64,000 nucleotides of DNA from contig NIVC01000181.1 of the NCBI GenBank assembly GCA_002269645.1, positions 147,547-211,546 of the forward strand, written 5' to 3'. This stretch comes from Macrostomum lignano. Lineage: Eukaryota. Under the pieces are notes generated by a model that did not search any database, had not been told where the DNA came from, and was given only the letters and a program-made list of their open reading frames with translations. This document shows positions 1-64,000 of the stretch, one piece after another; the stretch's first letter is position 1, and the number at the start of each line of letters is the position of its first letter. A program made the translations under genes and the position numbers.

Positions 1-660
1 GCGCCACAGGCACTCATTTTGGCACCGCAGGCACTTATTTTGGCACCGCAGGCACTCATTTTTGCGCCACAGGCACTCATTTTGGCACCGCAAGGCACTT
101 ATTTTGGCACTGTAGGCACTCATTTTAGCGCCACAGGCACTCATTTTAGCGCAACAGGCACTCATTTTAGCGTCACAGGCACTCATTTTAGCGCCGCAGA
201 GACTCATTTGAGCGCCACAGGCACTCATTTTAGCGCAACAGACACTCATTTTAGCGCCACAGACACTCATTTTAGCGCCACAGGCACTCATTTGAGCGCC
301 GCAGGCACTCATTTTAGCGCCGCAGGCACTCATTTTAGCGCCGCAGGCACTCATTTTAGCGCCGCAGGCACTCCTTTTAGCGCCGCAGGCACTCATTTTA
401 GCGCCACAGACACTCATTTTAGCGCCACAGGCACTCATTTTAGCGCCACAGGCACTCATTTTAGCGCCAGAGGCACTCATTTTAGCGCCACAGACACTCA
501 TTTTAGCGCCACAGACACTCATTTTAGCGCCACAGGCACTCATTTTAGCGCCGCAGGCACTCATTTTAGCGCCGCAGGCACTCATTTTAGCGCCGCAGGC
601 ACTCATTTTAGCGCCACAGGCACTCATTTTAGCGCAACAGACACCCATTTTAGCGCCCTA
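1..660. repeat. 21-bp minisatellite (GGCACTCATTTTAGCGCCACA) in a PSD intron
   Basis: Tandem units visible; explains spurious ORF 19..675. Confidence 0.97.
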
Positions 661-791
661 AAGCAAAATTATTGATTTCCACAACGGGTCACCACAAAGT
701 GGGGAGAGAATAAAGCATTTACATGTCCCCCTATAGCCTTTACTGGGGAGAGGTGATTGATAGATGAATTCCTGCATCTCCACTCAAACAG

Positions 792-3003
792 ATCCTCGAC
801 TCTGGCGGGCGTCGGACGCGCAAAGGCCGTCGGTCCTGGCGCCGCGTGTACTGCGTGCTCAAAGACCTCAGCCTGGCCATGCACAAGGACGACTCAGTTG
901 CTGCCGTTGCCGCCGCTTCGCCAGACGCCGAGCTGCGCGTCCATCATTCCTTGGCCGGCCCGGCGCCCGAGTATACTAAACGGCGCCACGTCTGGCGCCT
1001 AAGATTAGCCAGCGGCGCCGAATTGTTACTTCAAGCCGCGTCGCAGGCGGACGCCGACGCCTGGGTTGAAGCCGTCAATCGGGCAGCCGCTTGGCTGTCC
1101 GCACAGGCGCTGCCGGCTCCGGTTGGCAGCCAGCCAGCCTGCGCCTTCGCCCGCCCGTTGCTGCCTTCTGGCCCGTCCAATTTGCCTATTGCTGAACAGC
1201 TGGTCCGGTTTAGGGAACAGGTGAGCGATGGAGTCACTCTGATGCCAGTATGAGATCTATGAGGTCAGCGTGAGATTCATGAGGTCGGTATGAGATCTTC
1301 GAGGTCGGTATGAGATCTTCGAGGTCGGTATGAGATTCATGAGGTCAGCGTGAGGTTCATGAAGTCGGTATGAGATTCATGAGGTCAGCGTGAGATTCAT
1401 GAAGTCGGTATGAGATTCATGAGGTCAGCGTGAGATTCATGAAGTCGGTATAAGATTCATGAGGTCAGCGTGAGATTCATGAAGTCGGTATGAGATTCAT
1501 GAGGTCAGCGTGAGATTCATGAAGTCGGTATGAGATTCATGAGGTCAGCGTGAGATTCATGAGGTCGGTATGAGATTCATGAAGTCGGTATGAGATTCAT
1601 TAGGTCAGCGTGAGATTCATGAAGTCGGTATGAGATTCATGAGGTCAGCGTGAGATTCATGAGGTCGGTATGAGATTCATGAGGTCAGCGTGAGATTCAT
1701 GAGGTCGGTATGAGATTCATGAAGTCAGTATGAGATTCATGAGGTCAGCGTGAGATTCATGAGGTCGGTATGAGATTCATGAGGTCAGCGTGAGATTCAT
1801 GAGGTCGGTATGAGATTCATGAGGTCAGCGTGAGATTCATGAAGTCGGTATGAGATTCATGAGGTCAGCGTGAGATTCATGAAGTCGGTATGAGATTCAT
1901 GAGGTCAGCGTGAGATTCATGAGGTCGGTATGAGATCTATGAGGTCAGCGTGAGATTCATGAGGTCGGTATGAGATTCATGAAGTCGGTATGAGATTCAT
2001 GAGGTCAGCGTGAGATTCATGAGGTCGGTATGAGATTCATGAGGTCAGCGTGAGATTCATGAGGTCGGTATGAGATTCATGAAGTCGGTATGAGATTCAT
2101 GAGGTCAGCGTGAGATTCATGAGGTCGGTATGAGATTCATGAGGTCAGCGTGAGATTCATGAGGTCGGTATGAGATTCATGAGGTCAGCGTGAGATTCAT
2201 GAAGTCGGTATGAGATTCATGAGGTCAGCGTGAGATTCATGAGGTCGGTATGAGATTCATGAGGTCAGCGTGAGATTCATGAAGTCGATATGAGATTCAT
2301 GTGGTCAGCGTGAGATTCATGAAGTCGGTATGAGATTCATGAGGTCAGCGTGAGATTCATGAAGTCGGTATGAGATTCATGTGGTCAGCGTGAGATTCAT
2401 GAAGTCGGTATGAGATTCATGAGGTCAGCGTGAGATTCATGAGGTCGGTATTATATTCATGAGGTTGGTATGAGATTCACCAGGACTCATTTTAAGTTTC
2501 GCAGTGTCAAAGTGAGGTCATCAAAGAGTTGTTAGTCCATCAGGTGTCTCTGCTTGCGAGCTAGTCTCTTGATGAGTCCATTTTTTATAATTTTCTGCCT
2601 CCGGCTGCAGGTCGCCTCTGTCAAAAGCGAACTGCAATCTCTTGGCGCCTCTTCCGGCGATGCCCCCTCGGACACCTCCCCAGCAGCGCAGCCGACGGCG
2701 ACCCCCGCCACCGCCGCCGCCTCTCCCGTTGTCTGCCCTGTCGGCGGCGCGGAGCGGCAACGACACGTGGCCTTCCTGCAGCACGAGCTGGTCCGCTACC
2801 GGGCCTACATGCAGCTGCTTGAAGCTGAAATTGCCTCGGCTGCACCAACGCCAGCCGTGGCTTCCACAGTCGCTCCCGCTAGCCAACCTGGCGAATTAGC
2901 GGACGCCATTTCAGCAGCAGCTACCTCGAATCCTTCGCCGACGGCGCCAGCGCCAACGGAATCAGAGAAAAATGGTCCCGTTGAACTGTACGAAATCGTC
3001 TGA
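792..3003 (+). CDS. PSD: 3' part of a PH and SEC7 domain protein (PSD/EFA6, Arf6 GEF); exons 792-1220 and 2611-3003; upstream exons lie outside the window
   Basis: Exon after AAACAG reads ILDSGGRRTRKGRRSWRRVYCVLKD...HHSLAGPAPEYTKRRHVWRLRLASGAELLLQA...WVEAVNRAAAWLSAQALPAPVGSQ...FARPLLPS, the EFA6-type PH domain and following motif. Donor CAG|GTGAGC at 1220/1221 and acceptor TGCAG|GTC at 2610/2611 are both phase 0. The last exon has QHELVRYRAYMQLL (cf. EKSRYxTY) and stops at TGA 3001-3003. Confidence 0.88.
1250..2480. repeat. 20-bp minisatellite with two alternating variants (PSD intron)
   Basis: TGAGATTCATGAGGTCAGCG / TGAGATTCATGA(A/G)GTCGGTA. Confidence 0.97.
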
Positions 3004-3259
3004 GCGATCCTGTTCGAAAATATAAGTAGCTGCTATATGTAATTTCTTGTCTGAAATTCGTGTTTTTTTCGCTTTGGTTCTGCTGTCCCTGTGATTACTC
3101 TGCTTCTGGGCATTCAGCTTTATAATTGCATGTTGTGTCTGTATAGTTGTGTCCGCTTTGGTTAGCTGAGAATAAATAATAATGCGTAAGTAAACTTGAC
3201 AAATGTTGGCAAATTAAATGTGGTAACCTGATGTTAACCGGTCTACTGCTACTGAAACT

Positions 3260-3740
3260 GATACCCACTTTAGGCCATAGACTGCTGCAGAGACCACTAC
3301 CCACTTTAGGCCATAGACTGCTGCAGAGACCACTACCCACTTTAGGCCATAGACTACTACAGAAACCACTACCCACTTTAGGCCATAGACTGCTGCAGAA
3401 ACTAACCACTTTAGGCCAAAGAATGCTGCAGAAACTACTACCCACTTTAGGCCATTGACTACTACAGAAACCACTACCCACTTTAGGCCATAGACTACTA
3501 CAGAAACTACCCACTTTAAGCCATAGACTGCTGCAGAGACTACTACCCACTTCAGGCCATTGACTACTACAGAAACTACTACGCAGTTTAAGCCATAGAC
3601 TGCTGCAGAAACTACCCACTTTAAGCCATAGACTGCTGCAGAGACTACTACCCACTTCAGGCCATTGACTACTACAGAAACTACTACGCAGTTTAAGCCA
3701 TAGACTGCTGCAGAAACTACCCACTTTAGGTCATAGACTG
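3260..3740. repeat. ~36-bp minisatellite
   Basis: CTACCCACTTTAGGCCATAGACTGCTGCAGAGACCA. Confidence 0.95.
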
Positions 3741-4294
3741 CAATAATAGTTTCACCTGGAGTGGCAAGTAGCTTTTTGGACTAAACTGTTTGGCATTATG
3801 CCACTAATATAGAATATATAAATTCACTATAGGTATGGTCTATTTCTGAGGCTTTCTTTTGTTCAAAATAGCTTTTTTGTTGTTTTTTTGTGTCGATTTC
3901 TAACTAATCGTGTTCGCTGTTAGTTAAACTTTTATAATATTTTATTGTTTTACTCCAGCCGAAGCTCTAGCTACAGCTTTTTCGCATATCCATGTACGTC
4001 AAAATTATATTATATTATATTATATTATATTATATTATATAAAATAATTACACAGTCGGCTTCGCCAATTTTTTTCTCTCTGTCTCGAATTTTTCTTTTT
4101 TTGTGTCGCTTTCAGCGCGTGCCAGCTTCTATGCAATGCTTTGCTATTTAAGAATTATATATTTTTACTACATTTTACTTGCTTACATTAATTTAGTTAT
4201 CACATTATGGTCAGTAACTTGTGGATATATATATTTGTGTTATAAGCAGAAAACTTATTGTCACTTTTAATTTAGGCTCCGCCAGCGTTTGGTG

Positions 4295-4895
4295 TCCTAA
4301 TGTACACTCTCGGCCCTCAACCCCCTTCCCCGCCTGATGTACACTCCCCTCAAACCCTTATCCTAATGTACACTCCCCTCAACCCCTTGCCCTAATGTAC
4401 ACTCTCCTCAACCCCTTACCCTAATGTACACTCCCTCAACCCCTTACCCTAATGTACACTCCCTCAACCCCTTACCCTAATGTACACTCCCCTCAATCCC
4501 TTACCCTAATGTACACTCCCCCAACCCCTTACCCTAATGTACACTCCCTCAACCCCTTACCCTAATGTACACTCCCCTCAAACCCTTATCCTAATGTACA
4601 CTCTCCTCAACCCCTTACCCTAATGTACACTCCCCTCAACCCCTTACCCTAATGTACACTCTCCTCAATCCCTTACCCTAATGTACACTCTCGGCCCTCA
4701 ACCCCCTTCCCCGCCTGATGTACACTCCCCTCAAACCCTTATCCTAATGTACACTCTCCTCAACCCCTTACCCTAATGTACACTCCCCTCAATCCCTTAC
4801 CCTAATGTACACTCCCTCAACCCCTTACCCTAATGTACACTCCCCTCAACCCCTTACTCTAATGTACACCGTCTTCCCTCAACTCCTTACCCTTA
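4295..4895. repeat. ~27-28-bp minisatellite
   Basis: TAATGTACACTCCCCTCAACCCCTTACCC. Confidence 0.95.
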
Positions 4896-5610
4896 CCTGT
4901 GATTTCAACTTCAAAGCCTTAATTAAAAAAGGACGATTAGTTCCGGTTTCAACTGAGCACAGCTTAGGCCCAGTTCTGATCTTTGCACTCCCGTCAACTT
5001 CACCCAGTGATTTATTTCACTCTGCGTCTGTTGGTTAAACATTTTTGTACACTGAATTCATTCTGATCAACCAATTATTTTTTTAAACTTATTTAAAGTT
5101 TTTAAAAAACTCATTTAACTCCTTGCCTGAGCCCTTCTAAGAATGGTGGACTTGCTGGAATTTCGTGCTTTGGCACAATTAACTAATTAATTGGACTATG
5201 AAACTATTGAGGTTACTAACGGCTGTGGGTTAGGCAATTTATTTCAATTAAAATAATTATCGAAATTTCCTTTATAACAATGCGTACCAATTGCTTACTA
5301 TTAATAGTATATCAATAGAATTCACAGTATAACTAATAAGCTGCACTCAACTGTGGCAATAGTGCACTCGATGTTGAATTAAATTCTTTAATTATTTGAT
5401 ACTATATCTTTATTGCCTGTCTGTAGCAATAAACAGCACAGTAGTTTTAATTTCTCACTGTTGTTGATTTATTCAAGTGTAGAACTTTTATATTAATTTC
5501 CTTGCTTGCATCAAATCTGTGCGCCCCCTGCGGAGCTTAATTATTTTTATTGGGTAATTGTTCGACCCGGCTTTTACTGTATCGATTGTGATTTTGCGCC
5601 TCGTGTCCGT

Positions 5611-5659
<49 letters not shown>

Positions 5660-5674
5660 GTGTCTGTCTGTGTC

Positions 5675-5755
<81 letters not shown>

Positions 5756-5756
5756 G

Positions 5757-5808
<52 letters not shown>

Positions 5809-5816
5809 ATAGTGTC

Positions 5817-5867
<51 letters not shown>

Positions 5868-5870
5868 GCC

Positions 5871-5939
<69 letters not shown>

Positions 5940-5968
5940 GTCTGTCTGTGTCTGTCTGTCATAGTGTC

Positions 5969-6003
<35 letters not shown>
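5611..6003. repeat. (CTGT)n microsatellite
   Basis: Seen directly in the sequence. Confidence 0.98.
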
Positions 6004-6719
6004 GACCGCATGCCGAAGTATCGGAGCCTGTGCATGCCTTTTTCTCCTAATCTTCAGTAACCAGCTGTCTGTCCTGCAGCTAAACTTGATTCAGTTCTCC
6101 TCAGTTACCAACTGCGTGTGTTTATACTCTGTATTCACTATATAAGCGAACAATCCTAATTAATTCGAGTTTCCACCCAGTGGGACAGCGCTTGCAAAGT
6201 CGTCGACGCCAAACAATGCGATTTTGTAGCCAGCCTTTTGCCTATCGTTTCCCATGCCCTTTATTGTCCCGTGTCTGCTATCAAATCTTGGCTTTCTGCT
6301 CCGCCGTTTTGCTTATTTAATTGGCTTTTGTATTTAAGACAGTGTCGTTAACTAAAAATATACACTTATAATAAATGTGTTGGCAATAAGAGAACGCAGA
6401 CCTCTGGTTGGTTGTCGGTTTATGGTGGGATTTGAGCAGTCCCCATGCGACAATTAATTTAGTATTCTAGGTAAGTACTCGTAAGTCTTCATTCAGGCGA
6501 ACTTATCATTCCCTGATCAGTTTGGTTAATTAATCAAAGTTGAGCAGTTTACATGGAAGTGTTTAAAGTCCGTCGTACTCCATGACATCCTCTTGCTTGG
6601 TCCCGTCTCTTGTCTCTGTGTTTCGCATAATCAGATGCATTGGCTTATAATTGCTTGCTCTTAACTTTGTGTTAATCGTGTTTGTTTTTATTTGTTCACT
6701 AAAATGAATGAACTCCGCG

Positions 6720-7320
6720 AGAGAGTCACTAAATGAGTGACATTGGTGGGAGAGTCGCTAAAATGAGTGACATTGGTGGGAGAGTCACTAAAGTGAGTGA
6801 CATTGGTGAGTGAGTCACTAAAATGAGTGACATCGGCGAGAGAGTCACTAAAGTGAGTGACATTGGTGGGAGAGTCACTAAATGAGTGACATTGGTGGGA
6901 GAGTCACTAAAATGAGTGACATTGGTGGGAGAGTCGCTAAAGGGAGTGAACTTGGTGGGAGAGTCACTAAAATGAGTGAACTTGGTGGGAGAGTCACGAG
7001 TGTGAGTGACCTTGGCGGGAGAGTCACTAAAGTGAGTGACATTGGCGGGAGAGTCACTAAAGTCAGTGACATTCGCGGGGAGTCACTGGAATGAGTGAAA
7101 TTGGTGAGAGAGAGTCGCAGGAGAGTCACTAAAGTCAGTGACATTCGCGGGGAGTCACTCTCCCCGCGAGGGAGAGTCACTAAAAGTGAGTAACATTGGT
7201 GAGAGTCACTAAAATGAGTGACATCGGCGAGAGAGTCACTAAAGTGAGTGACATTGGTGAGAGAGTCACTAAAATGAGTGACATTGGCGAGAGAGTCACT
7301 TGACAACGGTGGGAGAGTCA
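6720..7320. repeat. ~30-bp minisatellite with an internal GTCACT...AGTGAC hairpin
   Basis: GAGAGTCACTAAAATGAGTGACATTGGTGG. Confidence 0.95.
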
Positions 7321-8049
7321 CCTAATGTGAGTTAATAGCTACATCGGTTGTCATGGCAACTAACTGTGACAGCGCCGCGAGGGGGAGGGGGTTACCAGGA
7401 GGCTCAGCAGGTTTGTCGCGAAAAAAATTCTTGAGAACAAAATCGCGTACTTTTGACTAGACTGGAACAAAGGGCTGCGGGAAAAATTCAAATCCCATCA
7501 ACAAAAATGAAAGCTACTCAAGAGATACTCCTGGCAAAGATGGAGGAAGGAAGTAGTGGTTAGCGCAGGCTCCGGCCTTATACTACTTCTGCAGGCTCTA
7601 CTGAATAAATTAAGTCCCTGCTGCAGCGGCATCCCCGGGGCAGCTTCCTAGGAAGTTGAGGATTTTTCAGCTGAGCATCATAGCTAAGGCATCTGCTTCT
7701 TCCCAGAGTCATCCCGCCTGGTAGCAGGCGCGGGCATCGTTTAGGCCAAATTGTTTACAATGGCAACGCGGGCTGAGCAACTGCAGATGGAGGGTGGGGC
7801 TTGCATGGGTTCTATCCACTCTTGCCGCTTCTTACTGCTGGCTAGTAATAGGCTTGTTGGGGGGTGTGAGTTCTTCACTCTGGCGCTTACCTGGGAACTT
7901 TCCGTAGCTATAAACACACTGACTCTATAAGCAGTTTTTTCTGGCCTCAGACTCGGGGCAAGGAGATTCGGATAAAATTCAAAACTGATTACCACTGGCA
8001 TTCAGCATATCCGGTATTGCATGGTGAGTACATCTATAGCCCCTGCGGC

Positions 8050-8790
8050 TATAGATCTGACACACCTATTCTGGCGCCCTATCTGACACACCTTTTCTGG
8101 CGCCCTATCTGACACACCTATTCTGGCGCCCTATCTGACACACCTATTCTGGCGCCCTATCTGACACACCTATTCTGGCGCCCTATCTGACACCTTTCCT
8201 GGCGCCCTATCTGACACACCTATTCTGGCGCCCTATCTGACACACCTATTCTGGCGCCCTATCTGACACACCTATTCTGGCGCCCTTTCTGACACACCTT
8301 TTCTGGCGCCCTATCTGACACACCTATTCTGGCGCCCTATCTGACGCACCTATTCTGGCGCCCTATCTGACACACCTTTTCTGGCGCCCTATCTGACACA
8401 CCTATTCTGGCGCCCTATCTGACACACCTATTCTGGCGCCCTATCTGACACACCTATTCTGGCGCCCTATCTGACACACCTTTTCTGGCGCCCTATCTGA
8501 CACACCTATTCTGGCGCCCTATCTGACACACCTTTTCTGGCGCCCTATCTGACACACCTTTTCTGGCGCCCTATCTGACACACCTATTCTGGCACCCTAT
8601 CTGACATACCTACTCTGGCGCCCTATCTGACACACCTTTTATGGCGCCCAATCTGACACACCTTTTCTGGCGCCCTATTGAACACCTTTTTGGCGCCCTT
8701 TTCTCGCTTTTTTGGCGTTTTTTCTGACACTATTATTGGCGCTTCTCTGATGCCTATTTAGGCGCCCTATCACGCTTATTTTGGCGCCCT
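8050..8790. repeat. 26-bp minisatellite
   Basis: CGCCCTATCTGACACACCTATTCTGG. Confidence 0.96.
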
Positions 8791-9199
8791 CTCTGACATC
8801 TGTTTAAAACCCTTTCAACGTCTTTGCCCCCCCCCCTGACTTCCCGTTCGAATTCAACTGTTTGCAGTTCTAAATCAGAGTTACTGAGAGCGCATGCACT
8901 ATAGAAAATAAATTACAAAAATTGACTACTTGTAACGAAAAAGAAAGCTAGCTGGTTACAACTCATATTTTATGAGACTATAACTGCATGTATGCTAATG
9001 ATTTAAGGGTGTAACACAGAGATATCACTGAGACAGAAATCCCTTGAGAGTCTGTTCATGCCTGGCTAGATGAGTAGATGGGATTATAGTGGTTATGCTT
9101 TTTTTCCTGTATGAGTGCATTGCAGCTCCAACCCCTCCGTCTGCGATGGGTTTGGAGTAGTATAAAAGCGCAGATTTGATCAGAGGATTTTGAATCGAC

Positions 9200-11335
9200 T
9201 GATTAGGTAGTGAATCTGCTGATTAGGTAGTGAATCTGCTGATTAGGTAGTCAATCTGCTGGTTAGGCAGTCAATCTGCTGATTAGGTAGTGAATCTGCT
9301 GATTAGGTAGTGAATCTGCTGATTAGGTAGTGAATCTGCTGATTAGGTAGTGAATCTGCTGATTAGGTAGTCAATCTGCTGATTAGGTAGTCAATCTGCT
9401 GATTAGGTAGTGAATCTGCTGATTAGGTAGTGAATCTGCTGATTAGGTAGTGAACCTACTGATTAGGTAGTGAATCTGCTGATTAGGTAGTGAATCTGCT
9501 GGTTAGGTAGTGAATCTGCTGGTTAGGTAGTGAATCTGCTGGTTAGGTAGTGAATCTGCTGGTTAGGTAGTGAATCTGCTGGTTAGGTAGTGAATCTGCT
9601 GGTTAGGTAGTGAATCTGCTGGTTAGGTAGTGAATCTGCTGGTTAGGTAGTGAATCTGCTGGTTAGGTAGTGAATCTGCTGGTTAGGTAGTGAATCTGCT
9701 GGTTAGGTAGTGAATCTACTGGTTAGGTAGTGAATCTGCTGGTTAGGTAATGAGTGTACTGATTAGGTAGTGAATCTACTGATTAGGTAGTGAATCTACT
9801 GATTAGGTAGTGAATCTACTGATTAGGTAGTGAATCTACTGATTAGGTAGTTAATCTACTGATTAGGTAGTGAATCTACTGATTAGGTAATAAATCTACT
9901 GATTAGGTAGTGAATCTACTGATTAGGTAGTGAATCTGCTGGTTAGGTAGTGAATCTACTGGTTAGGTAGTGAATCTGCTGGTTAGGTAATGAGTGTACT
10001 GATTAGGTAGTGAATCTACTGATTAGGTAGTGAATCTACTGATTAGGTAGTGAATCTACTGATTAGGTAGTTAATCTACTGATTAGGTAGTGAATCTACT
10101 GATTAGGTAGTGAATCTACTGATTAGGTAGTGAATCTACTGATTAGGTAGTGAATCTACTGATTAGGTAGTTAATCTACTGATTAGGTAGTGAATCTACT
10201 GATTAGGTAGTGAATCTGCTGATTAGGTAATAAATCTACTGATTAGGTAGTGAATCTGCTGATTAGGTAGTGAATCTACTGATTAGGTAATAAATCTACT
10301 GATTAGGTAGTGAATCTGCTGATTAGGTAGTGAATCTGCTGATTAGGTAGTGAATCTGCTGATTAGGTAGTGAATCTGCTGATTAGGTAATGAATCTACT
10401 GATTAGGTAGTGAATCTGCTGATTAGGTAGTGAATCTGCTGATTAGGTAGTGAATCTGCTGATTAGGTAGTGAATCTGCTGATTAGGTAGTGAATCTGCT
10501 GATTAGGTAGTGAATCTGCTGATTAGGTAGTGAATCTACTGATTAGGTAGTGAATCTACTGATTAGGTAGTGAATCTGCTGATTAGGTAGTGAATCTACT
10601 GATTAGGTAATGAATCTGCTGATTAGGTAGTGAATCTGCTGATTAGGTAGTGAATCTGCTGATTAGGTAATGAATCTGCTGATTAGGTAATAAATCTACC
10701 GGTTAGGTAGTGAATCTGCTGATTAGGTAGTGAATCTGCTGATTAGGTAGTGAATCTGCTGATTAGGTAGTGAATCTGCTGATTAGGTAGTGAATCTGCT
10801 GATTAGGTAGTGAATCTGCTGGTTAGGTAGTGAATCTACTGGTTAGGTAGTGAATCTGCTGATTAGGTAGTGAATCTGCTGATTAGGTAATGAATCTGCT
10901 GATTAGGTAATAAATCTACCGGTTAGGTAGTGAATCTGCTGATTAGGTAATGAATCTGCTGATTAGGTAATGAGTCTACTGATTAGGTAGTGAATCTGCT
11001 GATTAGGTAATAAATCTACCGATTAGGTAGTGAATCTACTGATTAGGTAGTGAATCTGCTGATTAGGTAATGAATCTACTGATTAGGTAGTGAATCTACT
11101 GATTAGGTAGTGAATCTACTGATTAGGTAGTGAATCTACTGATTAGGTAGTGAATCTACTGATTAGGTAGTGAATCTACTGATTAGGTAGTGAATCTACT
11201 GATTAGGTAGTGAATCTACTGATTAGGTAATGAATCTACTGATTAGGTAGTGAATCTACTGATTAGGTAGTGAATCTACTGATTAGGTAGTGAATCTACT
11301 GATTAGGTAATGAATCTACGGATTAGGTAATTAAT
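9200..11335. repeat. 20-bp minisatellite, ~100 copies
   Basis: GATTAGGTAGTGAATCT(G/A)CT. Confidence 0.98.
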
Positions 11336-12093
11336 GTGCCAACTAGGTAAAAATTTGAATCTAGTAATGCTGTAAACTAAAATGAAATCAATGAACTATA
11401 CTGACTAAAAATTTATTTTTATATAAATAAATAAAAATAAATAATCAAATTAAGACTTCCATGCCAGTATAAGTTGGCGTAAACCTATTTTACACCCAAG
11501 AAGAAAAGTATTTTAGTAAAACACAGCAGCTTGAGCTTCAGTTGGCTCAACAATCTAAAAATAGCAATTCAATTGACAGGTATTTTGCCTAGGAATGGAT
11601 GAGTGAGTTGAGACTGAGTCTCTCTGAGCCAAGCGTTGCGAGAGCCCCTGAATCTCTTTCTATCAAGCTGCTTCCGCGCCAGAAGCAGACAGCGGGACGG
11701 GACAAAAAAGACAGAAGAAGCCCAGTAAAAGAAAGACTGAAAGAGAGAGTTGGCCAAGCCCAACTGTAAAAGCGGAGTTTCTCCTCATCTTTAATTCTGT
11801 CTTGCTCTGTCTCAGAAGCGACTGCAGCAAAAACAGCAACAGCAGAAGCAGAAACCAGCAGCCCTTTTCTTTTGCGCCACTCTCTCATGCATCAGGGCGT
11901 GCAACGGAGAATCGTATCTACTGGTAATGAGTGTTTCACCAAGCCTGACTGCGGCTGTTTCTGCAGCCGAGACCATGACGAAACGCTGACGCGATTCCAT
12001 AAAAAATATTGGAACCAGACCATGCAGCTACGTTCGTAGTCCATGCGCACTTCTAATTGAAAGCAGATAGAATTTTAAAAATCTAAGTATAGT

Positions 12094-12544
12094 CCACAGA
12101 TACTAAAATAACTAGATGGGCCACTCAGGCACATATACTTAGTAAAACAGCTTTCTACTTTCAGTTCAGTAGCAAAGAAGAATACATAAGCTATTTTATA
12201 AAAATAAAGGCAATCTGAAATGACTTTGATAAGTTTAGAAGCCCAGGCTTGTAGGCGTAAACAACTTGCTAATTGGTTCAGCAATAATGTACATTAGCCA
12301 GTCCACTGAAATGTACAAAGCTGCAGCTTCAGGCTGGGAGTCCGAGAAAGGCAATAAAAATTGGGACGAGGCGGCGGGGGTAGTGTGGAAAGGCGCAGTT
12401 GGATGGTTTAAGCTGGAGTAAGAGCCAATAAATTGAGCCATTTAAAAATACAATAAAATGCTTCAGTTTAACTTACTACTGAACTGAAAGTAGTTTACAC
12501 ACAAATATGCTGAGTGGCCCATCCAGCTATTCAAGTGTCTGTGG
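12094..12544. mobile_element. MITE, ~450 bp, with ~70-bp imperfect TIRs (copy 1)
   Basis: The left end CCACAGATACTAAAATAACTAGATGGGCCACTCAG is the reverse complement of the right end CTGAGTGGCCCATCCAGCTATTCAAGTGTCTGTGG. A second copy lies at 27153-27606. No clear TSD. Confidence 0.8.
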
Positions 12545-13048
12545 GATAATCTAGCCATTAATTTCTACACCATTTGGCGGCAGCGCGGGCCAATCGCGTC
12601 TGATTCTCGCGCCGAAGTAAACTTGGGTTTGATTCCGGGCTTGCACACATTAATTAGGGGGTTGGAGATTCTCCTGAAATTCTCATCGATAAGAGCTAAC
12701 GCCTAAGGCACAGAGAGTGTACATGTCTCACGATTAGAAAGTCAGGGCTGCTGTACACCCTGTGTGAGCGTGTGCCTGCTCAGGGGTGAGCTGGCTGCGC
12801 CAAACCGTCCCCCAACAAACTAACACCCTTTTGGCGAACTTTTTAGACCAATGTCTGTCTTTTTCAGTCTGGATGTACTATTTGTTCAGTCTTTGTTCAG
12901 TCTGGATGGTTTTAATGTGTTGTCTTTGTTCAGTCTGGATGCACTAATCTACAGTCTTTGGTCAGTCTGGATGTACTAATACGTAGTCTTTGTTCAGTCT
13001 GGATGTACTCATGTAGTATTTGCTCGATACATCACTCCCCTGCCCGCA

Positions 13049-13062
13049 GTTACCATGGCAAC
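13049..13062. promoter_or_regulatory. RFX X-box-like palindrome GTTACCATGGCAAC overlapping the polycystin ATG
   Basis: Matches the X-box consensus GTNRCC-N0-3-RGYAAC. Function is not shown. Confidence 0.4.
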
Positions 13063-16000
13063 CCAGACGCCAACCGGCCAAAACAGCGGCGGCCGCCGCC
13101 TGCCCGACTGGCTGCCGTGGCGCCTGCTGTCCCAGACGCGGCCATCCGAAAGCCGACGGCGCCGTCTTGCCCACGCCTCGGCCGTCTGCCTCCAGCTCGG
13201 CCTGCTGGCTCTGGCCGCCGCCGCTTCAGTCGGCAGTTGCTCCGGCGGAGGTGGCGGATCAAACTGGCGACTCCATCGGCACCTTCGCAGCGTCCTGTTC
13301 GACGGCGGTGGCCTCGGCCGCCAGGTGCCGTCGAACGCCACGCAGCCGTTGAGCTCCGCCCGCGACGCGGTTGCGTTCTGGCGCTGGTGCCGGCTGGCCC
13401 TGCTGCCCGGCCTCTACGGCACGGCCGGCCTGCTGAAGCCATCAGCGGGCGGGTCGGTCTTTGTCTACTCGCACGACGCCGCGCTTGTCTGGCCGTCAAC
13501 TGCGCCGCCGCGTCTGCGACGACTTCGAGGCGCGTCGGTCGCCTGCCCGAAGACGGTTGCGAGCGTCGTTGGTGGCAGCGGTTCCCCCGACTGTCTGGTC
13601 GATGATGCGGACCCGGCAGCTACGGGTGCAGCGGATGGCGCAGTTTCCGTGAGTCTTTGTTTGCTACATGCAGCTTCTTAGCTACAGTCTGTTTGCTATA
13701 TGTATCTTCTGAGCTGCAGTCTTTGTTTGCTACATATAGCTTCTGAGCTGGAGTCTTTGTTTGCCAGCTTCTGAGCTGGAGTCTTTGTTTGCTGTACGTT
13801 TGCTGCTTTTGATCTGCAGTCTATTTGCTATATGTAGCTTCTTAGCTGCAGTCTTTGTTTCTGAGCTGCAGTCTTTGTTTGCCACATATAGCTCTGAGCT
13901 GGAGTCTTTGTTTGCTGCATATAGCTTCTGAGCTGGAGTCTTTGTTTGCCTCATATAGCTTCTGAGCTAGAGTCTTTGTGCGGCAGTTGACTGACGCAAG
14001 TCCAAGGCGACAGTCAACCCACAGCCAACAAAGAGGCAAGCAGTCAGGTTCATTCCGCTGCCTACTGAGCGCTCACACAGGGTGTAAAAAGGCAGTTCGC
14101 AGTTGCGAAGAAACATCGCAGTGGCAAATAAAGTGTAAAAATGCTATAACAGTTTTATGAACTACCGATGCACTTTAATAGTACATCTCGTAGTGATGCA
14201 GCGCATAATGCACGAAATTCCACAGATCGGCTGCGGCTATTTAATACCAGCCCGTCAGAGTCCGTTCCTTCACTGTCTGGGCCGGCCTCGCTACCTGGAC
14301 TCGAACGTCACCGTTGCCATGGAAACCATCGATCAGCTAGCCCGCTCCGACTGGGCCTTCAATCGGCGCACCCGGGCAGTGGCCGTGGAGTTCTCGCTGT
14401 ACCAGCCGGGCCATCGGCTGCTGGCAGTGTGCCAAGCTCTACTAGAGCTGCCCACCATTGGTGCCGGCGTCTCCGAGCTCTACATCCGGGTGGCAACCGT
14501 GCGCGACTACGATCGCTGGCCAGTGGGAGACGCCCTGGCTCTGACGGCGGAGTTAGTAGCCCTGGTCACGGCATGCTTCCACGCCGGTCTGCTGCTTGTA
14601 CTGGCGCTGCGGTCCGGTGCTGACCGTTTTTGGCGAGCCTTGACGCCGTGCGTTCTGCTGGGCACGGCCGCGGCCGCTTTTCTGGTGCTGCCGCTGCGGT
14701 GCGCCTTCAACACCGAAGCTGCCAGATGGCTGATGCTGAGGCCCTCATCTGTGGTTGTTGACGACGTTGACCATGCGTTTCCGACGATGCTGAGGGCGGT
14801 GGAATCGGCCGAGGTTTGAATGCTTTGATGTTTGTCTTGAGAGAAATAATCAATGAAGTTGGTTGGCAATAGGGTAGGAAAGACAAGGCATGAGGTGAGT
14901 GTCGCGGGGTAGTAAAGATAAGGCGTGAGGTGGGTGTCGCGAGGGGTTGGAAAGTAAGGCGTGAGGTGGGTGTTGTGAGGGGTAGGAAAGATAAGGCGTG
15001 AGGTGGGTGTCGCGAGGGGAAGGAAAGATAAAGCGTGAGGTGGGTGTCGCGAGGGTGCGAGGGTTAGGAAAGTAAGGCGTGAGTTGGGTGTCGCGAGGGG
15101 TAGTAAAGATAAGGCGTGAGGTGGGTGTCGCGAGGGGAAGGAAAGATAAAGCGTGAGGTGGGTGTCGCGAGGGGTAGGAAAGTAAGGCGTGAGGTGGGTG
15201 TCGCGAGGGGTAGTAAAGATAAGGCGTGAGGTGGGTGTCGCGAGGGGTAGGAAAGATAAGACGTGAGGTGGGTGTCGCGAAGGGTAGGAAAGATAAGACG
15301 TGAGGTGGGTGTCGCGAAGGGTAGGAAAGATAAAAATTTTTCCGAGTTATTTAGACTTTGTCTTATTTGTCTTTAAACTTATACTTAAAGATAAATTTAC
15401 ATCTACAAAGAAGCTGTATGCCCTTTACCGTAATGCTACTATCTTCTCCGTTGTGTTGTTTTCAGACATTTACTAGCCTCCTCTCCATCCTCATCCTACT
15501 GTTCTGCATACGCTTGGTCCAGTTTGTCCAGCCCTCTGTCCTATCAGCAATCTCTCTACGTCGATCATCCAGCAGCCTAAAAGGCGTAGCGGCTGCCGTC
15601 TTGCTGCTATCTGCGGCTGGCACAATGTCGCTGCTGGCCGATGCTCTGGGGGCTGCCAGGGAAGCGCCGCATGTGCCGAGTTTTTGCTCGCTATTGATGT
15701 CGCTACTAGCGGCTTCATCGCGTGAGTTATTTTGTTCGGGACTGCAATTTTTACTTCTTTCTCTATCATTTACCCTTATACGGCTCGTGTATGTACTTTA
15801 CTGTTGTAGGCATAGAGATCGAGTGCTAGGGTTTGTGTCTGAAAGGCCTGGATAGCCAGGGCGTGAGGTGGGTTTCGGAAAGGCCTGGATAGCCAGGGCG
15901 TGAGGTGGGTTTCGGAAAGGCCTGGATAGCCAGGGCGCGATTTGGGTGTCGGAAAGGCCTGAATAGCCAGGGCGTGAGGTGGGTTTCGGAAAGGCCTGAA

Positions 16001-17436
16001 TAGCTAGGGTGTGAGGTGGGTTTCGGAAAGGCCTGGATAGCCAGGGTGTGAGGTGGGTTTCGGAAAGGCCTGGATAGCCAGGGTGTGAGGTGGGTTTCGG
16101 AAAGGCCTGGATAGCCAGGGCGTGAGGTGGGTGTCGGAAAGGCCGGGAGCCGGTGTCAAATCCGAGATCGAAATAGTAAGAATGCTACGATAGTCAATTT
16201 TCAAATCAAACCCCAAACCCTAAAAGTCCGCTCACGATGGGCAAGCTGGTTCTCCGGCGGGCCTCTGTCCATGGCGACGGCCCTTGTGCTGGCGGCGACC
16301 ATCGTGAGCGGCTTCCTGCTGGCCTGCCTGTTCCTGGCCGTGCTGCTCCGAGAGCGTCGAGCGGCCCGGCAGGGGGCGCATCGAGCGGCGACTGTTGAAG
16401 AGGACGGCGAGGCGGAGCTGGGGAGCACCCTGCTGGCCGTGACTGGCAGCTGGCTGCGCCGCCTTCTGCACCGTCTGGTGCCGGATCCCAGGCTCAACCT
16501 GTTCGAAGATTATGTGCACAAAACTGAGAGTAAGGCTCATAACCTAACTGTGATCACTAACTGTGACATTGTGACAATCTACCTCAAAGCACACATTCTT
16601 TTATCAACAGTCCACCTCAAAGCACTTACTCCATCCACCTCAAAGCACTCACTCCATCCACCTCAAAGCACTTACTCCATCCACCTCAAAGCACTCACTC
16701 CATCCACCTCAAAGCACTCACTCCATCCACCTCAAAGCACACACTCCATCCACCTCAAGCACTCACTCCATCCACCTCAAAGCACACACTCCATCCACCT
16801 CAAAGCACTCACTCCATCCACCTCAAAGCACACACTCCATCCACCTCAAAGCACACACTCCATCCACCTCAAAGCACACACTCCATCCACCTCAAGCACA
16901 CACTCCATCCACCTCAAAGCACACACTCCATCCACCTCAAGCACTCACTCCATCCACCTCAAGCACTCACTCCATCCACCTCAAGCACTCACTCCATCCA
17001 CCTCAAAGCACACACTCCATCCACCTCAAAGCACTCACTCCATCCACCTCAAAGCACTCACTCCATCCACCTCAAAGCACAAACTCCATTTGACTCAAAG
17101 CAGCTCAAAGCTTACCTGATCCACAATATCCCAGGCCGGGTCGCCAACAATCTGGAGAGAATATCGCTAATGCTTGAGCAGCTCCACTTGAGCATAGTGT
17201 GCCTGTACAGCGAGCACGACACGGACAGGGAGCTCGCAGACGAGCTGCTGACGGTGATGGAACAGCACAGCAGGCCAGTCAGGCTGGTGTTCCAGTCCGA
17301 GCATCCTACTGAATGGTCCGGCAAATGCTCAAGGAGTTCGAGGGCCAGCAGTGCGACTTCTGGAAGGACCAGCTTGCTGGGCCTGAGTCGCAGCGTGTCT
17401 GTTGCTGAGACCGAGGACACCGAGGCGAAAAACTGA
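13055..17436 (+). CDS. Polycystin-family (PKD1L/PKD2-like) channel-domain protein, ~680 aa; exons 13055-13648, 14226-14813, 15466-15721, 16227-16529, 17135-17436
   Basis: TOP-domain motifs PPRLRRLR and DWAFNRRTRAVAVEFSLYQPGHRLLAVCQALLELPTIG, followed by hydrophobic S2-S6-like helices. All four introns are GT-AG with matching phases (0,0,1,1) and the exons sum to 2043 nt. An acceptor at 13049 precedes the ATG, so the true start is uncertain. Confidence 0.78.
13650..13980. repeat. ~35-bp imperfect minisatellite starting at the donor of polycystin intron 1
   Basis: Units GAGTCTTTGTTTGC...GCTTCTGAGCTG. Confidence 0.88.
14880..15335. repeat. ~37-38-bp minisatellite (polycystin intron 2)
   Basis: GCGTGAGGTGGGTGTCGCGAGGGGTAGGAAAGATAAG. 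Confidence 0.95.
15835..16145. repeat. 37-bp minisatellite (polycystin intron 3)
   Basis: GGAAAGGCCTGGATAGCCAGGGCGTGAGGTGGGTTTC. Confidence 0.95.
16610..17100. repeat. 22-23-bp minisatellite (polycystin intron 4)
   Basis: ACTCCATCCACCTCAAAGCACTC. Confidence 0.96.
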
Positions 17437-18154
17437 TTGAGTGCTCAACAAAAAAGGACCGCAATTAAGATTAACAATTTCTTGTTGGAAGGGTAGAAGG
17501 AATGCAGGCGATTGATGTCTAATTTCGTTTCATTGTCTTCGAGCATGGGGCCAAAATGATCCGCAGTCCTCGTGTGGAATCGAACCTGGGTTCTTTAGCG
17601 CGAGAGAATCAGCTGTGGGGTGGGGCATGCCCCTCCTGTGCCCCTGTCCCCCTGTGCATCATTCATTGATCAATATGAGAAGATTGCTTCAACGCCAATA
17701 AGCTTTGAAAACCGTCTTGCTGTGTGCACAGTGACCTTTTTTATGAACAGTTTTATATCAGATTATTCTTTTTAAATGCAGCAGTTTTCTATGCCAACAA
17801 GCTTACCATGCTACTTATAATGCTTATCTTTGAGTAGCATTTAAGCGTAGTAAATCAACTTTTATTCACTTTTTTTCTCTTAGAAATGATCTCAATGAGC
17901 GCTGTTGTCTCCGAGTTGCAGATTGCCTTATAAATCGATATTTTTTTGTAGACAGAATCAAACAGAATTCACTTTCTATTCTAAACTTCTAAGCTACTAA
18001 AAGCTTTCTTATTAAGCATCTTCTTGGATTTGAGTTCTTTTCTCAAATGATAGAAATTAACCATTGAACTACGCTCGTAGCTATACTACTGATGAGTGAT
18101 ATCAGTAGGTAGATGCGAATGTAAAATAAAATTTTAGATGACACCTGTTAGACA

Positions 18155-18470
18155 GAGGTGATACCTGTTAGACAATGGTGATACCTGTTAGACAGTAGTG
18201 ATACCTGTTAGACAGTAGTGATACCTGTTAGACAGTGGCGATACCTGTTAGACAATGGTGATACCTGTTAGACAGTGGCGATACCTGTTAGACAGTGGTG
18301 ACGCCTGTTAGACAATGGTGATACCTGTTAGACAATGGTGATACCCGTTAGACAATGGTGATACCCGTTAGACAATGGTGATACCCGTTAGACAATGGTG
18401 ATACCTGTTAGACAATGGTGATACCTGTTAGACAGTGATGATACCTGCTGAAAACGGTGACATCTGCTCG
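18155..18470. repeat. 20-bp minisatellite
   Basis: ATACCTGTTAGACAATGGTG. Confidence 0.95.
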
Positions 18471-18957
18471 AAAATGGTAACACCAATAACTCAAATATAC
18501 TTTCTAGTCAAAACAAAAATCCTAAAATAGTTTATCCTTATTTTAGGCATTTTTATCCTTACTAATCTGATTTTGCTTCGGAGAGCCTCCGAACTTTTGC
18601 AAACGACATGAAGTTGGACTTTGCACTTAGACTCAAGGGAAGCACCTGCGGTTGATAAGAACACGAAAAGCACCAATATGAACCTCACAGATTGTATTCT
18701 GTGAAATTCTGTGGACTCACATTTGCTCCGACAACTTAATATTTGACAAGCACCTTTCTCCCTGCACAACTACAAATAAGAAAGTTCCAGGTGTGTCCTT
18801 TAAATTATACAGCTTTGCTTTAGAAATTTTCTGAAGCAGTAGAATAAATGCGCTTGTATTGTGATATAGAAAATTTTACTTACAAGAGACCTGACGAAGA
18901 GCCCAGAGGCTTAAAACCGGTAGTCTACTTTCAATTAAATAATTTACCACGCCGTGA

Positions 18958-19600
<643 letters not shown>

Positions 19601-20121
19601 CCATCTGATCTAATGGCCCGTCTCCTTGATCTCACAGCGTATAGATCGATAATGGCATTAATACTGACTGGTTGCCACGCCACATTGTGCAGAGGTTAAA
19701 AGAAAGCTCATCAGCCGAGCAGGAAAAGAAAGAGTTTGTTCCCAATGACAGTTTGGCTTAGCCAGTGGAAAGGAAACTCCTAAAGCCGTCCCCTTACGGG
19801 GGAGAGGGTAACTAGACGAGAAAAGAATTTAGCCAGCTAGCCCAAGCCACGGCCGCACTCGCATGCCTGTACTCGAGTCCTCCCTTCCTCTTGTGAATCA
19901 CTTGCCAGTGCGCACATTACTTTCAACTGGAGATCAGCAATTAACCTTTGCATCGGAATATAATATCTCTGGCAGGGACATGCTGCACATAAACTACACA
20001 TGCATGGACTAAATATCCCCCCCCCTGTTATTGTCGTTGTACACTGCCCTCGGAGGGCAAAAGCAAGTAAACATAAGGCAGAAATAGCAGTGAAAGGGTG
20101 AAGCGCACAGACAGAGTTGCA

Positions 20122-20188
<67 letters not shown>

Positions 20189-20449
20189 CTCGAAATCACG
20201 CCACCGTCTCGTGTGAGCACAGCAGGAGGGAGTGGTTCGGAGGGGGTAGGGTGGAGCGCCCATGACCGAAACGAGGCAGAGCATAAGAAGTATGATCGAT
20301 TCCAGAGCTCTGTACTCAAAGCTGTATGCACAGTTGGAGGCAGACGGGTTGAGGGGCGTTTTAAACTATAAATTTGCATATAAATCAACTATTATAAGTA
20401 AAGCTTCCGACTTTCAACTTACTGGCTAAAGGCGACCCTAGACCAAGTA

Positions 20450-20463
20450 GTTACCATGGCAAC
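20450..20463. promoter_or_regulatory. RFX X-box-like palindrome GTTACCATGGCAAC overlapping the DHCR7 ATG
   Basis: Same 14-mer as at 13049. Confidence 0.4.
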
Positions 20464-21789
20464 CAAACAGTTGAAACAAGCGGAAGGACCTTTGGTGCAA
20501 TTTATCAACCGAACAGTCATACCGCTGCTGCTCATCCTGCTGGTTCCGCAGTCGGTGATGTACCTGTGGTACGCTTCAGTCCACTGTCAGGGCAGCCTGA
20601 CCGAACTGGCAGATCGTCTGACCAATCGGGGTGGACCCGCGCTGGTCTGGGCGGCGGTGAGCGTCGCCAACCCGGCTGTCTACGCTGCCATCCTCGCCTT
20701 CTGCGCCTTCCAGGTGCTGCTGATGCTGCTGGTGCCGGGTAGGACCTGCTACGGCACCGAGACGCCCACAGGTCACGTGCCCGAGTACAAAGACAACGGA
20801 TTCGCGTGCTACCTCATCACCATGGCAACGTTCCTAGCTGGCACGGTCTATCTGAAGCAGCGCGGCCTGACTCCGACAGTGATTTATGATTATTACGGCG
20901 ACTTTCTGGCCTCCATGATTCTGCTGAGCTTGGCCTTCTGCTTGCTCCTGTGCGTCAAAGGCGTCCTGGCGCCGACATCGACTGATCACGGTCGGAGCGG
21001 CAACTACCTGTTCGACTATTACTGGGGCACCGAGCTCTACCCCAGAATATGCGGCATCGACATCAAGGTGTTCACCAACTGCCGCTTCGGTCTGACAGTC
21101 TGGGCCCTGGCTGTCGCTGTGTTCGCCTTGAAAAGCTACGAGTTGCACGGTCGAGTAGTTGACGGCATGGCGGTCACCGCAGCGCTGCAGCTGCTCTACC
21201 TCACCAAGTTCTTCTGGTGGGAGGCTGGCTATTATCGAACAATCGACATCATCACCGACAGAGCCGGATTCTACATCTGCTGGGGCTGTCTGTGCTTCGT
21301 GCCGAGTTTCTACACCCTGGTGAGTCTGTTCATGGTGCGCCAGCCGGAGCCGGTGGGACCCGCGTGGACAGCCGCCCTGCTGGGCTTCGGTCTGGCCAGC
21401 CTGGCCGTCAACTACTGGAGCGATTGGCAAAAGCAGGCGGCCAGAGCCGCGGACGGTCAGCTGAACATCTGGGGCCGGCCGGCGCGGGTGATCAGAGCCA
21501 AGTACAGCCTGGACAATGGCCAGGAGCGCCAGTCTGTACTGCTTGCAAGCGGATTCTGGGCGGTGTCCCGGCATTTCCACTACATCCCGGAGCTCAGCCT
21601 GACCCTGTGCTGGTCAGCTGTGTGCGGAACTGGCTGCCACATCATCCCCTACATGTACTTCGCGTTCCTCAGCGTACTGCTGTTCCATCGAAGCTTCCGC
21701 GACGATAAGAAATGCCGGGACAAGTACGGAAGTACTGGTCCGAGTACTGCAAACTGGTGCCGTACAAGATTGTGCCGCTCCTGTTCTGA
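20456..21789 (+). CDS. DHCR7: 7-dehydrocholesterol reductase (ERG4/ERG24 family, DWF5-like type), intronless; a 1-nt frameshift at ~21731 must be corrected to reach the native stop at 21787-21789
   Basis: Motifs DYYWGTELYPRI, DIKVFTNCRFG, TKFFWWEAGYYRTIDIITDRAGFYICWGCL, SRHFHYIPE and RDDKKCRDKYG. The shifted frame continues YWSEYCKLVPYKIVPLLF*, the canonical family C-terminus. Confidence 0.93.
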
Positions 21790-22431
21790 TTCCCTGCAAT
21801 TCACGGCCAGCTGAAGCAGAAGGACGCTGCAGTCGGCTTTCTTAGAAATACGACAAATACTTCAGTTGCTCGTTATGCAACCTTTCGTTATTAACTGATT
21901 TCATCTTGACTGTTTAACTAATGGCTTCTTCTTATCGAAAATATAGCGTTCTTAGTCCCAAAATAGTGAACTTTAAATGCGGCATGTTTTTTGTCGGTTT
22001 GTTACATTAGATTTTACACTACTAACAGTAGCTCAAGCGAAAAATGGTTGAAAATGTTTTTTTTTAAACGGAAGTAACTGAAAGTAACTGAAATGCTTTT
22101 TTAAAAAAACTGTCACAGATAAACAGGAAAACGAGTTGATTTGCTAGCAGATCTGGGGGCTGCTAATTGGATTTTTTCTGCTTGCCTGGCCATCTCCTTT
22201 TCGCTGATGTCCTTTCCTGTCTGCGTCCGGGCCTGTCTTTTGCGCAAGGCCGAACAGCAAGCCAAGAAGTCAATATCCGCCGCTGCCCAGTATTTACTAG
22301 AAATCCCTGTATATTCAATGTCAAAGTTAATTGAGCTCTGCCGAGAGAACCTCAACACAATTTCTCCCAGCTGATTAGTTTCTACGGTAGCTCAGAGCAG
22401 GGTGAACCGGAGCTCATGATTCAAGAGTAGT

Positions 22432-22965
22432 TGCTGGGCAGTGAGCTCTCGCTATGGGGTCAGCAACTGGGCAGTGAGCTCTCGCTATGGGGTCAGCAAC
22501 TGGGCAGTGAGCTCTCGCTATGGGGTCAGCAACTGGGCAGTGAGCTCTCGCTATGGGGTCAGCAACTGGGCAGTGAGCTCTCGCTATGGGGTCAGCAACT
22601 GGGCATTGAACTCTCTCGCTATGGGGTCAGCAACTGGGCATTGAACTCTCTCGCTATGGGGTCAGCAACTGGGCAGTGAGCTCTCTCGCTATGGGGTCAG
22701 CAACTGGGCAGTGAGCTCTCTCGCTATGGGGTCAGCAACTGGGCAGTGAGCTCTCTCGCTATGGGGTCAGCAACTGGGCAGTGAGCTCTCTCGCTATGGG
22801 GTCAGCAACTGGGCAGTGAGCTCTCTCGCTATGGGGTCAGCAACTGGGCAGTGAGCTCTCGCTATGGGGTCAGCAACTGGGCAGTGAGCTTTCGCTATGG
22901 GGTCAGCAACTGGGCAGTGAGCTCTCTCGCTATGGGGTCAGCAACTGGGCAGTGAGCTCTCGCAG
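22432..22965. repeat. 33/35-bp minisatellite ending at the AG immediately before the guanylate cyclase ATG
   Basis: GGGCAGTGAGCTCTCGCTATGGGGTCAGCAACT. Confidence 0.96.
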
Positions 22966-25900
22966 ATGGGAAATTGCATTAGAAGCCATTACCCTTATCC
23001 GGATCCTGTGCAGCAAGTTTATGGCCGGTGGCTGAATACTTCTCTTTCGCCTAATTGGCCCCAAGACAGTGAGGCCAATCGCAGAAGCAGACCGCCCGCA
23101 AGCATAAAAGCCGGCAGTTTCCCAACTGGTTCAAACTTCGCAGAAGCTGCCGAGATCGCAAAGACAATGTACGGCATCCTACTTGAAGGAGTCCAGCACT
23201 ATCTTGAGCACACCTATGGTGCTCAGGCTTGGGCAAAAATTCGTGAACTAGCCGAGTGTCGGCATCCCACATTCGAGACTCGACGCGGCTACAATGAGCA
23301 TCTGCTGATGCAGCTTTTTGAGGCCGCATCCAGCCTCACTGGCCTGACAGTCGATCAGCTGACATTTGAGAACGGCTGCTTCTTTGTCGGCTACCTGGCC
23401 AAGTACGGCTACGATAAAGTGCTGCGGGTCATGGGCCGCCACCTCAGGGACTTCTACCACGGCATTGACAATCTGCACGAGCACCTGCGCTTTTCATATC
23501 CGCGAATCCGACCGCCCACCTTCATTGTGGCCGACGAGAGTCCCACCGGTGCGGAGCGGGGTGGCTTGTAGCCTTCTAAACTCGACTGGCGCCTCTCTGT
23601 GTCTCACCTGGCGCTTATTTGTGTCTCACCTGTTCTGTCTCTGTGTCTCACCTGGCGCTTATTTGTGTCTCACCTGTTCTCTCTCTGTGTCTCACCTGGC
23701 GCTTATTTGTGTCTCACCTGTTCTCTCTCTGTGTCTCACCTGGCGCTTATTTGTGTCTCACCTGTTCTCTTTCTGTGTCTCACCTGTTCTCTCTCTGTGT
23801 CTCACCTGTTCTCTCTCTGTGTCTCACCTGTTCTCTTTCTGTGTCTCACCTGTTCTCTCTCTGTGTCTCACCTAACGCTTACCTGTGTCTCACCTGTTCT
23901 CTCTTTGTGTCTCACCTGGCGCTTATTTGTGTCTCACCTGTTATCTATCTGCGTCTCACCTGTTCTCTATCTGCTTCTCACCTGTTCTCTAATCTGCGTC
24001 TCACATGTTCTCTCTCTGTGTCTCACCTGTTCTCTCTCTATCTCAACTGGCGCTTATTTGTGTCTCACCTGTTCTCTCTCTGTGTCTCACCTGGCGCTTA
24101 TTTGTGTCTCACCTGTTCTCTCTCTGTGTCTCACCTGTTCTCTCTTTGTGTCTCACCTGGCGCTTATTTGTGTCTCACCTGTTATCTATCTGCGTCTCAC
24201 CTGTTCTCTATCTGCTTCTCACCTGTTCTCTAATCTGCGTCTCACATGTTCTCTCTCTGTGTCTCACCTGTTCTCTCTCTATCTCAACTGGCGCTTATTT
24301 GTGTCTCACCTGTTCTCTCTCTGTGTCTCACCTGGCGCTTATTTGTGTCTCACCTGTTCTCTCTCTGTGTCTCACCTGTTCTCTCTTTGTGTCTCACCTG
24401 GCGCTTATTTGTGTCTCACCTGTTATCTACCTGCGTCTCACCTGTTCTCTATCTGCTTCTCACCTGTTCTCTAATCTGCGTCTCACATGTTCTCTCTCTG
24501 TGTCTCACCTGTTCTCTCTCTATCTCAACTGACGCTTATTTGTGTCTCACCTGTTCTCTCTCTGTGTCTCACCTGTTCTCTCTCTGTGTCTCACCTGTTC
24601 TCTCTCTGTGTCTCACCTGTTCTCTCTCTGTGTCTCACCTGTTCTCTCTCTGTGTCTCACCTGTTCTCTCTCTGTGTCTCAACTGGCGCTTATTTGTGTC
24701 TCACCTGTTCTCTCTCTGTGTCTCACCTGGCGTCTCTCTGCATCTCACCTGGCGTCTCTCTGTGTGTCACCTTGCGTCTCACGGTGTCTCACCTGGCGCT
24801 TCTCTTTGTCTCACCTGGTGCCTATTAGTCTCACCTGGAAGTCTTATAATGAAGCCGTGACAATACTACAATACTTATCTGACCATCTGAAATTCCTCAA
24901 GGCCACTGCTACTCCAGTTGTCAATGGTCTCATCTGGGGGGGGACATGCCTGACGATTAGAAAGTCAGAGGACCCGCTGTACACCCGAAGGTGCTGCAAG
25001 CCGCCTTGACGCCCCCGACACCATTCCAGGCATGCGGATTCTGTACAAGACTCGCCGGCCCGGCTTCCAGCACTACGCCCGGGGCCAGCTGTACACCATA
25101 GCCAGAGTTCTCTACCAGCTGGAGCTGGACATTGGCCTCGTCGACAGTAGCCAGCAGGGCGCCTACAGCCTGTACGTGTACGAGCTCAGATTCGATAACG
25201 TGGCCTACTCGGGCGAGCACAGCACCGCTTATCGAATCATCGATCCCGATTCTTACGTTGTGCCCTACAGGGACTTCATCACCCTGTTCCCTTACTACCT
25301 GGCCTTGGACAGGAGCTTGACAGTCAGCGCTGCTGGCAGCGGGTTTGCCAACATCCTTGGCGAGGCTGCTGACGGGGTCCACTTTGGCATCAACTTCATG
25401 TTGATCAGGCCCTTCATCGACTGCTGCTGGGATGAGGTGAGACAGGCTGGCTGAGTCTGAAGTCTCATATCTGAGTTTATCTCACATCTGAATCTCACCC
25501 AGTCTCATCTCTGAAATCTCAACCAGTCTCACATCTGGAATCTCACCCAGTCTCACATCTGGAATCTCACCCAGTCTCACATCTGGAATCTCACCCAGTC
25601 TCACATCTGGAATCTCACTCAGTCTCATCTCTGAAATCTCAACCAGTCTCACATCTGGAATCTCACCCAGTCTCACATCTGGAATCTCACCCAGTCTCAC
25701 ATCTGGAATCTCACCCAGTCTCACATCTGGAATCTCACCCAGTCTCACATCTGGAATCTCACTCAGTCTCATCTCTGAAATCTCAACCAGTCTCACATCT
25801 GGAATCTCACCCAGTCTCACATCTGGAATCTCACCCAGTCTCACATCTGAAATCTCACCCAGTCTCACATCTGAAATCTCACCCAATCTCACATCTGGAA

Positions 25901-28900
25901 TCTCACCCAATCTCACATCTGAAATCTCGCCCAATCTCACATCTGGAATCTCACCCAGTCTCACATCTGGAATCTCACCCAATCTCACATCTGAAATCTC
26001 GCCCAATCTCACATCTGGAATCTCACCCAGTCTCACATCTGAAAGTGAGACATCTGGCTGCCTCACCTTGAAGCGGCTTAGGCAGACTTATTTCTAATCG
26101 ATATTTCAGCATTACATGTACACAGCTTCAGCCAATAAAAGCAGCCCCTCAATTGCCTACCAATCGCAGTTCCTCAAGCACCGGCACAACATATTCGAAA
26201 TTGCCGCCTACAATCGAACAGTTTCGGCCGGCGGGAAAGCTCAGTGCGCCCCGCCGGACAGGGGACAAACCGGCGACAAGTCCGAGGACACCAGCTTGAG
26301 CCGCTCCGACGACTCAAAGCTTGTGCGGTTCAAGGGCCAGATGATCTACATGCCGACTTGGGACCGGCTGCTTTACATCTGCTCGCCTAGGTTGGCTGAT
26401 AGTGTACTTTTATGCTGACTTTGTTGGATCTCGGATTGAGATTCCAGTCGTAGGATTCAGATTCCAGTCGTAGGATTGAGATTTCAGTCGTAGGATTAAG
26501 ATTCCAGTCGTAGGGTTGAGATTCCAGTTGTACGATTGAGATTCCAGTAGTAGTATTGAGATTCCAGTCGTAGGGTTGAGATTCCAGTCGTAGGATTAAG
26601 ATTCCAATCGTAGGATTAAGATTCCAGTCGTAAGATATAGATTCCAGTAGTTTGATTGAGCTTCCAGTCGTAGGTTTGAAATTCCAGTCGTAGGTTTGAA
26701 ATTCCAGTCGTAGGTTTGAGATTCCAGTCGTAGGTTTGAGATTCCAGTCGTAGGTTTGAGATTCCGGTCGTAGGTTTGAGATTCCAGTCGTAGGTTTGAG
26801 ATTCCAGTCGTAGGTTTGAGATTCCAGTCGTAGGTTTGAGATTCCAGTCGTAGGTTTGAAATTCCAGTCGTAGGTTTGAAATTCCAGTGGTAGAATTCAG
26901 ATTATAAAATCTTAAGAGCCTCCAAAACGAGTTGAGGAAGCCTAGTGTTGAGTCCTGTTTGTACTCGCAAGTTTTCTGTTTAATTTTCAGGCTGAAGAAC
27001 ACGCACGAAATGGCCCTTAAAAACATCTACCTGAACGACTTGAGTCTTCACGATTGCAGCCGGGATTTGACTCTGGCAGGGGATCAGCAATCTGAGGAAC
27101 TGTTTGAGCTGCTGAGACAGGTGAATAAAAATGGATTGGGCGTTGGTTGAGGTCACAGATACTAGAATAGCTAGATGGGCCACTCAGGCACATATACTTA
27201 GTAAAACAGCTTTCTACTTTCAGTTCAGTAGCAAAGAAGAATACATAAGCTTGTTTTATAAAAATAAAGGCAACTGAAATGAATTTGATAAGTTTAGAAG
27301 CCCAAGCTAGCAGGCGTAAACAGCTTGCTAATTGGTTCAGCAATAATGTACATTAGCCAGTCCACTGAAATGTACAAGGCAGATTTAGGGTGGAAGTCCG
27401 AGAAAGGCAATAAAAATTGGGGCGGGGTGGGATAGTGTGGAAAGGCGCGGTCGGGGGGGGGGGGTTTAAGCTGGGGGTAAGAGCCAATAAATGAGCCTTG
27501 GCTTTAAAAGTACAATAAAATATTTTTGTTTAACTGACTACTGAACTGAAAGTAGCTTACACACAGATGTGCTGAGTGGCCCAACTAGTTATTCTAGTAT
27601 CTGTGGTTTAGTTCGGTTAAAGTCAAAACTGGGGAGTCAGAAAATGTAGAAAAAAATTTGTTGTTTCAATTGGTAATTTTTTATACAATTTTTTATATTT
27701 CCGTTAAGTGGTCTCAAAAAAACATTTTTAAAGCACAAAATACACCTCTTAATAAATTTCCTACCCATTTGTTAATCTTTACTTTTACGGAACTGTACGG
27801 ACGCAGAATCAGAAACTAAATAAAGTATTATAAAAATAAATGTTTTATACAAACCCGTAAAAGTAGTTTTTATTTGAAAAAAATTAGGTAAATATTGCAA
27901 TAGATATTTTTTAAATAAATATTAGGCTGGATTTTGTTAAACTGCTTACTTTGTTTACGTCGCGCCTGTTTGTGTTCTGAAATACTCTCGTTAATTTAGT
28001 TATCAGTTTCATGTTAATAAGTACTTTATTTATTATTGATGTTTGGCCTGGTTCTTTTTACGGATGTGAAATATCAGCAAACTTTTTTGGATTGAATTAA
28101 ATATGAGATTTAGATATTGATTACTGACTTCTGTATTTCAAGCATTGCAAACGTCTAGCATCAATTTTCTGCTTATCTATCTAATTCATGAACAATAATC
28201 GATCGAGGATTCTAGATATATGCTTTATTTTATAAGCCACGGCTTATGAATAGGCAAATGACTCATGAGACTGAGGTTTAAATAATTTTACTGAATAGAA
28301 TGACAAATAAAGGTGTCTATCAAGTTTTTTTATAAAATAGCTTTATCCACCCACGCTCTTGTTTAACTATATTTTTGTTCTGAGGCATAATTTGTAGTCT
28401 AGTTCAGATTGCTATTTATATTTAACTGTCCGTGTCTTAGGCCTATTTTATTTTTTGCTAATGACGTAGTAATAAAAAATATAATGTAAATATAAATTTT
28501 TGTACAGCTTTACAGCTTAGAATTACTTCGAAACTGATATATGCTTTTTTACAAAAGCCATTAGGCCTTAGCTAAGTGATAATCTACCTTATGATTACTG
28601 ATAATGATACTGTTTATTATAGCCATCACTATGCACTTTTAAGTATATATATAATTTAAATTGCTAAATAATTAACAAGTAGCAAGTAAAACAGGTAATA
28701 ACTTTTTTTAAACTTTAACTTTATAGTTTCATATAATTTGCAATGTAAAAAGCTATATAAAATGTGACTTGCACTATTCTTTAAAATGTATAATTGCAAT
28801 ATGTTTTCATTTGCATTATTTGTTACATTTATTTCATTTAAAACTCACATTATGAGCTTTAAGAACTTAGAACATGTTAAAAGTTAAAAATGCAAAACCT

Positions 28901-31900
28901 GATATATTTGCTTTTTAAAAAATTAGAAAATAGCAATATTTTATTATATATTTTATTGTTTACAAACTGGCTTTAAATGCCTAGCAGGAGTGTTTCCTTT
29001 TATACTATTGTATATTTAATATACCAATAAATTCTTAACTTGCTTTAGTAGAAGTTTTTTAGACTTAAATGTAAGTAAAATATGTTAAATGTTTTTCACT
29101 TTAATTCATGCCATGCCAGGACTTCTTTGGGAGATCTTCTCAGCTGCATTTTATGATATGCCTTTCATTCTGAGCTCTAAACCTGAGGCCTTACTTAAAC
29201 AATGAAACTGGTGGACTTGCTATATGTTACCTTTACATTTGGTTGAGTGAGTCTAGTGCTTTCTCCATGAACCAACCTGATCTGTCTGAGCAACCTGTTG
29301 CAATGTTGGCGACTCCTGCACCTAGCAGGCCACTTCTGCCCACAACTGGTTCAGGTGCTGCGCTGCTACTTTTGGATTCTGGCACCCAAGATTCTGGTGG
29401 CTATGTGGCCTACATTTTCTCTCAGACCACAAGACACACCTTTTTAGAACCTTATGTTTTATAGTGTGTTTTATTGTATGGGCCTAGTGGCTATACCAAA
29501 AATCTTGTTTTGCATTTAAGTTAATAAAACTTCTGCTTCAGGAATTTATTACTTGTGCCTAAAAATTCTAAAACCTATTTCTGTTGCCTGTTCATCTTTT
29601 TCACTAAATCAAGAGGCATTAAGAGCTTCATTTAGAGCTCTGTGAGATTCACATTTGTATTGAAACTGTTTGGATAGGATCATAACCATGCCCCCCACCC
29701 AGATATCTTTTTTACCCTTCTTGAGGTAGCCATATTGATTTTCTGTTCTGGTCTGTGCAGACTGCTCTATACGTCCATGGCCATAGATTAAAATATTTGA
29801 GCTGATGCTGCTTTATTAATAAAACTTTTTATTATCCGATCAATGTGTTTGGGAAGTCGTGTTTTAAATCGTAGGCTCGTTTACTCGTATATTTGTTGAA
29901 ATTAAGCAAGAGCTCGTCAATCGTTTCGCGCTTGTTCCTGCAGTCTATCAATTGTGGGTCTGTAAGCCAAGCATATACCCATAAACTAATACGTGGCTGC
30001 TGGCAGCCACACATCACAGGTACATAGCTGGTTGAGCTTAAAAAGCACTTATTAGTTATATAAGGAGTATGCTATAGTAAAAATAAAAGCATCCTAGCTT
30101 TCAAAGCTAGAACATTACAACGCTACCACGCTGAAGAGGGCTCGTACTCTCATGCCAGAGCGAACGCAGAAAAGTCGATACAAAAGAGGCCAAATTGCAA
30201 CGTAAAAGTGAAAATAAGGAAGCACATACTGCGCGTGTTCTCAAACTCTGCTCGAGCAGCTCAGATTGGCCCTGCTGAAACTGAAGTGCAGCATACTGCC
30301 AGACTGTGCTCAAAATCTGCTTGTGTCGAACAAAGCTGAGTGACAGAGTCCAACTTGCAGCGATGCGCCAGACTGGATTCTGATCGACTACCCGCCGAAC
30401 ATAAGAGGTGGGGTTCTCTACAATGGTTGTCAATTATGTTGACACAAGTTGTTGCTGCGTGTAGCGATTTGTAGCGATTTTTATTTTCATTCCGTTTCCA
30501 AACAGCTGAAAGGTACATCTGTGGAGATGAACATTTTATTATTAGAGAGATAATGAGTGAACACTTTGTCTGTATTTTTTGCTGTCTTCTTTCTATTCCA
30601 ATAGGATTCTAGCACCATGCAGATTTCAAGATATTAAATTATGAGTTCCAAGTTATTTAAGCATGATTACATAGTCTGTTACAATGCTATAACCTTCATG
30701 ATGCCCCAAAATTATTGATCCTAGGTAAATCTGATGTCAGTTAAGCAGACCAATGAATTTAAAGTAAATTTAAAGTCAATCAGACCTGATTATTTGGTGT
30801 TAGTAAGTGAAATCTGATTAATCTGGTGATCTTAGACTAGAATTGCTAGTCATAAAAAATTTTAAGTGATGGTCAATAAAAAGATGTTTAAAGTAATTTT
30901 TACAAAATTTACCTCAAATTATTCAGTATGAAATAAGCAGAATAACTATCATTTAAAATAAATAAAGCCTAATTCATTACAAAATATACATTAAATGGCA
31001 ATAAAATTATATTAGGTTGTCCCTGCTGCAAAGCCAAAAAAATGCTTCTTTATAGGGTTCTTTGCAGTGCCTTGAGGAAATATCTAAGCTTTTCATTGTA
31101 CATGCTCCACACAGTGGGCTTCCGGAGAAAAAAATCATGACAAAAACTAACATTTATGGCATTTAAGAGCCAACAAAGAGTACCATTTAGTAAAGAAAAA
31201 AAATGCTTCAAGCTTGATAGGTGTGTAATAACATATTTCAATTCTAAAAGCTGGCAATTATTCATTTTGATGCAACAGACTACTGGAGAAAATCACTTTG
31301 TGCTCTCTAACTATTAAAAAGTATTTTTATATTGTTATAGAATGGTTATACAATAAGTAATATATTAGGCTTTTTCAATAAAAAGCATCGATTTTATGCT
31401 AAATTATTTTCTAAAATGTAAAAGTGAATAATCCAATTGGATACATCAATTTAGATTAGTTTTTAACATATTCTCATATGAGCATATAGGTGGGATGTCA
31501 TAATCAATGTTTACTACCAAAACGAAGAATATTCGAACTACAGTAAGGTTTATACAAATAAAGCATTACTCATGCATGCATTTAATGCAAATTAACTTAA
31601 AACTTTCACCAACTACATTAATTCATACATTTTTAGCCCTTATTTGTAAATTATATAGAATTTTTTTCACACGTGTTCAACGTGGTTGAATTTCCGCCAA
31701 AAAAATTATCGCTGAAAAGGACATATTTTGTCTTTTAGAGGAGCGAAAAAGACTAATTTTACTTAGATTATAGTAAAATTATTTATAATTCACAGTTTAA
31801 TGCAAGATTTAACCGGCCATACTCATTAGAAAACAGATACAATTTGGTATTACAAAGTTTGAATGGTGTAAACTCGCGATGCCCTCGTTTTGACTTTGCC

Positions 31901-34900
31901 CCAGTTATGGATGATTTATTAAATTTGAATTCCCGAATTCCTGTCTCCAGCAACAAGAGCGGACCCGTCAGATGGAGCTGAGCATGCGGAAGCTGGACCG
32001 AGAGAGGAAGCGGGCGGACAGCCTTCTGTTTGAATGCCTGCCGAAGTCCGTGGCCAGGAAACTGCGGAAAGGACTCGATCCCATGACTACGATTAAGGTG
32101 CATTGCGCAGCCTGCTCAAAGCTCCCGTCTTCGAAACCACACGGACCTCAATGTTCCACTCACGTTAAATCAGCACTCGTAGGGGGGGGGGGGGTGCGGG
32201 CTTGACTTACTTGACTCAGCTGCAGGGGGCTCCGTGCATCCGGATGCAGCGAGAAGGCGTTGCCGCCCATTTCGCTAGCCCCTGGCGACCACGGGCAGCT
32301 GCGGTGTCGCGTAGGGAGATCCGGTGGTGCCGGTGTCCGCAGCGCGGTCCCCCTCCGGAGAGTCCAGGAGGTGGATTGTCGCTCGCCCGGTGGCCCTTAG
32401 GTAGTGGACGAGCTGGCAGAGATTCCCGGGCCTGAAAACGTCGGAGAGGTCCGGGTTGGTGCCGAGGTAGGTGAGCCTGTCTTGAGTAGGCGGGGCATTC
32501 ACAGATAGTGTTCCGCATTCTCGACACCGGAGAGGCAGAAAGGGGATGCCTCACTGCGGATTTTCCCCGGAGGTGGCGATGCCTGGCAAAACAGCCGTGA
32601 CCCGAGAGGGCCATGGTCACCGCCCTGATGTCCCTGCGGTTGAGTCTAAGCAGGGCTCTGCGAGGTCAAAAATTTTGCGATAATTGCACCTGCAGAGCCT
32701 TGAAGACGATGACATGCAAATCTTTGGTTCTATCCGATCTGTCTCAATTAAATGCCCTCTCATACCTGAATCTTAAAAGTCTGATAAAATTATTTATCTA
32801 ACTTCACAGAATGTGACGCTCTAATTACGGCAGGCACGAGAATGTCACAGACAAAAAGACACCGCCACATTTTTATGATGTTGATCTGACAGGTAGATTA
32901 ATTGCCTTTGCAATGAAAAGTTCAGATCTCCTCAGACTTCAGTACTCTGTGGCACTAGGCATATGTAGGTTCTCCCACCGAGACTTGATCCTTTGAGATT
33001 CTCCCATTGAGCCTTAATCCTCTGAGATTCTCCCATTGAGACTTGATCCTCTGAGATTCTCCCACCGAGATTTTATCCTTTGAGATTCTCCCACCGAGAC
33101 TTGATCCTCTGAGATTCTCCCACCGAGATTTGATCCTTTGAGATTCTCCCATTGAGAATTGATCCTCTGAGATTCTCCCATTGAGACTTGATCCTCTGAG
33201 ATTCTCCCATTGAGACTTGATCCTTTGAGATTCTCCCATTGAGACTTGATCCTCTGATATTCTCCCACCGAGACTTGATCCTTTGAGATTCTCCCATTGA
33301 GACTTGATCCTCTGAGATTCTCCCACCGAGATTTGATCCTTTGAGATTCTCCCATTGAGAATTGATCCTCTGAGATTCTCCCATTGAGACTTGATCCTTT
33401 GAGATTCTCCCACCGAGACTTGATCCTCTGATATTCTCCCACCGAGATTTGATCCTTTGAGATTCTCCCATTGAGACTTGATCCTCTGATATTCTCCCAT
33501 TGAGAATTGATCCTCTGAGATTCTCCCATTGAGACTTGATCCTCTGATATTCTCCCATTGAGACTTGATCCTCTGAGATTCTCCCATTGAAACTTGATCC
33601 TCTGAGATTCTCCCATTGAGACTTGATCCTCTGAGATTCTCCCATTGAGACTTGATCCTTTGAGATTTTCCCATTGAGACTTGATCCTTTGAGATTCTCC
33701 CATTGAGACTTGATCCTCTGATATTCTCCCATTGAGACTTGATCCTCTGAGATTCTCCCATTGAGACTTGATCCTCTGAGATTCTCCCATTGAAACTTGA
33801 TCCTCTGAGATTCTCCCATTGAGACTTGATCCTCTGAGATTCTCCCATTGAGACTTGATCCTTTGAGATTTTCCCATTGAGACTTGATCCTTTGAGATTC
33901 TCCCATTGAGACTTGATCCTCTGATATTCTCCCATTGAGACTTGATCCTCTGAGATTCTCCCATTGAGACTTGATCCTCTGAGATTCTCCCATTGAGACT
34001 TGATCCTCTGAGATTCACCACCAAGATTTGATCCCTGAAAATCTTCATAAAATCTGCTACAATCAACACCTGATCCATTATTCGAGCTAAACTTTAAATA
34101 AACAATTCTTTTCAGACGCACGAAAGCGTGAGCATCTGCTTCAGCAAAGTGGTCGACTTCCAGGAGATCTGCCGCCAGCTATCTGTGACCGACATTGTCA
34201 ATCTGCTCAACACCATGTACACCAGGTTCGACATGCGACTCGAGAAGCACCAGGTGTACAAGGTAAGACTTCTTAATTTAGTATCCGAATGACGAAAACT
34301 GGACCGCATCATTGTGTCTCTGAATTAAGAAAACTGGACCGCATCATTGTGTCTCTGAATTAAGAAAACTGGACCGCATCATTGTGTCTCTGAATTAAGA
34401 AAACTGGACCGCATCATTGTGTCTCTGAATTAAGAAAACTGGACCGCATCATTGTGTCTCTGAATTAAGAAAACTGGACCGCATCATTGTGTCTCTGAAT
34501 TAAGAAAACTGGACCGCATCATTGTGTCTCTGAATTAAGAAAACTGGACCGCATCATTGTGTCTCTGAATTAAGAAAACTGGACCGCATCATTGTGTCTC
34601 TGAATCATGAAAACTGGACCGCATCATTGTGTCTCTGAATCATGAAAACTGGACCGCATCATTGTGTCTCTGAATTAAGAAAACTGGACCGCATCATTGT
34701 GTCTCTGAATTAAGAAAACTGGACCGCATCATTGTGTCTCTGAATTAAGAAAACTGGACCGCATCATTGTGTCTCTGAATTAAGAAAACTGGACCGCATC
34801 ATTGTGTCTCTGAATCATGAAAACTGGACTTCATCATTGCATCCCCATCGCAAACTCAACAGGTGGAAACCATCGGTGACTCGTACATGCTGATGTCGGG

Positions 34901-37153
34901 CGCGCCGCGGGCCACGCCTTACCACGCGGCGCACATCGCCGAGATGGCTCTGGACATGCTGGCCGAGGCGCACCGGATTGTTCGGCCGTCCGGCGACTCC
35001 TCGCCGACCGGAGCGGCCGATACGGCCGCGGTCGAGCCGCTGCGCATTCAGGTGGGCTGTCACTCCGGCAGCATTGTGGCTGGCGTGGTCGGCCTGATGA
35101 CGCCCCGTTACTGCCTGTTCGGCGACACGGTCAACGTGGCCTCCAGAATGATGACCTGCGGCCGGCCGGACTCCGTGCACATCAGCGCCAGCTTCCAACG
35201 CTGCATCGACGACTTCCCGTACGAGGTTGAACAGAGGGAGCCGGTACACGTGAAGGGCAAGGGTCGTATGGTTACCTATTACCTGCTGGGCAGGTCCGGC
35301 AAGGTGAGCACGACTGTCTATAAAGGAATTAACTGAGTGACAGATGGATTAGCTGAGTGACAGATAGATTAACTGAGTGACAGATGGATTAGCTGATTGA
35401 CAGATGGATTAGCTGAGTGACATATGGATTAGCTGAGTGACAGATAGATTAGCTGAGTGACAGATAGATTAGCTGAGTGACAGATGGATTAGCTGAGTGA
35501 CAGATGGATTAGCTGAGTGACAGATGGATTAGCTGAGTGACAGATGGATTAGCTGAGTGACAGATAGATTAGCTGAGTGACAGATGGATTAGCTGAGTGA
35601 CAGATAGATTAAGTGAGTGACAGATGGATTAGCTGAGTGACAGATGGATTAGCTGAGTGACATATGGATTAGCTGAGTGACATATGGATTAGCTGAGTGA
35701 CAGATGGATTAGCTGAGTGACAGATGGATTAGCTGAGTGACGGATGGATTAGCTGAGTGACGGATGGATTAGCTGAGTGACAGATGGATTAGCTGAGTGA
35801 CCCCAAGGACGAACGCGCACTCCACCTTCAGTCGAACCTGGAGTACCAGCAGCTGACGGAGTGGCTGGATATCGACCGCAACAAGCTGGACGAGAGCTCG
35901 GACGAGAACACGGACAACACGACCACGGCCTCGGCCAGTCAGACTCTGCAGCGAATTTGCCGAGAGGTGGCCGCCGCGGGCGATTCGGACAGCGACTCGG
36001 ACGCGGAGGCGGCCACGCTCAGCTGCAGTGGCCGAACGGGCAGCCGGTGCCGCCACCTGCTGCGGCCGCCGGTCAGCGACATCCGGGGACCTCGCCGACT
36101 GTGCCGCCGACATCGCCGGAGCAGGAGCTTTCAGACTGGCGACGTCGGCGGCAGGGCCTCCTCCGTGTCGATTTCCATTCCAGGAGTCCTAGACGATTCG
36201 TCGTCCTCGTCAGCCGAGGACGTCAGCCGGTGCCAGTCCGAAGGCGGTGGCATCGGAGGCGGCAGCAGCGGCACCCTGACGGAGATCAAAAGCATCTGCA
36301 GCGACGAGCAGAACCCAGACTTTGCTGATGAAGCCGAAGCAGCTGTGGCGGAAGAGGCTGCGGCAAGTGGTGGTGCAAAGCAAGTGAAGTTTCATCTTTC
36401 ATCGACGCTGCCGCCGCCTCCTCAGCCTCCATCATCGGCAACGACACCGTCATCTTCTTTGCTGTTGATGTCGCGCAGTTTTCCGCGCCGACTGCGCCGA
36501 GCGGAAGCGGCCAGACCGCTGCTTGTGCAGCCGGAAGCGCCGCCTCAGGCCGCCGCCGCAGCCGTGGACATGCGCTACCGCAGCTTCCCGTGGGAGCTCA
36601 GAGCCGTGGGTGAGTGGGAAATGCTGTTTGATAAAGCTCAGCTTCCTTATTCTACTGAATCTTATAGAGAACGCAAGGGAGGGCTCAATACTCGTTTGCA
36701 GTTGGAGACGAGTAAAAAGACTGCAAGGGTGAGAGGGAGTAGGGAAGGGTGAGAGGGAGCTTGGGGAAGAGTGGGAGGGAGACGGGAAGAGTGAGAGGGA
36801 GAGGGGAAGAGTGAGAAGGAGTGAGGCTGGATTAGCGAAGGAGAAGGGGCAGCTTAGCTAGTAAAAATGAGATAGACAGTTTGAGACGGAGATAAAGACA
36901 TCGAGAGCACAGTAGTAAACTTGAAAAGTTCATCCTACTCATTGACTATCGCAGATAGACTATTTCTATAGTAAAAGCTGCAACAACCTCACTCCCCACT
37001 GCAGCCAAGGCCCTGTCTCTGGGCGTAGCCGAGGTGGCCCTGCGCCGGCCCCGCGATCCAATTGAGTACCTGGCCCTGTGGCTGCGAGACTACCTGGCCA
37101 GGAACGGACTGGAAGGCTATGGCAACGGCGCTACAGAGGGAAATCAAAATTAA
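22966..37153 (+). CDS. Atypical (Gyc-88E-like) soluble guanylate cyclase, ~1008 aa, with a C-terminal DPY-30-like domain; exons 22966-23548, 25030-25436, 26170-26390, 26991-27120, 31951-32097, 34116-34262, 34863-35303, 35808-36609, 37005-37153
   Basis: H-NOX (MYGILLE at 23167, [34 protein letters not shown]), PAS/HNOBA ([27 protein letters not shown]), coiled coil ([15 protein letters not shown]) and cyclase domain (VYK|[32 protein letters not shown]). All eight introns are GT-AG with matching phases and the exons sum to 3027 nt. Exons 8-9 and the N-terminal extension are less certain than the core. Confidence 0.88.
23590..24835. repeat. ~22-bp minisatellite (guanylate cyclase intron 1)
   Basis: GTGTCTCACCTGTTCTCTCTCT / GTGTCTCACCTGGCGCTTATTT. 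Confidence 0.96.
25480..26045. repeat. 24-bp minisatellite (guanylate cyclase intron 2)
   Basis: CACATCTGGAATCTCACCCAGTCT. Confidence 0.96.
26430..26895. repeat. 20-bp minisatellite (guanylate cyclase intron 3)
   Basis: ATTCCAGTCGTAGGTTTGAG. Confidence 0.96.
27153..27606. mobile_element. MITE, ~450 bp (copy 2), 32 bp downstream of the guanylate cyclase exon 4 donor
   Basis: Alignable over its full length to 12094-12544, with the same TIRs. Confidence 0.8.
32280..32700 (-). mobile_element. Degenerate 3' end of a non-LTR retrotransposon (R1/LOA-like) in guanylate cyclase intron 5
   Basis: Across frameshifts the minus strand reads [29 protein letters not shown]...[19 protein letters not shown]...VHYLRATGR, a typical LINE ORF2 C-terminal CCHC region. 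Confidence 0.7.
32970..34030. repeat. 29-bp minisatellite (guanylate cyclase intron 5)
   Basis: GAGACTTGATCCTCTGAGATTCTCCCATT. Confidence 0.97.
34293..34830. repeat. 35-bp minisatellite filling guanylate cyclase intron 6
   Basis: GAAAACTGGACCGCATCATTGTGTCTCTGAATTAA. Confidence 0.97.
35325..35800. repeat. 20-bp minisatellite filling guanylate cyclase intron 7
   Basis: CAGATGGATTAGCTGAGTGA. Confidence 0.97.
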
Positions 37154-37285
37154 CAGTCGCTTTTTGTGTTAATAACGTTAATGATTGATTTAGAACGGGA
37201 AGTCCTGATGAATTAGGTAGACAGTGAGGTAACTTTCATTTCCTCGATCATCAAATATCATAGAACTAAAAAAATACAAGTTTAT

Positions 37286-38000
37286 AAGCTCTGAAATTCT
37301 ACAAGCTCTGAAATTCTACAAGCTCTGAAATTCCACAAGCTCTGAAATTCTACAAGCTCTGAAATTCTGCAAGCTCTGAAATTCTGCAAGCTCTGAAATT
37401 CTACAAGCTCTGAAATTCCACAAGCTCTGAAATTCTACAAGCTCTGAAATTCTGCAAGCTCTGAAATTCTACAAGCTCTGAAATTCTACAAGCTCTGAAA
37501 TTCTAAAAGCTCTGAAATTCTACAAGCTCTGAAATTCTACAAGCTCTGAAATTCCACAAGCTCTGAAATTCCACAAGCTCTGAAATTCTAAAAGCTCTGA
37601 AATTCTACAAGCTCTGAAATTCTACAAGCTCTGAAATTCCACAAGCTCTGAAATTCCACAAGCTCTGAAATTCCACAAACTAGTAATTCAATAAGCTCTG
37701 AAATTCCACAAACTAGTAATTCAATAAGCTCTGGAATTCCACAAACTAGTAATTCAATAAGCTCTGAAATTCCACAAACTAGTAATTCCACAAGCTCTGA
37801 AATTCCACAAGCTCTGAAATTCTAAAAGCTCTGAAATTCTACAAGCTCTGAAATTCTACAAGCTCTGAAATTCCACAAGCTCTGAAATTCCACAAACTAG
37901 TAATTCAATAAGCTCTGAAATTCCAAAAACTAGTAATTCAATAAGCTCTGGAATTCCACAAACTAGTAATTCAACAAGCTCTGAAATTCCACAAACGAGT
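37286..38000. repeat. 17-bp minisatellite with ~30-bp variants
   Basis: AAGCTCTGAAATTC(T/C)AC. Confidence 0.96.
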
Positions 38001-38094
38001 AATTTAACAATCTCGAAACCCACAAGCTTTAAACGTACATTATCCTAAACAAATATTTTAAACTTAAAGCCAGTTTGTCATCAGCTAGCTGAAA

Positions 38095-38157
38095 GGGAAT
38101 CGAACTCGGGCGGCTGGTCCGCCCAAGGCTTGACTTCACCCATTAGCTACTCTGCAC
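38095..38157 (-). mobile_element. tRNA-derived SINE head or tRNA pseudogene
   Basis: The minus strand has an A-box-like TAGCTAATGG and a B-box GAGTTCGATTCCC, but no clean cloverleaf. Confidence 0.4.
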
Positions 38158-38629
38158 ACAACTCCTACTTCTACTCTGTGCTCTTGCGTGGCGTCATTTC
38201 TTTGCCCGCCATGCAAGCGTTTCGCGCAACACTCTACACTTTCTACTTATCAGTAGATGAACTCTGATACACTAATAAAATTAAACTCGCTTATGATACG
38301 GTGTGAACAAGATTTATAGTTAATGCATAAATTCCATTATCAACCAGCTTTGTACTCGTATTTTAGTAACTGTATTTACAAAAATACTAAATAGTCTTGC
38401 TTAAATTCCAAGACCTTTGAACTGCATATTGCACTACTGTGAGTAAGCAGAATAGAGGAGAATTACCTCAAGCAAAAAAGCAAAAGTTAAAAAGGTGAGA
38501 TTTTTTCAAAAGCATCAAAAGCATTAACAAAAATATTTCAAAATCGCAAAAGGATACTTACAAAACCTATTCTGGAGCATATGGAATGTCTTTATTTTTT
38601 TGTCATCAGAATAAAACGCATGTCTCGGA

Positions 38630-39104
38630 TCATACATGCGCAACCTTGGGAATCACTCGGCCGTTTCTATTGGCAATACACACATGTAAGTCGCTATTGG
38701 CTGAGAGCAGTCACGTGACTACTATTCCGTCCAATAGCGACTTACATGTGTGTGTTGCCAATAGAAACGGCCGGGTGAATCCCTAGGTTGCGCCCAAGCA
38801 TGTCTCGGATGACCTTGAGAAATTTTACTTCAGAGGGAAATTTTATTAATAAATGTTCGTTTTAGGGTTTAACAGTAAGAGTTATCCTTCAAACGGGTGG
38901 CCTTGAGGAATCCATCATTAAGCGCTTAGTATCATGCTTAGGCGCAACCTAGGGATTCACCCGGCCGTTTCTATTGGCAACACACACATGTAAGTCGCTA
39001 TTGGACGGAATAGTAATCACGTGACTGCTCTCAGCCAATAGCGAATTACATGTGTGTGTGTTGTCAATAGAAACGGCCGAGTGATTCCCATGGTTGCGCA
39101 TGTA
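38630..39104. mobile_element. Foldback/MITE-like element made of two inverted ~156-bp arms, each itself a near-perfect palindrome centred on CACGTG
   Basis: 38638-38793 is self-complementary, and 38942-39099 is its reverse complement. Confidence 0.65.
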
Positions 39105-39106
39105 TA

Positions 39107-40446
39107 CTAGGGTCGTCAGAAAAGTTCTGTGTATTAGAGAATAGCTCAGCTCTATGAATAGCTGAAGAGTTGGGGTTTTAGCCATAGATATATACATATA
39201 TAAAGAGTCGCTAGCTTCAGTTTTAGAGCAACAGATCATTTCTAGCCAAAATAGCAGTAATTTTTCAACCACACCCATGGCGCATTCCGTCCCGCGAGAG
39301 AGTTTTTCTAAACGCGACAATCGAGCGATCATCAAGTTTCATGTCCTTCAGGGGCGTTCAGCAACCGAGATTTTTGAAGAAATGCGGCAGACCATAGGAG
39401 ACTTTTGCCCATCTTATGAGACGATTCGCCGCTGGGCTATTGCCATTCGCAACGGTAAAGAAGACCTCGACGACAAGCCACGCAGTGGACGACCAACGAG
39501 TGCTCGGCCTGACAGCCTGGTGAGTCAGGTGGAGGCAGCCGTGCTGCAGGACCGGATACTGACCACCAGGCAGCTGGCTGATGCCATAGGGGTGTCCAAG
39601 GACTCAGTCCACAAGATCCTGACCGAGGACCTTGGGATGCGCAAGGTCTGTGCCAAGTGGGTGCCGCATCTGCTCACTGACGATCAGCGGGCTCGGCGGG
39701 TCGCCATGTGCGCATCCAACCTGCAGCGGTGTCGGCGGGAGGGCATGGCGTTCCTGCAGAGGATCGTTGCCTGCGACGAAACCTGGGCGCATTCTTGGGA
39801 GGCGGAGTTGAAGCGGCAGAGTGCCACATGGTGCAGGCCAGGTTCTCCGCGACCTCAAAAGGCCATCCGGAGCATCGGCCAGCTGAAGGTCATGCACGTG
39901 ACTTTCTTCGACTGGGAGGGTCTGTTGTTCGATCAGCCTGTGCCAGTGAGGCAGACGGTCAATGGTGATTTCTACCGTCGGTTCTGGTGAAAGTTCGGCG
40001 TGCCATTCGGGACAAAAGACCTGCACTTCACGCGGCTGGCCAGACTCTGCTTCACGACAACGCAGCCCCGCACCGAAAGCAAGCGTGCTGGCTACGATCG
40101 AGTCGTGGGGGTGGGAAATTCTTCCGCATCCGCCTTATTCCCCGGACTTAAGTCCATGCGACTTTTTCCTCTTCCCTCGCATCAAGGAGTCGATGCGAGG
40201 CCAGCGTTTCAGCACAGAGGAAGACGTGAATCAGGCCTACAAGGCTGGCATTGCCGCCGTGACGAACAATGGCATGACTACAGGCATTGACGGGCTGGTG
40301 CGGCGTTGGGAGAAGTGTATTGAAGCTGAGGGCTCATACTTTGAGTGAATAGATGTTAAGGAAGACATTTGTAACTTTTCATGTTTCTACTGTTTATCGT
40401 TCTCAAGTTATTACAATATACACAGAACTTTTCTGATATCAGTTAG
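39107..40446 (+). mobile_element. Mariner (DD34D) DNA transposon, ~1.34 kb; transposase 39277-40348 is broken by two frameshifts (~39980 and ~40075)
   Basis: HTH region, WVPHLL, CDETW, HDNA and PHPPYSPDLSPCDFFLF motifs. The TIR core TCAGAAAAGTTCTGTGTA is present at both ends, with TA at 39105-06 and 40447-48. Confidence 0.93.
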
Positions 40447-40807
40447 TACATCTAACAAATGACCTTGGGAAACTCCTCACATGTGGCTATGTTTATCTAA
40501 CAAATGGCCTTGGGAAACTATTCACAAGTAACTAGTCTCTCAAACGAGCAAATTTAAGGAGTCTTTCTAGATAATACTATAATTAACAGATGACCTTGAT
40601 AAAGTTTTTCGTGATTTTTCCATAGATAACTCTGGAGAATTGCAATCTTTAACGGTTAATACTGGTAAATACTACAAGCAGTCATGCTCATTCCGCTGAC
40701 TCCTGATCACGCCCACGGGGGTGTACAGCGGCCCTGACTTTCTCATCGTCAGACGTGTACACACCCTGTGCATTGAAGGTGGGCACTGGCACTCAGCCTG
40801 CCTAGGG

Positions 40808-43380
40808 TTAGCCCATAGACTGCTGCTGCCCAGCCCCGTCGCCGCCCTGCAGAAATATGCTGTTATAGAGCTGCTCAGACGGTAAAAACCATTTATCAAC
40901 AACAATAAAAGTCTGATCAGAGCTGGAACTGCAGCAGCTGGACGTGCTGCAGAGTCGCCAGCCAGTAGCCCGCAGCAGCGAGGCCCATTCAAGTCGGCTC
41001 TTGCTGGCGTCTGAGTTCAGGTACACCTCCTCCATGCTGCCCTTCACCCAGGCGGTGTAGAATGGCAGCGGGGCGCAGAACTGGCTGAGCATCGGCGCTG
41101 GCTGGGTGAGGCGGGCGAGTTCGGTGTCAAATGGGGGCACGGATTTCAGATAGGCCAGCGGCCCGGTCAGGCTGGTGGTGATGTGAAAGCCGCGAAAGCA
41201 GACTACATTGTCCTTCACCTGCAGGCGCGGAGGTGGCACTGCCGGTTATTCACGATTGTTCTTAATTTGGTACACCGCTGCAGTCATGTGAAAACCTTAG
41301 CGCACACCCAGGCCTATTTCTAATTAGCCCAAGGCGGTCACGTGACATTAGACCACATCCAGACCCACTTCTAATTGGCCGAGAGCGGTCACGTGACAGA
41401 CAACATTAGCCCACAAACAGAAACAGGCCCATTTCTAATTGGCCGAGAGCGGTCACGTGACAAAATTGCCTACAACTAGGAGCAACTCTAATTGGCTTTA
41501 GAGCGGTCACGTGACGGAGCAGTCCGTGTGCTGCCAGTAAAAAACGGCCGGGTGATTCCTAAAGTTCCTCATGATAATCAAGTCAAATATAATGGATTGC
41601 ACCACAAATGAATTCCCACAAATTTTGTCCGGTTCGACTCACTTCCAAATAGACGCCTTTGGCCCGGCTGGCCGCGTAGCCACCCAGCCAATCGCGGAGC
41701 TGCTGCACCAGCGGCTGGATCTGATAGAATTCCGCCTCGGCTAGCAGCGCCTCGCCCTCGGAAAATCCGTCCGGCAGGCTGAGGCGGCCGTTTCTAAGAA
41801 AGTTCAACACGTGACGAAACAGATTGCCGTCGCGATCGATTGCGGCCGGATTATTCAATCGAAATCGATCGGAGAACATGGCGCCAAGCATGGAGTCGGG
41901 GTAGCGGGTCAGGGTAGACAAGGAGGTTGAGTAGCGGGTGCCGCCTACGTCCAGCGTTATCAGCGAGCCTGCGGAGGTGGGGAGTTGGGAGGATTGCTCG
42001 ATTGAAGGCTGGCTGACTGTCTTCGTGCCGATCTGTCTGCCTAACTCTTTTTAATCCCTCAAATGTGGCTTAGTTTATCTAAAAAATGACCTTGGGAACT
42101 CCCTCACATGTGGCTTAGTTTATCTAACAAATGACCTTGGGAAATCCCTCGCATGTGGCTTAGTTTATCTAAAAAATGACCTTGGGAAATCCCTCACATG
42201 TGGCTTAGTTTATCTAACAAATGACCTTGGGAACTCCCTCGCATGTGGCTTAGTTTATCTAAAAAATGACCTTGGGAAATCCCTCGCATGTGGCTTAGTT
42301 TATCTAACAAATGACCTTGGGAAATCCCTCGCATGTGGCTTAGTTTATCTAAAAAATGACCTTGGGAAATCCCTCACATGTGGCTTAGTTTATCTAACAA
42401 ATGACCTTGGGAACTCCCTCACATGTGGCTTAGTTTATCTAAAAAAACGACCTTGGGAAATCCCTCGCATGTGGCTTAGTTTATCTAACAAATGCCCTGG
42501 GGACTCCCTCACATGTGGCTTAGTTTATCTAACAAATGACCTTGGGAACTCCCTCACATGTGGCTTAGTTTATCTAACAAATGACCTTGGGAACTCCCTC
42601 ACATGTGGCTTAGTTTATCTAACAAATGACCTTGGGAACTCCCTCACATGTGGCTTAGTTTATCTAAAAAACGACCTTGGGAAATCCCTCGCATGTGGCT
42701 TAGTTTATCTAACAAATGACCTTGGGAAATCCCTCACATGTGGCTTAGTTTATCTAACAAATGACCTTGGGAACTCCCTCACATGTAGCTTAGTTTATCT
42801 AACAAATGACCTTGGGAAATCCCTCACGTGGCTTAATTACTCGTAGTTTATCTAACAAATGACCTTGGGAAATCCCTCGCATGTGGCTTAGTTTATCTAA
42901 CAAATGACCTTGGGAAATCCCTCACATGTGGCTTAGTGACAATCGGTCAGCCCGAACCACAGAGCACTCACTCTGCTCATCTGCACAGGACTCCAAGCTG
43001 ATATTTGCCTCAGTTGATGAAGCTTTTGCAGTCTCAGCAGATTCGGCAGTTTCTCTTAGCTGCAGCAGGCAGTTTCGCAGTTCAGGCAGGCAATAGAAGT
43101 CGCTGTCTTCTAGCAGCAGATGAAATTTGGCCGATCCAACCGATTCAATGTCCAGAGGTGAGCGTCGATAGCGCAGAAAGTTGAGCACCAAGCCGAAGGT
43201 GTCGGGATCGCGGTCGATGCACACGGCGCCGTCAGAGTCAGCGATGCTGCGCAGCTGGCCACGGGCCAGACGGCACAGGAGGCTCTCAGGCCAGGGCGCG
43301 AGAGTCTGCAAGAACACCTGGTGCCGCCGCCCACCAACATTGAATATGACTAGGCCACTGGTCGAATCGAAGCTGCTCAT
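40808..43380 (-). CDS. KCTD-family protein with two tandem BTB/T1 domains, ~381 aa; exons 43380-42972, 41968-41643, 41218-40808
   Basis: BTB1: VIFNVGGRRHQVFLQTL...CIDRDPDTFGLVLNFLR. BTB2: ITLDVGGTRYSTSLSTLTRYPDSMLGAMF...IDRDGNLFRHVLNFLRNGRL...EAEFYQIQPL. Both donors are GTGAGT, acceptors are CCGCAG and CTGCAG, phases are 1 and 0, and the exons sum to 1146 nt. Confidence 0.8.
41293..41566. mobile_element. Relative of the 38630-39104 element in KCTD intron 2, with four CTAATT(G/A)G..GGTCACGTGAC units
   Basis: The right end AAACGGCCGGGTGATTCCTAAAGTT resembles the end of the 38638-38793 arm, and the ATTGG-N11-CACGTG unit recurs internally. Confidence 0.55.
42055..42935. repeat. 45-bp minisatellite in KCTD intron 1
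   Basis: CCCTCACATGTGGCTTAGTTTATCTAACAAATGACCTTGGGAAAT. Confidence 0.97.
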
Positions 43381-44293
43381 TTCCTGGCTTCAAATGCTTT
43401 GCAGAAGAGAATGGAACAGCTTGTGTTGGCTATGGAAATGACAAGGGTAAAGAAGAGGCTTTGATTTTTTGGCTTGGATAGTTTTCAAGATACAGTTATA
43501 AATTAAGGATTATATATAAGTATAGATTTTAACAAAGACACTAAGAAAATACTATACATGAAATTTTCAAAGCTAAAATGATGCTTTTAGGGCAAGTTAA
43601 TAAGAACAAACAGTAGATAAATCTAGGCTATTCAAGGTGTTATATATTGCTATATAGGAATATTTTTTAATTTATAAAAAGGGTAAGAGAAGAAATAATT
43701 TTTTAAAAGAATAGAATATAATAATTACTCATTAATTGATTATAGCCAATGAGTTAGCTGCTGAAAGGCATTATAACCACAAAAAGTGTTTTTAATATAT
43801 AATATAAAGCTAAGTATTTGTTCTAAAAATATACTAGATGTTCAAGTTTTTTTGTTAAAAGAATATTTTGGCAATGTATTGGAATACGAGTATTGGGATT
43901 TTGCTTCACTGAGCTCATACTGGCTTTGAATTTATTCCAGACTTGGACAATATTGTATTGATTGTATTAAAAATATAAAATAAAGTCACAATATAATGTA
44001 AGGTCGAGCTATATATAAAGAGAAAAACAGACGAACTGACCCTTGATCTTGTTTTTAATATATTGATTTGCATTTATACATATAGGCAGAACTCACTATC
44101 AGCTAGGCTAGGAAAGTAGGTGTCAATCATACTCATACAATTGTGTACAAAGGCACTCCTCCACCACGCGCACAAATAGTCCTTGATTGTAAATTTAAAG
44201 CTGGTCATTGTTATGGAAATTTTCTGTTTTTTTTCAAATATTAGGCTTAAGCTGCTTAAGACTAGGTACCAGTACTGGCAGTATTGTATATAG

Positions 44294-44440
44294 CAGGCGC
44301 GTAGCCAGGATTCCCACCCATGGAGAAAATGGAGAAACACACAGTCAAAAAATTCCTCCCCCCTTTCTGGGATACCAGGGGACATGTCCTCCCTGAAGGG
44401 GGGATTTTTTACTGCCCTTGTATTTTGCTTCTACGCCGCC
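44294..44440. mobile_element. Short hAT-like MITE candidate
   Basis: Ends CAGGCGCGTAGC...CTACGCCGCC, flanked by the near-identical 8-mers GTATATAG and ATATATAG. Confidence 0.35.
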
Positions 44441-47400
44441 ATATATAGAACAACACACAGACCCATGCATGATGGTGTGGCAATGGCTAGCAGCTAGCTG
44501 ATAAGTGCATTTCTATGAAAACAGGTAATTTAATTTTGTTCGTAGTTTAACGAGAAAAAACAAAGCTTATGCTTCTGAGTTACCTAATAATACCAAAATA
44601 AAAGCACATACTGTTAAAGTCAAAAAAGTTTTAAGTAACCGTACATCAAGCAAAATGGGAATAAAAGCTTTGAGTTGATAACGACGAGCAGGAAAAGTGA
44701 TGCAATTGTACATTGCGATTACCATAGGAAATAATAGTATGGTCTTTTCGCTTGTTCTGGTTCCAGAACCAGAACCAATTTGTGAAGTATAACTTTTTGT
44801 CTCCATAACTAGAAAGAGATACGTGCTATAAAGTTTTTATTATTAAATGAAAATCGCCAAGAAGAAAGTGAAAAATTGTGCTAAGTGAGGTTGTTAAGGC
44901 AGTCAAACATTCAACAGAATTAAATAGTTATACTGCTGTTTTTCTTGGAAGATCCGAACCGATTCTGATTCTGGAATTGGTAATATGAAAAGCCTCTATG
45001 CCAACATCTTGAACGTCTTCGACATGTTTGATTTGATAATTTATGGGCCAGCACTAGCTAGCAGGACTAGTAAGGTAGTATTCCTACAACTACAAGTTTA
45101 TATACTTATATTTTCCTAGCTTTTTTGTCCATTTTTAATGAGCCGGTAAGAGAAAGAAAGAGAGGAGGTAAGAGGACCCATGCCATAATGGAGGTACCGT
45201 GGTGTGGCGTGGCGCACTTCATTATAGACTTCCATACTATTTGTATTACATAACAGACCCTAAGCTAATAGTATCAGGGCCTAATCCATTTATCGTAATT
45301 GTATTTGTATCCTGTACCAAATCTAAATTTGTTAGTCCTAATCTAAATTTGAGCCCAACTAGTGTAGGCCTAGTGTAGGTTGAACTTAAATAAAAGCTAA
45401 CTAGCGGCTAGCCCAATTAAGGATTAAGAACTAGCCTAAGACTAAGAGTCTTCAGCCAGTGATGTGTTGTTCCTGTGACCTACAAATATGCATGCAACAA
45501 AACAAAAGGGGTAGGCCCTAGCAAATTAAAAAAAAAACAATTTTTGTAAGCAATTTGCCAAGCAATTAAATTAGGGGCAATGGCTAGAGTTCCAACACCA
45601 AAAACATTTTCTAATGGCTAGGCCCTATGGATCATGAACTTCATTAGTAGATAATGATATGAATTTCATTAGGCCTAGTAGATAATGATATAAACTTCAT
45701 TAGTAGATCTCTACATATAAAAATGAAAACTCTGTGTGTCTGTAGACAATTTTGATCGCTATGGACTCCCAAACCGCTCAACCAAATGACACCAAACTTT
45801 ACACCCACCCTAAACTTACTACGGAGAATGTCTTAGGCTACCTTTTAATTTCCTAGACTCAAGTCTTCCTACCTAAAAGTACAAAAAACTGCTCAAAATG
45901 CGCGATTTTTTCACTAAATCCTTCATAGCGCCGCTCCACTTCTACCGATTCTCTTCAAATTTGACACACTCAATCTTCAACTATTTTGACACAATCATGT
46001 AAAATTTTGAGTCTCAAAGTTAATCCTGAAAGCCGCTGTGCACTTTTAAAGTTAGGCTGTTTTTTTTCAGCGAGGCAGCCACCCCAACCTCCGCCCGCCT
46101 GCCTCTCTTTCCCGATCTGGGCCCAGATGTGTAAAAGGGTTTCAAAATTGACTAACTTTCAGCTGCCATAAGTTTGCTCCATGTAAAACGATTGACTTCA
46201 AACTTGACACAATTCTTCATTGACCCATTCTCTGTCTAAATGTAAAGTTTCAACTCTGTAACTCAACCAAAAAAGAAACTGTAAGCATGTGAAGTTTGTC
46301 TGCTTTTTCTGTTGTTTGTGCCACTCACTCACTCCACTCATTCCCCCAGAGCCAGACGAAGGATCAGGCGGTAGGACTGAATGTACATAGCAAATGTACA
46401 GTGTTTTGGAATAACTTTTTTTATAGCCTTCTCGTACCCCGAGAGTGGAGAGGCTACGTTTAGCCATAACAGTTTAGTGAGAAATTCTAACCACTGCCCT
46501 CCTCTCTGTATTGGCAAACTCTGCAGCAGTTTAACAGAGGATGGCAATTGGCAAATCGAGGCAATCCAGCATGGTTTGTAAAAGCGAAATATATTTATGA
46601 AAAGGCGATGCGATGCAATGAAATACAACCCTACTAAATTAGGCACACCATGGAAATTTTAAGTTTCTCTTAATAGTACTTTGAAATTTAAATGGCCTAA
46701 GAAATGCATATTTCCTTGGTTGTTAGACTGATGCAGACTGCAGTGGAGCTGAAGATACACAAATTCCTTTCAGGGCTGCAAATTGGCAAGAAAGATGACG
46801 TGATCAAAGCATGAGAATAACGATGAGAGTAGTACATCCCACAAACTGGCTCCTCCTATATATGTCCTCCCTGAAGGGGGGATTTTTTATTGCCCTTGTA
46901 TTTTGCTTCTACGCCGCCATATATAGAACAACACACAGACCCATGCATGATGGTGTGGCAATGGCTAGCAGCTAGCTGATAAGTGCATTTCTATGAAAAC
47001 AGGTAATTTAATTTTGTTCGTAGTTTAACGAGAAAAAACAAAGCTTATGCTTCTGAGTTACCTAATAATACCAAAATAAAAGCACATACTGTTAAAGTCA
47101 AAAAAGTTTTAAGTAACCGTACATCAAGCAAAATGGGAATAAAAGCTTTGAGTTGATAACGACGAGCAGGAAAAGTGATGCAATTGTACATTGCGATTAC
47201 CATAGGAAATAATAGTATGGTCTTTTCGCTTGTTCTGGTTCCAGAACCAGAACCAATTTGTGAAGTATAACTTTTTGTCTCCATAACTAGAAAGAGATAC
47301 GTGCTATAAAGTTTTTATTATTAAATGAAAATCGCCAAGAAGAAAGTGAAAAATTGTGCTAAGTGAGGTTGTTAAGGCAGTCAAACATTCAACAGAATTA

Positions 47401-49329
47401 AATAGTTATACTGCTGTTTTTCTTGGAAGATCCGAACCGATTCTGATTCTGGAATTGGTAATATGAAAAGCCTCTATGCCAACATCTTGAACGTCTTCGA
47501 CATGTTTGATTTGATAATTTATGGGCCAGCACTAGCTAGCAGGACTAGTAAGGTAGTATTCCTACAACTACAAGTTTATATACTTATATTTTCCTAGCTT
47601 TTTTGTCCATTTTTAATGAGCCGGTAAGAGAAAGAAAGAGAGGAGGTAAGAGGACCCATGCCATAATGGAGGTACCATGGTGTGGCGTGGCGCACTTCAT
47701 TATAGACTTCCATACTATTTGTATTACATAACAGACCCTAAGCTAATAGTATCAGGGCCTAATCCATTTATCGTAATTGTATTTGTATCCTGTACCAAAT
47801 CTAAATTTGTTAGTCCTAATCTAAATTTGAGCCCAACTAGTGTAGGCCTAGTGTAGGTTGAACTTAAATAAAAGCTAACTAGCGGCTAGCCCAATTAAGG
47901 ATTAAGAACTAGCCTAAGACTAAGAGTCTTCAGCCAGTGATGTGTTGTTCCTGTGACCTACAAATATGCATGCAACAAAACAAAAGGGGTAGGCCCTAGC
48001 AAATTAAAAAAAAAACAATTTTTGTAAGCAATTTGCCAAGCAATTAAATTAGGGGCAATGGCTAGAGTTCCAACACCAAAAACATTTTCTAATGGCTAGG
48101 CCCTATGGATCATGAACTTCATTAGTAGATAATGATATGAATTTCATTAGGCCTAGTAGATAATGATATAAACTTCATTAGTAGATCTCTACATATAAAA
48201 ATGAAAACTCTGTGTGTCTGTAGACAATTTTGATCGCTATGGACTCCCAAACCGCACAACCAAATGACACCAAACTTTACACCCACCCTAAACTTACTAC
48301 GGAGAATGTCTTAGGCTACCTTTTAATTTCCTAGACTCAAGTCTTCCTACCTAAAAGTACAAAAAACTGCTCAAAATGCGCGATTTTTTCACTAAATCCT
48401 TCATAGCGCCGCTCCACTTCTACCGATTCTCTTCAAATTTGACACACTCAATCTTCAACTATTTTGACACAATCATGTAAAATTTTGAGTCTCAAAGTTA
48501 ATCCTGAAAGCCGCTGTGCACTTTTAAAGTTAGGCTGTTTTTTTTCAGCGAGGCAGCCACCCCAACCTCCGCCCGCCTGCCTCTCTTTCCCGATCTGGGC
48601 CCAGATGTGTAAAAGGGTTTCAAAATTGACTAACTTTCAGCTGCCATAAGTTTGCTCCATGTAAAACGATTGACTTCAAACTTGACACAATTCTTCATTG
48701 ACCCATTCTCTGTCTAAATGTAAAGTTTCAACTCTGTAACTCAACCAAAAAAGAAACTGTAAGCATGTGAAGTTTGTCTGCTTTTTCTGTTGTTTGTGCC
48801 ACTCACTCACTCCACTCATTCCCCCAGAGCCAGACGAAGGATCAGGCGGTAGGACTGAATGTACATAGCAAATGTACAGTGTTTTGGAATAACTTTTTTT
48901 ATAGCCTTCTCGTACCCCGAGAGTGGAGAGGCTACGTTTAGCCATAACAGTTTAGTGAGAAATTCTAACCACTGCCCTCCTCTCTGTATTGGCAAACTCT
49001 GCAGCAGTTTAACAGAGGATGGCAATTGGCAAATCGAGGCAATCCAGCATGGTTTGTAAAAGCGAAATATATTTATGAAAAGGCGATGCGATGCAATGAA
49101 ATACAACCCTACTAAATTAGGCACACCATGGAAATTTTAAGTTTCTCTTAATAGTACTTTGAAATTTAAATGGCCTAAGAAATGCATATTTCCTTGGTTG
49201 TTAGACTGATGCAGACTGCAGTGGAGCTGAAGATACACAAATTCCTTTCAGGGCTGCAAATTGGCAAGAAAGATGACGTGATCAAAGCATGAGAATAACG
49301 ATGAGAGTAGTACATCCCACAAACTGGCT
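44384..49329 (+). repeat. Near-identical tandem duplication: 44384-46851 and 46862-49329 (2468 bp each, 10-bp spacer)
   Basis: Identical ORF translations are offset by 2478 nt, and only ~3 substitutions were seen by eye. Confidence 0.95.
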
Positions 49330-49399
49330 TTCGAAGCAGTGATCGGCAGACTTTTACTTCAAAAGCCAGATAAAGAATCCAGCTTATGTGCGGGCCAGA

Positions 49400-50208
49400 T
49401 GAGAGTGGAAAGGAGAAGGAATAGACTATTAGAAGAGAGGAGAGGCGGGACGGGGATAAGAGAAAACATGGAAGATAAGAGAAGAGACAAGTGGTGAGGA
49501 GAGAGCAGAGAAGAAGGGAGGAAGAAGCGAGAGGAGGGGAGAAAGGAGGGAGAGGAAAGAGTAAAGGTGAGAAGAGGGGAGAGATGAGACAGAGGATCGA
49601 TGAGCAGAAAAGTAAAGAAGAGTGAGAAGAGAGTAGAGATGAGAGAGCAGAAAGAAGATGACAGAGGGTCAAGAGGAGAGGAGAGAGTAGAAAGGATAGA
49701 GAAGAGAGAAGATAAGAGGGGAGAGAAGAGTGAGAAGAGGAGAGATAGAGATAATAGAGATAAGAGAGGGATGTAAGAAGAGGGGAGAAAGGAGAGATGA
49801 GATTGTAGAGATGAGACAAATGAAAGGAGAGATGAAAGAGTAAAGATGAGAGATGAAAAAGGTGAGAGGAGAGTGCAGAGAGATGAGAGAAGATATTAGA
49901 GGAGAGAGGGTATAGAAGAGGGAAGAGAAAAGAAGAGAGGAGTAAGGAAAGAGAGGAGTCAGAAGAGGTGAAAGAGAAGAGTACAGAGGAGATAAGTGAG
50001 AGAACGTATTAGAGAGTAAAGATGACAGATGAGAGAGCAGAGATGAGGGTGAACAGACGAGAGATGGGAGAGTAGAGAGAACAGAGGAGAGATAAGAGAG
50101 AAGAGATTACAGAGACTAGAGGAGAGAGGAGAGACAGGGAGAGAGAAGAGGAAATAGGAGAATGAAGAGGGGAGAGAGTAGAGAGTAGAAGAGGGATGGG
50201 AGAGGAGA

Positions 50209-50272
<64 letters not shown>

Positions 50273-51160
50273 GAGAGAGAGAGAGAGAGAGCGCAGAGCA
50301 GAGAGAAATGAGAAGAGATAAGAGAGAAAAGATAAAAAAAGAGAAAGGAGAGATAAAAACGCAGACAAGAGAGAAGAGAGGTTAGGGAAGAGACGAGTGA
50401 CGAGGGGAGAGAGAAGAGATAAAACAAGAAAAGAGATGAGAGGAAAGAGAGAGAGGAAAGAGGTGAGAGAAGAGACGAGAGAAGAGGGGAGAGAGGAGAG
50501 AGAGAGGAAAGAGGAGAGAGGAGAGAGGAGAGAGTTAAGAGAAGAGAGAAAAGAATAGAGAGGAGAAGGAAGAGACGAGAGAAGAGGGGGAGAGAGGAGA
50601 GAGAGAAGAAGAGAGAAAACGAAAAAGTAGAGAGGAGAGAGGAGAGGAGAGAGAAAAGAAAAGGGAAAAGATGAGATAAGAGATATGAAAGAGAAGAGAG
50701 ATGAGGGAAGATACGAAAGAAGATAGGAGAGAGGAGAGGAGAGAGAAGACGAAAGAGTAGAGAGGAGAGAGGAGAGGAGAGAGAAAACGAAAAGTAGAGA
50801 GGAGACAGGAGAGAGGAGAGAAGAGAGAAGAGACAAGAGATAAGAGAGATGAAAGAGAAGAGAGATGGGGGAAGATATGAGAGAAGAGAGGAGAGAAGAG
50901 AGAGGAGAGACTAGGGACGAGAGAGAAGAGAGGAAACGAGAGAGAGGAGAGAAGACGAAAGAGTAGAGAGGAGAGAGGAGAGGAGAGAGAAAACGAAAAG
51001 TAGAGAAGAGACAGGAGAGAGGAGAGAAGAGAGAAGAGACAAGAGATAAGAGAGATGAAAGAGAAGAGAGATGGGGGAAGATATGAGAGAAGAGAGGAGA
51101 GAAGAGAGAGGAGAGACTAGGGACGAGAGAGAAGAGAGGAAACAGAAGAGACGATAGAAA
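49400..51160. repeat. GA-rich low-complexity tract
   Basis: Almost pure purines on the + strand; source of the Leu/Ser pseudo-ORFs. Confidence 0.95.
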
Positions 51161-53539
51161 TTTTAAAGGATCCAAGGGACATAGGGAGAGTCAGGGAGAG
51201 GCCAGAGTTTGCCAATACATGTTTTAGAGTCAGACAGACATTGCCTGACATTCTGTGAAGTACCCCAGCCAACAATATCAATGTTAGCTTCAAATCCTAA
51301 TTTTACACGAATGTGTCCATTTTATGTCTACCTCTATCCTACTAACTACTAACAAGTTTTTGTTTGTGTATGACCTTAGATTTCAGAATACATGCAAAAG
51401 TAGTTCCGGGGATTGGAATTCCCCGGGTTCAAAATCCGCGGGTTTCAACAGCTTGTAATGATATAAACTTCATTAGTAGATAATGATATGAACTTCATTA
51501 GTAGATAACTGCTTAGGCCTTTATATAGAAGACTGCTGGCATAGGCCTAGTCATTAGAAAATAGGTTCTGGTGCTCAAATGCTAGAACTCTAGCTATTGT
51601 ATTAGGCCTACTTAAATTAGGCCTATATAAAAGCAAATATAAATATGAAAAGATAAAAATAGGCCTACTTTTTATTTCATAGAGAATTTTTTATAATTAT
51701 ACCTTTTATAACCATAGCATAGGCCTAGGGCTTTGGCTTTATTAATAGTTAGGCCTATAGAAAAAAACAATAGAATTTTATCATTAACTAAATTTATTTA
51801 TTTTTGTATCTATAGCCATATTTTATATTTTTTCTTATAGTCTTAGACCTATCTGTGACCAATATTTATAGCCAATAATTCTTTTAGTTAGTAATACTTC
51901 CTATAAGTTTTTTGCTATAATAATAAGAGAGCCTAGCAAAGTGCTACCAGCTAGCAATACTTAGGCCTTGTATATTATAGATTGAAAGGGCCTTTTAGGA
52001 CCTTTATTGGGAACTATTATAATTGTAAGAACATAGCTAGGAATAGTATTTTGTTGTTAGTGTAGAATACATCTAGGCCTATGTCATTCAATGCTTATCA
52101 ATTTATTTCTAACTATTTTGTTCTCTTTTTCTATTATTTTGTTTCCTTTTTCTTTTTTTTTTTTTTTCTTTTTTCTCTTTTCTATTGTAGTCTCTTTTCC
52201 TTTTTTCTTTTCCCTTTTCCCTTTCCTCTTTTCTCTCTTATCTTTCTTTTTCACTTTTCTTCTCTTATTTTATCTTTTTTCTCTCTTCCTCTTCTCCATT
52301 CTCTTCCCTCTTTTCTTTCTTTGCCTTTTCATTCTCCCTTTTTTCTCCCCTTTTCACTTCTTTTTCTTCTCTTTTTTCTAGTAATCTTAAAGTAACAAAA
52401 ATAATGAAATCTCGAATGCTTATCAATATATTTTTTTGAGAATAATGTGATCAGTAGATCAGTTTATCAGTTGGTTCCCAAAAAAATTGGGTAGCAAAAG
52501 GCCCTAAATTATTTGTAGTCTAGCCTTCTTTGATGGTGGCAAATGCTAAATGGTTTCTTTATTAACTTTATCTTAACTTAAGCAATTGTCATCCCAACTA
52601 TATTATATATATGCCATCAAACATCATTGTTGCTTGCTTTTAAATCTCAAGTCTTTTAAGTATTAAATGGCCATAGCCATATTTATATATTTTTCTCAAA
52701 ACCTTCTATATCTTTAAGTTTTTATAGCCATATCATAGCTACAGTCCCCTTATATATTTAAGGCCTAAGAGCTAAGACTAGGCCTAACTTTTGTGGGTAT
52801 TTTTGTAAATGTTTTAGCTATTTTTGTTGTATTATATATAAGAAGCCAAAAAAATCTTTGTCATAGAAATTAGTAAGATAAAAATATTTTGAAAGTTTTT
52901 AAAACAAACTTTTTACAAAATTGATCAATAGTGCCATATTGGGAAAACATATACAAAAGTGTAGAAATTTAGGTAAACATTTTTTGTAAATTTTTTATTC
53001 CTTGACCACTTTTCAAAGGTGTCTTTTATTCAAGCAAATGAGATAACAAAGTAAAACATCTTCAATTCATAGCCATAATCAAACAAAAAGAAAAAACTGT
53101 CAAGAAAAAAATCAATTTTACAATTTACCCTTGGTCTAGCCAGTCTACCATGATTTTTGCCAGCTGGATTAGTTGAATATATTTTAGTTTATTGTGGAGA
53201 TGCATAGGGATCTAGACCACAGAAACAATTAGGATCCTATCTCACTTTTCTATATACTTATACATTAAATACAAATCCCAATCTTACTCTCATAAGCCAA
53301 AAATCCCAGGATCCCAGCAAAAATTATTAATCCATTGAACATGACCAAGCATACACAGGGTACAGGCATTATTGATGACATTTTCTATTGTAATTTAGAG
53401 ATTATCTTGTGCAGAGTGTCAGTCAGATTGTCATTGCATTATTTATCGATTATTGCCAACCATTGCTGCCAGTGACGTGTTAAAGAAAGCATTTACTCCT
53501 TTCTCTCTATCAGCAAGCCTTGCACTTTAAAGCCTTGAG

Positions 53540-55321
53540 ATGGCTCCTCCAAGCTTCAGCGATCTCAGCAAAGATGCCAACGATCTCTACAATAAAGACT
53601 TCAATTTTGGCTCAGTCAAAGCCGAGCTAAAAACCAAAGCCCAGCTGTTGGACTCCGAATTCAAGTCTAGCGGCTCGCACGATATGGAAACTGGCCGGGC
53701 GGCTGCGGATGTTGAAGTTAAGCGATCGTTTAGAGACTACGGCATCACCCTGACTAATAAATGGAAAACCAGTAATGCCATTACAGCGGAGGTTGCCATC
53801 GAAGACCGCTTAGCTAAGGGTCTAAAGAATTCATTCGAGATTAATTTTGAGCCCAACACGGGGAAACGTAGCGCCAAAGTTAAAACAGGATTTAAACGGG
53901 CCAATGTGAACACTGCGCTGGATTTGGAGTTTAAGACTAATTTTCCCACCGTACTGTCTAGCGCTGTGTTCGGCTATCAGAACTTCTTCGCCGGTGCCAG
54001 CGTTGGATTCGATACTGAAAGACAGAAACTGACCAAACTTAGCTACGGTGCGGCTTTTCAGGTCTGAGTCATCTCCTGAAGCTGCCGAACCCTCCTTGAA
54101 TACTGATTCTCTGGGGTGTCCAACCCCTCTGAATATTACTAGTAATTTCTCTCCCTGAAATACCTCAGGGATGCATCTGAAGCTATCATCCAACCCATCC
54201 CTGAAGTACAGAGATGCATCTGAAGCTATCATCCAACCCATCCCTGAAGTACAGAGATGCATCTGAAGCTATCATCCAACCCATCCCTGAAGTACAGAGA
54301 TGCATCTGAAGCTATCATCCAACCCATCCCTGAAGTACAGAGATGCATCTGAAGCTATCATCCAACCCATCCCTGAAGTACAGAGATGCATCTGAAGCTA
54401 TCATCCAACCCATCCCTGAAGTACAGAGATGCATCTGAAGCTACCAACCCATCCCTGAAGTACAGAGATGCATCTGAAGCTACCAACCCATCCCTGAAGT
54501 ACAGAGATGCATCTGAAGCTATCATCCAACCTCTCCCTGAAGTACAGAGATGCAACTGAAGCTATCATCCAACCTCTCCCTGAAGTACAGAGATGCATCT
54601 GAAGCTACCAACCCATCCCTGAAGTACAGAGATGCATCTGAAGCTACCAACCCATCCCTGAAGTACAGAGATGCATCTGAAGCTATCATCCAACCCATCC
54701 CTGAAGTACAGAGATGCATCTGAAGCTACCAACCCATCCCTGAAGTACAGAGATGCATCTGAAGCTATCATCCAACCTCTCCCTGAAGTATAGAGATGCA
54801 TCTGAAGCTATCATCCAACCTCTCCCTGAAGTACAGAGATGCATCTGAAGCTATCATCCAACCTCTCCCTGAAGTACAGAGATGCATCTGAAGCTACCAA
54901 CTCGTTCCTGAAGTACAGAGACATCCCTAATAAAAATAGAAACAAATTAGAATAGAAAGTCAATTGCTGCTCAAACCACACCTACACGCAGGTGAAGGAC
55001 CTGTCCCTGTACGCTGGAGTTGAGAACAGCAGCAACTATTGCGCTTCAGCTTATCACCGCCTGTCTCGTGGCCTGGAGGCGGGCCTGAAGCTGTGCTACT
55101 CAGGCTCCAGCCACGCCGCGGATCTGGGCGTAGCGGCCAAGTACCGATTAAACGATGGTAGCGCTTTTAAACTGCGCCTAAACAATCGCAGCCTGTTGGG
55201 CTCGTCCTACAGTTTCCAGGTGCGCGACGGCTTCCGCGTGACAATGAGCAGCAATTTGGATTGTAAAAATCTTGGCGGCGGTGGCCACCAGCTGGGCTTG
55301 GCGTTCTGCTTCGAGCCTTGA
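53540..55321 (+). CDS. VDAC: Voltage-dependent anion channel (mitochondrial porin), 283 aa; exons 53540-54061 and 54992-55321
   Basis: MAPPSFSDLSKDANDLYNKDFNFG, GITLTNKWKTSN, KVKTGFKRANVN and GGGHQLGLAFCFEP. One phase-0 GT-AG intron gives 283 aa, the typical VDAC length. Confidence 0.95.
54165..54925. repeat. 43/39-bp minisatellite in the VDAC intron
   Basis: GATGCATCTGAAGCTA(TCAT)CCAACCCATCCCTGAAGTACAGA. Confidence 0.97.
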
Positions 55322-55939
55322 TTTATTAGAATTTATAATTATTACTGAAAGTACTGGATTCGAAAGAAATTTAGATCTTTACTTTTATGAGATAGCAAGT
55401 TAACACTACTGTTAGTACTGGCTTAAATTAGTAGTATATAAAAGTATGCACTTTACAGTTAGTTTGCTAACACAGCTCTAGATCTCTATTATGATCTTTA
55501 CTACTGTTTTTTTGTTAGTTTTCGTTAGTAGTATGCGAAAGAAGCTAGATTTTTCTTTATAATTATTTTACTATAAGCAGCGAAAATGTTAATCCTACTA
55601 TAGTAATATTTTATTATCCTGTTTAACTTTACTTTGCCAAGTTTTATTTAACTACCTGGCATTAGCACATTAATTTTCTGTTTGTCTGGCTCTTCTGCAA
55701 CACGGCGCTCTTCATATAGATTATATGAAACAACTATTTATTGTTGCATTATAGTTCAAACTAAAGACTTTTTAGCTCTTAATTCTATTTGATATAGAAG
55801 GACTAACTTTATTTTAAGAAAGACTGTTATAACATTGTTGCTAACCTAGCCATGTTTGAGTTAGGTTTCTCATTGATTTTCTCATTTGAGAGGTTTAAGA
55901 GTCCAGACAGCCTCTATCCCATAGGGGTAAAACTTTCCT

Positions 55940-56750
55940 TTCGGACAGTCTGTCTCAGTCGTAGGGGCGAGATTTCGGCGCTCGGACAGTCTATCAAAAG
56001 CGGTGAGATTTCAAACAGTCTGCACTTTATAGGGTTGAGATTTCAGACGGTCTATCCCATAGGGGTGAGATTTCAGACAGTCTGCACTTTATAGGGTTGA
56101 GATTTCGGACGGTCTGCATTTGATAGGGTTGAGATTTCGGACAGTCTGCATTTGATAGGGTTGAGATTTTGGACAGTCTGCATTTGATAGGGTTGAGATT
56201 TTGGACAGTCTGCATTGATAGGGTTGAGATTTTGGACAGTCTGCATTTGATAGGGTTGAGATTTTGGACAGTCTGCATTTGATAGGGTTGAGATTTTGGA
56301 CAGTCTGCATTTGATAGGGTTGAGATTTCGGACAGTCTGCATTTGATAGGGTTGAGATTTCGGACAGTCTGCATTTGATAGGGTTGAGATTTCGGACAGT
56401 CTGCATTTGATAGGGTTGAGATTTCGGACAGTCTGCATTTGATAGGGTTGAGATTTCGGACAGTCTGCATTTGATAGGGTTGAGATTTCGGACAGTCTGC
56501 ATTTGATAGGGTTGAGATTTCGGACAGTCTGCATTTGATAGGGTTGAGATTTCGGACAGTCTGCATTTGATAGGGTTGAGATTTCGGACAGTCTGCATTT
56601 GATAGGGTTGAGATTTCGGACAGTCTGCATTTGATAGGGTTGAGATTTCGGACAGTCTGCATTTGATAGGGTTGAGATTTCGGACAGTCTGCATTTGATA
56701 GGGTTGAGATTTCGGACAGTCTGCATTTGATAGGGTTGAGATTTCGGAAA
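55940..56750. repeat. 32-bp minisatellite
   Basis: TTTCGGACAGTCTGCATTTGATAGGGTTGAGA. Confidence 0.97.
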
Positions 56751-56923
56751 AATCCCCATTTAAATCGGGCAAGTCTTCATTTAGGACAGAGATTTCAAGC
56801 TATATTTGTTGCACAGGGCGGGAGTTGGAATCTCAGTTTCACTATGCAACATTGCAGCATCAATAAGCCATACCAGAGGAGACACAGCGAGCCCACGAGG
56901 CCTGAGCAGACCAGACAGACGCC

Positions 56924-57586
56924 ATGCCAGCCTCCGCTCCGACATCCCCTGCTCTGCCGTCGCCTTCGCTGCACTCGCCGACCCCGTCTGTTTCTTCATT
57001 ATCCTCTCGCGTGTCCGCCGAGCTCGAACGGTTGAACTTGTCCGCCCAGCAGCTGAACTCGGCCGAGACCGACCTGACCGAGGCCCGCGCCGAGTTCCGG
57101 CGCCGCCAATCGGCCGGCCTGGAGGCCATGACGGCGGCCCGTGTAGCGGCCGGTCCAAGCTGTATCGAAGCGGCCCGGCCGGCCTACGAAGCCAGGCGGC
57201 GTTGCCAGCTGACCCAGTTGGAGGCGCGAGCCGCCGCGGCTAGATTTCTGCGCCAAGCCTCGCCAACATCCTCGGCCGAGCATCAGCGCCTGGCTAGACG
57301 ATGCCACGAGCTCGAAGCCGCCGCGGCCCGACTTGAACGATCGGTGCGCGCCTCGGTGGCCCGTCGGGCCAAGCCGTATTTCGACGCTTGCGAGCGGCAG
57401 CGCCGCCTGCTAGAAGAGCAGAAGGCCCGGGTGGACACGCTAGAAGAGAAGCGGCGCATCTGCAAGCGGGTTTACCAGGAAACCATGGCCGCTTTAGAGG
57501 CCATCAGCGAGGAAGTGCACTCCGTTAGGAAGACCGCCGCCGCCGCTGCTACTGCCACTCCTCCTGCTGAGGGCGGCAACTCCTGA
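56924..57586 (+). CDS. SH3BP5: SH3BP5/Parcas-like coiled-coil protein (Rab11 GEF family), intronless, 220 aa, with a shortened central region
   Basis: RVSAELERLNLSAQQLNSAETDLTEARAEFR, ARPAYEARRR, AKPYFD and YQETMAALEAISEEVHSVR parallel the SH3BP5 motifs RIQGELEKLN, SKPYWEARR, SKPYFE and LEMISDEIH. Confidence 0.8.
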   Translation: MPASAPTSPALPSPSLHSPTPSVSSLSSRVSAELERLNLSAQQLNSAETDLTEARAEFRRRQSAGLEAMTAARVAAGPSCIEAARPAYEARRRCQLTQLEARAAAARFLRQASPTSSAEHQRLARRCHELEAAAARLERSVRASVARRAKPYFDACERQRRLLEEQKARVDTLEEKRRICKRVYQETMAALEAISEEVHSVRKTAAAAATATPPAEGGNS

Positions 57587-57664
57587 TGTCTGATGCTGAT
57601 GCTTTGATGCTGGAGAATAATGGAGTCTTTTAATGTCACGGTGAGTCTGGTGTCCGAGTGTGGC

Positions 57665-58880
57665 ATGGGATCAGTGAGGGATGGGATCAGTGTGGGATAG
57701 GATCAGTATGGGATGGGATCAGTATGGGATGAGACCAGTGTGAGATAGGATCAGTGTGGGATGGGATCAGTGTGGGATGGGATCAGTGTGGGATAGGATC
57801 AGTGTGGGATGGGATCAGTGTGGGATAGGATCAGTATGGGATGGGATCAGTATGGGATGGGACCAGTGTGAGATAGGATCAGTGTGGGATGGGATCAGTG
57901 TGGGATGGGATCAGTGTAAGATGGGATCAGTGTGGGATGGGATCAGTGTGAGATGGGATCAGAGTGGGAAAGGATCAGAGTGGGATAGGATCAGTGTGGG
58001 ATGGGATCAGTGTGGGATGGGATCAGTGTGGGATGGGATCAGTGTAAGATGGGATCAGTGTGGGATGGGATCAGTGTGGGATGGGATCAGTGTGGGATAG
58101 GATCAGTGTGGGATAGGATCAGTGTGGGATGGGATCAGTATGGCATGGGATCAGTATGGGATGGGACCAGTGTGGGATGGGATCAGTGTGAGATGGGATC
58201 AGTGTGAGATGGGATCAGTGTGGGGTGGGATCAGAGTGGGATGGGATCAGTGTGGGATGGGATCAGAGTGGGATGGGATCAGTGTGGGATGGGATCAGAG
58301 TGGGATGGGATCAGAGTGGGATGGGATCAGAGTGGGATGGCATCAGTGTGGGATGGGATCAGAGTGGGATGGCATCCGTGTGGGATGGTATCAGTGTGGG
58401 ATGGGATCAGTGTGGGATGGGATCAGAGTGGGATGGCATCAGTGTGGGATGGTATCAGTGTGGGATAGGATCAGTGTGGGATGGCATCAGTGTGGGATGG
58501 CATCAGTGTGGGATGGGATCAGAGTGGGATGGGATCAGAATGGGATGGGATCAGTGTGGGATGGGATCAGTGCGGGATGGGATCAGTGTGGGATGGGATC
58601 AGTGTGGGATGGGATCAGAGTGGGATGGCATCCGTGTGGGATGGTATCAGTGTGGGATGGGATCAGTGTGGGATGGGATCAGAGTGGGATGGCATCAGTG
58701 TGGGATGGCATCAGAGTGGGATGGCATCAGTGTGGGATGGGATCAGAGTGGGATGGCATCAGTGTGGGATGGGATCAGAGTGGGATGGCATCAGTGTGGG
58801 ATGGTATCAGTGTGGGATAGGATCAGTGTGGGATGGCATCAGTGTGGGATGGGATCAGAGTGGGATGGGATCAGTGTGGG
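57665..58880. repeat. 16-bp minisatellite
   Basis: GATGGGATCAGTGTGG. Confidence 0.97.
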
Positions 58881-59536
58881 AAGTCGAAAAGTCGCGTTAC
58901 TAAATTAATCTGATTATGAAGACAATAATGTAATGCAGGATTCAAGCTCAAACTCAATCAATGCACCGTTTAAAATTGGTTTCAGATCGCAATTAGCTCA
59001 ACTGGTTCGAAATCCGACTCTGCATCTTGAACGAAATCGATGCCAGCTGAATGATTTTCTATAGTCTGACCCGCAATTTTGCAACACTGTCTTTTAGTTT
59101 TTTGTTTTGTATGAAAAAATATCAGTTTATTGCATGAATTCGTGTGCTATATTTATATTATCTATAATCATTTATTGTGCTAGCTTGCGTTTAGTTTGTA
59201 ACATTGACGCTTTTATTGCCTATCAGTTTGGATGGCATGTTTTTGTTAATTTAAGTCTTTTATTATGTCATTTTAGGTTTACCTAAATTTCGCAATTTTT
59301 GTCAATCTTACTGTACTTTTATTTATGACTGTGCATGTACTTTTGCCGCCGAGGCTTGAAGATAAATTTCGAATTTTGCTCGCTATCGCTGGATACGCGC
59401 CAGCTGTCTGCTCTGCAAAATTTGCTGTTTTGTGTTTTTTGCTTTTTGGAAATTAAACCGCTCGCGCTGACAACACACGATTGAATTGCGAAAATATGCT
59501 TTTATACAATATGAAGCGCTGGCCCGTTCTCACCTT

Positions 59537-59550
59537 GTTGTCATGACAAC
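59537..59550. promoter_or_regulatory. Perfect palindrome GTTGTCATGACAAC (X-box-like), ~400 bp upstream of ZPR1
   Basis: Seen directly in the sequence. Confidence 0.35.
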
Positions 59551-59624
59551 GGGACCGATGAGCCATTGATTTTATTATATAATATACTTTGCTGACTTTG
59601 ACGTTGCTGGTGTTAGTTTCTGGG

Positions 59625-59646
59625 TGTCTGTTTTGTCGTTTCTGCC

Positions 59647-59689
<43 letters not shown>

Positions 59690-59806
59690 TTCTGTCTGTC
59701 TGTCTGTCTGTCTGTCATAGTGTCTATCTCTCTGTCTGTCTGTCTGTCTTTTTGTCTGTCTGTCTGTCTGTCTGTCATAGTGTCTATCTCTCTGTCTGTC
59801 TGTCTT

Positions 59807-59869
<63 letters not shown>

Positions 59870-59895
59870 TTCTGTGTCTGTCTTTCTGCCTACTT
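59625..59895. repeat. (CTGT)n microsatellite just upstream of ZPR1
   Basis: Seen directly in the sequence. Confidence 0.96.
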
Positions 59896-59942
59896 GCCTG
59901 TCCGTCACCGAGTACCACCGCTAATTTCAGCGCTGAGCCATC

Positions 59943-61196
59943 ATGAGCGACCTCGCCGAGCGCGCCGATGCCCAGGCGCAGCAGCCGCTGTTTCCCGGCC
60001 TGGACCCAGACGAACTGCAGGTGACGGAGATGCAGTCGCTATGCATGAACTGCCACAGCCAGGGCGTCACCAAGCTGCTGCTCACTCGCATTCCCTATTT
60101 CAAAGAGGTCGTCGTATCCAGCTTTGACTGTCCCGACTGCGGCCACCAGAGCCGCAGCACCGACCACGCGGAACGAATCCAAGACTACGGAGTCGAGTTC
60201 AAGCTCCGAGTCAGCAAGCCGAGCGATCTCAATCGGAAACTGGTCCGGGCGCCCGGCTCGGAGATTCGCCTGCCCGAGCTCGATTCGGTTTTTCCCGGCA
60301 GTGAGGCCTCGGTCAGCACGGTGGAGGGTGCATTGACTGACGTGCTGGACAACCTGCGCTCCGCCCTGGCCTCCGCGGCCACCTCTGCGGGTCCCGACGG
60401 AGTTGATCGGCTGGCAGCTTTTATTAACAAAATGCAGGGCATGATCGAGGCTGAGAAGTGAGTCTGGGAGCTGTCTGTTCACAATCTACCTGTCTGTTTA
60501 CACATCTGACCGTCTGTTCACAATCTACCTGTCTGTTCACACGTCTGACCGTCTGTTCACAATCTACCTGTCTGTTCACACATCTAACTGTCTGTTCACA
60601 ATCTACCTGTCACATCTGTTCACAATCTACCTTTCTGTTCACACATCTGACCGTCTGTTCACAATCTACCTGTCTGTTCACAATCTACCTGTCTGTTCAC
60701 AATATACCTGTCACATCTGTTCACAATCTACCTGTCTGTTCACAATCTACCTTTCTGTTCACACATCTGACCGTCTGTTCACACATCTGACCGTCTGCTC
60801 AGGCATCTGACTATCTGTTCACTCATCTACTAGCTGTCTGTAAACAATTATCCTGTCTGTTCACACATCTACCTGCCTGTATATCTACTTACTTATCCTT
60901 TCTCCCGCACGGCCAGCCCCAGCTTCACTCTTGTCCTGCGCGATCCCAGCGGCAACAGTTTCTTAGAAAACCCGTCCGCCCCGGCCGCCGATCCCTGCCT
61001 GACCGTCCGACGCTTCCAGCGCACCCGTGAAGAAGACGAAGCTCTCGGCATTACGCCCGCCGATGCCGAAGCCGAGGCCGGAACCAATGGCAACGCTTCC
61101 AGTGTCGTTGCTAATGGCGACGCTGACGGTGCGGCTGCGGCGACCGGCTCCGCTAGTGAGGAGTTTGATCGATACGGCGAAGTGTTGAATTTTCAG
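59943..61196 (+). CDS. ZPR1: Zinc finger protein ZPR1, 5' part; exons 59943-60457 and 60917-61196; continues beyond the window
   Basis: [38 protein letters not shown] (C4 zinc finger), [14 protein letters not shown] and [17 protein letters not shown]. The first intron is phase 2, and EVLNFQ|GTGAGT ends just before the second zinc finger. Confidence 0.93.
60470..60890. repeat. ~19-bp imperfect minisatellite (ZPR1 intron 1)
   Basis: CTGTCTGTTCACAATCTAC. Confidence 0.92.
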
Positions 61197-61248
61197 GTGA
61201 GTAAACTCAGTAGTATGTATCGTATTTAAGCTTGTGTATTAACCCTGA

Positions 61249-62180
61249 CGTGCCACTAATCAGAATAGAGTTGCCATTTTCACATCTGAGATGCCACTAA
61301 TCAGAATAGAGTTGCCATTTTCATATCTGAGATGCCACTAATCAGAATAGAGTTGCCATTTTCACATCTAAGATGCCACTAATCAGAATAGAGTTGCCAT
61401 TTTCACAACTGAGATGCCACTAATCAGAATAGAGTTGCCATTTTCATATCTGAGATGCCACTAATCAGAATAGAGTTGCCATTTTCACATCTGAGATGCC
61501 ACTAATCAGAAAAGAGTTGCCATTTTCACATCTGAGATGCCACTAATCAGAATAGAGTTTCCATTTTCATATCTGAGATGCCACTAATCAGAATAGAGTT
61601 GCCATTTTCATATCTGAGATGCCACTAATCAGAATAGAGTTGCCATTTTCATATCTGAAATGCCACTAATCAGAAAAGAGTTGCCATTTTCACATCTGAG
61701 ATGCCACTAATCAGAATAGAGTTGCCATTTTCATATCTGAGATGCCACTAATCAGAATAGAGTTGCCATTTTCACATCTGAGATGCCACTAATCAGAAAA
61801 GAGTTGCCATTTTCACATCTGAGATGCCACTAATCAGAATAGAGTTGCCATTTTCATATCTGAGATGCCACTAATCAGAATAGAGTTGCCATTTTCACAT
61901 CTGAGATGCCACTAATCAGAATAGAGTTGCCATTTTCACAACTGAGATGCCACTAATCAGAATAGAGTTGCCATTTTCATATCTGAGATGCCACTAATCA
62001 GAATAGAGTTGCCATTTTCACATCTGAGATGCCACTAATCAGAATAGAGTTGCCATTTTCACAACTGAGATGCCACTAATCAGAATAGAGTTGCCATTTT
62101 CATATCTGAGATGCCACTAATCAGAATAGAGTTGCCATTTTCACATCTGAGATGCCACTTATTAGTATAGAGTTGCCAGG
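61249..62180. repeat. 41-bp minisatellite (ZPR1 intron 2)
   Basis: TGCCACTAATCAGAATAGAGTTGCCATTTTCACATCTGAGA. Confidence 0.97.
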
Positions 62181-62678
62181 AAACAGGATTCATTATCTAT
62201 CAAATATTTCATATGATATGTTTCGATGTTTAAAATCACTTTCAAACAGTGTCATTCCTAGAAAAGACTGGGCTAGAAAAAGACGACAATAGCTCATAAA
62301 ATTGCGCAATGTACCACTGAAGATTGCCCCTACAATTATCGCCCTTTGCTCTCCCCGTCTTTCCGTCTATAGTTTAATTTAGTTATCGATTTTTTTCTAC
62401 GCAATTTTTTGTACGCAGTAGGGTTTGGGGAGGTGGGGGTTTTGGGGGGGGGGCAGGTTGGGGGTGGGTGCGCTGGCCCCCTATGCCTATATAGATATTC
62501 AGTCTCTCCTTCTCTTTCTCCTGTCTCTCTGTCCCTTTCGTTTTTTATTCATTGATTTTTTTGAAGAAAAACATCTCAACAGCAGACTTGGTTATGCTTC
62601 TTCTGTATTTTCAACAGGGTAAGTGGCTGATAGGTGATAAAATCTGTAATTTGTATTTTATTTATTGTTAGCAACATT

Positions 62679-64000
62679 AGTGATTAGTGAGTGAGGCACT
62701 TCAGTGATTAGTGAGTGAGGCACTTCAGTGATTAGTGAGTGAGGCACTTCAGTGATTAGTGAGTGAGGCACATCAGTGATTAGTGTGTGAGGCACTTCAG
62801 TGATTAGTGAGTGAGGCACTTCAGTGATTAGTGAGTGAGGCACTTCAGTGATTAGTGTGTGAGGCACATCAGTGATTAGTGAGTGAGGCACATCAGTGAT
62901 TAGTGTGTGAGGCACATCAGTGATTAGTGAGTGAGGCACTTCAGTGATTAGTGAGTGAGGCACTTCAGTGATTAGTGTGTGAGGCACATCAGTGATTAGT
63001 GAGTGAGGCACATCAGTGATTAGTGAGTGAGGCACTTCAGTGATTAGTGTGTGAGGCACTTCAGTGATTAGTGAGTGAGGCACATCAGTGATTAGTGAGT
63101 GAGGCACTTCAGTGATTAGTGTGTGAGGCACATCAGTGATTAGTGAGTGAGGCACTTCAGTGATTAGTGTGTGAGGCACTCAGTGATTAGTGAGTGAGGC
63201 ACATCAGTGATTAGTGTGTGAGGCACATCAGTGATTAGTGAGTGAGGCACTTCAGTGATTAGTGAGTGAGGCACTTCAGTGATTAGTGTGTGAGGCACAT
63301 CAGTGATTAGTGAGTGAGGCACATCAGTGATTAGTGAGTGAGGCACTTCAGTGATTAGTGTGTGAGGCACTTCAGTGATTAGTGAGTGAGGCACTTCAGT
63401 GATTAGTGAGTGAGGCACTTCAGTGATTAGTGAGTGAGGCACTTCAGTGATTAGTGTGTGAGGCACTTCAGTGATTAGTGAGTGAGGCACTTCAGTGATT
63501 AGTGAGTGAGGCACTTCAGTGATTAGTGAGTGAGGCACTTCAGTGATTAGTGAGTGAGGCACATCAGTGATTAGTGAGTGAGGCACTTCAGTGATTAGTG
63601 TGTGAGGCACATCAGTGATTAGTGAGTGAGGCACATCAGTGATTAGTGTGTGAGGCACATCAGTGATTAGTGAGTGAGGCACTTCAGTGATTAGTGAGTG
63701 AGGCACTTCAGTGATTAGTGTGTGAGGCACATCAGTGATTAGTGAGTGAGGCACATCAGTGATTAGTGAGTGAGGCACTTCAGTGATTAGTGTGTGAGGC
63801 ACTTCAGTGATTAGTGAGTGAGGCACTTCAGTGATTAGTGAGTGAGGCACTTCAGTGATTAGTGAGTGAGGCACTTCAGTGATTAGTGTGTGAGGCACTT
63901 CAGTGATTAGTGAGTGAGGCACTTCAGTGATTAGTGAGTGAGGCACTTCAGTGATTAGTGAGTGAGGCACTTCAGTGATTAGTGAGTGAGGCACTTCAGT
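62679..64000. repeat. 24-bp minisatellite, ~55 copies, running off the window
   Basis: CAGTGATTAGTG(A/T)GTGAGGCAC(T/A)T. Confidence 0.98.

Follow-up and report, generated by a model that had tools for sequence, protein, structure and literature searches.

The question raised by this locus of Macrostomum lignano is whether a soluble guanylate cyclase gene ends in a domain of the Dpy-30 type, and what such an arrangement would mean for the place where cGMP is made. Soluble guanylate cyclases are usually regarded as freely diffusing cytosolic sensors, and the spatial confinement of cGMP signals is still to be explained; a cyclase subunit equipped with a docking module would carry the answer within itself. 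Below, we describe the gene as it lies in the analysed stretch of 64,000 nucleotides of contig NIVC01000181.1 (the window) and consider what its terminal exon may do.

The terminal exon and the gene model

The terminal exon (exon 9) is real and is spliced in frame to the cyclase. The donor G/GTGAGT is at 36609/36610, the acceptor CTGCAG ends at 37004, and the stop codon TAA occupies 37151-37153. The first-pass annotation had proposed this exon, which is missing from the open reading frame track, and all of its coordinates proved right, as did the phase-1 join to the upstream donor: joining exons 8 and 9 in this way yields exactly the C-terminus of the GenBank protein BOX15_Mlig007736g1 (P0001), whose locus is identical to the window, and the GenBank gene models of M. 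lignano were built from spliced RNA-seq alignments (PMC5730564). The joined tail also scores higher against a DYDC-type profile (62.1 bits) than exon 9 alone (57.2 bits), and read-through of the donor gives no match to that profile.

The assembled gene consists of nine exons on the forward strand (23167-37153) and encodes 933 amino acids rather than the 1008 estimated initially, with HNOB, HNOBA and cyclase domains followed by a linker of about 250 amino acids and, last, the Dpy-30 domain. Exon 1 (23167..23548), delimited by tblastn with fluke orthologues, a GT donor and the frame, contains the start ATG and the N-terminal part of HNOB; exon 2 (25030..25436) contains the remainder of HNOB and the start of HNOBA, which continues through exon 3 (26170..26390) and exon 4 (26991..27120). 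After a repeat-rich intron 4 of 4.8 kb, exon 5 (31951..32097) encodes the coiled coil, exon 6 (34116..34262, boundaries set by P0001) the start of the cyclase domain, and exon 7 (34863..35303) the rest of it. Exon 8 (35832..36609) opens with a short conserved post-cyclase motif and continues into the linker, which is rich in Ser, Ala and Arg and probably disordered; its final 13 codons already belong to the Dpy-30 domain. Intron 8 (36610..37004, GTGAGT...CTGCAG) is in phase 1 and splits the codon of Ala-885, and exon 9 (37005..37153) supplies the bulk of the dimerization/docking domain, an 18-amino-acid tail and the TAA stop. The first-pass annotation had started exon 8 at 35808. The acceptor at 35807/35808 is in frame, yet it is not the one used in the RNA-seq-derived model, where the junction of exons 7 and 8 is 35303/35832 (GRSGK/SNLEYQQ), and the pyrimidine tract at 35831/35832 is better.

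Haem and cyclase domains

The locus had been read from the outset as a soluble guanylate cyclase fused to a Dpy-30 domain, and Pfam bears this out, matching HNOB (140 bits), HNOBA (173 bits), Guanylate_cyc (190-191 bits) and Dpy-30 on the 933-amino-acid model. Human beta-1 aligns with the model collinearly across 622 residues (310 bits). The domain order up to the cyclase, HNOB-HNOBA-coiled coil-cyclase, is the same as in GUCY1B1 and in subunits of the beta-2, Gyc-88E and GCY-31 type, and what sets the M. lignano protein apart from canonical soluble guanylate cyclases is an extra tail of about 310 amino acids that ends in the Dpy-30 domain. No such domain is present in at least 60 non-flatworm cyclases among the relatives compared. 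The database names of these relatives (beta-2-like, Gyc-88E, gcy-31, GUCY1B) are automatic.

The M. lignano protein has in common with GUCY1B1-type subunits the haem-ligand His, the Y-x-S/T-x-R motif, the Glu/Cys pair, the Asn and the Arg. The ligand, His-104 (exon 1, 23476-23478), aligns with His-105 of human beta-1, and the haem-propionate motif Y133-K-T135-R-R137 (exon 2) with Y135-x-S137-x-R139, Ser being replaced by Thr. In the cyclase domain, Asp-484, Glu-480, Cys-562, Asn-569 and Arg-573, all encoded by exon 7, are kept, and the Glu/Cys pair predicts that guanine is the base specified. The first metal-binding Asp, however, is missing from what would otherwise be a complete single-chain catalytic set, and its position is occupied by Lys-440 (CFSKVV, 34146-34148 in exon 6). 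This Asp is also missing from beta-1, where it is replaced by Gly. Lys is found at this position in 8/8 members of the flatworm clade that cover the site and in none of the non-flatworm relatives checked. With Lys in place of the first metal-binding Asp, the subunit is beta-like and should need a partner subunit instead of being self-sufficient; a second cyclase gene, a possible partner, was looked for in the 64-kb window and not found.

The presence of the haem sensor and the Dpy-30 domain on one M. lignano mRNA would follow from the collinear, intact exons. It is possible, though in our view unlikely, that the main or an additional product of the gene is instead a short isoform of 546 amino acids, trans-spliced at the acceptor of exon 5, that comprises the coiled coil, the cyclase and the Dpy-30 domain without the haem sensor, in which case the docked cyclase would not be gas-sensing. 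P0001, which is 546 amino acids long, starts at the first ATG (31972), 21 nt past the exon 5 acceptor, a layout typical of trans-spliced mRNAs; no annotated gene covers exons 1-4, and the S. turkestanicum model P0002 begins at the homologous Met. On the other hand, exons 1-4 are intact and flanked by canonical splice sites, match HNOB and HNOBA over the full length and are therefore under selection, and in the fluke models P0005, P0006 and P0056 HNOB and the cyclase domain are part of one protein. Furthermore, the long repeat-rich intron 4, together with low expression, can account for a 5'-truncated assembly.

The C-terminal Dpy-30 domain

The tail was thought at first reading to carry the DPY-30 motif of the DYDC1/2 type, and both sequence comparison and structure prediction support its assignment to the Dpy-30 domains of the DYDC/RSP2 type. 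Exon 9 alone matches Pfam Dpy-30 (PF05186) with 31.2 bits (E 1.8e-7), and the match within the full protein is 27.3 bits, both above the Pfam threshold of 22 bits; RIIa gave no match in the same kind of scan of exon 9 at E up to 10. With a DYDC-type profile from which the window's own sequence was left out, exon 9 reaches 58 bits (E 8e-17) in a six-frame scan of the window cut into 3002 pieces. A second match of the profile, at 42055-42998, was rejected, since these positions hold a tandem repeat of 45-nt units and its translation, YLKNDLGKSLACGL, resembles helix 1 by chance. The tail is 50-62% identical to its stand-alone DYDC-type sequence relatives, with 47-56% identity to 20 stand-alone members of the subfamily, and has all of the invariant columns (11/11) of the DYDC subfamily signature; the invariant residues L, G, E, P-x-D-P-x-E-Y-L and W are common to it and to DYDC1/2 and RSP2. 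An exhaustive search of representatives (1.8 billion proteins) with the tail returned 25 matches, which are short DYDC-type proteins except for P0089, a repeat artefact. A word-indexed search with the 69-amino-acid tail gave one candidate and zero scored matches, and the same type of search with the DYDC profile gave only stand-alone fragments of 48-90 amino acids.

The solved structures closest to the tail in the PDB are DYDC1, RSP2 and DYDC2, all of them radial-spoke proteins. The AlphaFold2 model of the tail (mean pLDDT 86) has helices at residues 10-29 and 34-49, i.e., the same two-helix fold as DYDC1/2 and RSP2; the first helix starts at Trp-Glu-Leu of exon 8 and spans the exon junction. 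The top Foldseek matches of this model are radial-spoke DYDC2/RSP2 and the DPY-30/ASH2L complex, with TM-scores of 0.6-0.7, rmsd of 1-2 A and probabilities near 1, while the E-values are weak because the Dpy-30 domain is short. The docking domain of PKA RII-alpha is a four-helix bundle of the same class, with an amphipathic helix as its ligand, but the AKAP18/RII-alpha structure is a weak Foldseek match (ranks 35-37) and is far less similar to the tail than the Dpy-30 domains are. The M. lignano domain also has features of its own. In DYDC1/2 and RSP2 the domain stands at the N-terminus, ahead of coiled-coil or other regions, whereas in M. lignano it forms the extreme C-terminus of an enzyme and is thus not the N-terminal domain of a stand-alone spoke protein; it also has a 5-amino-acid insertion before helix 1 and is without a DYDC-like continuation.

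What such a domain may do at the end of a cyclase is suggested by its relatives. We infer that the M. lignano tail docks on an amphipathic-helix scaffold: the Dpy-30 domain would pair with a second Dpy-30 domain to form a four-helix bundle, and this bundle would clamp the amphipathic helix of a scaffold protein, RSP3-like or AKAP-like. The long linker would then allow the cyclase dimer to make cGMP at a fixed place, and cGMP production is thus probably placed on a scaffold. The subunit would be active only together with a partner that bears the Asp, as beta-1 is with alpha-1. A heterodimeric cyclase of this kind would have a single Dpy-30 domain, unless the partner bears one too.

It could also be that the Dpy-30 domain does not dock at all but clamps the dimer a second time, or links two cyclase dimers to form a larger complex. 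In solved structures Dpy-30 domains are obligately dimeric, and cyclase domains must dimerise for activity. We nevertheless find this quite unlikely, as a flexible linker of about 250 amino acids is ill-suited to stabilising a catalytic dimer that is already held by the coiled coil, and in every solved context that was returned, such as those with ASH2L or Bre2 and the radial-spoke complexes, a helix of a partner is bound by the Dpy-30 dimer.

The fusion in other flatworms and its age

A search for the same architecture in other flatworms found the fusion in flukes, where it is seen in at least four species. The annotated cyclases of three schistosomatids (P0002, P0004 and P0010) carry a C-terminal Dpy-30 domain, and the Opisthorchis viverrini gene T265_14460 can be extended in frame via two exons to an unannotated terminal exon with a Dpy-30 domain. 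Against Pfam Dpy-30, the tails of the flukes reach no more than 17.7-23.9 bits. In four flatworm species, H. americana and S. japonicum among them, the last intron is in phase 1 and cuts the equivalent Ala codon. The terminal exon of S. japonicum is present but, in one assembly, frameshifted after LCLALTESLIIQ; it was left out of the count of intact domains. In H. americana, the split of the gene models is due to a single frameshift inside one exon, and in the second paralogue of this species the gene model that bears Dpy-30 follows within the same exon. The frameshifts in the tails of S. japonicum and H. americana could be assembly errors or real decay.

The first-pass annotation treated a soluble guanylate cyclase with a Dpy-30 domain as something unfamiliar, and this view does not hold: apart from the flukes, the M. 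lignano protein itself is already annotated publicly with PF00211 and PF05186. In the literature, we found no description of a Dpy-30-cyclase fusion, and the identifier Mlig007736 is absent from the full texts searched and from the supplements of M. lignano papers; the architecture is therefore undescribed in the literature found, though carried in public annotation. The fusion and the position and phase of its last intron are common to Macrostomum and flukes, which argues that the fusion predates their split. It probably arose in the distant past, when a cyclase gene became joined to the 5' end of a DYDC-like gene.

These comparisons also bear on the suggestion, raised together with the fusion, that the domain belongs to a separate small DYDC-like gene of 62 amino acids that starts at the Met (of MRYRSF) at 36570 and has its own promoter or spliced-leader site, the fused frame being an artefact of a precursor transcript. 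M. lignano does produce many polycistronic precursor transcripts (PMC5730564), one H. americana annotation has the tail as a separate gene model, and in a MAFFT alignment DMRY of the tail is placed opposite the MDSEY N-terminus of stand-alone DYDC proteins, i.e., the fused module begins where DYDC proteins start. However, in the 738 nt (246 codons) of exon 8 that precede this Met (Met-872), the cyclase frame is the sole open frame, an open frame across this distance arises in only 0.14% of shuffles, and the cyclase frame has the top third-position GC and the best codon score in exon 8; together with P0001, this upholds the originally claimed continuity of the cyclase frame through exon 8, although not its start at 35808. 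The annotation pipeline cuts at trans-splice sites and yet retained a single coding sequence (PMC5730564; P0001). The homologous segment of the schistosomatids and O. viverrini forms an internal exon that keeps the phase of the cyclase tail, with Gln opposite the M. lignano Met, and the H. americana split comes down to the one frameshift within an exon. A separate gene is accordingly very unlikely. That exon 9 is an open frame by mere chance, or a degenerated pseudo-exon without function, is close to inconceivable and effectively refuted: the domain is short and the unrelated tandem repeat also matches the profile by chance, but the score with the self-excluded profile, the full set of invariant DYDC residues, the junction in the RNA-seq-derived model and the conservation of position and intron phase in distant flatworms all speak against it.

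Comparable systems and possible significance

Other enzymes have a comparable design. Adenylate kinase 7 and NME5/RSP23 each combine a catalytic part with a Dpy-30 domain and are anchored in axonemes. They follow the logic proposed for M. lignano, a nucleotide-handling enzyme tethered via a Dpy-30 docking module, although those enzymes are kinases and the M. lignano protein is a class III cyclase. An association of AK7 and of Dpy-30 proteins with radial spokes was described (PMC4395127, PMC12399478). In C. elegans, a DPY-30 scaffold and prenylation of the C-terminus determine where atypical soluble guanylate cyclases reside: ARCP-1, which combines ankyrin and DPY-30, and the prenylation/PDL-1 route place cGMP enzymes at sensory endings or cilia (PMC6953435), much like the placement proposed here. 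The difference is that in C. elegans Dpy-30 is on a separate scaffold and the cyclase is lipid-anchored, whereas in M. lignano Dpy-30 is part of the cyclase polypeptide.

We consider the account as a whole, i.e., a gene for a beta-type soluble guanylate cyclase with a Dpy-30 end, together with the putative docking, localised cGMP, need for a partner and ancient fusion, to be probably correct. The fixed place of cGMP synthesis would most likely be a ciliated or sensory compartment, and a ciliary location of the cyclase is our guess. Modules of this kind tether enzymes to ciliary radial spokes, and the one described here is conserved across flatworms. One may go further and imagine a haem gas sensor built into a motile or sensory cilium, where the tail sits on the RSP3-type helix of the radial spoke or on an equivalent ciliary AKAP and O2 or NO controls local cGMP and thereby ciliary beat or sensory gain, an arrangement kept since before free-living and parasitic flatworms diverged; this extended scenario is speculative, and we would not expect it to hold in full.

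M. lignano can be made transgenic and so allows a direct test of the hypothesis. In free-swimming fluke larvae, this subunit family is expressed in neurons and in the tail (PMC10728431), and the fusion may therefore bear on host-finding behaviour in parasites. Finally, the analysis corrects several public gene models, namely the 3' end of O. viverrini T265_14460, the split models of H. americana and the 5'-truncated model of M. lignano.

Structure of the cyclase gene and its junction with the Dpy-30 exon

The window belongs to assembly Mlig_3_7, and the 25-kb locus of its best protein match is base-for-base identical to it from position 21972 onward. The gene model was built by searching with fluke orthologues (tblastn) and then examining the splice sites, and consists of nine GT-AG exons on the plus strand: 23167-23548, 25030-25436, 26170-26390, 26991-27120, 31951-32097, 34116-34262, 34863-35303, 35832-36609 and 37005-37153. 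Its 933-aa product (the first-pass annotation had 1008 aa) is collinear with orthologues and contains, as expected there, HNOB (140 bits), Guanylate_cyc (191 bits) and Dpy-30 (27 bits) Pfam domains, together with HNOBA (173 bits). The donor G|GTGAGT at 36609/36610, the acceptor CTGCAG ending at 37004, the TAA at 37151-37153 and the phase-1 join proposed earlier are all present; the exon 8 acceptor placed at 35807/35808 has to be moved, since the public protein P0001 (BOX15_Mlig007736g1, 546 aa) uses 35831/35832 (GRSGK|SNLEYQQ).

P0001, for which PF00211 and PF05186 are precomputed, spans the cyclase domain, the entire linker and the exact FPWELRAV|AKALSLGV junction. Because M. lignano gene models are STAR/StringTie/TACO RNA-seq assemblies with TransDecoder reading frames, cut at sites with evidence of trans-splicing or poly(A) (PMC5730564), this junction is transcript-derived and not a sequence-only prediction. 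Over the 738 nt of exon 8 that precede Met-872, the cyclase frame is the sole open frame, and it also ranks first in third-position GC and codon score. Just 0.14% of shuffles leave a frame open over this stretch. The proposal that exon 9 continues the cyclase frame is thus borne out. The alternative that exon 9 belongs to a separate small gene starting at MRYRSF is argued against by the flukes, where the residue opposite the M. lignano Met is Gln and the corresponding stretch forms an internal exon.

The evidence that ties the haem domain to the tail is less direct, because P0001 begins at Met 31972, 21 nt past the exon 5 acceptor, and no annotated gene covers exons 1-4. From the intact collinear exons we infer that both domains are carried by one mRNA. 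The public models of M. lignano (window 31972) and S. turkestanicum (P0002 residue 1, MEKSMQHLEKIRK) start at a homologous coiled-coil Met, and this common start could be a truncation artefact in both or a genuine short isoform without the haem domain.

Identity of the C-terminal domain

The DPY-30/DYDC identity suggested for the tail is well supported. Exon 9 alone matches Pfam PF05186 with 31.2 bits (threshold 22, E 1.8e-7), and a DYDC-type profile built from 20 stand-alone domains, with the window's own sequence excluded, picks it out of the window's 3002 six-frame pieces with 58 bits (E 8e-17). With the DYDC profile, splicing raises the score from 57.2 bits (exon 9 by itself) to 62.1 bits and extends the alignment further into the profile, and the donor read-through gives no match. 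All eleven residues invariant in the DYDC-type set are kept. The best sequence matches among solved structures are DYDC1 (9fqr), Chlamydomonas RSP2 (7jrj) and DYDC2 (8j07, 8wzb), with DPY30 itself far behind. When 1.8 billion representative proteins were searched exhaustively with the tail, 25 matches were obtained, 24 of which are short DYDC-type proteins with 50-62% identity to it; the remaining one was discarded as a repeat artefact.

The AlphaFold2 model of the tail (pLDDT 86) contains two helices, and its top Foldseek matches are radial-spoke DYDC2 and RSP2 and the DPY-30/ASH2L docking complex. Since helix 1 of the model starts at the exon 8-encoded Trp-Glu-Leu and crosses the splice junction, exon 9 alone is predicted to be unable to form a Dpy-30 domain.

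Conservation in flukes and origin of the fusion

Three annotated schistosomatid cyclases, P0002 (Schistosoma turkestanicum), P0004 (Heterobilharzia americana) and P0010 (Trichobilharzia regenti), end in F[KR]DLAQ|PLCLA[LI]TE[LV]LI[IV][RK]PK.PI.YL[AG][IL]WL[KR]NY and match the DYDC-type profile with 26-28 bits. When isolated fluke tails are compared with Pfam, Dpy-30 is the top match (17.7-23.9 bits, threshold 22), with no other below E 0.2. In Opisthorchis viverrini KL596816.1 (locus L004, 31110-39203), two tandem cyclase genes flank a terminal exon that encodes Dpy-30. The public model of T265_14460 (P0056) is partial and 3'-incomplete, closing with a phase-1 GTAAGT donor; from there the reading frame continues across one internal exon into the terminal exon (~33939-34031 and 39090-39203 of L004), giving LLGEV-A-EVLSLGLTEMMIVNPPDPITYLGKWM and, after the Dpy-30 domain, a stop codon. 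No Dpy-30 exon was found within 10 kb downstream of T265_08029, the second gene.

P0005, the second H. americana paralogue, ends with a TAA, and a single frameshift separates it from the next model, which carries Dpy-30, because the latter starts 33 bp further on, within the same exon but in a different frame. Both H. americana cyclase paralogues are split into adjacent models 33 bp apart (L005 68009-68044 and L007 9968-10001); the L005 split is a frameshift beside an A-rich run within one exon and could reflect either faulty assembly or a true lesion. The terminal Dpy-30 exon is also recognisable in S. japonicum SKCS01000282.1 (L003 26090-26160, DQLLCLALTESLIIQ); it shifts frame ahead of the P-x-x-P-I-x-Y-L part, and the public model P0008 reads through the preceding donor instead.

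The last intron is in phase 1 at the same place in M. lignano, O. viverrini and H. americana, where it splits an Ala codon (G|CC, G|CT and G|CT, respectively); S. japonicum has a phase-1 intron at this place too, but the split codon is G|AT (Asp). In a rough neighbour-joining tree the M. lignano protein is sister of the fluke and monogenean clade, and none of the non-flatworm cyclases among the homology-search matches listed has a Dpy-30 domain. Given this tree placement and the tail and last-intron place and phase common to M. lignano and flukes, we consider the fusion ancestral to at least Macrostomorpha and Neodermata. The module starts where a stand-alone DYDC protein starts (RYR of the tail aligns with SEY of MDSEYLK, and schistosomatids keep QYR), which suggests that a cyclase gene became joined, long ago, to the 5' end of a DYDC-like gene.

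Fusions of enzymes with Dpy-30 domains are already known, as in adenylate kinase 7 and NME5; a gas-sensor cyclase built in this way is a new variation on that theme. No description of a cyclase with a Dpy-30 domain was found in the literature searched, and the text and supplements of the Cryptocotyle study do not mention the fusion. Though undescribed, the architecture is not unseen, since the public annotation of the M. lignano protein already has both Pfam domains.

The cyclase subunit and its possible localisation

Judged by its sequence, the M. lignano protein is a beta-type haem cyclase subunit. Its alignment with human beta-1 (310 bits) identifies His-104 as the haem ligand and contains the Y-x-T-x-R motif. 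Class III cyclases have their first metal-binding Asp at the position occupied here by Lys-440 (CFSKVV, window 34146-34148); the second Asp, the guanine-specifying Glu/Cys pair, the Asn and the Arg are all kept. Lys (CF[ST]KV) is found in all eight flatworm clade members whose models cover the position (M. lignano, P0002, P0004, P0005, P0006, P0008, P0009 and P0010), and ten aligned non-flatworm relatives have Asp (nine) or Glu (one). In the alpha-1/beta-1 cyclase, the subunit without this Asp contributes to one shared active site only and needs a partner with both Asp residues, and the M. lignano subunit should likewise need one. No gene for such a partner is present within the window.

Sequence comparisons show that the haem cyclase part of this beta-type subunit continues into a flexible linker of ~250 aa, rich in Ser, Ala and Arg, and that the protein ends in a Dpy-30 domain kept across flatworms. 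The tail would pair with a second Dpy-30 domain and the pair would clamp an amphipathic helix of a scaffold, since Dpy-30 domains do so in every solved context among the matches. The close resemblance of the tail to DYDC and RSP2 makes an RSP3-type radial-spoke helix a candidate ligand, which is a lead and not a result. A short motif right after the cyclase domain (window 35832-35870) is present in all clade members, reading NFSQVLEEDIY, DFTEVLKYDD or NFAEVLKEDM in flukes; it resembles an amphipathic helix, and the Dpy-30 domain might bind it as an internal ligand.

A precedent for localising such cyclases through a C-terminal device is provided by C. elegans, where atypical cyclases depend on the DPY-30-containing scaffold ARCP-1 or on prenylation for reaching sensory endings (PMC6953435). 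Fluke beta-like cyclases, some of which may carry the tail, are expressed in a few apical neurons, in the ganglia and at the surface of the cercarial tail (PMC10728431). The literature and supplements searched yielded no data on the expression or localisation of the M. lignano gene.

Neighbourhood of the gene

Minisatellite arrays, each distinct (periods of 17-35 nt and 241 nt, 15-56 copies), fill most of six of the eight introns and both flanks of the gene (22434-22961, 23593-24837, 25480-26041, 26433-26903, 32970-34016, 34287-34839, 35328-35801 and 37286-37994), and several yield long spurious minus-strand reading frames, e.g., 32955-34121. Downstream are a Mos1/mariner-type transposase remnant (39277-40348, plus strand, two overlapping frames with HTH_48, HTH_32 and partial Transposase_1 Pfam matches) and an annotated minus-strand BTB_2 (KCTD-like) gene (40808-43380, 381 aa in the public record). 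Inside the span of the latter, a Dpy-30 profile match at 42055-42998 (plus strand) was rejected as false, being a 45-nt tandem repeat with the translation YLKNDLGKSLACGL repeated ~17 times. Upstream, on the plus strand, are a single-exon reading frame of an ERG4/ERG24-family sterol reductase (20456-21814, 452 aa, 196 bits) and an exon with a polycystin domain (14157-14819, 30 bits), which may belong to a PKD-like gene.
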